DNA of 64,000 bases, taken from positions 566,318-630,317 of the forward strand of contig CAWDYS010000002.1 in assembly GCA_963806765.1 (NCBI GenBank), given 5' to 3'. Positions 1-64,000 of this stretch are shown here, piece after piece (the stretch's first letter is position 1; the number at the start of each line of letters is the position of its first letter). A program made the position numbers and the translations under genes. The notes below the pieces were generated by a model. The model had not been told where the DNA came from, did no database searches, and saw only the letters and a program-made list of their open reading frames with translations. This DNA is from an uncultured Nitrososphaerota archaeon (lineage in GTDB: Archaea; Thermoproteota; Nitrososphaeria; Nitrososphaerales; Gagatemarchaeaceae).

Positions 1-96
1 GTGAGCCTCTCTCAGACCGAAGACCCGGCCGAAACCATCCAAGAGTTGGTCCGCGTCGGAGAAGCGGTCAGGGCCCGCCCGAAAGACTTTAAGTAG
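1..96 (+). CDS. 3' end of an unidentified CDS entering from upstream (31 codons)
   Basis: Frame 1 is open from base 1 to TAG at 94-96. Too short to assign a family. Confidence 0.25.
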   Translation: MSLSQTEDPAETIQELVRVGEAVRARPKDFK

Positions 97-120
97 TGTC
101 AGAGACTCGGTGCGAAGAGT

Positions 121-504
121 TTGAGTCAAGAGATACCGCCTTGGTTGAGAGAACAGCTCACAAGGCTCGACAACCTGCAGCAGAACCTCCAGTCCGTCGC
201 GATGCAGAGGCAGCAGGTCGATGCGGAGCTCGCCGACGCCGAAAAGACTCTGGATGAGCTGAAGAACATCCCAGCGGAGGAACAGATCTACAAGTATGTC
301 GGCAGCCTGCTCGTCAAGGTCACCAAGGAAGCGATTACCAAGGAGCTGGAAGAGAAGAAGGACATCTCCAATACGCGGACGCTGGTCCTCAACAAGCAGG
401 AGTCCCGGCTCAAGGAAAACATAAAGGAACTTCAGACAAAGATCGACGAGTTGATCAAGGCACGCACCCAGGGAACCGCCCAAAGCTCGACCCAGGGTTC
501 CTAG
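121..504 (+). CDS. pfdB: Prefoldin beta subunit
   Basis: 127-aa coiled-coil/beta-hairpin/coiled-coil protein (LTRLDNLQQNLQSV...YKYVGSLLVKV...LQTKIDEL), typical of archaeal prefoldin beta. TTG start. Confidence 0.9.
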   Translation: MSQEIPPWLREQLTRLDNLQQNLQSVAMQRQQVDAELADAEKTLDELKNIPAEEQIYKYVGSLLVKVTKEAITKELEEKKDISNTRTLVLNKQESRLKENIKELQTKIDELIKARTQGTAQSSTQGS

Positions 505-576
505 AGCGCGTGACCACTCTCCAGCTCCCCGCGGAATTGGCCGACCCTCCTCCTGTCCCTATCGGCCGGTGAAAGC

Positions 577-1558
577 ATGGTCCTGACCCTACCTCCTGCA
601 GAGAACGTGAAGAAGGCCGCCATACTGTGCCACAGGCACGCGGACGCCGACACCTACCTCTCTGCCTACGCGCTCTCATACATGCTCGGAAAGCTCATGC
701 CCGCGGCAGAGGTCTCGATAATCATCCCTGACGGGATGAGCTCGCTCACCCAGAATCTCGCCGAGTCGTTCCCGCACACCAGCCGAGAAGAGAGCTCCGA
801 CTATGACCTCCTCATGGCGGTGGACATCGGTCACATGGAGCTGACTGAAGGACTGGAACGAGAAGCTGAGGAACAGCCGTGGGATGAAGGTGCTGGTCGA
901 CCACCACCCCATGCAGGAAGGGACTCCCTACGACCAGTTCGTCGTCGATACCACCGCATCTTCAGCGGCCGAGATAGTCTATCGGCTCTTCAAGGAGTTC
1001 GGCGTCGAGCCGGACCAGAATGTCTCCCAGGCTCTCCTGGTCGCCATACTCTTCGACTCTCAGCACCTCTCCATCGCTGGGGTCGGGACGCTCAAAGCCG
1101 TCGTCGAGCTGATCGAGCACGGGGCGAGCCTCGAGGATGCGAGGGCCATTCTCCGCTCCCCGCCCGACTACGGAGAGGTGATAGCGAAGCTCAAGGCGGC
1201 CAAGAGGTCCCGCATCTACAAGTGCGCCGGGTGGGTGATTCTCATAAGCACAGTCGGTTCCTTCCAGGCGAACGTCGCAAGGGCCTTCACTCACCTCGGG
1301 GCTGATGTCTCCCTTGTCGTGGGGGACTTCGATGGCGAACTGAGGGGAAGCCTGCGCGCGAACTATCGTTTCAACGCGGAGACGAAGATCCATCTGGGCA
1401 CGGATGTGGCCGAGGCCCTCTCCAGGGGGAGAGGCTATGGAGGAGGCCACCCGACGGCGGCGTCCTTCACCTGCTCCGCCGGAGAGGAGGAGATGATCAA
1501 GGAGTTCCTTGCCCTGATTGGAAAGCTTCTCAACGAGTCGCCGACCGAGATCAAGTAA
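577..1558 (+). CDS. DHH-family phosphoesterase (NrnA/RecJ-like), frame broken once near 870-885
   Basis: N-terminal ORF 577.. has HRHADADT and MAVDIGH motifs. ORF 884..1558 continues with VLVDHHP (DHH motif) and GGGHPTAAS (DHHA1 motif). The two halves lie in different frames. Confidence 0.8.
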
Positions 1559-2240
1559 CCGGATTGTCTTTCTTCTGGAGATAGGTAAGAATCCAGAGCC
1601 TTCTCCCGGCGACTCGCGTGTTCTGGACCTGCGGGAGGCTCACGATGCCGTAGGATGCGACCGATACGAAGAGGAACTGAAGCGCGTTGAAGACGGCCGT
1701 CATCGAGAGGATGAGGACGAGTGCGTTCGAGTCGCTCAGGACGACCCCGATCAGCTTGAACGCTCCGGAGACGTAGGCGATTATCCCCGAGAGGGTGTAC
1801 AGATAGACGATAAGGAGGTAGTTAGGCAGGGTCATCGCAATGGCCCTGAGCGTCAGACCCAGCGCCGCCCCCAGCCCTATCGCTTTTCCGATCGTCGGTC
1901 TTCTCATCCTGCGTACCACCACGAGCCCTATCCCGACCCCGGTCAGCGAAGAGAGTATCGCGATCAGCTTCAACTCGGGACCAAAGAAGGCCACGTTCTG
2001 ACCTATGGTCATCAGCGTGGCGAACTCTATGAAGGCCGAGACGAGTGCCGGGACGGGGCCGAAGATGAAGAATGCCAGAAGGATTGCTATCTCCCCCAGA
2101 TCGAACTGCAGGTACGGCACCACGGGAAAGTTTAGGCCTAGGGCCTGGGATATGGTAGTGAGGACGACTGCGAGAGCGCCGAAGACCGCCATGCCCGCCA
2201 GTGACCTGCTGTCCAGTCCAACCCGGGTGTAACTCGACAC
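1551..2240 (-). CDS. ECF-type transporter substrate-specific (S) component, multi-pass membrane protein
   Basis: 229-aa hydrophobic protein with about 6 predicted helices, divergent from the ecfA1-ecfA2-ecfT operon. The family call rests on context and general sequence character. Confidence 0.6.
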   Translation of the reverse strand: MSSYTRVGLDSRSLAGMAVFGALAVVLTTISQALGLNFPVVPYLQFDLGEIAILLAFFIFGPVPALVSAFIEFATLMTIGQNVAFFGPELKLIAILSSLTGVGIGLVVVRRMRRPTIGKAIGLGAALGLTLRAIAMTLPNYLLIVYLYTLSGIIAYVSGAFKLIGVVLSDSNALVLILSMTAVFNALQFLFVSVASYGIVSLPQVQNTRVAGRRLWILTYLQKKDNPVT

Positions 2241-2402
2241 GCCCGCGGCCGCTCTAACCAGTCTAATAACATTTTGGTAATAACCAAATACTTAGTAATA
2301 GCCCTCCGGGGGTGCGGCGCATGATGGACATGAGGGCCGCCAAAGGGTTATCTTGCGTCTGCACGCCCCGTGCCCGTCGCGCTTTAACGCTCGCCTGACA
2401 CA

Positions 2403-3251
2403 GTGATAAAATTGACCACCCTGCTCCGCATCGAGGACCTCTCGTTCCGCTACATCGACACGGAGAGGTGGGCGGTGGACCAGGTCAGTCTGGAAATCGA
2501 GGAGGGGACTATCAACGTCCTCGCCGGCCAGAGCGGGTGCGGCAAATCGACGCTCCTCAGGTGCATGAACGGGCTCATCCCGCACATGTATCCCGGCGAG
2601 TATCGGGGCAGCATAACAATTGACGGGGCGACCGTGGACAAGACGAAGATGGGAGACCTCGCCCAGAAGGTCGGCCTCCTGTTCCAGAACCCCGAGAACC
2701 AGATATTCATGTTTTCCGTTGAGAGGGACATAGCGTTCGGCCTTGAGAACTTCGGGCTCCCGAGGGAGGAGATCAGGAAGAGGGTCGATGAGGCCATGAG
2801 CCTGCTCGGGATCACCCCCCTCGCGCTCAAGGCGCCCCACGAGCTCTCGGACGGCCAGAAGCAGAGGGTGGCACTGGCTGGGGTGATCGCCATGAGGCCG
2901 AGGCTGATCATCCTCGACGAGCCCACCTCCCTGCTCGACCCCCAGACGGCATCGGAGCTCGTGGCCCTCGTGCACAGGCTCAACCAGGAGCTGGGGATTA
3001 CCTTCGTAATCGTCGAGCACCGGCTCGAGCTCCTGACCCGGATCGCAGACAAGATCATTGTCATGGACAGGGGTCGCAAGGTGATGGAAGGGCGCCCGTC
3101 AGAGGTCCTGACGGACCCACAGGCGGCTGGCTACGGAATAGCGGTTCCACCCGTCTCGATGCTGTACGCTGAACTCAGGAGGGACGGCATCGACCTAGGC
3201 AAGGTCCCTTCGACCCCGCGGGAACTCGCGGAGGAGGTCAACGGGGCTTGA
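2403..3251 (+). CDS. ecfA1: ECF transporter ATPase component (CbiO/EcfA family)
   Basis: Walker A GQSGCGKST, signature LSDGQKQRV, Walker B LIILDEPTS. Confidence 0.9.
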   Translation: MIKLTTLLRIEDLSFRYIDTERWAVDQVSLEIEEGTINVLAGQSGCGKSTLLRCMNGLIPHMYPGEYRGSITIDGATVDKTKMGDLAQKVGLLFQNPENQIFMFSVERDIAFGLENFGLPREEIRKRVDEAMSLLGITPLALKAPHELSDGQKQRVALAGVIAMRPRLIILDEPTSLLDPQTASELVALVHRLNQELGITFVIVEHRLELLTRIADKIIVMDRGRKVMEGRPSEVLTDPQAAGYGIAVPPVSMLYAELRRDGIDLGKVPSTPRELAEEVNGA

Positions 3252-4063
3252 GCCTCATCGAATTCAAGAACGTGACCTTCACGCACCAGAACGGCACCAC
3301 AGCTCTGAAGGACGTCAGCCTCTCCATCGACAAGGATGAGATGGTTGGCGTGGTGGGGGAGAACGGAGCCGGGAAGACCACTCTGGTGAAGCACATCAAC
3401 GGCTTGCTGAAGCCGACGGCAGGGTCTGTCTGGGTAAACGGGAACGACACGCGGGAGGTCAGCACGGCGCAGCTCGCCCGCAACGTGGGAATCGCGTTCC
3501 AGAACCCCGACCACCAGCTCTTCTCGGACAGCGTGGAGAACGAGATCACCTTCGCGCTGAGGAACTTCGGCTTCGACGCCGCGCTTATCGAAAAGCGACT
3601 CCAATGGGCGCTGGGCTTCTTCGGGCTCGAGGAGTACCGAAAATCGTCGCCGCTGATACTCAGCGGCGGCGAGAAGAAGCGACTGACCCTGGCCTCGATC
3701 CTGGCGTGGGACCCGGACGTGGTCGTGCTCGACGAACCCACGGTCGGTCAGGACGCCATACAGAAGGAGAAGTTGGCAGGGATTGCCAGGATGCTCCACT
3801 CATCAGGAAAGACGATCATCATAGTCTCGCACGACGTCGAGTTCCTCTGGACCCTCCAGCCCCGGCTCGTGGTGATGAGCAAGGGAGGAATCGTCGGCGA
3901 CGGACCCTGCTCGACGGTGATGCGTGACAGACCTCTCCTGCAGAGCGCGAGGGTCTCGCAGCCCCAGCTTGTCCAACTCTACGGCGACCTGCTGGTGAGA
4001 CCCGAGAGCCCATTCCTGGACGTCCTTCAGGCCAGGAGCTGGATAGGGAGGGAGAGAAGCTAG
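3248..4063 (+). CDS. ecfA2: ECF transporter ATPase component (second copy)
   Basis: Walker A GENGAGKTT, signature LSGGEKKRL, Walker B VVVLDEPT. Overlaps the ecfA1 stop by 4 nt. Confidence 0.9.
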   Translation: MSLIEFKNVTFTHQNGTTALKDVSLSIDKDEMVGVVGENGAGKTTLVKHINGLLKPTAGSVWVNGNDTREVSTAQLARNVGIAFQNPDHQLFSDSVENEITFALRNFGFDAALIEKRLQWALGFFGLEEYRKSSPLILSGGEKKRLTLASILAWDPDVVVLDEPTVGQDAIQKEKLAGIARMLHSSGKTIIIVSHDVEFLWTLQPRLVVMSKGGIVGDGPCSTVMRDRPLLQSARVSQPQLVQLYGDLLVRPESPFLDVLQARSWIGRERS

Positions 4064-4805
4064 ATGTACTGGATAGCGGGCGGTTTCCTCTTCCGCAGGG
4101 TGATCTCCCCCTTCCACAAGCTCGACCGCGCGAATCAAGCTCACGGTCTCCATCGAGTTCTTCACCCTGTCTCTGGTCGCGTCGCAGATAATCTCGATCG
4201 CCACCGTGCTCGTCTCGATCCTCGCGATCGCGGTCCTCGCGAGGTCGCTCAAGAGGATAGGAAGGACCATGGCCTTCTCTCTCCTCTTCGCCTGCTTCAT
4301 CTTCGGCATCAACCTAGTCTTCGGGCTCGGGCTGCTGAAGTCGGTCACCTATGCCATGCGCTTCCTGGCGATAATCAGCTCGACGAGCCTGTTCTTCGTC
4401 ACCACCTCTCCCGACGAGCTGGAACAGATCATGAAATGGATGAAGATCCCCCGCGACGTGGTCTTCGCCTTCGTCACCGCGGTCAGGTTCATCCCCGTCG
4501 TGATGCTCGACACGTTCCAGATCATGGACGCCCAGAAGTCGAGGGGGCTCGAGCTTGAGAAGGGCAACCTGATCGCCCGCGTCCGAAACATGGTCCCGAT
4601 TCTGATTCCTCTCGTCGTCAACTCCGTGATCAGGAGCGGCGAACTGGCCGAGGCCATGGAGTCGAGAGGATACGGCTCGACCCCCCACCCCACCTCGCTC
4701 TACCGGATGAAGCTGAAGTGGTACGACTGGACCGTCTTCGTCGTCAGCGTCGTGGGCTTCGGTGTAGCACTGTATATCTACCACTTCCAACACTTTCCTT
4801 TCTGA
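4064..4805 (+). CDS. ecfT: ECF transporter transmembrane T component (CbiQ/EcfT), one frameshift about 4140-4205
   Basis: The N-terminus in the frame of ATG 4064 (SPFHKLD...) switches to the frame of ORF 4206..4805 (membrane helices, ...AQKSRG...). Position after the two ATPases fits. Confidence 0.8.
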
Positions 4806-5491
4806 TGATTCCCCCGCGGGTGGTCGTGGACGAGAGGGAGAGGAACAGCGGCGTCCCGGAGCAGCTCTCGAAGCTCAACATCAGGGTCTACTTCAGTCGG
4901 CTGCACACCGCCGACTATGTGATCAGTCCGGAGATTGCCGTCGAGAGGAAGGCACTCCCTGACTTCGTGTCGTCGGTCTACGACGGCAGGCTGTTCGCCC
5001 AGGCCTCGGCGATCTCGAGCTCCTACAGGAAGCCCTACCTGATTGTCGAGGGCGACATCAAGGAGCTGGCCGGGTTGACGAAGAACATCAACTCATACTA
5101 CGGGGCCGTCGCCTCGGTGACCCTCGCCTACGACCTCAGGGTCATCCACACGGCCGACCCGGCGCAGACCGCCTCGGCCATTTCCGCGTTGATCCAGCAC
5201 AGCCGCGCCAGACCAGTTCCGCTGGGGACCATGGCCGCGGCCCCGAAGGCGAAGGACGAACCACAGCAGCAACTCTATCTCGTTTCGTCGCTACCCGGGG
5301 TCGGAATGAAGCTCGCTCGGAGGATGCTCTCAAGGTACGGCACGCCCCGGAAGATAATGGGCCTCACAGAGTCCCAGCTCGCCATGGTCCAAGGGCTCGG
5401 GTCCAGGAGGGCCGCCAGGATTGCCCACATGCTCGACGCGACCTACGCCACGTCCGGCGGCGGCGCGCCCAAACAGGAGAGGCTGGAATGA
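4805..5491 (+). CDS. xpf: Short-form XPF/ERCC4-type structure-specific nuclease with C-terminal HhH2
   Basis: VVVDERERNSGV...ADYVIS...AVERK (ERCC4 nuclease motif) and LPGVGMKLARRML...VQGLGSRRAARI (tandem helix-hairpin-helix). ATG 4805 overlaps the ecfT stop (ATGA). No helicase domain. Confidence 0.8.
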   Translation: MIPPRVVVDERERNSGVPEQLSKLNIRVYFSRLHTADYVISPEIAVERKALPDFVSSVYDGRLFAQASAISSSYRKPYLIVEGDIKELAGLTKNINSYYGAVASVTLAYDLRVIHTADPAQTASAISALIQHSRARPVPLGTMAAAPKAKDEPQQQLYLVSSLPGVGMKLARRMLSRYGTPRKIMGLTESQLAMVQGLGSRRAARIAHMLDATYATSGGGAPKQERLE

Positions 5492-6124
5492 AGAGCATCG
5501 CCATCATAGGGGGTACCGGGGACCTCGGTCTGGGTCTGGCCGCCAGGCTCGCCAGAACCTACCAAGTCACCATTGGGTCGCGCGACGCGTCCCGGGCCGC
5601 CGAGGCCGCGTCGAAGACCTCTGTGCTCTCCGGGACCAAGGTCTTCGGCGAGGAGAACGGGGCCGCTGCGCGCGGCTCTGAGATATCCATACTGGCCATC
5701 CCGAACCTGCCCTCGGACGATGCACTGATTTCGCTGAAGCCGGACGTGGCCGGGAAGCTGGTGGTTTCTCCAATCGTCCCCATGGAGTTTCGTGACGGTC
5801 TCTTCACGCCCACACTCCAGTCAGGGTCGGCGGCCGAGAGGGTCGCCTCGCTGTTGGGCACGAGGGTAGCCGGCGCGTTCCATATGGTACCAGCTGCGCG
5901 ACTGCTCGAAGTAGACAAGGAGGCTCGACTACGACGTGCTGGTCACGGCCGATTCAAAGGAGACGTACGCGGAGACGGCCGAGATCGTCTCGAGCATCCG
6001 CCGGCTCAGGCCCCTCTACGCGGGGCCGCTGTGGAACTCGAGGATGGTCGAGGGAATCACTCCGAGCCTCCTCAACGTCGGGAAGCTCAACAAGATCCGG
6101 CACCCTTCGATTAGGATCGTCTGA
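5488..6124 (+). CDS. npdG: NADPH-dependent F420 reductase family protein, one frameshift about 5915-5935
   Basis: Rossmann N-terminus IAIIGGTGDLGLGLAARLA. The C-terminal part continues in ORF 5936..6124 (LVTADSKETYAETAEIV...). Confidence 0.75.
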
Positions 6125-6653
6125 CCCGCACTGCGCCCTCCATCAAGCGCCTTCCCATCCCCGAGTAGAGGACGGGACGGTAGAGTCTGAACGACCAGTA
6201 CTCCCTGAAGTCCCCGATGGCTCTCGCCTCCACGACCTCTGCCACCAGGAGTTCGTGGTCGCCGAACGGCTTCACCCCGGCGAGCGTGCACGTGAGGTAC
6301 GCAGATGCCTCCTCGATGACCGGGATCTCGGGCGAACCCTTGAGGGCGTAGTGCAGCCCGGCGGCCCTGAGCTTGTCTGCGGTCCCGGACCCAGAGGTGG
6401 TCCCCAGCGCCTCGACCGCCGAGGCGTATCGCCTGTCGAGCCAGGACACGGACAGGCACCCTGCGCTGACCACGGCTTCATGGGTGGCGTGGGATGGAGA
6501 AGACGAGATTCCAATCAGTGCGGGCTCGCTGGAGAGCGAGATGACCGAGACCGCAGGCATCGCAGACACCCTCCCCTTGTGTGAGGCGGCCACGACCACC
6601 GGGACGGCCGGATAGAAGAGACGGTAGACCTTCGAGGCTGCGACCCTTTTCAT
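6111..6653 (-). CDS. Flavin reductase-like FMN-binding domain protein
   Basis: 180 aa with the split-barrel flavin reductase pattern (YPAVPVVVAASHKGR...MPAVSVISLS...GDHELLVAEVV). Confidence 0.8.
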   Translation of the reverse strand: MKRVAASKVYRLFYPAVPVVVAASHKGRVSAMPAVSVISLSSEPALIGISSSPSHATHEAVVSAGCLSVSWLDRRYASAVEALGTTSGSGTADKLRAAGLHYALKGSPEIPVIEEASAYLTCTLAGVKPFGDHELLVAEVVEARAIGDFREYWSFRLYRPVLYSGMGRRLMEGAVRVRRS

Positions 6654-6677
6654 GCGAGATGGAACGAGCGCCGTCTC

Positions 6678-7460
6678 TTAATTCTTTGGCGGCGGGATTG
6701 CGTATCCGGACCTTCTGGCGCCCCTTGTGATCGTCCAAGCAATCAGGAAGAACCCGAGTGAGATGGCAAAGATTAGCCCCTCATATTCCCAGAGCGGGAT
6801 CTCCTGCGCGAAGGGGACCGTCATGTCGAGGAGACCCATCGGGAGCGCGACGAGGAAGTACGCTCTTCTGCGCATGTACGCCGCAAGGACGCAGAGGTAT
6901 CCCCATGAGAAGTGGGCGAGCAGGGACGAGATTCGTTCAAGGACTCCGAACGCTATGGGGAGCGCGAGCTGCTGCGGGGAGTAGAAGACTGACGGCTCGG
7001 AGTTGACGATCGTCTGATACACCGAGGCCGGAATGAGACCCTCGGCAATCAGAAGGTAGGTCGTGACAAGGTTGAAGAGGGTAAGCGCACCGAGAAGTAC
7101 CCCGTTCTCCCAGAAGGCCAGAGATATCCCGTACGCTTCGCCGTCGGCTCCCTCCATCCTCTTCCGTGAAATCGCGTACCTCGCCACGAGGTAGGCGAGG
7201 CCCACCTCGAAGACCGAGGTCTGGACGCCGTAGTAGACGCCCGTCTGCCAGCTGGCCGAGCCGAACGTCGAGGTTACCCCGCCGGCGGTAAACGCCTGGA
7301 CTATCTCCTTCAGGGCTATTGCGCCAGCGTACGCGATGAACGAGAACAGCAGGACGGTGACTGCAAACCTCCTCTTGAGCCTCCAGTAGATTATCAGTCC
7401 GGCACTGATTACGATGAAGACCACCGGCTCGATGAACAGGAAGGGGTCGATGTTCTGCAT
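6678..7460 (-). CDS. Polytopic membrane protein (possibly YhfC/DUF2324-like)
   Basis: 260 aa with about 7 hydrophobic helices. Family assignment is weak. Confidence 0.55.
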   Translation of the reverse strand: MQNIDPFLFIEPVVFIVISAGLIIYWRLKRRFAVTVLLFSFIAYAGAIALKEIVQAFTAGGVTSTFGSASWQTGVYYGVQTSVFEVGLAYLVARYAISRKRMEGADGEAYGISLAFWENGVLLGALTLFNLVTTYLLIAEGLIPASVYQTIVNSEPSVFYSPQQLALPIAFGVLERISSLLAHFSWGYLCVLAAYMRRRAYFLVALPMGLLDMTVPFAQEIPLWEYEGLIFAISLGFFLIAWTITRGARRSGYAIPPPKN

Positions 7461-7600
7461 CGGACCGGGCAGCGCGGGGTCGCGGGATTAAGGATTCTCC
7501 TGTCTCGTGCCGCCGGATGAGTTCTTCTTCATCATCGTCCTCTCGCCCCTACGAACTGACTGCGCCAATGCTATGGAATAGGAAGAACCCACTGGAATTG

Positions 7601-7608
7601 TATATATC
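7601..7608 (+). promoter_or_regulatory. TATA-box-like element upstream of the Lrp/AsnC-like gene
   Basis: TATATATC in an AT-rich patch 42-49 nt upstream of ATG 7650. Confidence 0.35.
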
Positions 7609-7649
7609 ACATGGGGGAGCGCTCCTCAGGGCGGGTTTGAAGCAGTAAG

Positions 7650-7884
7650 ATGCCGAGAGCGTTCGTCATGATAAACGTCAAGGTGGGCACGGACAAGGAT
7701 GTCGTCAGCGAGCTCAAGACCTTCAAGTACGTGGAGAAGGTCTACGAGGTCTACGGCGTCTACGACATAGTGGCCGAGGTCAAGGTGAGCAGCATGGAAG
7801 AGGCTCAAGGAGACGGTGAACTCGGACATGAGGAAACTGAAGAACGTGCTGGCCACCAACACCATCATCGTCACAGGAACCTAG
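7650..7884 (+). CDS. Lrp/AsnC-type ligand-binding (RAM) domain-only protein, one frameshift near 7800
   Basis: MPRAFVMINVKVGTDKDVVSELKTFKYVEKVYEVYGVYDIVAEVKV. After a 1-nt shift it continues ...RLKETVNSDMRKLKNVLATNTIIVTGT* (stop 7882-7884). Confidence 0.7.
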
Positions 7885-7905
7885 ACGCTCCTCACGGGCC
7901 CCATT

Positions 7906-8972
7906 CTACGGCCTGAGGATGGCTCTTCCCATCACTTCTCCCTTCTCGAGCCTCTGAAGGACCGCGTTCGCATCCTCGAGTGGATACTCGGCCGACACCA
8001 CCGGCCTCACCGCGCCCGCCGCGGCCAGCCGGACCACCTCTGAGAGCTCGCCGAGGGTCCCCGTAAAGCTCCCGAGGATCTCGCGCGCCCTTCAGAGGGA
8101 AGAGGGGCAGGGGGAACGATGCGGCGCCCCCGAAGAGCCCAACCAGCACGAGCCTCCCCTGTTTGGTCAGCATCTCGAATCCCATGGTGCTGGTCGAGGG
8201 GTTGCCGACAAAATCGATCACTGCGTCAGCACCCCTCCCACCGTTGATATTGGTTATCTCTGAGATCAGGTCCACCTTGTTCCGTCCCGAGGAATCGATG
8301 GTCTCGTCGGCACCGAGCTCAGAGGCGAGACTTCAGCTTCGATGGGTGAACGTCCAGGACCACCACCCTCGCATCGGTCGTCTTCTTGGCTAGCTGCACC
8401 GCCGTCGTCCCGAGGCCACCAGCTCCCACTATGACGAGCAGGTCGCCCCTCTTCAGGGCGCACTTCCTCAGGGCGCTGAACGCGGTGAGACCTGAGCAAG
8501 CGAGCGGCGCCGCCTGCGAGGGGTCCAGGCCTGCGGAGGGCACAAGGTAGCGCGGGTCAGGGACGCGGACGTACTCGGCGTACCCTCCATCGCGGAAGAT
8601 CCCGAGACTCGCCGGCCTGACCTCGCAGAGGTTCTCGTACCCTGCGACGCACTTCCTGCAATTCCCGCAGCCAAGCCAAGGGTAGACGACCACACGGTCT
8701 CCTTCCCTGAGAGGCGTGTTCTTGGAGCCCCCTAGGTCGACCAAGACTCCCGCAATCTCATGCCCCGGAGTGATTGGGAGTCGTATGCCTCTGTCGGCCA
8801 TCCGGAGAAGGTTGCCCTCGCCCAAATCGTACGACCCCGACACGATGTGCACGTCGGTGTGGCAGACCCCTGCCGCCTCAACCCTGACGAGGACCCCCTC
8901 TTCGGTCTCTGGTAGACCGATTTCCTCGAGCCTGAGAGGGGCTCCGTATTGCTCCAGCCTCATCGCCTTCAA
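7906..8972 (-). CDS. Zn-dependent alcohol dehydrogenase (MDR superfamily), at least two frameshifts
   Basis: N-terminal part GVCHTDVH, PGHEIAG, GCGNCRKC (structural Zn), VGAGGLG (Rossmann). The C-terminus, recovered by hand translation, ends ...LEKGEVMGRAILRP* (stop 7906-7908). Confidence 0.85.
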
Positions 8973-9041
8973 GGGTGTTGTCTCCTCCGCCGCCGCTAAT
9001 GAACTAGTGCGCTAGGTTTACTGGAGGACTCGGTCTGCCTG

Positions 9042-9434
9042 CTAGGCTTGCTCGTCGATGTCCTTCTTCATCTGGTCGAACTGTTCTTTGGTTATCTCTC
9101 CGCGCGCGTACCTGCGCTTCAGAATCTCCTTCGCACCTCCGCCGTAACCCCAGTGGTTGCGACCGTAGCCTCTCCTCCACCCCCATCCCCAGAAGATCCA
9201 GCGGAAAGCGAATAGTGCGATGAAGATGAACAGCAGGAAGCCGAGCGGGAAGAAGAAAAAGTACGTTCCCATGTAGTACGGTCCGGGTCCCGGATACCCT
9301 CGCATTACCCCCCTGAAGAGGAAGGGGACGACGAAGATACCTATCAGCAGCAGAATCAGGATTCCCCCGAATATCCACCTTACGAAGCCTCTTCTCCTTG
9401 GACCTGCCAATGTTGACAATCTTTCGCTTGTCAT
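9042..9434 (-). CDS. Membrane protein with C-terminal SHOCT domain
   Basis: Two hydrophobic helices, then AKEILKRRYARGEITKEQFDQMKKDI (SHOCT-like). Start set at ATG 9434, because the longer track ORF reads through the AT-rich intergenic region. Confidence 0.65.
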   Translation of the reverse strand: MTSERLSTLAGPRRRGFVRWIFGGILILLLIGIFVVPFLFRGVMRGYPGPGPYYMGTYFFFFPLGFLLFIFIALFAFRWIFWGWGWRRGYGRNHWGYGGGAKEILKRRYARGEITKEQFDQMKKDIDEQA

Positions 9435-9487
9435 CTCGGCCTCACTACCTACGGGTTCGTAGACGGTGTAATTAAGTATATTGGAAA

Positions 9488-9546
9488 ATCGATATTGGTA
9501 AAGCGATTTTACTGAAACATATAAAAAGTCGGTATTTCGATATCCG
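9488..9546. promoter_or_regulatory. AT-rich divergent promoter/operator region with CGATAT half-sites
   Basis: ATCGATATTGG and TTCGATATCC flank ACATATAAAAAG between the SHOCT gene (-) and padR (+). The same GATATC motif lies upstream of the second padR at 26329-26352. Confidence 0.4.
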
Positions 9547-9557
9547 AGGGACGTAAC

Positions 9558-10026
9558 ATGTGGCCTTTCCGATGGATGATGCACAGGAAGCGGGGACTGA
9601 GGATGGTTGTGGTCTCGATGCTCTCAAACTCGCCCAAGAACGGCGTGGAGCTGATGGATGAGATGGAGAAGATGACCCAGGGCTGGTGGAGACCGTCCCC
9701 TGGATCGGTCTACCCCCTGCTCGAGCAGACTCACGAATGAAGGGCTGATCCGAAAGAGGGAGGACGGCAGGTACGAGCTCACAGAGAAGGCGAGCGAGGA
9801 GCTGGAGTGGTCCTTTGGCCCATCCTTCAGAAAACAACCGTCCATGGAGGAGATGATGAACGAGATCAGCGGCTTCGTATCCTACTTCGAGGAAGTGAGC
9901 AAGACCGACCGGGCGAAGACCGCCCAGTACTCCGAGAAGGCGAAGGAGGCTCGCGGACAGGCTCTCCGCTGCGGCGAAGCAGTCCTCAGAGAAGGCGTGA
10001 GGGCGAAAGTCGCCCTCCATCCCTAG
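9558..10026 (+). CDS. PadR-family transcriptional regulator, one frameshift near 9725
   Basis: [31 protein letters not shown] matches the PadR wHTH core. Continues in shifted frames ([19 protein letters not shown]..., final part = ORF 9844..10026). Paralogous to 25810..26304. Confidence 0.8.
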
Positions 10027-12166
10027 GTGAAGTCGCCTGACTTCTTGCGCTTGAGCTTCTCGATAGCCTCTTCGAAGTCGTGCATGTTCACGGTGAGTCC
10101 GGCCGCCGCTTCGTCAGCCTCCTTCCCGTGGGCTTTCACGTACTGCTTGATCGAGCCCATCACCGCGGCGTTGGCCACCGAGGCCAGGTCCGCACCTGTG
10201 TAGCCCTCCGTCATGTCCGCGAGCTTGACCAGGTCGACGTCCTTGGCGAGCGGTTTCTTCCTCGTGTGTATCTTGAGGATCTGTATCCTGCCCTCCTTGT
10301 CCGGGGGCGGGACCTGAAGTATCCGGTCGAATCTCCCGGGCCGGAGCAGAGCCTCGTCTATGATGTCCGGCCTGTTCGTGGCCCCCAGCACGACGACCCC
10401 CTTGAGCTCCTCCAGGCCGTCCATCTCGGTCAGCAGCTGGCTCACGACCCTCTCCGTTACCTGGCTGTCGGTGTCGCCCGACTTCCTGCGGGGCGCGATG
10501 GCATCTATCTCGTCGAAGAATATCACGCACGGGGCGGCGGCGCGCGCCTTGCGGAACACCTCCCTCACCCCCTTCTCGGACTCGCCGACCCACTTCGAGA
10601 TGAGTTCGGGCCCCTTGATGCTGATGAAGTTCGCCTCGCTCTCGTTGGCCACGGCCTTGGCGATGAGGGTCTTTCCGGTGCCCGGCGGACCGTAGAGGAG
10701 AATCCCCGTCGGGGGCTTGACGTCTCCCCTCTCGAAGAGCTTGCTGTGCTTCAGCGGCCACTCGACGGCCTCGGTCAGCTCTTCCTTTACTCCGGTCAGG
10801 CCGCCGATGTCCTCCCACTTGACGTTCGGCACCTGGACCAGCACCTCTCTCATCGCAGAGGGTTGGACGTCCCTTAGGGCGTCCAGGAAGTCCTGCATCC
10901 TCACCTTGATCTTGTTGAGCGTCTTCGCGGGGACCTTGTTCTGTTCCATGTTTATCTCCGGGAGGACTCTTCTCACCGCGAGTATCGCGGCCTCCTTTGC
11001 GAGAGCCTGGAGGTCCGCCCCAACGAACCCATGCGTGATCCGCGCTACCTCCTCGAGCTTCACGTCCGGCTCGAGCGGCATCCCTCTCGTGTGAATGTGA
11101 AGGATTTCAAGGCGGCTCTTCTCGTCCGGGATTCCGATCTCTATCTCCCTGTCGAAGCGCCCCGGACGCCGCAGCGCCGGGTCCAGCGCATCCGGCCTGT
11201 TCGTGGCTCCGATGACGACTACCTTCCCGCGCGCCTCGAGCCCGTCCATCAGCGTGAGCAGCTGGGAGACTATCCTCTTCTCCATCTCCCCGGAGACCTC
11301 CTCCCTCTTCGGGGCGATCGAGTCGATCTCGTCGATGAAGATGATGCTGGGTGCGTTCTCCTGCGCCTCCTTGAAGATTCCCCTGAGCTTCTCCTCGCTC
11401 TCGCCGTAGAACTTGCTCATTATCTCCGGGCCTCCGATCGAGTAGAAGTTCGCAGCCGTCTCGTTGGCGACCGCCTTGGCTAGGAGCGTCTTCCCCGTCC
11501 CGGGAGGCCCGTAGAGCAGGACTCCTTTGGGGGCCTCGATCCCGACCCGTTCGAAGATCTCCGGGTGCCTGAGCGGGAGACTCTATCATCTCGCGAATCT
11601 TCTGGACTTCGTTGGTGAGCCCCCCGATGTCCTCGTAGGTTATCCTAGGTACGCCCGTGTTCGGGGGCTTCCTCACCGTACCGAGACGGAACTGGGTGTC
11701 CGCCGTGACCACCACCGCGCCCGCCGGCGTCGCGCTGTCCACGAGGAAGTCTATCTTGTTCCCCATTATGTTCAGGGGGAGCGAATCGCCCTTGGTAATC
11801 ACCCGGCCCTCGAGGAGCTCGGGGAGATACTCCTCCAGCCCTGTGATGTTCAGCGGCTCGGTCGGGGCGAGGACCACTTCCTCGGCCCTGTGGGCCTCCG
11901 TTTGCGCTATGCTCACCGAGTCGTCTAGGCCCACTCCAATGTTGTTCCTCGTGTACCCGTCTATCCTAATCAGCCCCAGCCCGTAGTCCTCCGGATATCC
12001 CGCCCATAGCAATGTGTACGCTCCTCTTCTTCTTGCCTGAAATCTCGATGACATCGCCGCTGGTCAGACCAAGCTGCTCCATCACCTTCGGGTCGATTAC
12101 CGCAATCCCGTGTCCGACCAGCCTCGAAGTCGTCTCTGCGACACGTAGAGTCACGCTCCTTTCCAT
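10023..12166 (-). CDS. cdc48: CDC48/VCP-type AAA+ ATPase (two AAA domains), two frameshifts (about 11575 and about 12020)
   Basis: N-domain ([20 protein letters not shown]...), D1 ([17 protein letters not shown] after the shift, [14 protein letters not shown]), D2 ([32 protein letters not shown]). At 11575 a single extra T disrupts [14 protein letters not shown]. Confidence 0.9.
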
Positions 12167-12313
12167 AGTTGGTAGCAGTCTCGAGCATCATAAAAACGTC
12201 TAGTGAAGGCGAATCCGGAGAGAGGGATGTCCTTTGCCGCTACCTTTACCGCCGGGAGCCTCGCTAGGTCGTGGTGACTCCCACCCGTCGCCCCGGAGGT
12301 TCCAAGACGAGCT

Positions 12314-12814
12314 TCAGCCCACTGGTTTCCGTTCTCGCTTCGGCCGGGTCAACCCCCCTCCCCGCACACCCTGAAGCGTCATGCACGTGCTGGTCGCATA
12401 GGCGACAAGCCTGCGTCTGTCGTCTGTCACCCGGCATTCGAGCAGACCCATCGTGCGGCCCTTCCTAATCACTTTCCCCCTCGCGACCAGATGGCCGCTC
12501 CAGAACGGACGAAGGAAGTTCACGGTGAGCGCGACAGTGGTCAGCGACTCATTGGAGTGGAGCAGGCTCGCATAGGACATTCCCATCGCGGCGTCTGCTA
12601 TGTCGCAGATGATCCCTCCGTGGAGCGTCCCCATCGGATTCTCGTGCTCGGGACCTGCTTCGAGCTCGACCTTGGCTCTGCCTTTCTGAATCTCCGTCAG
12701 GCGGAAGCCGACGAGGTGGGCAATGGGAGGCTTCCACCCCTGAGCCACGGCCTGCCTGATCGCTTCCAGCCCGGAAGACCCTGAGTAGACGCTTCGAGGC
12801 GCGCTCTTCTTCAT
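12314..12814 (-). CDS. PaaI-family hotdog-fold thioesterase
   Basis: NPMGTLHGGIICDIADAAMG motif typical of PaaI/YbdB thioesterases. Start set at ATG 12814. Confidence 0.8.
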   Translation of the reverse strand: MKKSAPRSVYSGSSGLEAIRQAVAQGWKPPIAHLVGFRLTEIQKGRAKVELEAGPEHENPMGTLHGGIICDIADAAMGMSYASLLHSNESLTTVALTVNFLRPFWSGHLVARGKVIRKGRTMGLLECRVTDDRRRLVAYATSTCMTLQGVRGGGLTRPKRERKPVG

Positions 12815-13022
12815 GATAGGTTGGGTCGGGGTCCGTGACGTTATTTGAACTGTTTCAAGGCGTCGTCGCTGAGGCACGTATCTTGCCAGCGCGTCGGATT
12901 CTTGCGGTCAAACCCAGGCAAGGACACCCAGCCGACCTGCTCGGGCGTCGGCAGGCCCATTCGGTCCGAGACGCGCATCGCAGACTGCGGCGACCATTCT
13001 GCTCGGCTCCCATCACGCATAA

Positions 13023-13472
13023 ATGCTTGACCCGCCCAACAGGGAGTCGTTGCCCGCCTGCCCCAACTGCAAAGCGTCGGTTACCTCTCCCGAGAGGGTC
13101 TACAAGGTCGTGGTAGAACCGGACCAGGGGGAGCGCGGGGTGGTCAAGAGGGACGTCGGGATGTACAGGTGCCCCCGCTGCGACACCACATTCCCGAGGG
13201 TTCTCGGCCGCGTCCACTATCTACTGGTGCCCGAGACTGAGTTCAACCGGCTGAAGAAGGAGGGGGAGGAGAACAGGACCAAGGCAGACGAGTTGGAGGT
13301 GGCCATGGAGGCCCTCAGGAAGGAGAAGGCCGAGCACGATGAGATGCTGACCAAGCAGCTTCGGGACAAGGTGATATCCAGCTTGGAGTCTGAACTCGGC
13401 CAGCTAGAGAAACACGTGAAGCACCTGCAGGCGGAGCGTGACCGCCTGAAGAACGAGATTGCGGTTTCCTAA
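13023..13472 (+). CDS. Zinc-ribbon (CPNC...CPRC) protein with C-terminal coiled coil
   Basis: Two CxxC pairs, followed by a heptad-rich E/K/L segment. No family assigned. Confidence 0.5.
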   Translation: MLDPPNRESLPACPNCKASVTSPERVYKVVVEPDQGERGVVKRDVGMYRCPRCDTTFPRVLGRVHYLLVPETEFNRLKKEGEENRTKADELEVAMEALRKEKAEHDEMLTKQLRDKVISSLESELGQLEKHVKHLQAERDRLKNEIAVS

Positions 13473-13480
13473 TCGAGCTG

Positions 13481-13714
13481 CTACTGGCTGCCTTCTATGG
13501 AGGAGATCTGTCCTTCGAGATCCGCCTTCTCCATCTTCAGCATTTCGACGGTGGCCTGAAGGGCCGCTCCCTTCTTCTCGAGGTCGAGCAGCGTACGTTT
13601 CTGCCTGAGTCCCTCCACTTCCTCCATCAGGGAGGACCTCTCGCTCTCGAGCCTCTCCAGCCTCTCCTCTAGCTCGCTCTTCTTCATTTGGAATTCGTGT
13701 TCGTCGGATACCAT
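13481..13714 (-). CDS. Small coiled-coil protein
   Basis: 77 aa, E/L/K-rich heptads, convergent with 13023..13472. Coding status plausible but unproven. Confidence 0.4.
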   Translation of the reverse strand: MVSDEHEFQMKKSELEERLERLESERSSLMEEVEGLRQKRTLLDLEKKGAALQATVEMLKMEKADLEGQISSIEGSQ

Positions 13715-13862
13715 TGTGGGCGCCGCATTGACAAGCGCGCAACGAGTTATTCAACGTTTGCCGCCTGCCCAACCTTCGGCGCGCCTCGAAGTGAGTCAGC
13801 CCCGGGAGCCGGCGGGGCCCGGTGGAGGAACACTGACCTAATCAGCAGCACTTTACTGCCAA

Positions 13863-13870
13863 GTATAAAT
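13863..13870 (+). promoter_or_regulatory. TATA-box-like element
   Basis: GTATAAAT 25-32 nt upstream of ATG 13895 suggests a near-leaderless transcript. Confidence 0.45.
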
Positions 13871-13894
13871 CGCAAGAGCTTCACGAGCACCGAC

Positions 13895-14965
13895 ATGACA
13901 GTTCAGTCCCTCGATGGTCTTGTCCAGGGCCTTCACCACATCACCCTGGTCACCTCCAACCAAGAGGTGAACCGGAGGTTCTACACAGAGGTCCTGGGCC
14001 TCCGCAGGGTCAAGCTCTCGGTCAATCAGGACGACATCTTCCACAGGCACCTCTTCTACGCCGACGAGAAGGCCACAACGGGAAGCGCGATAACCTTCTT
14101 CGAGTGGCCCGACCTCCCACAGGGCACCACTGGGCTCGGTTCTCCCCACCACCTCTCCTACAAGGTCCCCCGCTTGGACGCCCTCCCTGCTTGGGTCTCT
14201 TGGCTCCGGGCAGCCGGGGTGCACGTGGTGGGCCCGCTTCCGAGGGACGGACGGGTCTCCATCTACCTGAAGGACCCGGACGGCGTCAGCCTGGAGCTCA
14301 CGGCGGCCAACGACGAGAATCTCTCGACCAGCGACGTCACCGAGCTCGGTAGAGACCTCCCGTCCGTCGGTTCCCTCTCCAGTGAAATGAGGCTAACCAC
14401 CTTCGACCACGCGAGCCCGATAACGTCCAACCCGAAGCTCACCGCGAGCTTCTTCGAGAAGTTCGTGGGCCTGAAGAATCGGTTCTCCCTCCCCGACCCC
14501 GACGAGAGGGGCACGACGATCATGGCGGTCGGGAACGACGCGAGACCGGACTTCATCCGCTACCTCGCGTCAGAGAGGGCCAGCCGTGGCAACGTCGGCA
14601 TCGGAAGCATCCACCACGTAGCGATGGCCGTGGAGGACGACCGTGACCAGCTGAAGATCATGCGGCACCTCGACGACGTGGGAATCCAGAACTCTGGGGT
14701 AATCGACCGCTTCTGGTTCCACTCGCTCTACTTCCGTGATCCTGACGGGAACCTCCTTGAGGTGGCGACGAAGGGACCGGGATACGCCGTCGACGAGAGG
14801 CCGGATGCGCTCGGATCGCGCTTGGTGCTCCCGATGTGGGTCGAGCCGAGAAGGAGAGAGATAGAGGCCTTCCTCCAGAAAATCGACGAGACGAACCCCG
14901 TGGATTGGCCGCCCAGATACCCTGCCACCCCCGAAATGCCGGAAGCCTTAACGCAAACGAGCTGA
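13895..14965 (+). CDS. Two-domain VOC/glyoxalase-family ring-cleaving dioxygenase-like protein
   Basis: Repeated VOC modules (GLHHITLVTSN...FYTEVLGL...; SIHHVAMAVED...YFRDPDGNLLEV). Start moved to ATG 13895 behind the TATA element. Confidence 0.8.
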   Translation: MTVQSLDGLVQGLHHITLVTSNQEVNRRFYTEVLGLRRVKLSVNQDDIFHRHLFYADEKATTGSAITFFEWPDLPQGTTGLGSPHHLSYKVPRLDALPAWVSWLRAAGVHVVGPLPRDGRVSIYLKDPDGVSLELTAANDENLSTSDVTELGRDLPSVGSLSSEMRLTTFDHASPITSNPKLTASFFEKFVGLKNRFSLPDPDERGTTIMAVGNDARPDFIRYLASERASRGNVGIGSIHHVAMAVEDDRDQLKIMRHLDDVGIQNSGVIDRFWFHSLYFRDPDGNLLEVATKGPGYAVDERPDALGSRLVLPMWVEPRRREIEAFLQKIDETNPVDWPPRYPATPEMPEALTQTS

Positions 14966-14980
14966 GCGGGAAGAGACGGG

Positions 14981-15628
14981 TTGTCAAGCCCTGATCCCGG
15001 CACGCCGAGTTTCGTCCACCGGTACGTGCCGTCCGAGAGCGGCAGTCCGGTCACGCTTCTTCTTCTTCACGGGACGGGTGGAACCGAGAACGACCTGCTG
15101 GGACTCGGGAGTCAGCTCCTTCCGGGAGCCGCTCTCCTCAGCCCGCGGGGGAAAGTCCTGGAAAACGGGATGCCCAGGTTCTTCCGGCGATTCGCCGAGG
15201 GTGTCTTCGACATCAACGACCTGGTAGCCCGGACCGAGGAACTGGCCCGGTTCGTCGAGAGGGCCTCGACCAAGCAGGGCTTCGGCAAGCATGTGATAGC
15301 GGTGGGCTACTCGAACGGAGCGAACATGGCTGCGAGCCTCCTCCTCCTTCGCCCGGGCCTGCTCGCCGGGGCCGTGCTCTTGCGGCCGATGCTACCGTTC
15401 ACGATGCAGGTCGTCCCTGACCTCTCGAATGTCCGCATCCTAATCGAGTCGGGGACTGGGGACATCATCGTCCCCAAGGACCAGCCCGAGGCGCTGGCGG
15501 AGACATTCCGCCGCGGCAAGGCCGAGGTCAGCCTCCGGTGGCACGAGGCCGGGCACCAGCTCACTGAGGCTGACATCGAGTCGGCGCAGCAGTGGCTGTC
15601 CCACCTCTCCGGGTCACTCTCAAAGTGA
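14981..15628 (+). CDS. Phospholipase/carboxylesterase-family alpha/beta hydrolase
   Basis: LLLLHGTGGTENDL, nucleophile elbow GYSNGANM, C-terminal ...HEAGHQL. Confidence 0.8.
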   Translation: MSSPDPGTPSFVHRYVPSESGSPVTLLLLHGTGGTENDLLGLGSQLLPGAALLSPRGKVLENGMPRFFRRFAEGVFDINDLVARTEELARFVERASTKQGFGKHVIAVGYSNGANMAASLLLLRPGLLAGAVLLRPMLPFTMQVVPDLSNVRILIESGTGDIIVPKDQPEALAETFRRGKAEVSLRWHEAGHQLTEADIESAQQWLSHLSGSLSK

Positions 15629-15696
15629 GCGCCTCCTGATCAGGGGAGTTGGCAGGCCGTGTTCAGGGAGGAAGAAGTCCGCGACAATTGAAAGAG

Positions 15697-16295
15697 TCAG
15701 ATCCCCGAGAGCCGTTCCTTCACGAGCCGACCGAACAGGCGCTTGTCATAGCGATACTCCCTGTCGGTGTCGAGCTCTTGGTACAGCTCCTCCAGGGTAG
15801 CCCTTTTGGAGAGCACCGCCGAAGTCCAGCGCGAGACGTCCCTCGTCTTCTTGAAGGGAAGTCTCATGAGATAGAACGGATAGTCCACGGCATGGGGCAG
15901 AACCCCGACGAACGGGAGGAAGAGGGTGACGAACCTGCTCCCTGCTCGGAGCTCCTCCTCGAAGTGGGGAACGTCCTCTTCGGTCTCGTTGTGGCCGCAG
16001 TAGAGCTATGGTCGCCTCGCCGAGGTCCGACTCCATGTAGTCCTCGTTCCATATCTCAATCCGGTCGGACAGGCCGAGCTCCTGTACGTACCGTGCCGCC
16101 TTGGCCGCGCGACCCCTGTGCAGTTCGATCCCCACCGCCTTCCTCACTCCGAACTCCTTCACCGCGACCACGCAGAGCTTGCCCATCCCGCAGCCCAGGT
16201 CGAAGAAGACGTCGTGCCCGGTCGCCTGCGCCAGGCGCATTCAGCTTCCGGATGTGCCTGTTGCTCTGGTAGTCCTCAGGTCCCAGCCTGTTCAT
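15697..16295 (-). CDS. Class I SAM-dependent methyltransferase, frame broken (about 15890-16020 and possibly about 16240)
   Basis: Motif I VFFDLGCGMGK. The remainder is recovered in ORF 15697..15888 (FVTLFLPFVG... by hand). The N-terminal extension to 16295 is tentative. Confidence 0.6.
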
Positions 16296-16355
16296 GGCGC
16301 AAGGTGCCCGACTGCCCCAACTCCCATGTGGCTCGTTGAGTCAGGGGCTGTCTGG

Positions 16356-16365
16356 TATATATAAA
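16356..16365 (+). promoter_or_regulatory. TATA-box-like element
   Basis: TATATATAAA 34-43 nt upstream of ATG 16399. Confidence 0.4.
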
Positions 16366-16398
16366 CGGGAAACCCGCGCTCGGGCCGAACTGCCCTCG

Positions 16399-17016
16399 AT
16401 GATCGCCAGCCAACCGGAACGCGGGACCACGGCCAGGAGGTTTCTCAAGAAGAGCAACATCACATGGGTCGTCGCTGTCGTCCTCGTCGCACTGCTCGCG
16501 GTCTACGCCTTCGGGGGGCTTGGCTCATCCTCCACCCCCTCGAACACACAGACGACCAGCACCACCTACAACATAGCCGCGTCCTCGGTCATCCTGGCAG
16601 CGGCGCAGCAGTATCCGGCGGGCTACAACACCACTTCCGCCGGGTTGCTGCACAGCACCTATCCCGGGGAGCGGAGCGCGGCTGACGCAATCCTCTCCAC
16701 GGGTCAGTCCGCCGCCAACATGACCGTCCTAGTCTTCGACACAGTCAACTCCAGTCAGTCTTACTACCGTGTCTTCACTTCGAACGTGAAGGGACTCGTG
16801 GGCTACACGGACATCTCCAGCGTGCTCAGCGGCTATGAGCAGTACGGGAGTTGCTACGCCTACGGGGAAGATGTCGACGGAATCGCGGTCGCAAACGGGA
16901 TTTGCACCGACGGAAACGTCTTCCTGCAGGCCCACCTCTCGTCCAGCGAGTCGTTTTCGCAGCTGGAGGGGGACCTCTCGAGCCTAATGGGCGCCATGTA
17001 TCAGAGCGTGAGCTGA
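16399..17016 (+). CDS. N-terminally membrane-anchored extracellular protein, unknown function
   Basis: Basic N-terminus, one hydrophobic helix (WVVAVVLVALLAVYAFGG), an S/T-rich linker, then a globular part with N-x-S/T sequons. Confidence 0.5.
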   Translation: MIASQPERGTTARRFLKKSNITWVVAVVLVALLAVYAFGGLGSSSTPSNTQTTSTTYNIAASSVILAAAQQYPAGYNTTSAGLLHSTYPGERSAADAILSTGQSAANMTVLVFDTVNSSQSYYRVFTSNVKGLVGYTDISSVLSGYEQYGSCYAYGEDVDGIAVANGICTDGNVFLQAHLSSSESFSQLEGDLSSLMGAMYQSVS

Positions 17017-17215
17017 GGCCGAGTTGGATGTGTCTGTCGGACGTCCCTCGTAGTTGCACGTCTGCAGCACGCACGGGTGGGGGCACTTTCCCCTCCGTGT
17101 GGGAACGCCGACCGGCTGCAAGACGAACCTTCGCGGGCGCTTGATTGCAGTTGGTTTGATTTGAGACCGCCTCGTTAACTACAGCCTGCCGGGGTCAAGG
17201 CCAGTCGAAGTCACG

Positions 17216-18049
17216 TTGAAGATAGGGTCTGCGCTCCCCCGCCTACTTGAGAGAAGGTATCCCACAGTCAAACCGACCTACCCCCTGCTCACAGTGCTCT
17301 ACCTGCTCAGGATACAGGACATCATGGCCGTGCCAATCACCGACAACGGCAACAACAGGCGAGCGGTCTTTGGATTCTCGATTCTGCCCAAGCTCGTGAC
17401 CCTGACGGGAAAGAACTTCGACCAATACCTCGCAGGACCATGCGAACAGGGGTCAGACGAGCTGGATTCGTTCGGCATGGATGACGATGTCGAGAAGCTC
17501 CTCGAATCCTTCAAGAAGACGAAGCTCGGCGTCGCCCTGGTCAACGGCAGGGTCAAGGGAGAGACGCGAACCAGCTTCGTCGGTCTGGTGGATTTGCTGA
17601 GACTCTACAAGACAAAGCAGATGGAGTCTGATATGGTGGTCGAGGGAGTCGCGAGCCCGCTTCTCTCCATGCCGGGAAGGTCGTCTGTCCGTGAGGCCAT
17701 CAAGACCATGTTCAAGCTCAGACAGAGAAGGGTCTTCATATCCGGCGAGCGGATGTTCGTCTCCGACCGAAGCATGGTCGACCGATTCCTGAGTCCCGCT
17801 TCCCTCGTCCGTGTTCCCGGAGAGAAAGAGGGCCTAGCCCTTGATGCCAGGATTGACACACTGAAGAAGACTGTACCGATCGAGGTCGCGGCGCGGACGA
17901 GTCTGCACGCGGCCGCCCTTCAACTCAGGCGCGAGTGGGGTCCCTGCCTGACGATCCAGGACAGGGACGACTTGGTGACACCGTGGGACGTGATCATGAA
18001 ACCATGGGAGTCTGGAAGACTGACGATGCGCGCGCGGGCCCCCGCCTAG
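17216..18049 (+). CDS. Hypothetical protein, weak CBS-pair-like character
   Basis: 277-aa ORF with coding-like composition. Segments such as IQDIMAVPITD... and VREAIKTMFKLRQRRVFIS resemble CBS motifs only loosely. Confidence 0.45.
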   Translation: MKIGSALPRLLERRYPTVKPTYPLLTVLYLLRIQDIMAVPITDNGNNRRAVFGFSILPKLVTLTGKNFDQYLAGPCEQGSDELDSFGMDDDVEKLLESFKKTKLGVALVNGRVKGETRTSFVGLVDLLRLYKTKQMESDMVVEGVASPLLSMPGRSSVREAIKTMFKLRQRRVFISGERMFVSDRSMVDRFLSPASLVRVPGEKEGLALDARIDTLKKTVPIEVAARTSLHAAALQLRREWGPCLTIQDRDDLVTPWDVIMKPWESGRLTMRARAPA

Positions 18050-18230
18050 CGAAGGTCCTCCGATGACCACCGACTGAATCCAGGAAACCCGAACCCAATT
18101 ACCCCGCTTCCTTCGCCCCGGGTTGTTCCAAGCCGACACCCACAGGACGGGGCGAAACCTGCTGCGCCTATTGATTAATAACAAGTGACTTGACTCGCCA
18201 TGTCGTCGGATTACATGGGAACCGTGCACC

Positions 18231-19472
18231 ATGAGTGAACGGCTGGGCTATCTCGGACTGATTCGCGATCGCACCTTCGGTTCGCTTTGGGTCGCGCAGC
18301 TCGTATCGCAGTCCGGGGACGCGATATTCGACGTCGCCCTCCTGTGGCTCGTCCTCGTGACCACCGGCTCGACGGTGCTGGTAGGGTTCACCCAGGCGGT
18401 GGTTCTGCTGCCGCAGGTCCTCGCCGGACCGATTGCGGGGGTGTACGCAGACAGGCAGAACAGGAGGAACATCATGATCGCCAGCAACCTGATCCAGGGG
18501 ACGGTGACCGCCGTGATCTCCCTGCTCTATGTGGAGAGCGCGCTCGCATTTCCATACCTCATCTTTCTGGTCTTGCTGCTCTTCACCGCCGCCCAGTTCT
18601 TCCGCGCCTCGGCAAACGCAATCCTGCCCAGGATTGTCGGCAGGGGCAACCTTGGGGCCGCCAACGGCCTCCTCTCTGTGACGGCCTCCGCCAACCAGCT
18701 CGTGGGCTACGCGCTAGGCGGTGTGGTCCTCTTCACTATTGGCGCGGCCGGGTCGATAACCTACGACAGTCTCACCTTCTTCTTCGCCGCAGCGACGTTG
18801 ACTCTTGTGGCGACGTCCTACGGCCAGGTGAGGGATGGTGCCCCCGCGCCCGACAACGAACCCAAGGAGAGATTCTGGAAGAGCTTCAGGGAGAGGCTGG
18901 GTTATGTGAGGCACAACCGTCTCTTCCTCGAGTTGGTCATCTTCGGGCTCATCGCCAACTTCTTCTCGGGCGGGGTCACCGCTATAACTGCGCCATACAT
19001 CAGGACACAACTCCACGGCGACGCGCTCACCTACGGCCTGGCGCTCGCGTCGGTGTCCTTGGGTGCCATAGTCGGCTCAGCCGTCGTCGGGAAGCTTGAC
19101 TTCAGGGCGTATGCGGGGAAACTGCTGATGGTCGGCGTGGTGCTGTTCGCGCTTCTGATCGCACTCCTCGGGGTCGTCACTTCAACCCCTGAGGCGTTCT
19201 CAATCTTCTTCGTGATCGGCGTTCTTCTGGGCGCGGTCAACCTGCCAATCGGCGTGTTGGTGCAGACCAAGGTGCCCAACGAGATACTGGGGCGAGCGTC
19301 GACGGTCATGGGGTCTCTTCTCGGCGCCGCGCAACCCGTCGCCGCGCTCAGCTTCGGATGGCTCGCCGGGATGGTATCGCTCGGCTCGATCTTCTTGGGA
19401 GCGGGGATAGCGATGTTCGCGATTTCCATCGCGCTATACTTCCCGTTCTCCGAGCTGAGGAAAGCGAGCTGA
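18231..19472 (+). CDS. MFS transporter (EntS/DUF894-like)
   Basis: 413 aa with about 12 helices and an ADRQNRRNIM loop motif between TM2 and TM3. Confidence 0.85.
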   Translation: MSERLGYLGLIRDRTFGSLWVAQLVSQSGDAIFDVALLWLVLVTTGSTVLVGFTQAVVLLPQVLAGPIAGVYADRQNRRNIMIASNLIQGTVTAVISLLYVESALAFPYLIFLVLLLFTAAQFFRASANAILPRIVGRGNLGAANGLLSVTASANQLVGYALGGVVLFTIGAAGSITYDSLTFFFAAATLTLVATSYGQVRDGAPAPDNEPKERFWKSFRERLGYVRHNRLFLELVIFGLIANFFSGGVTAITAPYIRTQLHGDALTYGLALASVSLGAIVGSAVVGKLDFRAYAGKLLMVGVVLFALLIALLGVVTSTPEAFSIFFVIGVLLGAVNLPIGVLVQTKVPNEILGRASTVMGSLLGAAQPVAALSFGWLAGMVSLGSIFLGAGIAMFAISIALYFPFSELRKAS

Positions 19473-19547
19473 CTCGACGGGGACCCATCTCTCCCTGACG
19501 GGCGGGATTGCGGATGGTCGTGACGTCGACCCGGTCGGGGAGCTGAA

Positions 19548-19994
19548 TCAGGAAGTACCGTGTTGGACAGCCGCAGGCGCGCCGCCAGTTCCTTCATCAC
19601 GTTGACCGCGATGTCCGGGTTTGACTTGATCATTCCGATGAACGACCAGGCCGTTATCACGAGACACTTCGTGTCCGTCACGGCCTCCACGGTGGCCGAC
19701 CTCGGTTGCTCGTCGAACAACGACATCTCCCCGAAGAAGTCGCCGCTCTTCAGCTCGGCTAGCGTCTTCTTGTCCTTCCGGACCCGTACCTTGCCATCGA
19801 GTATCAGGAAGAACCCGACCCCCATGGCTCCTTCTTCGACGATCTTCTGGCCTGGTGCGAAGGAGAGGCCCTTTCCTCCGGCCGCTACGGTCTTCAGCTG
19901 CTTCCCGTTAAGCGCCGAAAAGAGTGGGACACTTCCGCAGCATGGCAACCTGCGCTTCCTGCGAATCTTTCGTCAAACGCGTGCTTCGGCCCAT
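19548..19994 (-). CDS. Cyclic-nucleotide-binding domain protein, both ends uncertain (frameshifts)
   Basis: VPLFSAL...GFFLILDGKVRV...GDFFGEMSLFDEQPRSATVEA is a canonical cNMP-binding fold. The probable N-terminus MGRSTRLTKDSQEAQVAMLRK is in another frame from ATG 19994. The track ORF continues 440 nt antisense into the MFS gene, which I treat as an artifact. Confidence 0.6.
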
Positions 19995-20158
19995 CCTGCG
20001 AATTTAATCCTTTCGCAGAAAGGTTCTTTCAGAGTCTGTTTCATGGATAGCTTATGGCTCCGCGACGACCCTTCGTCGTCCATCAGCCCTGCGGGAGCCC
20101 CAGCGTCCCCACTTGGTGGGTAGACTCTACCTCAAGGTGGCCGGGCTCATTAGAACGA

Positions 20159-20414
20159 CGTCCATCCTCTCCACCCTCCCCTGAATCCCCAGACCACCCA
20201 CACCAATCCAATCACAAGACCGACGATGAGCAGCGAGGCCACCGTCACTACGAGGTTCTGGAAGAGGCTGTAGCCCTTCGACCAGTACGAACGCGTAGAG
20301 CAGGATGAAGACGAGCCACCCAATGACCCCGACTATTGAAACGACTATTGGTACGAGTGGACCTTTGAAACTCCCTGAAGCCTGAATCTGCCGAACCAAT
20401 CCTGAACCTGTCAT
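20159..20414 (-). CDS. Small two-helix membrane protein, one frameshift near 20290
   Basis: Hand translation: MTGSGLVRQIQASGSFKGPLVPIVVSIVGVIGWLVFILLYAF, then after a shift YWSKGYSLFQNLVVTVASLLIVGLVIGLVWVVWGF... Confidence 0.3.
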
Positions 20415-20632
20415 GAATGGTCGTCCTGCCCGAGGAATATTAATGCAACGGCCGTTCTTCCTTGGGTATCTGCCCACCTAGCGCGATGGCGGTTACATAA
20501 ATTCCGAGATTACACCTCGGGATGTACACAGTAACTCTGGCGGCCGTCTTGGTGTCTCATGCGATGGACTGATGGTGCAGCTTCGGAGGATCCAGAAGAC
20601 CTACTCAGAAGCATGGCGCACTAGATGTTACA

Positions 20633-21082
20633 TCAATCACTGAACGGCCTGTGATCCTTCTCTAGCGCGGCAATGTACTTATCCCAAATTTTGCTGCTCT
20701 GCTCAATCTGCTCGTCTGCCGATGGAAAGTCGGCGACCTTCCATTCTTCTTTGAAGAGTATATCCAGCCTTGTCTTGCCGCGCCCCAGACTCCTGAGCTT
20801 GTATTCCCCCTCCTCGTCAAAATCCTCCCCGTAAAAGTCGAGGTGCCAGGAGTTGGGAGGCGTCAGGGTTACTATGTCTACCACGACCTTCTGCTTACCA
20901 TCTGCTCCATCATAAATCTCAACGTAGACCACTCTTTTCTTTGTCTTGTCGAGTATCTTCCTCCGTCTCTTCGAGCCGATTATGTGCGGGTCGTCATCTC
21001 GATAGTCGGTACACCAATCATATACGTAACGCAGGGGTGCGTTGATGGTTTTGGAGACGCGGACATCGACAGACTTCTTCAA
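20633..21082 (-). CDS. SRPBCC (START/Bet v1-like) superfamily protein
   Basis: 149 aa; VRVSKTINAPLRYVYDWCTDY... is typical of polyketide-cyclase/SRPBCC folds. Lies in a visibly lower-GC patch. Confidence 0.7.
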   Translation of the reverse strand: MKKSVDVRVSKTINAPLRYVYDWCTDYRDDDPHIIGSKRRRKILDKTKKRVVYVEIYDGADGKQKVVVDIVTLTPPNSWHLDFYGEDFDEEGEYKLRSLGRGKTRLDILFKEEWKVADFPSADEQIEQSSKIWDKYIAALEKDHRPFSD

Positions 21083-21165
21083 GAACTTTCTTCCGGGAAT
21101 AGTTCGATATTAAAGGGTAGACCGGTTGGAGATTCGCTCGGAAGGCACCCGCCACCAAGCTTCCT

Positions 21166-21558
21166 CTAGGCTTTGTGCTCCTTCTCTTCTGCCTTCTCAG
21201 CATCCTTCTTGGTCTTGTGGATGGTTCCAGTCGGATGATTCGGCGGTGAGTAGACCGTGTAGAGTTTCGATTTGCCCCTCGAGACGTTAATCACATTGTG
21301 CCACGTCCCTGCCGGCACCACAACGGCATCGCCGTCTCTGGCGACGTACTGTCTCCTTCCCGTTGCCGAGGACGAACCTGAGCTTCCCCTTCTCTATCCG
21401 GAAGAACTGGTCACGTCCTCGTGCACTTCGTTGCCAATCTCCTCTCCCTCCCTGAGGCACATCACCACGAGTTGCGCGTACTTTCCGGTGTACAGGACCT
21501 GTCTGAAGTTCTTGTTCTTCAGCGTCTTCTTCTCAATCGACTCGAAGTAGCCTCCCAT
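21166..21558 (-). CDS. Cupin-domain protein, two frameshifts
   Basis: Hand translation: MGGYFESIEKKTLKNKNFRQVLYTGKYAQLVVMCLREGEEIGNEVHEDV / DQFFRIEKGKLRFVLGNGKE / ...DGDAVVVPAGTWHNVINVSRGKSKLYTVYSPPNHPTGTIHKTKKDAEKAEEKEHKA*. Confidence 0.7.
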
Positions 21559-21749
21559 GTCGCTTGCTCTGCTCCTCGAACGATGTCAAGGGACCTCACC
21601 TAAAAAGGAGACCTTCGTTGGATGAATCCGGGGGTCGGGACACCTATGGTGAAACCCGTGCGGCTCCAAGCCAAACCCTTCCTCTTCCAGTCTCGGCGAC
21701 CGGCGACGCACCAATCGATTGATATCTGCTGACTTCTTGGCCCGAAGCG

Positions 21750-23000
21750 ATGGCCTCAGACATCCCCCGGTTGACGAAGCCCAAGATTCTGATCGTCGGG
21801 GCTGGTTTTGGCGGCATGGGCACCGCCGTCCACCTGAAGAGAGACATCGCGGCGGAGGTCACACTCGTCAGCTACCGGAACTTCCACCTCTTTACACCCT
21901 TGCTGTACCAGACCTCGACGGGGCTGGTCGACATGGACCACCTGGCGCAGACGGTTCGGCCTCAGGCGAGGAAGCACGGGTTCAGCTTCCTTGAAGGGGA
22001 GGTCACCTCTGTCGACCTGGACGCGAGAAAGGTCCAGACCAGTTTCGGGGAGCTGGCATACGACTACCTGGTGCTGGCCGTCGGGTCCGTGAACAACGAT
22101 TTTGGGATAAAGGGGGCCGCGGAGAACACGCTCTCCCTCAAGACGATCAACGACGGGGAGCTGATGCACAACAGGATAGTCGGGTCCATGGAGAGGGCGG
22201 CCGTCGAAAAGGACGATGCGACCCGACGCGCCCTCGTCTCGTTCGTCGTCATCGGCGCCGGTCCGACGGGGGTAGAGCTGGCGGGGTCGATACGGGACTT
22301 CGTCAGGGTCATGGCCAAGGACTATCCCGACGTAAAGGAACATCCGAGGGTCACGATCGTAGAGGCTCTCCCCACCGTGCTGCCCGGCCAGTCGGAATAC
22401 GCCGTCCGGAAAGCGGCGGAGTCTCTTGCAAAGCGGGGCATCGAGGTCCGGACCTCATCGAAGGTGGTGGAGGTCAGCGAGCGGGGCGTCCTTCTCCAGG
22501 GCGGAGAGCTCATCGAGTCGGCGAACGTGTTCTGGACGGCCGGCGTCAAGCCGCCCAAGCTCATCGAGTCGCTGAAGGTCGACAAGGAGAGGGGGCGCGT
22601 GAAGGTGGACGACTTCCTCCGGGTCAGCGGACACCCAGAGGTCTTCGCAATGGGCGACTTTGTCCACTGCTTTGACGCGAGGATCGGAAAGAGGCTCCCG
22701 GAGAATGCGGCGGTCGCGTTCCAGCAGGGCAAGTGGCTCGCCAATGCGCTCCCAGAGCTGATCGCGGGCAGAAGCGTGCCACCGTTCGTCTTCCTAGACA
22801 GGGGCTTCATGCTGTCCCTCGGCCGGAACTCGGGGATCTCTGACCTCGGCTGGTTCAAGACATCGGGCTTCCTTGGCTGGCTGATCTGGAGGGTGGTGCA
22901 CCTTTCGCTGATCTCGACCCGCCGCAGCAGGCTCGGCGTGATCTTCGACTGGACCTTCGCCTACTTCAACACGCGCAACATCGCCCACACGGCGGCTTAG
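21750..23000 (+). CDS. ndh: Type II NADH dehydrogenase (NDH-2) / FAD-dependent pyridine nucleotide-disulfide oxidoreductase
   Basis: ILIVGAGFGG and VVIGAGPTGVELAG dinucleotide-binding motifs, GDF... near the C-terminus, 416 aa. Confidence 0.9.
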   Translation: MASDIPRLTKPKILIVGAGFGGMGTAVHLKRDIAAEVTLVSYRNFHLFTPLLYQTSTGLVDMDHLAQTVRPQARKHGFSFLEGEVTSVDLDARKVQTSFGELAYDYLVLAVGSVNNDFGIKGAAENTLSLKTINDGELMHNRIVGSMERAAVEKDDATRRALVSFVVIGAGPTGVELAGSIRDFVRVMAKDYPDVKEHPRVTIVEALPTVLPGQSEYAVRKAAESLAKRGIEVRTSSKVVEVSERGVLLQGGELIESANVFWTAGVKPPKLIESLKVDKERGRVKVDDFLRVSGHPEVFAMGDFVHCFDARIGKRLPENAAVAFQQGKWLANALPELIAGRSVPPFVFLDRGFMLSLGRNSGISDLGWFKTSGFLGWLIWRVVHLSLISTRRSRLGVIFDWTFAYFNTRNIAHTAA

Positions 23001-23350
23001 CGGTCAAGAGCGCCTAATCTGCTGAGGTCAGCTCTTCCTCGACCAACCCATTGACCGCGATTGTCGCCTATCGCTTGGTCTGTGTCGTCCAGCGCCAAGA
23101 TCTCCTCGCCGAATGTCTCCTGGCTTCGCTCCCAAGCTACCAGGGCGCGTCGCACGACGACTCTTCGAAGTTTCAGGATGATCTTGAGAAGCTCTTCTTG
23201 TGCTTCTTCGTCGCTCTTCCCGGCCAATTGTCCAGCACCCTGTCCGCCCTTGAAGCTATGTATGCTTCCCATTTTTCGGGGTCGCGGCTGAGTTCCCCTA
23301 TCTTCCTGAGGACATCGTCCGATTCTCCCATTCGAGTCACAGCCCAACAC
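22997..23350 (-). CDS. Hypothetical protein
   Basis: 117-aa ORF with no recognisable motif. A shorter start at about 23272 is possible. Confidence 0.3.
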   Translation of the reverse strand: MLGCDSNGRIGRCPQEDRGTQPRPRKMGSIHSFKGGQGAGQLAGKSDEEAQEELLKIILKLRRVVVRRALVAWERSQETFGEEILALDDTDQAIGDNRGQWVGRGRADLSRLGALDR

Positions 23351-23450
23351 TCGGTCGCGGAATATATGCGGTGCGCGGGCTCAGATGAGACGACCTAGGA
23401 CAGCCCACTGGGCCGGCCTGCTACTCGTCCATCGAGCTCCGCCGCGAGTC

Positions 23451-23763
23451 CTACCGCTTGCCTTCGAATCCCTCGATTGCAGCAGGGAGCGTGTCGAGCA
23501 CCGCCCCGAGCCCACAGACATGGAGGTTCAAGACCACAGCGCCGAGGACCTCATCCCTCGTCGCTCCCGCCTTCTTCGCCATCGAGGCATGATACCTCAC
23601 GCCCTTGAGACTGCGGTTCGCGGTCTGAATCCCGATGTTGATCGAGCTGCCTGGTCTTCGGGTCAAGTCCCTTCAGCGATCGCTGTGCCTCCAGGAGTTC
23701 TGTGTACTTCGAGGACAACTCTGGGAAGTCCTTGGCGAAGCGGTCCGATGAATACTGAGCCAT
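23451..23763 (-). CDS. Carboxymuconolactone decarboxylase (AhpD-like) family protein, one frameshift near 23650
   Basis: ORF 23551..23763 (MAQYSSDRFAKDFPELSSKYTELLEAQ...LDPKTRQL) joins ORF 23451..23666 (INIGIQTANRSLKGVRYHASMAKKAGATRDEVLGAV...). Confidence 0.75.
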
Positions 23764-23996
23764 GAGGAAGTTTCACAGCTGTTTCCATATAAGCGTGACT
23801 CGGAGCCGGATACCTTCCCGCGCACGGACTCCCACTCCTGCGAGCTCCACGCGCGGCGCAAGCCTCCGCTCTCCATTGACTGGGAACGAAGGGACTTCCG
23901 ACCTCGGGGGCGCTGCCTGCTCCTTGTCGACGACCTCGGCCGGGTTCGCCGGCTCCTGAGCTGACCCTTCCTCTCGAGACTCGACTCCTTGGTCCT

Positions 23997-24805
23997 CTAC
24001 GCCTTTCGCATGTAGGCCCGAAGGGTCAGCGGAGCGAATACGACCACGACCGCCGTCGACATTATGAGCGACAGCCAGAAGTCATTGCCGATGGTGCCCT
24101 GGTTGAAGAGCTGCCGGACTGCGCTCACGATGTAGGTCAGCGGGTTCACACTGACGAAGTCCTGCAGCAACCGGGGCAGGGTGCTGGTCGGCACGAAGGC
24201 GCCCGAGAGGAAGGTCAGAGGGAAGAGGATGGCCGTGGAGATCCCCTGGACCGTCTGCGCTGTCTTGAGGACGACGCCGAGCAGCGCGAATATCCAGCTG
24301 ATGCACCACGAGCAGAAGACGACCAGGACGCCGCCCAGGACAGCTCCCCCAGGCTAGCCCAGCGGAATCCCAGTACATAGCCCATGACGAAACAGAGACT
24401 CGTGGCGATTGTGTAGCGGACAACGTCGGCGAGCAGCGGGCCTGTTAGCGGGGCAATCCGGGCGATGGGCATCGACTTGAAACGATAGAACACCCCCTTG
24501 TCCATATCCTCGCGGAGCTGGACGCCCGTTGCTATGCAAGCCGTAAGAGCCGTCTGGGCTAGGATGCCAGGGATGATTATGGGCAGGTAGCCGCTCACGC
24601 TACCGGAGATAGCACCGCCGAAGAGATATACGAACATCAGCGTGAAAAGAATGGGCTGAATCGTAACGTCGAAGAGCTGCTGCGGCGTCCGGCGAATCAT
24701 GAGCAGGTTACGGTACGCCATCGTCAGCGAGTTGCTGATTGTCCTCCGCAGAGTCACGCTGTTCTTGAGCCTGCGCTGAGCGCCGGGGACTATCTGGGCG
24801 GTCAT
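23997..24805 (-). CDS. ABC-2 type exporter permease (DrrB-like), frame broken about 24200-24360
   Basis: MTAQIVPGAQRRLKNS...RNLLMIRRTPQQLFDVTIQPILFTLMFVYLFGG..., with the C-terminal part in ORF 23997..24194 (...VNPLTYIVSAVRQLF...). Confidence 0.8.
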
Positions 24806-25813
24806 GGCATGGCAGACTCCTTTCTCGGCCAGCTTGACATCGCCTGTCAGCGCTAGGAAGACTTCGTCGAGGGTCGGTTCCTCCATGCTCACGTTGGCGA
24901 GGTGAATCTTCGCCTGTCGCAGTGCAACGAGCAGGTCGGTTACCCGGTCGGGGTCTCCCATCGGTGCTGTGACGAGCGTGGGCTCGGGCGGGGAGGCTCT
25001 CACATTTAGCACCGTCTCGGTAATCCGAATAGCCTCGGCGGTGTCCTTGTCATCGGCGAGCTGTAGGTGCAGTGTCGCTTTTCCGACCGCGGCCTTCAGT
25101 TCACGGGAGGTACCCTCGGCCACCACGCGCCCGTGGTCAATCACGGCTATACGGTCAGCGAGGTGGTCGGCCTCATCAAGGTACTGCGTGGTCAGGAGGA
25201 TCGTCGACCCGGATGAGACGAGCCGTCGGATGGATTCCCACATCTGTATCCTCGTTCGCGGGTCGAGGCCGGATGTCGGCTCGTCCAGGAAGATGAGTGG
25301 TGCCTGAACGATGAGGCTGGAGGCGAGGTCGAGCCTACGCCGCATCCCGCCCGAGAACTTGTCGAGTGTCCTGTTGGCCGCGTCTGCGAGACCGAACTCC
25401 TGCAGAAGGTCCGCGGCCCTCTTTCTCGCTTCGGGCCTGCTGAGACCGAGCAGCAGCGCGAAGATCGTCAGGTTCTCGGATGCGGACAGCTTCTCATCGA
25501 CCGCGGCGCTCTGGCCTGTCACGCTGATGAGCTGACGAACGATCTGGGCCTCCCGCACGACGTCATGGCCGAACACCTTGGCGCTCCCGCCGTCCGGCTT
25601 GAGGAGCGTGTTCAGCATATTGATGATGGTCGTCTTGCCGGCACCGTTTGGCCCGAGCAGGGCATAGATGCAGCCGCTAGGTATCGACAGGTCCACTCCG
25701 TCGACGGCGCGGTTGTCCCCGAAGACCTTGACGAGCTTGTGGGCTTCGACCGCAAGGTTGTTCTGCTCGGCAATCGGAGTCCCGACCTGGATCTCTGACT
25801 GCTGCGCCATCAC
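24806..25813 (-). CDS. ABC exporter ATPase (DrrA-like)
   Basis: GPNGAGKTT, FSGGMRRRLDLA, LIFLDEPTSGLD. No stop separates it from the permease reading frame. Confidence 0.85.
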
Positions 25814-26304
25814 GGACCGCTCCCTGATTGCAACTCGTTCTTGAGGGCCTCCAGCCTCCTCGTCAGCTTCTCTATCCTGTCCCTGTGTTTCGGGAGGCCT
25901 GCCCTGCCGGTTCTCTGGAGGTCCTCGAGATACGAAGCGTTGCTCTCCATGGCGGAGAGGGCGCTCGCAACATCATCGCCGCTGGCTGACTGCTCCCCAT
26001 ATGAAGCGGTGAGCTCGAACTTCCCGTCCTTGTTCTTCGCTACCAGTCCCTCCTTCTCCAGCTGCTCGAGGAGGGGGTAGATCGAGCCGGGGCTCGGCCT
26101 GTACCAGCCGCGGCTCATCCCCTGCAGCTCGTTCATGATGTCCACCCCGTTCATCGGATGTCTTTCGAGGAGTTCGACTATCTGGGGCCGCAGGAAGCCG
26201 CGCTGTCCGAACTCGATTCGGCGGAAGTGCTCCATGCGGCGGAAGCCCGGATTCCCCCAAGGTCTGTGATGCCGTCTTTCTCCGTCCTGATCATCGTCGC
26301 TCAT
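25810..26304 (-). CDS. PadR-family transcriptional regulator
   Basis: MNGVDIMNELQGMSRGWYRPSPGSIYPLLEQLEKEGLV, plus a C-terminal coiled coil. First gene of the padR-ABC exporter operon. Confidence 0.85.
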   Translation of the reverse strand: MSDDDQDGERRHHRPWGNPGFRRMEHFRRIEFGQRGFLRPQIVELLERHPMNGVDIMNELQGMSRGWYRPSPGSIYPLLEQLEKEGLVAKNKDGKFELTASYGEQSASGDDVASALSAMESNASYLEDLQRTGRAGLPKHRDRIEKLTRRLEALKNELQSGSGP

Positions 26305-26328
26305 TGGTATGCCACTAACATCGTATAT

Positions 26329-26352
26329 GCGATATCGGCTACACGATATCGG
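26329..26352. promoter_or_regulatory. Putative PadR operator (two GATATC palindromes 14 nt apart)
   Basis: GCGATATCGGCTACACGATATCGG lies 25-48 nt upstream of the padR start at 26304. Confidence 0.4.
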
Positions 26353-26421
26353 GTATTAAAAGGTTGTGAAGATGGCCGCGAATGCGCCTGTATCCCACTG
26401 ACTGGCCTCGAACGGGGCGCC

Positions 26422-26439
26422 TTACTCCTTGTCGATGAA
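26422..26439 (-). repeat. R1: shortest, outermost copy of the aEF-2 3'-end repeat
   Basis: TTACTCCTTGTCGATGAA matches the genuine gene end at 35969-35986 (core ACTCCTTGTCGATGAA). Confidence 0.7.
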
Positions 26440-26513
26440 TTCCGCCGGGTTCCGCTCGTCCAGGGCTTCGAAGCAGAACGTTTTAGAGCTACGCCCACCT
26501 AGAATGCTTTGAC

Positions 26514-26918
26514 ATGTTGTCCAAGCCCGAAGCCGACTATCTCAAGACGCAGCGCCTTGCCAGGATTGCCACCGTTTCTCCTAAGGGTCAGCCCGAGGTC
26601 TCGCCGGTGGGCTTCGAGTGGGACGGGAAGTACTTCTACGTCGGGACTCATGATCCAGCCTTCTTCCCAAGCACGCAGAGGGTGAAGAACATCAGTCGTG
26701 GCAACAATCGCGTCTCCCTCGTTGTAGATGACCAAGTTTCGGTGAATCCATGGGTTGTGCGCGGGCTTAAGGTCCTCGGGGAGGCGGAGATTGTGGAGCA
26801 CAAGGGCATCTTCGGACCCGGGAAGTACCTCCGTATCTCCCCGCGGGTCTCCGTAAGCTGGGGAATCGAACCACAGAAGAAAGGCGAGTGGTCATCGTCC
26901 AGAAAGGTTCACGAATAG
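26514..26918 (+). CDS. PPOX-class (pyridoxamine 5'-phosphate oxidase family) probable F420-dependent oxidoreductase
   Basis: LARIATVSPKGQPEVSPVGFEWDGKYFYVGT...RVSLVVDD is the characteristic split-barrel pattern. Confidence 0.8.
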   Translation: MLSKPEADYLKTQRLARIATVSPKGQPEVSPVGFEWDGKYFYVGTHDPAFFPSTQRVKNISRGNNRVSLVVDDQVSVNPWVVRGLKVLGEAEIVEHKGIFGPGKYLRISPRVSVSWGIEPQKKGEWSSSRKVHE

Positions 26919-27037
26919 AGGGGCACATTCGACACCGTCCTTGAACATCGTCGCGTTACCTACTCTTGGCGTGGCTAATCGGGACTACAGGTCCTGTTCG
27001 CTGCCTTGGTTCCTCAAGTGGTCCTGGCCGGTTGAGC

Positions 27038-27075
27038 GAGCCACTGAGGGATTCGAACCCTCGGGTATCTGCCGA
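27038..27075 (-). other. tRNA 3'-half remnant (T-arm plus 3' acceptor strand), not a complete tRNA
   Basis: The minus strand reads ...UCGGCAGAUACCC GAGGG UUCGAAU CCCUC AGUGGCU C: a perfect 5-bp T-stem with the canonical TTCGAAT loop and a 7-nt acceptor strand. No matching 5' acceptor strand (AGCCACT) occurs upstream. Confidence 0.45.
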
Positions 27076-27105
27076 TACTCCTTGTCGATGAACTCTGACG
27101 GCGTC
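27076..27105 (-). repeat. R2: copy of the aEF-2 3'-end repeat
   Basis: TACTCCTTGTCGATGAACTCTGACGGCGTC is identical to 35969-35998. Abuts the tRNA remnant. Confidence 0.8.
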
Positions 27106-27118
27106 AGCAACTCCCGCG

Positions 27119-27367
27119 TCACTCGTACACAGAACCTCTGCTTGAGATCTTGAACACCAGAACGGTCTGGGCGTCGGCGATTGTGTAGAGAATCCGATAG
27201 CCGCCAACTCTGAGCCTGTATGAGTTTGGTATTCCTTTCAGCTTCTTGCAGCCCTGTGGATATGGGGATTCGGCGAGCTCAGATATCCTTGACTCGAGCC
27301 TGTCTCTCAAATCAGCTGGCGAGTAGTCCAGTGCTTTCCTGGCTCTGCTCGAAAGATAGACCTTCAA
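27119..27367 (-). CDS. relE: RelE/ParE-family type II toxin
   Basis: 82 aa; ...KKLKGIPNSYRLRVGGYRILYTIADAQTVLVFKISSRGSVYE matches the RelE/StbE signature. TTG start overlaps the antitoxin stop. Confidence 0.85.
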   Translation of the reverse strand: MKVYLSSRARKALDYSPADLRDRLESRISELAESPYPQGCKKLKGIPNSYRLRVGGYRILYTIADAQTVLVFKISSRGSVYE

Positions 27368-27534
27368 CCCTTGCGGGACCTGACGAATGGGACCAATCTT
27401 CCTTCCTTGTGCTCCCGAATCGCCTCGGTGAAGGCTCTCCTGTCCTCTTCCGAGGTCTCCTCAGAAAGCGCCTCCTCAATCGAATCCAGCCGTTTTCTGA
27501 TGAGCTTCAATTCCTTCTCGAGGCCCGTTTCCAT
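27364..27534 (-). CDS. Putative antitoxin of the relE module (56 aa)
   Basis: Hand-translated: METGLEKELKLIRKRLDSIEEALSEETSEEDRRAFTEAIREHKEGRLVPFVRSRKG*. Too short for the ORF track. Position and overlap are typical of a type II antitoxin. Confidence 0.6.
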   Translation of the reverse strand: METGLEKELKLIRKRLDSIEEALSEETSEEDRRAFTEAIREHKEGRLVPFVRSRKG

Positions 27535-27576
27535 CTTGTCCTCTCTTGACCCCTTGAAGTAATTAAACCCTGCTCG

Positions 27577-27590
27577 GCTTCGTACGAAGC
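27577..27590. promoter_or_regulatory. Perfect 14-nt palindrome upstream of the relBE-like operon
   Basis: GCTTCGTACGAAGC lies just beyond a TTTAATTAC TATA-like element (minus strand, about 27560-27568). Candidate autoregulation operator. Confidence 0.3.
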
Positions 27591-27660
27591 GGAGCCCTCA
27601 CGCCTGCTCGGGGCTACTCCTTGTCGATGAACTCTGACGGCGTGGGCGCCTCCGGAGATA
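27590..27660 (-). repeat. R3: longest copy (about 70 nt) of the aEF-2 3'-end repeat
   Basis: Aligns with 35944-36015 across the stop codon: about 25 nt of post-stop sequence plus about 45 nt of coding sequence (LSPEAP-PSEFIDKE*), with a 1-nt deletion and a few substitutions. Confidence 0.85.
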
Positions 27661-27823
27661 ATCACCCGCAACGACATCCTCAGCCTCTTCTGCATGTGCG
27701 ATGGGAACGACTTGGGCAATGGCCGGGCGAATCTAGCCATCGGTCTTCGTCACAGGGAGCACCTTTGCAGTGACAAATAACATAGGTCATTAACCCTTAT
27801 ATTGTGTCGAATGTGTCTAACGA

Positions 27824-29965
27824 ATGTTGCGTATCAGCTGGAAAGCTGGAACGAGGCGAGCCATCGGAAGGGGCGTCGTCGCAATTGTGATTATCGTCAT
27901 CTTGGTATTGGGCGGAACTGGCGCCTATCTTTTGACCGCGAGCCAAAAGTCGAGCAGCGGTACTAGCGGTAGCACCACTACCTCTTCGAACGGGGTGGTG
28001 CCAAAGTCAATCACGTACGAGACGGTGTCCACGATGCAGTACCTCGACCCTCAGGTCGCCTACGACATCTTCGGCGCATCGGTGGACCAGAACGTCTATG
28101 AGCCGCTCCTCTGGTTCAACGGGACCAACTCTCAGACACCGATTCCCTGGCTGGCGCAGACCTACACCGTCTCGTCCGACCAGAAGACAGTCACCATATC
28201 GCTGAAAAGCGGGATCCAGTTCGCCGACGGGGAAGTGCTCAACGCCTCCGACGTCTACTTCACCTACAACCGTCTCCTCATGATGGACGGAAGCGCGCCC
28301 GTGGGACACGGGACGCAGGCTTCCTGGATTCTCCAGCAGCTCCTGAATACGAGCCTGAGCAGCACCCTCTGCTGTAGCCAGACCTATGGACCGGGCTACG
28401 TCCAGAAGGTCTTGGCGGAGGACTTCGTGCAGGTCACCGGCACTCTGACGCTCGTGCTCCACATCATGGAGCCGAACAGCGCCCTCCCGTTCATGCTCGC
28501 CAACCAGTGGGCGTACATAGTCGCCCCAGACTTCACCATGCAGCACGACATCCAGCTGTGGAGCCAGTCGAGCACGGGCTACCAGCTGCCCTACCCGCAG
28601 CCGTCTGGGAACCTTACGCAGAAGATGACCCAGTACTTCGATGACTACCAAGCAACGTGCAACGCCGGGGCGACGTTGAAGGGTTGCGGCCTCACGTACC
28701 TCGATTCCTCGGTCCAGGGCTCGACGGCCGGCACCGGGCCGTACACGTTCGCGAGCGTGGACCAGGCAAACAACATCATAACGCTCCAGGCGAATCCCAA
28801 CTACTGGGGCGGACCCGGCGGGAACATCCACCCGCAAATCCAGCAGGTCGTTTACAAGTACGTGCCAGACCAGACCACGCGAGAGATCAACCTCCAAGAC
28901 GCCGCAGCGTCTGGACAGGCCATGGTGATCGATGTTGCACCCACCAACATCTACGACGTTGCGAACAGGTCGCTTTGGCTGAACAACAACCAGTCTCGTC
29001 TCCACTCAGAAGGGCGTGACCATCTACGGACCGTACAGCCAGTATGCGACGCTCTTCATCCCCCTCGACACGAACGTTACCAACCCCTTCACCGGTACGT
29101 TCTACACGTTCCAGCCCTTCGCAGACCTCAGGCTCAGGACGGCGCTCGCCGACTCTGTCAACCTGACGCAGATTAACCTGCAGCTCAACAACAAGCTCGG
29201 AAGCGTAGCCAATGAGGTCGTGCCTCCGGGGATACCTCCGAACGGGGCATACAGACTCAGCGATACAGCCCGCCTACAGCTGACAACCCTGACCAGGTCC
29301 AAAAGCTGCTGCTCGACGCGATGATGCACCCGCTCACCCACTTCACCTACGAGAACGGGACCGCTGCGCGTGCGGGCGTGTTCGACAACACGTTCGGTTG
29401 CGCGCAGCTCGCCGCGAACAACCAGTGCTCGCATCCGACCGCGCAGACCATCACCCTCACCTACGCGACGGGTGATACCGTGGATGAAGCGATACTCAAC
29501 CAGATGGCTGAGACGATGAACAACGTCAGCACCACTTACAACATGGGTCTGACCGTCCAGCTCGTCCCGCTGCCCCTGGGCCAGATGACCAGTGAGGCGT
29601 TCGCCGGGCAGGTCTACGCTTGGGCTGAGGCGCCCTTCGGTTGGTACGACGACTACCCGTGGTCGATGGACTTCCTCGGACCGATACTGTCGCCGGGCGG
29701 GATATACACAGCTCCCGGAGGGTGGAACCTGCCGCAGATGGGGACGTACTGGAGCGAAGCGCAGCAGGCGAACACCGTGGGGAACGTAGCAGGCGTGGTC
29801 ACCGCGACGAACGCGATGGCGGCGCTCGGCAACAAGGAGGTAATGGACATCTGGACGTTCTACCCGGCCATCTATATGGTGATGACTTCGAACGTTCACG
29901 GATTCTACTTCAATCCGGCAATCTACACGACCGGGGAGCCGCAGTACTTCGCATCTCTGTCATAG
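27824..29965 (+). CDS. ABC peptide/nickel (Opp/Dpp) family-5 substrate-binding protein, two frameshifts (about 29000, about 29300)
   Basis: N-terminal anchor helix and S/T linker, then the SBP_bac_5 pattern (YLDPQVAYD...YEPLLWFN...LKSGIQFADGEVLNASDV). Continues through ORFs 29016.. and 29321..29965. Confidence 0.85.
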
Positions 29966-30200
29966 GGGTTCGCCAGGGGAAGGGAATCGACGAACTGATT
30001 CTCTTCCCGTCAGTGGCGCGACGAACGCGTAACAACGGGACTGGGTCCGAATCGGGGGGCAGCGAGTGGCCTGACGCTTCCCGGCTTCCGACCAACGAAG
30101 ACAGCTCATTAGGGCCCGCCCATGCCGCGCCGCCCTCGCCACGGTTCATCCCTCCCGAGCCCGAGCACCACTTCCCAATCTTCCGCCGGAAGTGGGCTGA

Positions 30201-31319
30201 TTGAGACTCTACGAGTACGCCATCAGGCGCCTCCTGCTCATGGCCTTCGTCCTCCTCGCGCTGAGCCTCCTGATCTTCTACCTGACTCGCGGTCTGTTGC
30301 CCCCCGCGACTTCCCTTGCGCCTTACATCTCCCCAAGAATGGACGACCAGGCCAAGCTCTCCCTCGCCCAGGCCCTGGGCGTCGCGACCAGCTCCCGTCC
30401 TTCCTTCTCGGCTTTCGCAGCCCAGCAGCACGGATGCATCGTGCCTCTCTGGGGCCAGTACCTCGGGTGGCTGAAGAACGTGCTGACGGGGAACTGGGGG
30501 TTTACGCTCCTCCCAGGAATCTCGGGCACCGACACGACTTGGAACGTCTTCTTCCGCAGGTTCCCCTACACTGCGGAGCTCGCCATCGCGGGCGGCCTTC
30601 TCGCAATCCTGATTGGTGTCCCGTTGGGGATCGTCTCAGCGACGCACAACAACAAGCTCCCTGACCACATCTCGAGAATAGTCTCGCTGGGCGGGTACTC
30701 CGTCCCCCAGTTCTGGTTCGGAGCGATGCTCCAGATACTCTTCGTGCTCTACATCAGGGTGAACGGGATGGGGCTGCTCTCAGCGAGCGGCGCCCTCGCC
30801 ACAAGTTGCGCAATCTGCGTGAGCAACCCCGGGGTGATCACCTCGCACTCGGGGATTCCGATCATCGACGCGATTCTCTCCCTGAACTTCCCGTACCTCT
30901 GGGACTCGCTGGTTGCCCTGGCCCTGCCCGCCCTAACCCTTGCCATCACGTCCATCGGCGCCCTCACCAGAATCGTCAGGTCCAGCATGATGGATGTCTT
31001 AAGACAGGACTACATTCTGCTGGCGAGGTCGAAGGGTCTCAAGGAGAACGTGGTCGTCTACAGGCACGCGCTGAGGAACGCGATGCTCCCAGCCGTGACC
31101 GTCTCAGGGTTGCTCGTGGCATACCTCCTCGGGGGGGCGGTCATCGTCGAGATCGTCTTCTCCTGGCCGGGAGTAGGCAACGCATCCCTCGTCGCGGCCG
31201 ACGTTCTCGACATCAACTTCCTGGAGCTCTACGTCCTGGTCACCGCGGTAATCATCGTGGTCACGAATCTGGCCGTCGATCTCATCTACGCTAAGCTGGA
31301 CCCGAGGATTAGATACTGA
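30201..31319 (+). CDS. Opp/Dpp ABC transporter permease (OppB/DppB-like)
   Basis: 372 aa, N-terminal YAIRRLLLMAFVLL, BPD-transporter EAA-type loop (LARSKGLKENVVVYRHALRNA). Confidence 0.9.
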   Translation: MRLYEYAIRRLLLMAFVLLALSLLIFYLTRGLLPPATSLAPYISPRMDDQAKLSLAQALGVATSSRPSFSAFAAQQHGCIVPLWGQYLGWLKNVLTGNWGFTLLPGISGTDTTWNVFFRRFPYTAELAIAGGLLAILIGVPLGIVSATHNNKLPDHISRIVSLGGYSVPQFWFGAMLQILFVLYIRVNGMGLLSASGALATSCAICVSNPGVITSHSGIPIIDAILSLNFPYLWDSLVALALPALTLAITSIGALTRIVRSSMMDVLRQDYILLARSKGLKENVVVYRHALRNAMLPAVTVSGLLVAYLLGGAVIVEIVFSWPGVGNASLVAADVLDINFLELYVLVTAVIIVVTNLAVDLIYAKLDPRIRY

Positions 31320-31329
31320 GGAGAAGAGC

Positions 31330-32259
31330 ATGGAGAGCACCAAGAAACCCTCTGAGAGCGGCCGGCGCGGGCGACAGGACCTGCGCTACGCCCTCCACCT
31401 GTTGAGGAGGAACCCGATCGTCCTCGCGGGGGTCGTCCTCTCAACCGGGGCCATGATCATTGCGCTCCTTTCTCCACTGCTGGTGAACCCGACCGCCTGG
31501 CAACAGCAGCCTCTCAACTTGCGCCTCTGCTGGAACAACCCGCTCTTCAGCTGGGGGAGCGCGAACATCTTCAAGTGTTCGGGCGCGGTGTACCCCCTAG
31601 GCACCGACGCGTACGGAAGGAGCCTGCTCCAGATGATAATCTTGGCCATCCCGATCGACCTGAAGATCGCCTTCGAGGTCGTCGCCTCCGCTGTCCTGAT
31701 CGGCGTGTTCTTCGGAGGAGTCGCCGCGTACGTCGGAGGGATAGCCGACGAGGCCATACTCAGGATAACCGACATCTTCCTAGCAATTCCGGGGATCCTC
31801 CTCGCGATCGTCCTGATCGTCGTCATGGGACGGTCGCTGACGACCCTGACCATCGCCGTGCTGGTAACCTGGTGGCCGTACTACGTGAGGCTCGTCCGTT
31901 CCCAGGTCTTGGGCGAGAAGCAGAAGCCCTACGTCGAGAGGCTGCGCTCGATGGGTGCTGGCGGGCCCAGGATTCTCTTCCGGCACGTTATCCCGAACTC
32001 CGTCTACCCGGTCTTCGTTCAGGCGACGCTCGACATAGGCTCGGTGATACTCACGGTCTCCGCCCTGACATTCATCGGCTTGACGCCCAATCCCCTGCTC
32101 CCAGAGCTCGGGAACCTGGCCAACCAAGGCATCGGCTACTTCTTCACGGCGCCCTGGCTGATAGCCTTCCCCGGCCTCACGATACTCGCAGTCTCCATCG
32201 GTTTTAACCTGCTCGGGGACGGGATAAGGGACATTCTCGACCCGCGCCTCAGGAGATGA
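31330..32259 (+). CDS. Opp/Dpp ABC transporter permease (OppC/DppC-like)
   Basis: 309 aa; PLGTDAYGRSLL motif and an EAA-type loop (YVERLRSMGAGGPRILFRHVIPN). Confidence 0.9.
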   Translation: MESTKKPSESGRRGRQDLRYALHLLRRNPIVLAGVVLSTGAMIIALLSPLLVNPTAWQQQPLNLRLCWNNPLFSWGSANIFKCSGAVYPLGTDAYGRSLLQMIILAIPIDLKIAFEVVASAVLIGVFFGGVAAYVGGIADEAILRITDIFLAIPGILLAIVLIVVMGRSLTTLTIAVLVTWWPYYVRLVRSQVLGEKQKPYVERLRSMGAGGPRILFRHVIPNSVYPVFVQATLDIGSVILTVSALTFIGLTPNPLLPELGNLANQGIGYFFTAPWLIAFPGLTILAVSIGFNLLGDGIRDILDPRLRR

Positions 32260-32264
32260 CATAG

Positions 32265-33394
32265 ATGGCGAAACAAGGGGCCACCGAGACGCCGAACATC
32301 CTCGAGATCAAGGACCTGAAGGTCTCCTTCCACACCTACGCGGGCGACGTCAAGGCGCTCGACGGCATCGAGCATGTCGGTGAGGAAGGGCGAGCTCCTC
32401 GGCCTGGTGGGAGAGAGCGGCTGCGGCAAGTCCGTGACCACGCTCGCGGTGGCCGGGCTGCTGCCGCCGAACGCCGAGATACTCAGCGGGGAGGTTCTGC
32501 TCGACGGGACAAACCTCCTTTCGATTGGCAAGGACGAGATGCGCCGGGTCAGGCTCAAGGACATAGCGATCGTCTTCCAGGACCCAATGACCTATCTGAA
32601 CCCCGTGCTGACGGTCGGGTCCCAGATCTCGGAGATAATGGCCACCGACCCCGCAACGTTCATCCCCACGCTCGTCAGGCACAGGCTCGACGAGATCGGC
32701 AGGACCGAGGCAGGGGAGCCAGACCCCAAGCTGCAGGCAGAAAGTGCGCGGCTCTCCTCGGCCCTCCAGACTCTCCAGCTCAGCAAGAAGGAGTTCAAAT
32801 CGCTCAGCCGTCTCTACATCCTCGCGACGCTTCGCTCGGTGAGGCTCCCGAACCCTGAGAAGGTGATGAAGATGTTCCCCTTCGAGCCTCTCGGGCGGAA
32901 TGAGGCAGAGGATCATGATAGCCATGGCTCTCGTAAGGAGACCCAAGCTCCTGCTCGCCGACGAGATGACGACTGCCCTCGACGTCACCGTGCAGGCCCA
33001 GATACTTCAGATTCTGAGAGAGCTCAAGAGGGAGATAGACGCGTCCGTGCTCCTGATCACCCACGACCTGGCAATCGTCGCAGAGGTCTGCGACAGGGTA
33101 GCTGTCATGTACGCTGGGAACGTGGTCGAGGTCGCCGACGTCCGGGAGCTCTTCAGGAACCCGCTTCACCCCTACACGCGAGGTCTGCTCGCCTCGGTCC
33201 CCCGCGTCGACGCTACCTCGATCATGGACGAGGCGTCGATCAAGGGCTCGGTGCCCGACCTCATCTCCCCGCCCAGCGGATGCCGGTTCCATCCGAGGTG
33301 CCCCCGAGCCTTCGACAGGTGCCCCCGAGAGAAGCCGGCGCTCGTCGAGGTGAGCCCGGGACACGTGGTCTCGTGTTTCCTCTATGGAGCGTGA
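32265..33394 (+). CDS. Opp/Dpp ABC transporter ATPase (OppD-like), two frameshifts (about 32370, about 32890)
   Basis: GESGCGKSV, SGGMRQRIMIA (after the shift), LLLADEMTTALD, C-terminal oligopeptide-ATPase Cys motif (GCRFHPRCP). Confidence 0.85.
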
Positions 33395-34442
33395 AGAATC
33401 GATGGGAGACCCCGACTATCTGCTCGAGACGAAAGACCTGTTCAAGCTCTTCCCAATGAGGGAGGGCCTCCTGGGCAGGAAGGTCGCCTACGTGAGGGCT
33501 GTCGACGGGGTCACCATTGGGGTGAGGAGGGGAGAGACCCTTGGACTGGTCGGCGAGTCGGGATGCGGCAAGACCACCCTGGGGAGAACGATCCTGAGGC
33601 TCACGGAGGCGTCGGGCGGTACGATCAGGTTCGACGGAGTGGAGATTTCAGCCCTCAAGGGACGCCAGCTCAAGCCGTTCAGGGGGAGGATGCAGATAGT
33701 GTTCCAGGACCCCTACGCCTCCCTGGACCCCCGTCAGAACGTCAGGTCAGCGATAGTGGAACCTATGAGGATACACAACGTGGTGTCTTCGAGGAGGGAA
33801 GCCAACCGCCGCGCCGAGGAGCTGATAGAGACGGTCGGCCTCAACCCGGACCACCTCGCGAGGTACCCTCACGAATTCTCCGGAGGCCAGAGGCAGAGGA
33901 TATCAATCGCCATCGCGCTCGCCGTCAAGCCTTCCTTCATAGTCCTGGACGAGCCGACATCATCGCTCGACGTCTCCGTCCAGGCCCAGATACTCAAACT
34001 GCTGAAGACCCTGCAGCTGGAGCTGGGTCTTACGTATCTGTTCATCTCCCACAACCTGGCTGTGATCAGACAGATCTGCGACAGGACCGCCGTCATGTAC
34101 CTAGGTAGGATAGTCGAACTCGGCGCAACCGTCAGGTTGTTCGAGAACCCGAAGCACCCGTACACGAAGGCGCTGCTCTCCTCAGTCCCCGTCCCAGACC
34201 CTTTGAAGAGGAAGGAGCTGGCCGTGCTTTCCGGTGACATCTCAGTCCCGATGGGATTGCCGACCGGCTGCAGGTTCAGGGCGAGGTGCGCCTACGCGAC
34301 TGATGTGTGCGCCGCGGCCGACCCTCCCCTGCTGGAGGTCGAGAAGGACCACTGGATAGAATGCCACTACGACATCGATTTCGACACCGCTTCTCAGAGG
34401 AGGCTGGAGCCCCCAGCTAGCGGGAAGCCGCCACGGCGATGA
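33384..34442 (+). CDS. Opp/Dpp ABC transporter ATPase (OppF-like)
   Basis: GESGCGKTT, FSGGQRQRISIA, FIVLDEPTSSLD, GCRFRARC. Confidence 0.9.
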   Translation: MEREESMGDPDYLLETKDLFKLFPMREGLLGRKVAYVRAVDGVTIGVRRGETLGLVGESGCGKTTLGRTILRLTEASGGTIRFDGVEISALKGRQLKPFRGRMQIVFQDPYASLDPRQNVRSAIVEPMRIHNVVSSRREANRRAEELIETVGLNPDHLARYPHEFSGGQRQRISIAIALAVKPSFIVLDEPTSSLDVSVQAQILKLLKTLQLELGLTYLFISHNLAVIRQICDRTAVMYLGRIVELGATVRLFENPKHPYTKALLSSVPVPDPLKRKELAVLSGDISVPMGLPTGCRFRARCAYATDVCAAADPPLLEVEKDHWIECHYDIDFDTASQRRLEPPASGKPPRR

Positions 34443-34617
34443 TCAGGATGACCACCATCAGGACGATCAGGGGCACTGCGATCGTCTCCACCGCTGCGAT
34501 GGAGAGCGCGAGGTAGTCCCTCCAGCGAAGCCTGATCGGTTCCTCCTTGTCGCCCGAGCCTTCGTGTTCCGCTTGCTTCTCCTCGCTTCCCAATCCCTTC
34601 CCCGCTATCCCTGACAA
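34417..34617 (-). CDS. Possible small single-helix membrane protein
   Basis: 66-aa ORF with one strongly hydrophobic C-terminal helix. It could equally be a chance ORF. Confidence 0.2.
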   Translation of the reverse strand: MSGIAGKGLGSEEKQAEHEGSGDKEEPIRLRWRDYLALSIAAVETIAVPLIVLMVVILIIAVAASR

Positions 34618-34711
34618 TCGGGGGCGTGAGAATCATAAAAGGGTGCCGTTGACGCGAGAGGAGACTCTGGCCCGGAGAGCGACCGCTGTTTCGCCCGACC
34701 TCGTGCATCCA

Positions 34712-34745
34712 GCTACTCCCTGTCGATGAACTCTGCAGGTGTCGG
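34712..34745 (-). repeat. R4: diverged copy of the aEF-2 3'-end repeat
   Basis: GCTACTCCCTGTCGATGAACTCTGCAGGTGTCGG against GCTACTCCTTGTCGATGAACTCTGACGGCGTCGG at 35967-36000 (a few mismatches). Confidence 0.75.
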
Positions 34746-34792
34746 CTTCGAAGAACACTCAGGACTTCCGATTCCGAGTTCGACCCTAGGGT

Positions 34793-35017
34793 TCAAACGT
34801 GTTTCAGGAACTCGTTTCGTTCAATCCTGGCATCGTTCAGTATGGCCTGCAGGGTTCCCGTGTCCAGCTCCGGGTGCAAGGGCACCGTGATGAACGACGC
34901 GTCGTTGGTAAGGGTGACGTGGCTGCCTTTCTGTCTCAGTACCCTGAACCCATAGTACTTTGCCAAGGTCTTGACCAGCATTTTCCCGGAGATAGCTGGC
35001 AGCCTAGGCAAGTACAA
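34793..35017 (-). CDS. hicA: HicA-family (YcfA-like) type II toxin
   Basis: SGKMLVKTLAKYYGFRVLRQKGSHVTL...ITVPLHPELDTGTLQAIL. Confidence 0.8.
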   Translation of the reverse strand: MYLPRLPAISGKMLVKTLAKYYGFRVLRQKGSHVTLTNDASFITVPLHPELDTGTLQAILNDARIERNEFLKHV

Positions 35018-35023
35018 CTACTT

Positions 35024-35251
35024 CTACGCAGGTACCAGCTGACCCTCTTCTATGGCAACCTTTCCGTGTTCAATCGCGTACTCTGCCATCGCTTCGAGAT
35101 GAACTTGAATGGCTTCCCTCAGATTCTTTCTTGCCTCCTCTCTTGTCTTGCCCTGCGTCGTTATGCCGAGTTCAGGAACACGCGCCACATAGAGTTTTTC
35201 TCCCTTGGATATCTTCACGCTGAACTTCATCGACATGACTGAACCAATCAC
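35024..35251 (-). CDS. hicB: HicB-family (UPF0150) antitoxin
   Basis: KFSVKISKGEKLYVARVPELGITTQGKTREEARKNLREAIQVHLEAM. Confidence 0.75.
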   Translation of the reverse strand: MIGSVMSMKFSVKISKGEKLYVARVPELGITTQGKTREEARKNLREAIQVHLEAMAEYAIEHGKVAIEEGQLVPA

Positions 35252-35332
35252 TCCGTAATTCTATTTAAAGAACTCCGTCCGGATTAGCCGAAGCCCAGGA
35301 GGGCCGGAGACGATTCTCCGGACTGTATTCCG

Positions 35333-35353
35333 TCACTCCTTGTCGATGAACTC
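35333..35353 (-). repeat. R5: short copy of the aEF-2 3'-end repeat
   Basis: TCACTCCTTGTCGATGAACTC (core identical; the stop becomes TGA). Confidence 0.7.
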
Positions 35354-35436
35354 GAGAGACCGTGCGACACACACCTGGAATACTCGGTCAACCCGAGCAT
35401 GGTTGCCTTTATCTACCGACTGAACCTCTTTCTTGC

Positions 35437-35659
35437 ATGATGAAAGCGAAGACGCGCCCCTTCACGGTGGCAATCGAGCGTGGAGAGGACGGCTACTATG
35501 TAGCGAGTGTCGTGGAACTCCCGGGGTGCCACACCCAGGCGAAGACTCTGCGGGAATTGGACAGGCGCGTGAAGGAGGCCATCGAGACTCAATCTCGAGG
35601 CAAGGGGCGACGACTTTTCCATCCCTGAGCTTGTGGCCGTGAAGAAGGTCAATGTTTGA
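35437..35659 (+). CDS. hicB: HicB-family antitoxin, 1-nt insertion near 35590
   Basis: MMKAKTRPFTVAIERGEDGYYVASVVELPGCHTQAKTLRELDRRVKEAIE, then after removing one A: LNLEARGDDFSIPELVAVKKVNV*. Its stop overlaps the hicA start. Confidence 0.8.
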
Positions 35660-35901
35660 ACAGACCTCGCAAGCAACTTCATCCTGCGAAGCCGAGAGGT
35701 CTGCTGAAGGCACTTTCCAATCTGGGTTTCGCCGCAAGGCAGGCAAAGGGCTCGCACGTCTTCTTGAAGCATCCGGACGGTCGCACGACAACGGTCCCCG
35801 TGCATCCAGGCGAAGATATCGATAGGGTGCTTCTGCGGAAGATAGCCGCCGATGTCGGTCTAGAGCCAGAAGAGCTGATGTATCTGGTTGACGAGGCCTA
35901 A
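35656..35901 (+). CDS. hicA: HicA-family type II toxin
   Basis: LLKALSNLGFAARQAKGSHVFLKHPDGRTTTVPVHPGEDIDRVLLRKI. Confidence 0.85.
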   Translation: MNRPRKQLHPAKPRGLLKALSNLGFAARQAKGSHVFLKHPDGRTTTVPVHPGEDIDRVLLRKIAADVGLEPEELMYLVDEA

Positions 35902-35943
35902 TGCACCGCAGCCAGAACGCATGCCCAAATTGGAATCGAGGGG

Positions 35944-36015
35944 AGGAGCCCGACGCCTGCTCAGGGGCTACTCCTTGTCGATGAACTCTGACGGCGTCGG
36001 GGGCTCCGGCGAGAG
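35944..36015 (-). repeat. R6: master copy of the repeat (genuine aEF-2 3' end plus about 25 nt downstream)
   Basis: Encodes ...LSPEPPTPSEFIDKE* with stop at 35968-35970. Reference for R1-R5. Confidence 0.85.
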
Positions 36016-38197
36016 GCCCTTCCTCTTCCTCGTCTCGAGTACCAACGGCAGGAGCATGTTCGTCGGGACCGACTGCCAGAGCTTGAAGTTGGTGTTCCAC
36101 GTGGCCTTGCCCGCCGTCGCGCCCCTCATGACCTGCGAGAGGTCGAAGGTCTCGGCGGCCGGAATCTCGCCCTGTATGATGGTCACGACCTCCCTCTGCT
36201 CGACGTTGATGAGCTTGCCGCGTTTAGCGCTGATGACGCCCGTGATGGCCCCTATGAGGTCCCCGGGCCCCTTCACCTCTATGCCCAGTATCGGCTCCAG
36301 GAGCGTCGGGTTCGCCGTCAGCATCGCCCCGAGTATAGCCCTCCTCGTCGCCGGCATCAGCTGCGCGTAGGTCCTGTGCGCCGGGTCCTCGTGCGGGACA
36401 TAGTGCGTCAGCGTCACCTTGATTCCCCTGCAGAATCTCGTAGGCAAGGGGTCCGTTCTGCATGATGTCCTCGAAGCCCGCCCGGATGGAGTCCATCGAC
36501 TCCTGCAGGTATTGGACGCCCTTGGTCTCCTCCGTGAGCATGTTGCCCTTGGGGTCGATGGTGACCACGGACTTCGCCTCGTCCGACGACCACCCGTTGT
36601 CCCTCAGCGTCTTCTGGATGCCCTTCTTGTCCGTCATCTCGTTGAGCGTCCCGTTCCTGATGAGCTCGACGATGTGCGGGTCGAGCGGCTCGACCTTGAT
36701 GAATATCTTGTTGTGCCTGTTCGGGGAGCGCGACATGATTGGCCCCGCCGCCTGCCTGACCGTCTCCCTGTAGTTGATGATAGGCGGCGAGGTGATTATC
36801 TCCAGCCCCTGCTGCTGGAGCATCGTCGTCGCTATCTCGAGGTGGAGCACGCCCATGCCGGCCATTAGCGTCTCGCCCGACTCCTGGTTGATTGTGATTA
36901 TGAGGTTCGGGTCCTCGATGTTGAGCTTGCGCATCGCCTCGACGAGCTTCGGGAGGTCCCTCGGGTGCTTCGCCTCGACCGCCGTCGTCACGACCGGCTC
37001 GGAGACGTAGTGTATCGACTCGAACGGTACGACGTCCTTGAGGTTCGATATGGTTTCGCCCGAGCGGATGTCGAGCCCCAGCAGCGCCGGGATGTTGCCC
37101 GCCGGGAGCGAGTCCACAATCTCTCTCTGGAAGCCCATGAAGAGCTGGACCGACTGTATCTTGCCCTCCTTCTTCGAGTTGAGCAGGTAGACAGGGTCGC
37201 CGTTGGAGACCGAGCCCGAGAAGAGCCTGCCGACGCCGACCAGCCCCGCCGCCGGGTCCACCACGACGTTGGTGACCATCATGACCATCGGGCCGTTCTC
37301 GTCGCACGCCAGCAGCGACTTGCCCACCTCGCTGTTGAGGTCGCCCTGCCAAATCTTGGGGATGCGGTAGGCCTGCGCTACGTCGGGCCGTGGGTGGTGC
37401 TTGACGACCATGCCGAGGAGCGCCTCGTGGAGCGGGAGCCTCTTGCCAAGGCCCTCCGGCCCCACGGTAGTGTACGCCTCGATGATGTCCTTGAACGACA
37501 TGCCCTCCCGCTTCGCCATGGCCGCGTTGAAGCCCCACTTGTCCTTGCTGGAGCCGAAGGCCACCTGCCCCGCCGCGACCGTCACCTTCCACTTCTCCTT
37601 GTACTCGGGCTCGGCGTAGGTGTCGATGAGGCGGTTGAAGTCGTTGACGATGTCGAAGAGCCACTTCAGCATCGCGTCGGGCCCCAGACGGAGCTCTTTG
37701 ATCAGGCGGTCGACCTTGTTGATGTATAAGACCGGACGGACCCTCTCCTCGAGCGCCTGGCGCGTGACTGTTTCTGTTTGCGTCATCACGCCTTCAACAC
37801 TGTCTACAACGACGATAGCCCCGTCAACGGCCCTTAACGACCTCGTAACCTTGCCTGTGAAGTCGATGTGGCCGGGCGTGTCGATGAGGTTGATGACATA
37901 CGGCTGTCCCTCCTCTTCGTAGTAGAGCGTGACATTGGCCGCCTTGATGGTCATCTGCCTCGACTGCTCCAGCTCCATGTAGTCCAGGGCTAACGCTTGA
38001 CCAGCTACGCTAGGACTCAACATTCCACACGCTGCCAGGAGGGAGTCGGATGTCGTCGTTCTCGGTAGTAGAATCAGACCAAGCTACTGGTTGCTACTAT
38101 TCCCGTGGTCGACATGCGCGATGATCCCGAGGTTGCGTATGTGTGCCCTATCGTGGACGATTTTGAGGGCTTCTGTCGTAGACTTGAACTTCGGCAT
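35968..38197 (-). CDS. fusA: Archaeal translation elongation factor 2 (aEF-2), interrupted by a 39-nt insertion (38061-38099) and one frameshift near 36430
   Basis: MPKFKSTTEALKIVHDRAHIRNLGIIAHVDHG[39 nt]KTTTSDSLLAACGM...LIDTPGHIDF...; C-terminus ...GKATWNTNFKLWQSVP...PSEFIDKE*. All GTPase motifs are present once the insertion is removed. Confidence 0.95.
38061..38099 (-). other. Candidate bulge-helix-bulge (BHB)-type intron within the aEF-2 P-loop codons
   Basis: 39 nt with in-frame TAG codons. Precise removal restores AHVDHGKTT. Flanks fold into helix / 3-nt bulge / 4-position helix / 3-nt bulge, with both junctions after bulge nucleotide 2 (see finding). Confidence 0.4.
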
Positions 38198-38603
38198 TAT
38201 CCTTGACCTTGGGTGGCCTTTTCGAGTTCGGGTTATGAACCTTTCCTAGCGGTTGTGCTGATTCTGATAAATGAGAGTGCATCAGGCGATAACGGAGGCA
38301 GGGGATGAGGACGTCTTTACCAGATGGTCGAGTGCCTCTTGCAAGAAGGGCGTCCCATTCCGCTTCGTGGCCTTGCTTGTGAACCTCCAGAGGGTTGAAC
38401 AACGGTTCTACGCCGTATTCCTCAGGGTGGTCATGAAAACCTTCTACCCATTCTTCGAACCAATGAGGCTTGTCCCGGATGCCGTGTTCCTCTCTGTCGT
38501 AGATTCTGCAACAAAGGTGCGTCGGACACTCTCTGCACGTCTTGGCGTTCTCGTATTCCACCAGCGTTATGGTTCCCCAATCCTGTTGTTCCGCAATGCT
38601 CAA
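38148..38603 (-). CDS. Cys-rich hypothetical protein (CxxC...CC motif; weak YkgJ/UPF0153-like resemblance)
   Basis: 151-aa ORF with CRECPTHLCC, in a visibly lower-GC patch. Its last about 50 nt overlap the aEF-2 start, so the true 3' end is uncertain. Confidence 0.4.
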   Translation of the reverse strand: MSIAEQQDWGTITLVEYENAKTCRECPTHLCCRIYDREEHGIRDKPHWFEEWVEGFHDHPEEYGVEPLFNPLEVHKQGHEAEWDALLARGTRPSGKDVLIPCLRYRLMHSHLSESAQPLGKVHNPNSKRPPKVKDNAEVQVYDRSPQNRPR

Positions 38604-38676
38604 ACTGTTTAGCCCAAAGATACGGTGTGATGGGCACGACTTTTAAGCCCGCGAGAATCCGACATTCGATGAAAAA

Positions 38677-39570
38677 TTGAGCGGATTAAAGGTCCCTCCA
38701 GACCGCGGGTCGGTCTTGCTTCAACTCGAGATTTCGAAGGTGTTCGTCAGCGGGGTTAACGTGCGACGGAGCCCCGGAGATGTGGGAGATCTCATGCAGT
38801 CGATCAGCGAGAAGGGCATACTCGAGCCCCTCCTGGTGAGGCCGGTCGAGGACCGCTACGAGCTGATCGTGGGCTCCCGGAGGTTCGAGGCGGCGAAGCG
38901 GCTGGGCTTGAAGGAGGTACCGGCCATCGTCAGGGCGATGGGGGACGAGGACGCCCTCATCGTCTCGCTGGTCGAGAATGTCCAGCGAAAGGACGTGGAG
39001 CCCGAGGAGGAGTACGACGCCCTGATGAAGCTCAAGAAGCTGAATCCGGCGCTCTACTCCACGGTGGACCAGCTGGCCAGGGCTATAGGCAAGTCGCGTT
39101 CGTACGTCGAGGACCGCGTCGCCGCGGTCGAGACGGTCAGGACGATCCGGAGGGGGTCGAAGAAGTCGACCATCGCCGTCATGCAGTCTCCGACGAGGGA
39201 GGAGAGGAAGGAGGGCGTCCTGCCGATCAAGCATGCCGCGTTCCTTCACAGGGCCGAGGAGGCGCCGCTGGTCCAGAAGCTCCCGGAGGAGAAGCGCGCG
39301 AGGAAACTGTCCGCGCTGGCCGAGACGATCGCCGAGCTCCCCAGACGCGAGGCCCAGGAGGTCGTGGAGCGCTTCGTCAGGGCCCCGCAGAGGCCCATCG
39401 AGGAGATTAAGAGGGAGACCGAGGCGCTTCACGCGTCCAAGATCGAGCTCGTGCTGGACCCCAGAGTCGCCGACGGTCTCAGGAGGGCCGCCGAGGAGAG
39501 GAAGACGACCATGGAAGCGATAGCAGCTCTCGCAATTCACTCTTGGCTAAGGCAGAACAAGTACGACTAG
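38677..39570 (+). CDS. ParB/Srx N-terminal-domain protein (ParB-like nuclease/partition family)
   Basis: ISKVFVSGVNVRRSPGDVGDLMQSISEKGILEPLLVRP...YELIVGSRRFEAAKRLGLKEVPAIV...VENVQRKDV is the ParB box pattern. Confidence 0.8.
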   Translation: MSGLKVPPDRGSVLLQLEISKVFVSGVNVRRSPGDVGDLMQSISEKGILEPLLVRPVEDRYELIVGSRRFEAAKRLGLKEVPAIVRAMGDEDALIVSLVENVQRKDVEPEEEYDALMKLKKLNPALYSTVDQLARAIGKSRSYVEDRVAAVETVRTIRRGSKKSTIAVMQSPTREERKEGVLPIKHAAFLHRAEEAPLVQKLPEEKRARKLSALAETIAELPRREAQEVVERFVRAPQRPIEEIKRETEALHASKIELVLDPRVADGLRRAAEERKTTMEAIAALAIHSWLRQNKYD

Positions 39571-39824
39571 CTGGTCTCCCTCGAGTTTGAGATAGCCGTA
39601 CTGGCTGAGGAGGTCGTCGCAGATGTTGCCAGAGCCCACGTTCTCGTTGAAGCGGCCGCAATGGTACGACCGGCCCCTGATGCTGAAAGCCTTGCGGCTC
39701 TCGTATGAGTGTCCGTTGGTGTACGGAATTGTTCCGAGGTTCAGCGGCTCCATGCTCGAATACCACAAGTGGGCAGTTAAGCACCAGCACTCGGAGGCCG
39801 CTGGGACTTGAGCCAGCCGTCGAC

Positions 39825-42800
39825 TCAGGAAGAGGCTTGGCCTCGGCGCCTCTGAGCCAAGGCAGCAGCCACGAGAGTGACTAGCGCGACAGCAATCGGG
39901 GCCAACATTGCGTCCGTGGTTGCAATCGAGCTGCTGCTGCCCGCTGAGCTGGCCGACGATGCCGTCGAGGTCACCGATGACGATGCCGCGGGGGTGGTTG
40001 AGGTAGTGACCGTCGTCGCGCCCACCTCGAGTATCCCGTTCTGGATTGTCACCTGTGCCGACTGGAGCGTCCCCGCTGCCATGCTGCCATCCACGGTCTT
40101 CGTTGACATGACCGTCCCGTTCTGCACCACCGTGTACGTGAGGGTGTAGGCCTCGGTGGACTCCTCCATTGCGGTCCCGTCCACCACCGTCGTGAAGCTC
40201 TGGACGCTCGGCGGGAGTGCGATGACCACCGTCCCGTTCCCAAAGTCGAGATAGTACGAGCCCGGGATGACCTCTATCGCCGTGCGCGAGATGTTCAGCA
40301 GCGCGGGGTTGTAGCCCGTGTGGCCTCCCGTCGAGTTGTACACGTTCAGGTAGAGCTCGATGTCCCGGATGGTTGACCGTTATGAGCGTCCAGGTGTCCG
40401 TGGACGCGGAGTGGTTCACGTTCCGCATCAGGGGGAACCAGTTCGCGGCGCCGGGGAAGCTGAGCTGTGCTTCGACCGACGAGTAGGTCTGGAAGCCTCT
40501 CTCGAAGACCTGGGCCTCCGGGAACAGGAGCACGGTGAGCCCTCCGTACATCATCGAAGTCGTCGTGTTGGCGATCACGGCGGCCTTCACGGCCTGCACG
40601 ACGGCACTGGCCGCGGTCCTCACGCTCTGGTCCGTTATCCCTGAGTTCAGGATGTTCTGGGCAAGGCTCCTCACGTCGAGGTAGGGGTCGGTTCCGTCGC
40701 ACTTCACCGTCTTAGCCAGCACCTGCAGCATCGTCTGGTTGAACTGCTGGCTCTTGGTCCCGTAGTCCCTGACCAGGGCGGTGGAGAGCGAGTTCAGCCC
40801 GGACACGACCCCCTGCAGCTGCGACGAGTCGATGGCCGCGAGGGTCGGTATCTCTCCCGCCACGGACATGTAGTATGGCGTCGTGTACTTCGCGCGGAAC
40901 GTGCTGACTATCGTGTTGAGGTAGGTCACCGTAGCCTGGTCGGGGCTGCTGAGCAGTGCGGTGAGGAACCCCGTGTAGTCGTAGCCGCCCGACTGCGCGG
41001 TACGCTCGGAGGCCGTGAAGTAGGACGCGTCAGCTCCTCAGCTGGTAGAGGACTTCCACCTGCGACATGAGGCAGGCGTCGAAGGAGAAGATGTCCAGCT
41101 TCGGCGAGATCCCGCTGAGGGCGGTCGCAAGTTCCGGGATGGAAAGGTAGCCCGTGGTGCTCACCTTGCCGAAGCCCAGGATTCCGGAGCCGTGGTCGGT
41201 CAGGATGAGCTGGTTCCTGTCCGCCGAGACCATCCCCATCGCCGTGGTCAGGAAGGCGTGCAGCGTCGCGGGGTCGAAGATGTTCGTCTGGGACCAGACG
41301 CCGCCGACCTGGGTCACGGAGCCGTTCGCGACCCTGTACAGCGCTATCGTCCCTGTGGGCTGGATTGCGGTTCCGGGGAAGCTTGTCGGGGAGTCTGCGT
41401 ACCAGAGCACGAGGATGCCCACGGCCGGGTTGTCGTTGACCTTCGTCGCCGCGGCCATCTCGAGCACGTTCCCTCTTATGTCAAGATGGAACTCCGGGAA
41501 CGGCGCGCAGTACATCATGATCAGCCACTTCGCCTTCAGCAGGCTAACCAGTACCTTCGTGTTCTGCGTCTGCCCGTTGCTCGACGCGACCACGGTGAGT
41601 GTGTAGTTCTGAGGGAGCTGGGTCCCTCCGGGCTGCATGCAGTTGCCCACCACGCAGTTGAGCGTCGCGTTGACCTGCACGGGGGACGACCCCTTGGACG
41701 AAGGCTGTATGTCAGCGGTGCCGGTGAAGCCGCCAGCGCCCACTGGCCTGAAAGTGAGCGTCAGCCCCTTCGGGAAGTTCTGGCCCTGCGCGACCGCGAT
41801 ATGGATCGGGGCCGTGAGGCTCAGGTTGCTGTAGTTCACGGAGATGGTCGCGTAGGCCGGCTCCGTGGGATACACAGAGACCGTCGATGAGGTCGGGGAC
41901 CCGGTCAGAAGGACGGACGACCAGTACGCCTCGTTGGCCCCCCTGCCGGAGACGGGCCCTCCTTCCGCCTGCTCCATCACCACGTAGAACGGACCTCCCC
42001 CGACCGAGGTGCTTCCCGTGCCCAGGACGTGTCCCGCCTGGCTTATGCTGTACTTCGCGATCCCCGTCCTGTTCACCGAGATCAGCACCGTGTAGAAGAC
42101 CTTCAGGCTCGGCGTCAGGTACAGCTTCGGTGCCCCCGACCAGCCCCCTGCGCCGCTCCCGGTCTTGACGTCGATGCCGTAATAGCACACGTTGGGCGCT
42201 ATGGTGTCGTTGTACGGGGTCCCGCAGACGGACGGGTTGCCGCAGTCTCCCAGATGACTGCAGTTCTCATCGTTGAGGTTGCCGATTATCGCCAAGCCGG
42301 ACGATGCGGCCGCCGAGGCTATGGCGAATACAAACGTGTGTCCGTTCGATACGATCCCCTCCACTATGGCCGTCACGTTGAACGGCGGCGCGAACGACTG
42401 AACGCTCTGTATCGTGACTAGCTCGCAGTTCCCGGCTACCTCGGCCACCTCCATTCCCGCGGAGGAGAAGGTAGGCTCCAGCGGGACTAGCGAACACGAG
42501 GAGCCGACATCGTCCTGTCCGAAGACCGAGCCGACGGGACCGTTTATCACCCACATGCTCGCGCTGAGGCTCGTGTCTTGGGTGAAGTTGTCAGACAGCA
42601 GGACCTGCTGGGGCTGCAGAGTCGAAGAGGAGGTCGACGTGGCTGCAGAAGCCGTCTGTGGCGGCGAGGGGACGACCAGCAGGGTGACAAAGGACGAGGC
42701 TGTCAGGAGCAGAACCGTCAGGATGACCAAGGCATGGTTTGACCGCGAGAGCCGACCCATACTCTCGCGCAGGCGCTCGGGATACGGCTTACTTACAGCT

Positions 42801-42838
42801 TCCTCCGCCGTCGCGGCGCCCAGCGTCTGCATGCCCAA
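39825..42838 (-). CDS. Large membrane-anchored surface protein with clostripain-like (peptidase C11) domain, at least two frameshifts (about 41032, about 40345)
   Basis: N-terminal anchor helix, about 450-aa beta-rich region, C11 core (ILTDHGSG His, FSFDACLMSQVEV Cys, YQLR-ADASYFTASE across the 41032 shift), S/T-rich stalk and C-terminal helix plus basic tail (APIAVALVTLVAAALAQRRRG). Confidence 0.8.
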
Positions 42839-42883
42839 GCTAATGGCAGCTTGAAGTTCCAGCCTCCATCGCGGCCCAAGGTC

Positions 42884-43175
42884 ATGGCGGTCGAGGCCGA
42901 GGCTCTGGACAACATCAGGGAGGCCATCGAGCTCGTTCTCGAAGATTCGATGAGTCGGGTGAAGCGGGAAGGCGGGAAGCTGGTACAGACTGATTGTCCG
43001 GGCCTAATAGGCTCCCTCTAATGTCGGGCCGTCAGCTAATCAAGACCCTCTCCAACTAAGGTTCAAACCAGTGCGTCAGTGAGGCAACCATGTCTTCATG
43101 AGGCATCCCGACGGCCGCAGGACTGTCGGACAGGGAGTTTACCTCCGGATGCTGTGCTGGGCCTGGCTCCACGAC
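42884..43175 (+). pseudogene. Decayed hicB-hicA pair
   Basis: HicB C-terminal fragment (MAVEAEALDNIREAIELVLED...), then from ATG 43021 MSGRQLIKTLSN* / GSNQCVS / ...VFMRHPDGRRTV: HicA-like, with an in-frame stop and frameshifts. Confidence 0.5.
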
Positions 43176-43469
43176 GTTGCCCCAACCGACCACACGGGTC
43201 TCATCTCGTGGAACGGCACCGAGAGGGCCGCGTACCAGGTGTGGAAGTCGCTCGCGTCCTCCCGAGGCTGAACCCCCGTTCTGACCAGGGGACAGTCACA
43301 CGGCGACGACAAAGCCGTAGAGAAGAAAGTTTATCACTAACGAAGCGATTTCCCATACGAACAGCAGATGAAATCGGTGAGAGAAAAGGAAGCTCAGTCT
43401 CCCCTTGAAGACTTGGGAGGACAATACAAGTGTCCACCTCGGGACAGACATAGCGGGGTTGGAAAATAG

Positions 43470-44237
43470 ATGCCCATCAAGATACAGCGGTATGGCTGGG
43501 TCCCCGACCTGCCGGATCGCCGGGACTATCTCTACTCGGCTGAGACCGCAGTCCTGCAGACGCTTCCCAGAAGAGTCGACCTGAGAGCGCAGTGCCCACC
43601 GGTGTACAACCAGGGGCAGACTGAGGCAGCTGCACCGCAAACAGCATAGCGGGAGCGGTCGAGTTTGATCTAATGAAGGAGAAGCAGAAGTCTGTCTGGA
43701 TCCCATCGAGGCTCTTCATCTACTACAACGAGCGCGTGATTGAAGGGACCGTGGGGACGGACTCAGGAGCTCAGATTCGCGACGGCATAAAGAGCGTGTC
43801 AGGACAGGGAGACTGCCCGGAACCGCTCTGGCCCTACGACATCGCCAAGTTCGCGACCAAACCTCCTGCAACCTGCTATCAACAGGCCAAGAAGTACAAG
43901 GCGGTCCAATACCAAAGGCTCCAGCAAGACCCGAGCCAGATGAAGGGGTGCCTGAGCTTCAGGGTTCCCCTTTGTCTTCGGTTTCACTGTCTACAACAGC
44001 TTCGAAGGTCAACAGGTGGCAAAAACCGGCCACGTCCCAATGCCATCACCGAAAGAAAAGGCCATCGGAGGACACGCGGTGATGGCGGTCGGGTACGACG
44101 ACTCCCAAAGCTGGTTCATAGTGCGGAATTCCTGGGGAGCCGGATGGGGGATGAAGGGGTACTTCACACTCCCGTACGAGTATCTGCTCGACCAGAACCT
44201 GAGCAGTGACTTCTGGACGATTCGGCTGGTCATGTAG
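43470..44237 (+). CDS. Papain-family (C1) cysteine peptidase, two frameshifts (about 43622, about 43960-44015)
   Basis: YNQGQ-(shift)-GSCTANSIAGAVEF (catalytic Cys), then GGHAVMAVGYDD (His) and VRNSWGAGWGMKGYF (Asn-Ser-Trp). Confidence 0.8.
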
Positions 44238-44315
44238 ATCGCGAAGCAGGACGACGGCAGCGGCGCATCGACTGCCGGAGCGGGAAGGCCGTCTAACTCG
44301 CCTTTTCCTCCCTAT

Positions 44316-45404
44316 CTACCTCCAGCTGCTCAAGGTCTCCAAGTCTGAGGAGCCCCGCTCCAGCCCGGACACCCTGACCCCGACAAGCCTCACGGCCTCT
44401 CCTCTCGATTCGAACTCCTTCAGGAGGTCTTTGGCGGTTTGCCTGAGAACCTCCTCACTGTCTGTGTAGCCGGGAAGGGTCCTCTCCCTGGTGTGAGTCT
44501 CGAAGTGGCTGAACCTGATCTTTATGCCCGCGACCCTGTACCTCACCCCAGCCTGGGCCACCCTGCCTGCGAGCTCGTGCGCAGCACCCTCTGCCTCGGC
44601 GTAGACCCTCCCGAACTCCTGTGTGTCCTCCCTGAAGGTCCGCTCGACGGCGAGGGACTTCGGCATCTCCCTGGCGCGCACGGGCATCATCTCCTGCGCG
44701 TGCGCGACGCCCCAGAGCCAGACGCCCGTCTTTCCGAACCACTCCAGGAGCTGCTTCCCGGACACCGCCTGCAGCTGGGCTATGGTCTCGACGCCGCGCG
44801 CTCCCAAGAAGGCCTGGGTCTTCTTCCCCACGCCCGGGATGACGGACACGGGGAGGGGGGCCAGGAACGCTGCCGCGGAGTCAAGAGGGACCACCGTCAG
44901 GCCGTCCGGCTTCTGTAGGTCGGAGGCAATCTTCGCCGAAGACTTGTTGGGACCGATCCCGATTGAGCAGGAGAGGCCGTGGACGTCGCGCACGGTCTCC
45001 TTGACCACCAGGGCGAGCTGCTCCGCTTCCACCGCATTACTGGCCCGACCGCTCACGTCCAGGAATGCTTCGTCGATGCCCGTCTGCTCGAAGGAATCGC
45101 CGAATCCCTTCAGCGTCCCCATCACCTCCCCCGAGACGCGCTCGTAGAGCTCGAAGTTCGGCCGCAGGTAGACCGCCTGGGGGCAGAGCCTCCACGCGCG
45201 CGATATGGGCATCCCGGACTTCAGACCGGACCTCCGGGCCTCGTAGGAGCACGTGACGACCACGCCCCTGCCCCTGCCCTGCTCGGGGTCGGCCCCGACG
45301 ACGACGGGCAGCCCCCGGAGAGCCGTGTTCTCCCTCGCCTCGACCGAGACGTAGAACGCGTCGAGGTCCACGTGGAAGATAATCCGGCGCGTCTCTTGCT
45401 GCAT
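44316..45404 (-). CDS. dinB: Y-family DNA polymerase IV (Dpo4/DinB)
   Basis: IIFHVDLDAFYVSVE..., SYEARRSGLKSGMP, IDEAFLDV, little-finger region. 362 aa, intact. Confidence 0.9.
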   Translation of the reverse strand: MQQETRRIIFHVDLDAFYVSVEARENTALRGLPVVVGADPEQGRGRGVVVTCSYEARRSGLKSGMPISRAWRLCPQAVYLRPNFELYERVSGEVMGTLKGFGDSFEQTGIDEAFLDVSGRASNAVEAEQLALVVKETVRDVHGLSCSIGIGPNKSSAKIASDLQKPDGLTVVPLDSAAAFLAPLPVSVIPGVGKKTQAFLGARGVETIAQLQAVSGKQLLEWFGKTGVWLWGVAHAQEMMPVRAREMPKSLAVERTFREDTQEFGRVYAEAEGAAHELAGRVAQAGVRYRVAGIKIRFSHFETHTRERTLPGYTDSEEVLRQTAKDLLKEFESRGEAVRLVGVRVSGLERGSSDLETLSSWR

Positions 45405-45411
45405 GGTGCGC

Positions 45412-46257
45412 CTAGAACCCCGTGAGCGTCCCCTGGCCAGAGTCCGCCGGTCCGGGTGCCTGCTTGTCCTTCCAGTCCATCTCTATCATCCCGAGCAGCC
45501 TCCTGAATTCGTTGACCGACTCCGGGCCGAAGCCCGCGAAGTGGTTGTTGAAGAAGACGTAGGCGCTGTCGAGGGAGCCGCCCTTCTCCTGGAGGTTCGC
45601 GGCCCACCTCTCCATGTCCGCCCTGCGCTCCTTCTGTTTACCCGTGAACTCGGTGATGTCCCGCTCGCCGACCATGCGCAGGACGGTGAAATCCGCCGTG
45701 ACCTCGGCGGGGGTCTCGAGGTACTGGTTGAGCGACCAGGTCATCGCGACGTTGTGCTTCTCGAGCAGCTTGTAGACCTCCGGGGTGAACCACGATTTGT
45801 GCCTGAACTCGATGGAGTGCCTGTACTTCGGGCTGAGGAACTCCACGAACTTCCTCATCGCCGGCATGTGCTTGTCCAGCTTGACCGAGGGAGGCAGCTG
45901 CGCGACGATGGGGCCGAGCTTCGGACCGAGCTTGCCGACGACGCTGTAGAAGTAGGTCAGCGTGCTCTCGAAGTCCTCCAGCTTGTTGTCGTGGGTGATC
46001 TTCTTGGAGAGCTTCGGGCTGAAGACGAAGCCCTCCGGCGTCGCCCTCTTCCACTGCTCTATCATGAACTGGTTTGGGATCCTGTAGAAGCTCGAGTCGA
46101 TCTCGACGCAGTCGAAGACCCGGGAGTAGAACCTCAGGTAGTCCTTGGCCGGGAGGTCCTTCGAGTAGAACGGGCCGGCCCAGTCCTTGTACGACCAGCC
46201 GCTGCAGCCTACCCTCACCTTCTTCGCGAGAGACAACGTGGCCAATCTCGCTCCCAC
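45412..46257 (-). CDS. DUF72 (YecE/UPF0759) family protein
   Basis: VGCSGWSYKDWAGPFY...FDCVEIDSSFYRIP...SIEFRHKSW...FFNNH is the DUF72 signature. Intact. Confidence 0.85.
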   Translation of the reverse strand: MGARLATLSLAKKVRVGCSGWSYKDWAGPFYSKDLPAKDYLRFYSRVFDCVEIDSSFYRIPNQFMIEQWKRATPEGFVFSPKLSKKITHDNKLEDFESTLTYFYSVVGKLGPKLGPIVAQLPPSVKLDKHMPAMRKFVEFLSPKYRHSIEFRHKSWFTPEVYKLLEKHNVAMTWSLNQYLETPAEVTADFTVLRMVGERDITEFTGKQKERRADMERWAANLQEKGGSLDSAYVFFNNHFAGFGPESVNEFRRLLGMIEMDWKDKQAPGPADSGQGTLTGF

Positions 46258-46387
46258 GATAATAAAGGTGACTCATCCCTGTCTTCAGAACCTTACCGCG
46301 GCTCTGCACGTACATCAGAACCAGGACGTCTGTGGGAAGTGATTGGCAGGCTCCTTCTACTGGGCTTATTGCGCGACTCACTCGGTT

Positions 46388-46440
46388 AATCTTGAACAGA
46401 TGTTGACCTAATCTTGAACAGATACTGACCGAATCTTGAA
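46388..46440. promoter_or_regulatory. 2.5 tandem copies of a 22-bp unit (AATCTTGAACAGATRYTGACCT), candidate operator array
   Basis: AATCTTGAA starts at 46388, 46410 and 46432 (exact 22-nt phasing), just upstream of the Tat-signal protein gene. A related GACCAATCTTGAA is at 48301-48313. Confidence 0.5.
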
Positions 46441-46559
46441 AGATGTCTAAAAGCAGGAACGCGATCGCAGTCGTCATGCAACAAAATGAAGTGGCGGACG
46501 ATTCCGGGAAGTCAGAGGAAAAAGACCCTTCTCATGCTGAGTCCTTTGCGGGCGGACTG

Positions 46560-47747
46560 ATGTCAAGGCGCACAGCTTTGACCACGGCCGGAAAAGCCGC
46601 AATAGGCGTCGCTGCGGGACTGGCCGTGCTCGGCGCCGGAGGCACCGCAGCCGCAGCTGTGCAAGGGAAAGGAGAAGTATCAGCAGCAGTGCAACCTGCA
46701 GCCAAGCCGGCGAGCGGCTTGAACTTTCCCGGTTCAGCCAACAACCCGCCCTCGACCGGAATCTTTGCCTACAAGATCCCTTCAGCCTTGAGCGTCGACA
46801 TCTCGCACGAGACGGTGACGCTGCCCCTCTACAAAGGCCTCACTGCCGACGGCGAGGACACCTGGTACATCGTCACAGACTCCTCGGACCAGAACGATGC
46901 CACCCAACGAGGCGTGAACTACTCGAACAAGCTCCTGAACGCCCTCGGCACAGCGGCGGTCCAGAATGGCAGTTTCGACGGTGACGCCCTCGTCTTCCAA
47001 GGGACCGTCAACTTCGGCCTGACGCGCGTCCTCGTGCCAGATCCAGACAATGGCTTCCCGCCCGTTTCGCTGGCGCCCGGCGCCATGGGCGACGCGTTCT
47101 ACAGCCCCCTCGTCCGCGTCGTCAACGGAGCGGGGGAGGACCTAGTCCTCAACGCGCCGCAGGTCGCCAACAACACCGGCTCGAGCGGCAGCGTCGTGGA
47201 CATAGACTACCAGGGCGGGACGGTGACCCTCTCGATGCTCTCAGGCTGGGTCGACGGCCAGTTCACCGGCTACCTCCGAACCGACGCATCCATACCATTG
47301 GTCGCCGCCATAGAGCGGAGCACGCTAGCGCCCAATCTCAACGCCGCGCCGGGAGTCGCCAACGACGAGCCGCCGTCCTCACGGGCCGCCATCATCCCGG
47401 TCATCAACGGCATCCGGGGCGACTCGTATCCGATGCGACAGGGCCTCGAGTCTGCTCTCCTCGGTCAGGGCGACCCATTCAACGTCGCGCAGGAGCAGCC
47501 CAGCGACCCGGTCCACTACACGCCTATCTGGGACGTGACCCCCGTGATGTGGACCGCCGCAGCGATTGCCGCCGGTAACCGCGTGCTGCTCCGTTCCCAG
47601 GACGACGTCTTGACTGAGGCCGACGCCGGGAACATCGTGAGCGCCCTCCCGGGCACGCCCAACGCTGGACTGGGGGGCATAAACGCAATCGGCGCCATCT
47701 CCAACTGTCCAATCATAGTCGTCTTCCCAGGCAGGGATTACGACTAG
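46560..47747 (+). CDS. Tat-signal secreted protein, unknown function
   Basis: MSRRTALTTAGKAAIGVAAGLAVLGAGG is a twin-arginine signal. The 380-aa mature part has no recognisable motif. An upstream in-frame ATG 46443 is also possible. Confidence 0.6.
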   Translation: MSRRTALTTAGKAAIGVAAGLAVLGAGGTAAAAVQGKGEVSAAVQPAAKPASGLNFPGSANNPPSTGIFAYKIPSALSVDISHETVTLPLYKGLTADGEDTWYIVTDSSDQNDATQRGVNYSNKLLNALGTAAVQNGSFDGDALVFQGTVNFGLTRVLVPDPDNGFPPVSLAPGAMGDAFYSPLVRVVNGAGEDLVLNAPQVANNTGSSGSVVDIDYQGGTVTLSMLSGWVDGQFTGYLRTDASIPLVAAIERSTLAPNLNAAPGVANDEPPSSRAAIIPVINGIRGDSYPMRQGLESALLGQGDPFNVAQEQPSDPVHYTPIWDVTPVMWTAAAIAAGNRVLLRSQDDVLTEADAGNIVSALPGTPNAGLGGINAIGAISNCPIIVVFPGRDYD

Positions 47748-47938
47748 CTCGATTGCTTCGTGACACGACCTAGTCACATCCCGAGAGGGGCGGACTAGCA
47801 AGGTGAAGAGCGGCGACCCGACTCGCTGCATTCAGCCTTGGAAAGACTAGCTCCCGCGCCCTCTCTGCCCGTTTATGCAGCAAATCCTGATCGCTATCTT
47901 CTTCCAGTAGTTCTGTCAAGGAGCGAAATCGACCAGGG

Positions 47939-48253
47939 TCATCTCGGTTCGTCGAGCTTGAAATTGAGCTTCGCGCAGACGTCGTCGAAGATCTCCATAT
48001 GGGCTTCCAGCCACGGGTGAATGAAGTATGTCACCCCGTAGGACTCACCGGTTGAGTCGACAAGGGAGTTCTTCTTCAGGATCTCCATGTGATGCTGCAC
48101 CGTCCTGTACTCCATCCCTATCCGCTTCGAGAGCTGGTTCATGTTCCCGGGCTGGTTCCTGAGCTGATGGAGGAGCCGCGCCCTGGTCTCCCCTCCCCTG
48201 GTCGCGCCAAGGAAGTACCACAGGAGACGACGCAGGTCCGGGTTGTCCTGCAC
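47939..48253 (-). CDS. ArsR/winged-helix transcriptional regulator
   Basis: ETRARLLHQLRNQPGNMNQLSKRIGMEYRTVQHHMEILKKNSLV is a classic ArsR-type HTH. Confidence 0.75.
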   Translation of the reverse strand: MQDNPDLRRLLWYFLGATRGGETRARLLHQLRNQPGNMNQLSKRIGMEYRTVQHHMEILKKNSLVDSTGESYGVTYFIHPWLEAHMEIFDDVCAKLNFKLDEPR

Positions 48254-48296
48254 GAGCTCTGCGGCTGACCCTTCGTATTTATTTCTTGGAGCAAAT

Positions 48297-48313
48297 CTGC
48301 GACCAATCTTGAA
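48297..48313. promoter_or_regulatory. Single copy of the GACC-N-AATCTTGAA motif in the divergent regulator/membrane-protein promoter region
   Basis: CTGCGACCAATCTTGAA compared with CTGACCGAATCTTGAA at 46425-46440. Confidence 0.4.
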
Positions 48314-48368
48314 ATAAACTTATACGCCTGAAGAGGGAAACCCGATTAAAGGCTCAAGGACAACAATT

Positions 48369-48650
48369 TTGGACCCCCTCATGGAAGTAGCGATAGTGTT
48401 CTCCGGCCTCAACGCCTTCATACTAGTCGCCCTGCTCTACTTCTACGCGCGCATCGCCATCAAAAGCAGGGCTGCCCACTCGGTGGGCATGATGTTCTTC
48501 GCGCTCCTGCTCCTCGCCAACAGCGTCCTGACGGTCTACTCCTACTCCGCGATGTCCACGCTTTTCGGAGGCGTGACCCTCCCATACCTCTCGGCGATAT
48601 CCGTCCTCGAGTTCTTCGGTCTTGCGGCGCTCCTCAAGGTAACACTGTAG
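48369..48650 (+). CDS. Small three-helix membrane protein
   Basis: 93 aa, three hydrophobic helices, divergent from the wHTH regulator. Confidence 0.55.
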   Translation: MDPLMEVAIVFSGLNAFILVALLYFYARIAIKSRAAHSVGMMFFALLLLANSVLTVYSYSAMSTLFGGVTLPYLSAISVLEFFGLAALLKVTL

Positions 48651-48882
48651 TCGTCGGTCCGCGCGGCGCTTTCCCCCTTCGGTCAGAGATAAGTCGCCTA
48701 GGACCAATTCAACATCTCTCGGATTGTCGACTTCGCGGATGTAAGGCGCGGTCTGTCGTTCTCCTCGAATCCATGAATATTCTCTGCTTTCAGACCTTGT
48801 TTCCTGTAATTTCAGAATTCGCATAACACATACGTTATAGTTAAATATGAATTATCTAACATAGTCTCAGGTTAAGAGTAAT

Positions 48883-64000: not shown

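Follow-up and report, generated by a model that had tools for sequence, protein, structure and literature searches.

Copies of the aEF-2 gene end delimit arrays of small, recombinase-less cassettes in Nitrososphaerales archaea

The 3′ terminus of the aEF-2 gene is best explained, from the sequences compared here, as a putative attachment point for the one-by-one addition of small, promoter-bearing, recombinase-less cassettes, whose cargo consists of toxin–antitoxin pairs, small enzymes and transporters. In the 64,000-nucleotide stretch of archaeal DNA that we analysed (the window), the array spans at least 23918–36030 and holds six cassettes and seven copies of the gene end, all in the same orientation. 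Similar arrays are present at 11 further non-redundant Nitrososphaerales loci. The ef-2 3′ end is already known as a target of casposons; what we describe here is arrays of small recombinase-less cassettes at the same codons.

Results

A search of the window with ACTCCTTGTCGATGAA, allowing at most one mismatch, returned six matches (starting at 26424, 27077, 27616, 34715, 35335 and 35970), all on the plus strand, with aEF-2 itself on the minus strand; the chance expectation for ACTCCTTGTCGATGAA is 0.04 per window. These are the six direct copies of the aEF-2 terminus that a sequence-only reading had described. All six are real and share one orientation, but a profile built on the final 63 nt of aEF-2 revealed a seventh, R0 (57 nt, E ~1e-7), which raises the window total to seven (Table 1). 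The copy coordinates given by that reading agree with ours, obtained by sequence reading and repeat search, to within 1–3 nt; the lengths it gave for R1, R2 and R4 proved too short when compared with other aEF-2 alleles. R1 is closer to the allele of a related locus (L014) than to the resident allele. R3 consists of 47 nt of coding end (PEAPTPSEFIDKE and stop) followed by approximately 27 nt that match the sequence past the real stop (35941–35967). Its coding part (approximately 47 nt) has three substitutions and no indel; the 1-nt deletion previously ascribed to R3 exists, but lies in the 27 nt past the stop. The aEF-2 protein is 94–99% identical to aEF-2 of Nitrososphaerales MAGs, and two insertions, one of a single T at 36435 and one of 39 nt at approximately 38061–38099, interrupt its frame.

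Table 1 Features of the aEF-2 array in the window
Feature	Position	Strand	Evidence
Small two-ORF cassette (~23031–23377) and NDH-2 (21723–22997)	21723–23377		Relatives' arrays
R0, more decayed terminus copy, EPANPAEVVDKEQ	23918–23974	-	nhmmer E=8e-8 to 1.5e-7
Cassette Z: PadR regulator (25810–26304) and ABC/ABC-2 exporter (24215–25813, frameshifted)	23975–26422	-	Pfam; bounded by R1 and R0
R1, encodes ...NPAEFIDKE, stop TAA	26423–26456	-	E=1.3e-8
Cassette A: PNPOx-family flavoprotein (26514–26918)	26457–27037	+	Pfam PNPOx_N
tRNA 3′ fragment (variable region, T-arm, acceptor 3′ strand)	27038–27075	-	GGTTCGAATCC match; weak tRNA-clan match, 21.8 bits
R2, 30 nt identical to resident end, stop mutated to TAT	27076–27111	-	E=8e-10
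Cassette B: antitoxin (27364–27534) and RelE/ParE toxin (27119–27367), TTTAATTA promoter box	27112–27589	-	Pfam ParE_toxin
R3, longest copy in the window	27590–27660	-	E=8e-11
Cassette C: five-gene Opp/Dpp-type ABC importer	27661–34712	+	Pfam SBP_bac_5, BPD_transp_1 x2, ABC_tran x2, oligo_HPY; ORFs
R4, encodes ...TPAEFIDRE and stop	34713–34747	-	E=3.5e-9
Cassette D: hicB (35024–35251) and hicA (34793–35017), TTTAAATA promoter-like box	34748–35333	-	Pfam
R5, GAGTTCATCGACAAGGAGTGA, stop TGA	35334–35354	-	E=5e-6
Cassette E: hicB-like gene (35437–35628) and hicA (35656–35901)	35355–35940	+	Pfam HicB_lk_antitox/UPF0150, HicA_toxin
R6, true aEF-2 terminus, last 63 nt (stop at 35968–35970)	35968–36030	-	nhmmer E=1e-18
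aEF-2 gene, frame interrupted	35968–38197	-	Translation

Pfam bore out the module contents that had been proposed, namely a PPOX-family protein, relE with an antitoxin, an Opp/Dpp transporter and hicA/hicB twice. A TATA-like box (TTTAATTA, TTTAAATA, TTTTAATA) precedes the start codon in each cassette by approximately 25–35 nt, and both strands carry cassette genes. In cassette C, the genes for the binding protein and for one ATPase are frameshifted. The position of R0 makes the PadR regulator and ABC exporter a cassette rather than native flank; the predicted empty site, in which aEF-2 would be followed directly by padR–ABC, is wrong because padR–ABC lies inside the array. The segment that holds the small two-ORF cassette and NDH-2 may be an older stretch of the array: at three related loci (L007, L008 and L020) terminus copies flank the small cassette, and this cassette and NDH-2 stand in opposite order in the window and in L048. 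A profile search of this segment found no terminus copy scoring above noise, any copies there being too decayed. The tRNA remnant noted earlier is also real, with its T-arm and acceptor 3′ strand on the minus strand, and directly abuts R2. Similar tRNA fragments occur after the aEF-2 ends in L007, L014 and L025, and the RelE cassettes of L052 and L054 are flanked by such fragments too.

Related loci were read as 20-kb pieces and the host genome within the 64-kb window. Including the window, the 12 arrays contain 34 displaced copies. Every one lies downstream of aEF-2 and shares its strand, and no copy was found elsewhere in 489 kb of related loci. The 34 cassette units measure 440–7099 nt (median 854). 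Between genomes, homologous cassettes differ in position or order. The RelE cassette, for example, keeps its inner boundaries but is fourth in the window, comes last in the L007 array and opens that of L020, and the order A-B-C in L008 is C-B-A in L015. Homologues of cassette D are found at other positions in the L008, L015 and L020 arrays, and cassette E is homologous to a cassette in L024. The earlier view of an accretion hotspot rich in addiction modules holds across the clade: relatives' arrays have their own cassettes in their own orders, including VapBC, RelE and HicAB toxin–antitoxin cassettes. Cassettes shared between genomes are only 70–88% identical, with no near-identical ones in divergent genomes, and the activity could therefore be ancient.

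We found that the copies always end at the stop codon and start at varying points 17–109 nt upstream. Nine are 17–24 nt long and the others 30–109 nt; the short ones begin at or near the F codon. A fixed right edge with a variable left edge, mapped between -17 and -106, is as expected from homology segments of differing length carried by an element or donor. An in-register stop (TAG, TAA or TGA) is present in 28 of the 34 displaced copies, and the displaced ends show coding-type divergence: differences from the resident end fall 17/23/51 by codon position, and five long copies together have 24 synonymous and 5 non-synonymous codon differences. This pattern of stops and mainly third-position differences fits the proposal, made from the window's sequence, that DNA inserted repeatedly into the aEF-2 3′ end and regenerated it. 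Because several copies have almost only synonymous changes, they were once functional termini of diverged alleles. Some are nearer to another genome's allele than to their own host's; the copy at 4632 in L024 is identical to the L025 end at 26/26 positions and to its own end at 20/26. Where the window and L007 have inherited the same copies, each copy matches the allele of its own host, which would require ongoing conversion or re-insertion.

Cassette B, the RelE cassette, also occurs at loci other than aEF-2, where it is bracketed by duplicated ends of neighbouring genes: a DUF488 3′ end (61–70 nt, 77% identity), a hydantoinase 5′ end (~290 nt, ~78% identity) and tRNA 3′ ends (39 nt). An array at a tRNA end (L052) carries the same cassette. 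Since the same cassette is bracketed by the ends of other genes, the insertion mechanism is probably not specific to aEF-2.

Pfam searches of the 64-kb window found no recombinase genes, the same outcome as the earlier reading, which had seen no integrase, transposase or Cas1-like gene there. Neither integrase, transposase, Cas1 nor PolB (family B DNA polymerase) was found in the 12 arrays, the last by both Pfam and PHROGs scans. Cas1 had no family match among the window ORFs and the larger cassette proteins of relatives, and Cas1 and recombinases were absent among the top 25 Pfam families listed for 108 downstream ORFs of relatives; a lone recombinase among the rarer families of these ORFs is conceivable. 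The Pfam lists of contigs encoding RelE-cassette homologues contained no recombinase families, and no tyrosine recombinase or intI was found in the window or relatives' flanks. Terminal inverted repeats (TIRs) were not detected, the best inverted end alignment among 34 cassettes scoring 19, equal to the 95th percentile of cross-cassette controls. We found no attC-like palindromes (folding of 60 copies gave no shared hairpin) and, by inspection, no GTTRRRY box in the core; at each boundary stands a direct copy of the aEF-2 coding end. The suggestion of an integron-like platform did not survive: with neither intI nor attC, and with promoter-bearing cassettes on both strands, we rejected an integron identity. 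Of the features of casposons, Cas1, PolB and TIRs were likewise not found in the units.

Discussion

The arrays were probably, though far from certainly, built by successive Campbell-type (single-crossover) insertion of recombinase-less, terminus-carrying cassettes at the aEF-2 3′ end. The incoming DNA, in the simplest case a circle that had looped out of another array, would comprise a cassette and the last 17–109 nt of aEF-2. Crossing over within the shared sequence, either at the resident gene end or at any of the resident copies, would recreate an intact aEF-2 end with its stop, and the former end would become a displaced direct repeat beyond the cassette. Repeated insertion and loop-out between copies would then build and shuffle the array. 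The flanking copies of neighbour sequence vary in length and identity and one is a diverged (donor) allele, as in Campbell-type insertion. We infer the circular intermediate and the catalyst from these patterns; the latter may be the host's own homologous recombination or an enzyme supplied in trans, and we lean towards the former because the RelE cassette is elsewhere bracketed by 61–290-nt diverged duplications of neighbouring genes. Several points count against single-crossover insertion: divergent genomes share no near-identical cassettes, the nine copies of 17–24 nt are short for RadA-type homologous recombination, and the minimal core coincides exactly with the codons of the casposon target-site duplication, which hints at a sequence-specific enzyme.

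Comparable arrays are known in bacteria. In Streptococcus thermophilus, ICEs and CIMEs accrete in tandem at the 3′ end of fda, and staphylococci have composite SCC and pseudo-SCC arrays at the 3′ end of orfX/rlmH; their members measure kilobases to tens of kilobases, and the cognate integrase (Int or Ccr) is known. As in the aEF-2 array, direct repeats of a conserved protein-gene 3′ end separate the elements and the end is regenerated. Many members lack a recombinase and rely on one in trans; the aEF-2 cassettes likewise have no recombinase of their own and, like CIMEs, have one-orientation direct repeats of the target gene's 3′ end at every boundary. The aEF-2 array differs in its archaeal host and its integron-sized units, and no candidate cognate enzyme was found in the 64-kb window or in the 20-kb pieces of relatives. 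In Escherichia coli, e14 and phage 21 are each a single large prophage in icd with its own integrase. There too the element brings a substitute 3′ end and displaces the old one, with mostly synonymous differences, whereas the aEF-2 site holds an array of small cassettes.

An alternative, which we consider rather unlikely, is that tyrosine (or serine) integrases from full-size integrated elements elsewhere in the genome acted in trans on CIME-like cassettes whose att sites mimic the aEF-2 end. Gene 3′-end direct repeats with variable identity blocks are a classical att signature, thaumarchaeal integrated elements use both tRNA genes and protein-gene 3′ ends with att sites of 8–26+ bp, and the stop variants (TAG, TAA and TGA) at the copy edge look as if the element supplied the new end. 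Several copies are abutted by tRNA 3′-end fragments, and the tRNA-end array L052 has the same RelE cassette; however, the 61–290-nt diverged duplications around this cassette at other loci are not att-like. Moreover, one cassette has different left edges in different genomes, each following the host allele, the core in the aligned copies that we inspected has no dyad symmetry typical of tyrosine-recombinase sites, and no integrase was found in or near the 12 arrays or in the window.

Thaumarchaeal family-1 casposons insert most often at the ef-2 3′ end, where they have also been reported in tandem (PMC4046053, PMC6563490), so a protein-gene terminus as attachment site, which the sequence-only reading had put forward, fits here but is not new. 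NitAR1-C1, NitSJ-C1 and the tandem NitNF5-C1/C2 are 7.6–8.2 kb long and encode Cas1 and a protein-primed PolB; family-1 casposons have 68–71-bp TIRs and a duplication of ~21 bp. They resemble our arrays in phylum, target gene, F-I-D-K codons, an ef-2 left intact, direct repeats flanking the insert and documented tandem insertion (PMC4046053, PMC6563490). The arrays differ in their median unit of 0.85 kb, the absence of Cas1, PolB and TIRs, repeats of 17–109 nt and some foreign alleles. We think it unlikely that a casposase (Cas1-solo) acting in trans made the copies as target-site duplications at an aEF-2 ‘leader’, in the manner of a CRISPR array with whole genes as ‘spacers’. The published Nitrosopumilus direct repeat, TTTATTGATAAAGG..., does cover the same F-I-D-K codons as the core, and the approximately nine copies of 17–24 nt that start at or near the F codon are close to a 19–21-nt duplication. 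Whereas casposons make a fixed target-site duplication (14–21 bp), many copies here measure 30–109 nt, although casposases in vitro occasionally produce much longer duplications. Genes or remnants of Cas1 and PolB were not found in any of the 12 arrays, and inverted ends score no better than the controls' 95th percentile. Displaced copies with foreign alleles and synonymous-only differences also argue against a casposase, as does the presence of the same cassette away from aEF-2, beside duplications of other genes.

That the array is a fossil graveyard, its intervals being eroded proviruses, casposons or plasmids that are now immobile, seems quite improbable. Dead elements do pile up in tandem at one site, as known for casposons and Tn7, the distal copies (R0 and beyond) are decayed, and the 70–88% identity of shared cassettes would suit great age. 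However, the 34 tidy promoter-plus-gene units (median 854 nt) have no mobile-element hallmark gene, the same cassettes are found at different ranks with unchanged boundaries, and the copies that the window and L007 both inherited match their own host's allele, which needs ongoing conversion or re-insertion. Finally, indel errors are clearly present in the window (the extra T in aEF-2 and frameshifts in the Opp binding protein, OppD and the ABC exporter), but an assembly artefact or chance repetition is effectively refuted, with six to seven copies against 0.04 expected by chance. The repeats are no assembly artefact, judging from the unique cassettes between copies and equivalent arrays in independent JGI short-read, NCBI and long-read assemblies.

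Chromosomal integrons, reported in Archaea too (PMC9668308), share with the aEF-2 arrays a polar layout of numerous small cassettes, most with a single function, enrichment in toxin–antitoxin pairs and a cassette order that varies between relatives. Unlike them, the aEF-2 arrays have plain direct repeats of a gene end, both cassette orientations, own promoters and neither IntI nor attC; integron cassettes are mostly promoterless, share one orientation, are expressed from Pc and end in attC sites, imperfect palindromes with R''/L''-L'/R' boxes. We tentatively raise the possibility that soil and peat Nitrososphaerales run a cassette exchange without a dedicated integrase, in which ultra-conserved 3′ ends of genes (that of aEF-2 here, those of tRNAs in other genomes) serve as universal homology anchors. 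If so, cassettes would loop out between repeats and re-insert in other lineages, and every insertion would replace the last codons of an essential gene with a foreign allele; functionally, the system would be an integron without an integrase. The finding points to a little-known route by which a soil archaeon and its relatives may collect genes without a nearby integrase.

Terminus copies and cassettes in the window

The array at the aEF-2 gene terminus is a genuine feature; it is larger than first described and is found repeatedly within a lineage. A 16-mer (ACTCCTTGTCGATGAA), whose reverse complement reads as codons F-I-D-K-E and the stop's first base, matched the window six times with at most one mismatch, always on the plus strand, against a chance expectation of 0.04 matches from dinucleotide shuffles. 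Direct sequence reading and a repeat search bore out the six copies of the sequence-only reading, R1 to R6, of which R6 is the genuine gene end and the others are displaced. An nhmmer profile built on the last 63 nt of aEF-2 from ten related loci found all six again and added a seventh, R0, so the individual copies stood whereas their total did not; the profile gave no further significant copy on either strand of the window. R0 lies beyond the PadR–ABC exporter, which adds this exporter to the array as its sixth cassette, although it had been taken for the native flank. More decayed copies past R0 were considered and dropped, as none scored above noise. The window array probably continues, decayed, to about 21700.

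Coordinates of features (window positions unless a related locus is named) and terminus copies per related locus
Feature	Position	Strand	Remarks
Terminus copy R0	23918-23974		57 nt, E about 1e-7 (nhmmer profile), encodes EPANPAEVVDKEQ
ABC exporter	24215-25813		frameshifted
16-mer ACTCCTTGTCGATGAA	26424, 27077, 27616, 34715, 35335, 35970	+	
R2 with tRNA 3' fragment	27038-27113	minus	
Post-stop stretch, recurrence after R3	27590-27616		
Opp binding protein	27824-29965		frameshifted
OppD	32265-33459		frameshifted
Post-stop stretch after the real stop	35941-35967		
aEF-2 gene	35968-38197	minus	ends ...PEPPTPSEFIDKE and stop
Extra T in aEF-2	36435		frameshift
39-nt insert in aEF-2	about 38061-38099	minus	
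ParB_N protein	38677-39570	+	
Clostripain-like (C11) peptidase	39550-43003	minus	frameshifted
Stop-free frame	49084-52779	+	1231 aa
Stop-free frame	54910-61125	+	2071 aa
YVTN-repeat protein	L008 9317-10690		
VapC	L007 10803-11294		
Long terminus copies	L007 11305, L007 12819, L008 7323, L015 14683, L024 4632		
tRNA 3'-end array	L052 1-4600		
L007, L008, L015, L020			six terminus copies each
L024			three terminus copies
L006, L010, L011, L019, L031, L048			two terminus copies each

Pfam searches agreed with the cassette contents read from sequence: PNPOx; a ParE/RelE toxin with a small upstream partner; an Opp/Dpp-type importer (SBP_bac_5, two BPD_transp_1 and two ABC_tran with oligo_HPY); two HicAB pairs, each a cassette; and PadR with an ABC/ABC-2 exporter. 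Cassettes carry TATA-like boxes, and their genes run in either direction. Frameshifts affect aEF-2 (one extra T), the ABC exporter, OppD and the Opp binding protein. We read them as most probably indel or homopolymer mistakes of long-read assembly, not as pseudogenes; they are in line with the long-read MAGs among the relatives, of which L014 is likewise affected. Exact-protein look-ups with window proteins returned no record, and window G+C is about 61%.

Several features adjoin individual copies. A second occurrence of the 27 nt that follow the real stop (CCCCTGAGCAGGCGTCGGGCTCC...) stands after R3, and part of this stretch also lies at the left boundary of the L020 RelE cassette, just past the aEF-2 stop of that locus. 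At R6 the post-stop stretch pairs with coding sequence CCGACGCC, enclosing the last codons in a hairpin, and R3 has a compensatory change; a hairpin common to the core was considered and dropped because 60 folded copies gave no shared structure. R2 and the adjoining tRNA 3' fragment form a weak full-length tRNA-clan match (tRNA-Sec, 21.8 bits, E 0.036), in which upstream GAGTTGCTG pairs with downstream CAGTGGCTC as an acceptor-like stem. This fragment is similar to the 3' portion of an intron-containing tRNA, not detected by ARAGORN, that lies about 1.7 kb upstream of aEF-2 in four distant relatives (L026, L030, L035 and L036). No intact tRNA gene adjoining aEF-2 was found.

Arrays in related genomes

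At its C-terminus, aEF-2 shares 76–99% identity with its counterparts in uncultured Nitrososphaerales/Thaumarchaeota MAGs (peat, soil and groundwater) and in 33 metagenome contigs. The nhmmer profile picked up at least two terminus copies in each of eleven further non-redundant loci, so that the arrays number twelve with the window. All 34 displaced copies in these arrays are on the aEF-2 strand and downstream of the gene. No copy lay upstream of aEF-2 or elsewhere in 489 kb of related sequence, so the core is not a scattered motif. Nor do the related loci keep the gene order without repeats, and the same architecture in independent assemblies speaks against assembly duplication; the array reading survives. 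Units span 440–7099 nt (median 854). Below about 80% identity of the aEF-2 C-terminus, loci carry one end each, with one exception (L031, 78%, two copies).

The upstream neighbours of aEF-2, including a ParB_N protein, are conserved beside it in none of the relatives, so both flanks are variable. The ParB_N protein was dropped as a partner, since neither it nor its neighbours lie near aEF-2 in any relative. Just upstream there is also a frameshifted C11 (clostripain-like) peptidase. Two very long stop-free frames lacking any Pfam match, where GC skew is strongly negative, are either giant uncharacterised proteins or wrong-strand artefacts of high-GC sequence.

Cassettes behave as discrete units. 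The window RelE cassette has counterparts in the last cassette of L007 (81% identity) and the first of L020 (73%), with equal inner boundaries in all three, from promoter box GCAGGGTTTAATTAC to the distal copy. Window and L007 also have in common the tRNA fragment that follows this cassette, whereas the distal copy follows each host's own allele (TPSE vs NPAE) and starts at -30 in the window vs -37 in L007. Host-matched distal copies beside a common cassette and tRNA fragment must have arisen by separate insertions or by conversion from the resident gene end. HicAB cassette D is also present in L008, L015 and L020, and cassette E in L024. Three cassettes, all equally oriented, run A-B-C in L008 vs C-B-A in L015. 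The order of a small two-ORF cassette and NDH-2 is swapped in the window vs L048, and terminus copies border the two-ORF cassette in L007, L008 and L020.

Displaced copies as former gene ends

We found that similarity between copies ends on the right at the stop, within -2 to +2 of each host's own stop codon, the sole exception being window R3, which extends to about +27. On the left, edges range between -17 and -106 and cluster at -17 to -23. An in-register stop is kept in 28 of 34 displaced copies, with TAG, TAA and TGA all present. Where the last seven codons depart from the resident end, 17, 23 and 51 differences lie at codon positions 1, 2 and 3 (chi-square about 22 against uniform), and five long copies together carry 24 synonymous and 5 non-synonymous codon differences; the copy at L024 4632 has seven synonymous changes, including an AGC-to-TCA serine switch, and no non-synonymous one. 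The best match was the own host's allele in 15 of 31 copies; others are closer to another genome's functional end. Thus the L024 copy is identical to the L025 end at 26 of 26 positions vs 20 of 26 for its own host, and the closest alleles to R1 and R4 are those of L014 and L017. Kept stops, synonymous-type differences and foreign alleles mark the displaced copies as ends that once served aEF-2, in part those of diverged lineages. With an insertion a new end is supplied or exposed, and its predecessor is shifted away. A scan of aEF-2 divergence for the mosaic pattern of end replacement, in 50–150-nt windows, was noisy.

Some cassette ORFs read into the adjoining terminus copy and use it: a YVTN-repeat protein in L008 ends ...PAEIVGKE on the codons and stop of a copy, and VapC in L007 overlaps a 109-nt copy in another frame.

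The RelE cassette at other sites

RelE toxin homologues led us to contigs in which the unit stands elsewhere. The antitoxin–RelE unit is there bracketed by duplicated sequence: 61–70 nt of a DUF488 gene 3' end (77% identical, with an alternative stop) in L050, about 290 nt of a hydantoinase gene 5' end (about 78% identical) in L053 and tRNA-like 15-mers in L054. A second kind of array, in L052 (GCA_030038395.1, a Nitrososphaerales-like MAG), has four copies of a 39-nt tRNA 3' end and four toxin–antitoxin-rich units: RelE; PNP–NUDIX–AP endonuclease–MazE/PIN; Fic; and PIN/MazE. No integrase occurs within its 6.5 kb, and the Pfam lists for these four contexts contain no recombinase. The bracketing repeats vary in sequence and length from site to site, and in each pair one member has the look of an allele that has diverged from the gene next to it. 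A homology-dependent mechanism fits these cases better than one using a single core sequence.

How the array may be built

We give slightly better than an even chance to Campbell-type accretion. DNA with a cassette and a copy of the aEF-2 end would recombine, within the common stretch, with the resident end or any copy; this would restore the gene and leave a displaced copy, and loop-out between copies would free cassettes with one copy on each. Such accretion would explain the variable left edge and kept stop codons, together with foreign alleles showing synonymous-only differences and shuffled cassette order; the right edge would be fixed because sequence conservation between genomes ends at the stop codon. 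As catalyst we lean towards host homologous recombination, because of the RelE cassette at other sites and the allele tracking in the window vs L007.

The next candidate is an integrase acting in trans, and after it a casposase acting in trans. The 17–24-nt copies leave room for an enzyme, as does the coincidence of the core with the casposon codons, and a casposon duplication may have seeded the first repeat. Among some 50 window ORFs searched with Pfam, none was an integrase, transposase, Cas1 or PolB; the sequence-only reading had likewise noted the lack of the first three. Across 108 ORFs of at least 110 aa within 10 kb downstream of aEF-2 in 16 related loci, no recombinase family was among the best 25 of 78 Pfam families, and PHROGs matched 13 families with no integrase or transposase. 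Cargo of ordinary kinds accounts for ten of the largest cassette proteins (NHL repeats, RIO-like kinase, hydrolases, GNAT and others). Cassette ends showed no terminal inverted repeats, the best score being at the 95th percentile of cross-cassette controls. Free elements bearing the attachment site were dropped: the 19-nt core had five matches in IMG/VR, all within unrelated coding regions. An IMG/VR scan with a casposase query taken from unreliable machine-read text of the PMC4046053 supplement gave no match. A plain short target-site duplication is inadequate for alleles of former working ends.

A candidate intron in aEF-2

A 39-nt insert with an in-frame TAG and a hairpin interrupts aEF-2 exactly at the P-loop lysine codon (HVDHG-K-TTTSD). 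Four independent assemblies (L010, L015, L021 and L022) carry inserts of about 23–33 nt at the equal position, all ending CCGAG or CCGAA; most other relatives lack one. All five share one predicted fold, with an exon1–exon2 outer helix, a central helix of 3–4 bp, bulges holding both predicted splice sites and an inner hairpin. This modelled likeness to a bulge-helix-bulge intron suggests a pre-mRNA intron in aEF-2. The classic archaeal pre-mRNA intron example is cbf5; our literature search found no report of one in aEF-2.

Relation to known systems and meaning

Tandem accretion of non-autonomous elements at a conserved gene 3' end is established in bacteria, and the aEF-2 array works alike. 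By the defining features of those systems it is neither an integron, to which one of the two earlier readings had likened it, nor a casposon. Its site is an already known mobile-element target in Thaumarchaeota: family-1 casposons of this phylum insert most often in the ef-2 3'-distal region, and Ca. Nitrosopumilus adriaticus has two in tandem there (PMC4046053, PMC6563490). The published casposon direct repeat (TTTATTGATAAAGG...) spans the F-I-D-K codons, just as the core does. Casposon sites are sometimes common to tyrosine-integrase elements (PMC4779613), and casposases occasionally make long duplications in vitro (PMC5137440). We found no literature report of small recombinase-less cassette arrays at the ef-2 3' end. 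What is new here is that the cassettes are integron-like in scale and tidiness, that no cognate enzyme was among the families listed across a dozen genomes, and that there is evidence for repeated replacement of an essential gene's last codons.

Two literatures thus meet at one site, that on casposon targeting of ef-2 and that on integron/CIME-type cassette arrays. Casposon insertion beside a leader-like sequence is the proposed ancestor of CRISPR spacer insertion, and a repeat array at the exact casposon target makes this idea directly testable. The aEF-2 terminus is also a landmark for flexible gene pools in archaeal metagenome bins. If active now or recently, the array would be a route of accessory-gene gain in non-ammonia-oxidiser-like soil Thaumarchaeota, one in which integron-sized cassettes would accrete at the terminus of a gene both essential and highly conserved, without an integrase close by.

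Follow-up and report, generated by a model that had tools for sequence, protein, structure and literature searches.

Archaeal protein-coding genes are usually regarded as uninterrupted. In the searchable literature, the bulge-helix-bulge (BHB) introns on record in archaeal mRNA are the coding intron of cbf5 and one intron in a 5' untranslated region (UTR) of Haloferax. The cbf5 intron, known from Desulfurococcales and Sulfolobales (Watanabe 2002; Yoshinari 2006; Yokobori 2009, PMC2738675), is short, interrupts the coding sequence of the pseudouridine synthase Cbf5, often adopts a relaxed BHB-like structure, and is excised in a reaction that has been demonstrated experimentally. BHB cleavage falls between bulge nucleotides 2 and 3 (PMC2738675), and a table in the same paper lists the intron as absent from Cenarchaeum and Nitrosopumilus. 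This crenarchaeal intron has been cited as the only one in archaeal coding sequence (PMC7714728, 2020; reference lists of PMC5829648 and PMC12397907), and an initial annotation of the locus described here had named the same single precedent.

Two other systems are relevant. Non-canonical tRNA introns of the HBh', hBH, and BHL kinds from Crenarchaeota, Thaumarchaeota, and Nanoarchaeota (Marck and Grosjean 2003; PMC4090602; PMC5829648) carry a 4-bp helix and one 3-nt bulge closed by an intron hairpin, while the second site lies in a looser loop. The tRNA-splicing endonuclease EndA of Thaumarchaeota belongs to the (alpha-beta)2 type, whose relaxed specificity accepts HBh' and BHL motifs (PMC5829648; PMC4090602). 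In Haloferax volcanii, the BHB intron in the 5' UTR of HVO_1309 is an mRNA element processed by the tRNA-splicing endonuclease (PMC7714728).

Here we describe a 39-nt insertion in the presumably single gene for archaeal elongation factor 2 (aEF-2) of a Gagatemarchaeaceae-like thaumarchaeon, which is very probably a genuine archaeal BHB intron within coding sequence. It resembles the cbf5 intron in its small size, its relaxed BHB-like fold, the predicted cuts between the second and third bulge nucleotides, its expected hetero-oligomeric (alpha-beta)2 endonuclease (assigned to the host by phylum), and its scattered occurrence, implying that close relatives have gained and lost it. The two differ in the gene interrupted, which here is EF-2 at its P-loop, and in phylum, the EF-2 hosts being mesophilic Thaumarchaeota of soil and peat. 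They differ also in how they are known, excision being demonstrated for cbf5 and predicted from sequence for EF-2. With the non-canonical tRNA introns the insertion shares the 4-bp helix, the single hairpin-closed bulge, the looser second site, and the presumed enzymes; in contrast to them it resides in an mRNA, where exon parts of the motif also encode protein and synonymous codon positions supply the outer helix. HVO_1309 likewise offers a case of mRNA processing by the endonuclease presumed to act here, but its intron occupies an untranslated leader, leaves the reading frame uninterrupted, and belongs to a euryarchaeon. No report of a BHB intron in EF-2, or of introns in Gagatemarchaeaceae, was found in the searchable literature, by which measure EF-2 would follow cbf5 as the second archaeal gene known to have an intron within its protein-coding part.

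An insertion in the aEF-2 P-loop

The window (the whole 64,000-nt stretch of DNA that was analyzed) encodes aEF-2 on its minus strand. Exon 1 (38197-38100) runs from the ATG at 38197 to the first two bases (AA) of Lys33 and translates to MPKFKSTTEALKIVHDRAHIRNLGIIAHVDHG plus AA. The P-loop is then split (AHVDHG|KTT) by 39 nt, TAGTAGCAACCAGTAGCTTGGTCTGATTCTACTACCGAG, at 38099-38061, with a G+C content of 46% against 61% for the window. Read in the aEF-2 frame, this segment gives N S S N Q followed by a stop, the sixth codon being UAG, and its final two bases are AG. Exon 2 (38060-35968) extends from the third base of Lys33 to the stop codon, and the frame picks up with (K)TTTSDSLLAACGMLSPSVAGQ. 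Removal of 38099-38061 is the only 39-nt excision that recreates GKT, as shifts by one base yield GRT or GNT, and the predicted joined junction reads ...CACGGGAA|AACGACGACA... The sequence and its translation thus bear out the initial annotation, which had noted a stop-containing insertion of lower G+C whose precise excision alone restores AHVDHGKTT. With ARAGORN and Rfam, neither the window as a whole nor the insertion site gave a tRNA or a known RNA family.

Comparison with the aEF-2 genes of relatives uncovered insertions in the same codon in 12 other assemblies of related, Gagatemarchaeaceae-like Thaumarchaeota (12 loci, 11 distinct sequences). These loci come from independent metagenome-assembled genomes (MAGs) and metagenomes, with assemblies from JGI, NCBI, ENA, and Logan; the MAGs were recovered from peat or acid soil (Stordalen Mire, SPRUCE, Microflora Danica). 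One insert (L208) is identical to that of the window at 36 of 39 positions, and the 11 further loci carry inserts of other lengths. Overall, the lengths are 21, 23, 29, 30, 32, 33, and 39 nt, several of which are not divisible by 3. Each of the 13 inserts, that of the window included, contains an in-frame stop, and all sequences end the insert in AG.

In every one of the 13 sequences, G-K-T-T and the reading frame are restored by the two predicted cut points alone, and removal at the points predicted from the BHB structure leaves an intact open reading frame (ORF) for 729-730 aa in 12 of 12 relatives. In one relative (L207), structure and junction are both displaced by 1 nt, in step. The host gene is under purifying selection, with dN/dS values of 0.06-0.15 among intron-bearing alleles and 0.10 among intron-less alleles. 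The type of intron is discordant with the EF-2 gene tree. A metagenome search with the pattern GACCAYGGNAA-N(15-45)-AGAACNACNAC gave at least 120 chance matches, with no EF-2 among the matches listed. An over-long tblastn match (L002, 3001-6024) was set aside as an artefact, its downstream ORF being unrelated to EF-2.

A relaxed bulge-helix-bulge fold

All of the pairings proposed in the initial annotation were found where it had placed them. The central helix H joins CGGG at 38105-38102, exonic and comprising the third base of His31 and the codon for Gly32, with ACCG at 38066-38063 in the intron. On the intron side of helix H, hairpin h' (38098-38067) pairs AGUAG at 38098-38094 with CUACU at 38071-38067 and encloses a 22-nt loop with a small stem of its own. 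The exon-exon helix h pairs AUGUCG (38115-38110) with CGACAU (38055-38050), and its arms span 38118-38110 and 38055-38047 when C38118 and G38117 are counted with C38048 and G38047. The frame-restoring junctions lie after the second nucleotide of AA|U at 38101-38099 and of AG|A at 38062-38060, a placement noted initially for the window that holds in all of the relatives too.

The claim that both junctions sit in opposed 3-nt bulges stands for one side only. At the 5' site, an AAN bulge separates H from h' in all sequences, and it appears as a 3-nt bulge in the minimum free energy (MFE) and consensus folds. At the 3' site, where each of the 13 sequences has AGA, no 3-nt bulge closed by a helix on each side forms in the MFE and consensus folds. 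Instead, a 7-nt strand (AGA plus ACGA) faces ACCA at 38109-38106, and helix h begins beyond this internal loop. Because AGA and four more unpaired bases create a 4x7 loop ahead of helix h, the motif as folded is assigned to the relaxed, non-canonical class of the HBh'/BHL kind. The initial caveats of a relaxed motif and a G.A pair were correct. In the window and L208, helix H consists of three Watson-Crick pairs and the G.A; this pair is confined to the 39-nt type, whereas in the other intron types all four pairs are standard (10 of 12 distinct sequences).

Covariation among the homologues supports this structure. In a core alignment that was cut by hand, stripped of loops, and anchored on the splice sites, 95.6% of cells are paired, and 9 of 15 pairs have changed on both sides. 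This level of pairing was matched by none of 500 shuffles, a control that overstates significance because the sequences share descent; two controls without that weakness are slid alignments, which pair in 37-59% of cells, and the intron-less alleles. RNAalifold, applied to the full sequences, independently gave the same structure with 10 of 17 pairs compensatory, and single-sequence MFE folds recovered it in nine of 10 cases. For the window sequence taken alone, the fold energy was no better than that of shuffles (z = -0.31).

Each helix contributes to this signal. Helix H is paired in 97.2% of cells with two of its four pairs compensatory, its outer pair varying as CG8/UA1 and its inner pair as GC5/UA2/UG1/other1. 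All five pairs of h' have changed on both sides among the relatives. In helix h, the wobble base of Val29 covaries with that of Thr35 (GC4/AU2/CG2/UA1). The synonymous positions of this helix are paired in 10/10, 10/10, and 7/10 intron-bearing alleles versus 4/12, 7/12, and 2/12 intron-less ones, and such preferential pairing indicates that the exon-exon helix proposed at the outset is real.

How often such a motif arises in the window was assessed with a core motif composed of a 4-bp helix (at most one mismatch) and a 5-bp intron helix, in register with junctions for a 39-nt excision. It occurs at 0.14% of window positions, and the addition of a 6-bp outer helix leaves one position in 127,860, which is the aEF-2 site. 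A home-made scan of the window for ORF-restoring BHB introns was of low power, as matches to the motif by itself are far too frequent (about 3000). Twenty-four matches restore an ORF. A simple frameshift accounts better for the candidate at 53094-53134, the remaining ones looked like gene-junction artefacts, and we propose no further intron in the window.

What the sequences show is a conserved and covarying structure, junctions that restore the frame, and purifying selection on the host gene; excision and ligation in RNA, and the enzymes involved, are inferred. In the pre-mRNA, the exonic CGGG just upstream of the 5' site would pair with the last intron bases ACCG to form the 4-bp helix. The 5' splice site would be set, on the intron side of this helix, by the 3-nt bulge (AA|U) and the stable intron hairpin. 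The 3' splice site (AG|A) would lie on its exon side, in an internal loop closed by an exon-exon helix of 6-8 bp in which the Ala-His-Val-Asp codons pair with the Thr-Thr-Ser-Asp codons. A tRNA-splicing endonuclease, presumably the broad-specificity (alpha-beta)2 form, would cut after the second nucleotide at both sites, and an RNA ligase, presumably RtcB, would join the exons to complete the Lys codon AA|A and restore the P-loop AHVDHGKTT. The window does not include the genes for these enzymes. Splicing would be obligatory because translation of unspliced RNA would end at the in-frame intron stop, without a working GTPase.

A frameshift and the competing explanations

A second lesion, overlooked by the initial annotation, lies downstream, in exon 2. 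At 36434/36435 the window copy reads GAG AT[T] CTGC, a 1-nt insertion whose TT corresponds to one T in relatives (ATC to ATTC). The extra T is distinct from the intron and shifts the C-terminal 159 codons into another ORF (35968-36447). Thirteen relatives read GAG-ATC/ATA/CTG/TTG/TTC-TGC at this site, so the change is private to the window copy, where it forms the only gap in 1739 nt aligned with L211. With the intron and one T removed, the window gene encodes a 729-aa protein that is 95-96% identical to intact relatives. The extra T is probably an indel error of the assembly because other genes of the window are frameshifted too; if it is real, this particular copy could be inactive.

Other genes in the window are broken as well, namely a Peptidase_C11 gene near 41033 and an SBP_bac_5 gene at 27821-29965, and putative indels lie near 41033, at 29000-29300, and near 53150. 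Short introns were considered for the broken genes. At the Peptidase_C11 junction, however, the two frames are one base apart and nothing lies inserted between them, which indicates an indel.

Several 1-nt frameshifts in one window are typical of error-prone assembly, and the 39 nt could in principle be an artefact of the same kind. Yet related inserts, one of them 36/39 identical, occur at the same site in the independent JGI, NCBI, ENA, and Logan assemblies, which makes an artefact extremely improbable. Two lesions within one gene could also mark a dead pseudogene whose role is taken by a working EF-2 elsewhere in the genome, and the broken Peptidase_C11 and SBP_bac_5 genes might then reflect genome decay rather than sequencing errors. 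We consider this improbable. The insertion and its conserved structure are common to relatives whose genes are otherwise intact and under strong purifying selection, the corrected window protein is 95-96% identical to theirs, and apart from the extra T there is no gap relative to the 95%-identical L211. Moreover, the best 120 protein hits include no second EF-2 from the 1.47-Mb contig (Ga0484001_0000001) on which the intron-bearing L210 gene lies.

Explanations in which the insertion is real but persists in the mRNA fare worse than the pseudogene. The initial annotation had allowed for a miniature mobile insertion with the inverted repeats TAGTAG/CTACTA; as a rival reading, this would be a DNA element with repeats at its ends that landed in the gene and stays in the RNA. 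The arms of the intron hairpin do resemble inverted repeats, and the mismatch between intron type and EF-2 tree hints at horizontal movement or recombination. However, the window contains a single copy of the insert's 34-nt core (38066-38099), no target-site duplication is present as the flanking exon bases sum exactly to GGG AAA ACG, and the putative repeats differ in sequence among relatives while staying complementary, as in an RNA stem. Multiple copies, a duplication, and sequence-conserved termini would be expected of a miniature inverted-repeat transposable element, which was rejected for lack of them. Conserved pairing of exon with intron bases, and of exon with exon, also counts against an element of this type, as does the fact that an unremoved insert would destroy an essential gene under purifying selection. 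Its probability is very low, and a comparably small chance attaches to bypass or recoding of the 39 nt by ribosomes, whether by hopping as in phage T4 gene 60 or by stop readthrough. A stable hairpin and an early stop after a Gly codon do recall gene 60, but matching take-off and landing codons are missing, with no GGN codon before the resumption point, and the Lys codon split by the insert exists only once AA and A are physically joined; gene 60-type programmed bypass was rejected on these grounds. Readthrough is ruled out by the inserts of 23, 29, and 32 nt and by the in-frame stops, and the conserved exon-intron pairing matches BHB geometry, not a bypass signal. An intein at this site was likewise rejected, given lengths of 21-39 nt and stops in all 13 inserts. 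The relaxed BHB intron proposed in the initial annotation is therefore the reading supported by the same-site inserts, the compensatory changes, and the frame-restoring predicted splice points.

Implications of a probable intron in EF-2

If the EF-2 intron is what it appears to be, a second gene family joins cbf5, one that encodes an essential translation GTPase and belongs to mesophilic soil organisms of a different phylum. This would suggest that mRNA splicing by the tRNA endonuclease is no crenarchaeal oddity.

It is conceivable, though rather unlikely, that the intron is more than a passive relic and is maintained owing to its location, through protection from inteins, coupling of EF-2 to the splicing machinery, or both. 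EF-2 inteins of the sister lineage Conexivisphaerales (P0074, P0093) lie between Lys33 and Thr34 (AHVDHGK|C...HN|TT), at a distance of 1-2 nt from the position of the intron. Although the conserved P-loop motif is interrupted in both cases, the inteins are translated, removed at the protein level, and about 530-540 residues long, whereas the EF-2 insert comprises 39 nt with stop codons and would be removed from RNA. By occupying the DNA site of this homing-endonuclease intein, the intron could keep such inteins from invading the gene. A second possibility, compatible with the first, is that it makes production of the translocase EF-2 depend on how active the tRNA-splicing machinery (EndA and ligase) is, as a prokaryotic analogue of HAC1/XBP1-type control through unconventional splicing. 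The discordance of intron type and gene tree, the invariant 3' AG, and the universal in-frame stop hint at mobility or selection over simple decay.

The homologues form a natural series, comprising alleles with and without the intron, seven different intron lengths, and a single case of a slid junction, that bears on relaxed-BHB recognition and on intron gain and loss. They also suggest that a splicing structure shapes synonymous codon positions. There are practical consequences for genome annotation as well. Gene callers shorten intron-bearing EF-2 to 684 or 669 residues without the P-loop, or would flag the genes as pseudogenes; because EF-2 is a standard marker, such miscalls affect marker-gene phylogenies and estimates of MAG completeness. 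Not every shortened call is of this origin, as a gene called from Met46 (P0003/L201) is free of an intron and owes its shortening to another cause.

A Candidate Intron in the EF-2 P-loop Codon

From an ATG at position 38197, the minus strand encodes an archaeal EF-2 N-terminus as far as AHVDHG, after which the aEF-2 reading frame is broken by TAGTAGCAACCAGTAGCTTGGTCTGATTCTACTACCGAG (38099-38061, minus strand). This 39-nt insert has a G+C content of 46% compared with 61% for the window, and downstream of it the frame picks up again at (K)TTTSDSLL.... Only excision of 38099-38061 rebuilds the lysine codon (AA|A) and the GKT of the P-loop, and shifting the excision by one base yields GRT or GNT. 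We consider it highly probable that the 39 nt form a relaxed bulge-helix-bulge (BHB) intron in this codon, and we infer its removal at the RNA level. The initial annotation had offered the same interpretation, and our analysis bears it out: the feature is real, its reading is correct, and each base pairing described is found where it had been placed.

The fold of the window sequence alone is no more stable than those of shuffled sequences (z = -0.31). What stands out instead is the agreement between structure and junctions. A 4-bp helix (no more than one mismatch) together with a 5-bp intron helix, both in register with a 39-nt excision, is found at 0.14% of window positions. Adding a 6-bp outer helix leaves just one of 127,860 window positions, which is the 38099-38061 site itself. 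The window also contains just one copy of the insert's 34-nt core (38066-38099).

Insertions and Shared RNA Structure among Relatives

The corrected EF-2 protein shares 95-96% identity with EF-2 of peat and acid-soil Nitrososphaerales MAGs, among them ‘Candidatus Gagatemarchaeum stordalenia’. Many database relatives are annotated as proteins of 684 or 669/670 residues that start at Met46 or Met61, which is a signature of the same N-terminal interruption. Inspection of relatives’ DNA revealed 12 more loci in which the lysine codon is likewise interrupted, by inserts of 21 nt (L210), 23 nt (L005, L202, L205), 29 nt (L011, L209), 30 nt (L206), 32 nt (L207), 33 nt (L003, L203, L204), and 39 nt (L208, identical to the window insert at 36 of 39 positions). 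Several of these lengths are not divisible by three, and an in-frame stop occurs 4-11 codons into each insert, usually within the hairpin loop. Splicing at the predicted points gives intact EF-2 ORFs of 729-730 residues at all 12 loci, and dN/dS is 0.06-0.15 between intron-bearing alleles, the same level as between intron-less ones (0.10). The intron-bearing copies are working genes rather than pseudogenes. No second EF-2 was found on the 1.47-Mb contig bearing L210 among the best 120 protein hits. The P-loop site is readable in 78 species-representative loci, 74 of which are uninterrupted (62 KTTM, which is typical of ammonia oxidizers, 11 KTTT, and 1 KTTL); the other four are L003, L005, L011, and the odd locus L044.

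All of the intron-bearing sequences share one architecture. It opens at the 5′ end with the exon helix h, in which ACGUNG and CNACGU form 6 bp and two more pairs extend the stem, followed by ACCA, four unpaired bases, and then the 5′ strand of a 4-bp central helix (H; e.g., CGGG). This strand leads into a bulge of 3 nt (AAN) and an intron hairpin (h′) with 5-9 bp. After the hairpin, the 3′ strand of H is followed by AGA, four more unpaired bases, and the 3′ arm of h. Single-sequence MFE folds return this architecture in nine of 10 cases, and RNAalifold predicts it unaided from a MAFFT alignment of the full sequences, with compensatory changes in 10 of 17 pairs. In a core alignment that omits the loops and takes the splice sites as anchors, and that was cut by hand and hence is biased toward the structure, 95.6% of cells are paired and nine of 15 pairs have changed on both sides, a result reached by none of 500 shuffles. 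Moving the partner by 1-3 columns reduces pairing to 37-59%. Examples of H include CAC GGG with ..CUCG or ..CCCG, CAU GGG with CCCA, and GGU with ACCG. The lysine codon of L207 is split A|AG rather than AA|A, and the entire motif is displaced by the same one base. All 13 introns (window 38061-38099; L003, L005, L011, L202-L210) end in AG followed by A (AG|A), which is invariant though free of coding constraint.

The exon helix provides a control independent of shuffling, in that h consists of codons and can vary at synonymous positions only. Its wobble-wobble pairs are His28/Thr36, paired in 10/10 distinct intron-bearing exon sequences versus 4/12 intron-less alleles; Val29/Thr35, paired in 10/10 versus 7/12 and present in all four Watson-Crick combinations; and Ala27/Ser37, paired in 7/10 versus 2/12. 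Such a difference between the two sets of alleles means that selection acts on the exon helix only when the intron is present. The intron-less L201 (Ga0556607_0007589) has the same P-loop exon bases as the spliced 23-nt type of L005 (CAT GGG AAA ACG ACC ACG), and seems to have lost its intron precisely and recently.

Proposed Splicing and Alternative Explanations

BHB motifs are cleaved between the second and third bulge nucleotides, a rule used to set the borders of the cbf5 intron (PMC2738675). Thaumarchaeota have an (alpha-beta)2 splicing endonuclease, and the (alpha-beta)2 and epsilon2 types cut relaxed HBh′, hBH, and BHL motifs (PMC5829648, PMC4090602). At the 5′ site, the bulge between H and h′ is of textbook form. 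The 3′ site is flanked by H on one side only, with an internal loop on the other, which makes the motif relaxed rather than canonical. Most likely, the tRNA-splicing endonuclease EndA cuts at two points, after A38100 and after G38061, and the exons are then joined by an RNA ligase that is presumably RtcB; we infer both the enzymes and the excision and ligation. The window contains no endonuclease genes. Translation of unspliced RNA would end after 37 residues, which would make splicing obligatory for EF-2 synthesis.

Other explanations for the insertion are contradicted by these data. An assembly artifact is at odds with its recurrence in assemblies from four sources. A pseudogene would not fit the intact and constrained genes of relatives, nor a window copy that shows no decay beyond one base. 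A miniature transposon fits poorly with a single-copy insert that lacks a target duplication, whose arms vary in sequence yet stay paired, and in which exon pairs with intron. Translational bypass or readthrough would have to contend with a split lysine codon, the absence of a landing codon, in-frame stops, and lengths that are not multiples of three.

The closest known case to this relaxed BHB intron is the cbf5 intron of Desulfurococcales and Sulfolobales. The two have in common their motif class, enzyme type, and pattern of gain and loss, but they differ in gene and phylum, and splicing is experimentally confirmed for cbf5 whereas it is predicted for EF-2. Papers from 2018, 2020, and 2025 cite cbf5 alone for coding-sequence introns in Archaea, along with one further mRNA intron in a Haloferax 5′ UTR (PMC5829648, PMC7714728, PMC12397907). 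BHB introns in archaeal coding sequences are a known but very small kind, to which the EF-2 case adds. Neither an EF-2 intron nor any Gagatemarchaeaceae intron is described in the literature we covered, which was incomplete, and an earlier report is possible.

Distribution, Gene Integrity, and Neighboring Features

On a neighbor-joining tree of spliced EF-2 genes, intron-bearing alleles are dispersed all the way from the deepest branches (L210, L206) out to the tips, with intron-less alleles in between. Intron type is discordant with the tree, which groups the window (39 nt) with L005 (23 nt) and L208 (39 nt) with L204 (33 nt). Similarity of the window gene to L208 is higher over its first 300 nt than over the remainder. 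This distribution would fit an old intron subject to repeated precise loss and some recombination around the site.

In Conexivisphaerales and relatives, the EF-2 proteins P0074 and P0093 carry inteins of ~530-540 residues at AHVDHGK|C...HN|TT, between Lys33 and Thr34 and 1-2 nt from the intron site; one has a LAGLIDADG-type Pfam domain. Intervening elements in this phylum seem to have a hotspot at the EF-2 P-loop. L044 (420-480; JACPBJ010000148.1, a groundwater Thaumarchaeota MAG) has an intron-like hairpin, CUAAUCCGAG...CUCGGUUAG, at the same site with CGG/CCG flanks. Its 5.4-kb locus lacks 41 codons (residues 34-74, including switch I) and keeps the other 640 intact, and the BHB rule gives an in-frame join, G-K-N-V-T. 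Possible readings of this locus are a deletion variant, an assembly error, and something stranger still.

The window EF-2 gene also has one surplus T at 36434/36435 (minus strand; GAG ATT CTGC, ATC to ATTC, compared with GAG ATC TGC in relatives), which shifts the last 159 codons into ORF 35968-36447. This T is the sole gap in 1739 bases aligned with L211, a 95%-identical metagenome contig. A clostripain-family (Peptidase_C11) gene (39547-43003, minus strand) occupies two frames that meet near 41033 at one surplus base in CAGCTGAGGAGCTGAC, with Pfam profile positions 19-157 and 160-306 divided between the two ORFs. A family-5 solute-binding protein gene (SBP_bac_5; 27821-29965, plus strand) is distributed over three frames that overlap, implying another two indels. 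Overlapping open frames of great length, up to 2165 codons (49009-54532 and 54631-64000, plus strand), resemble coding sequence in their base pattern but match no Pfam family, and may represent giant proteins disrupted by more indels. This density of single-base indels is the pattern of an error-prone assembly. We take the EF-2 frameshift to be a probable error, or a private mutation of very recent origin at the most, with no connection to the 39 nt.

Genes for an oligopeptide-type ABC transporter permease and ATPase (30201-34442) come after SBP_bac_5. Two HicA/HicB toxin-antitoxin pairs (34793-35901) lie immediately 3′ of EF-2, and L203 likewise has a HicB/HicA pair downstream. Upstream of EF-2, on the opposite strand, is a ParB N-terminal-domain gene (38677-39570).
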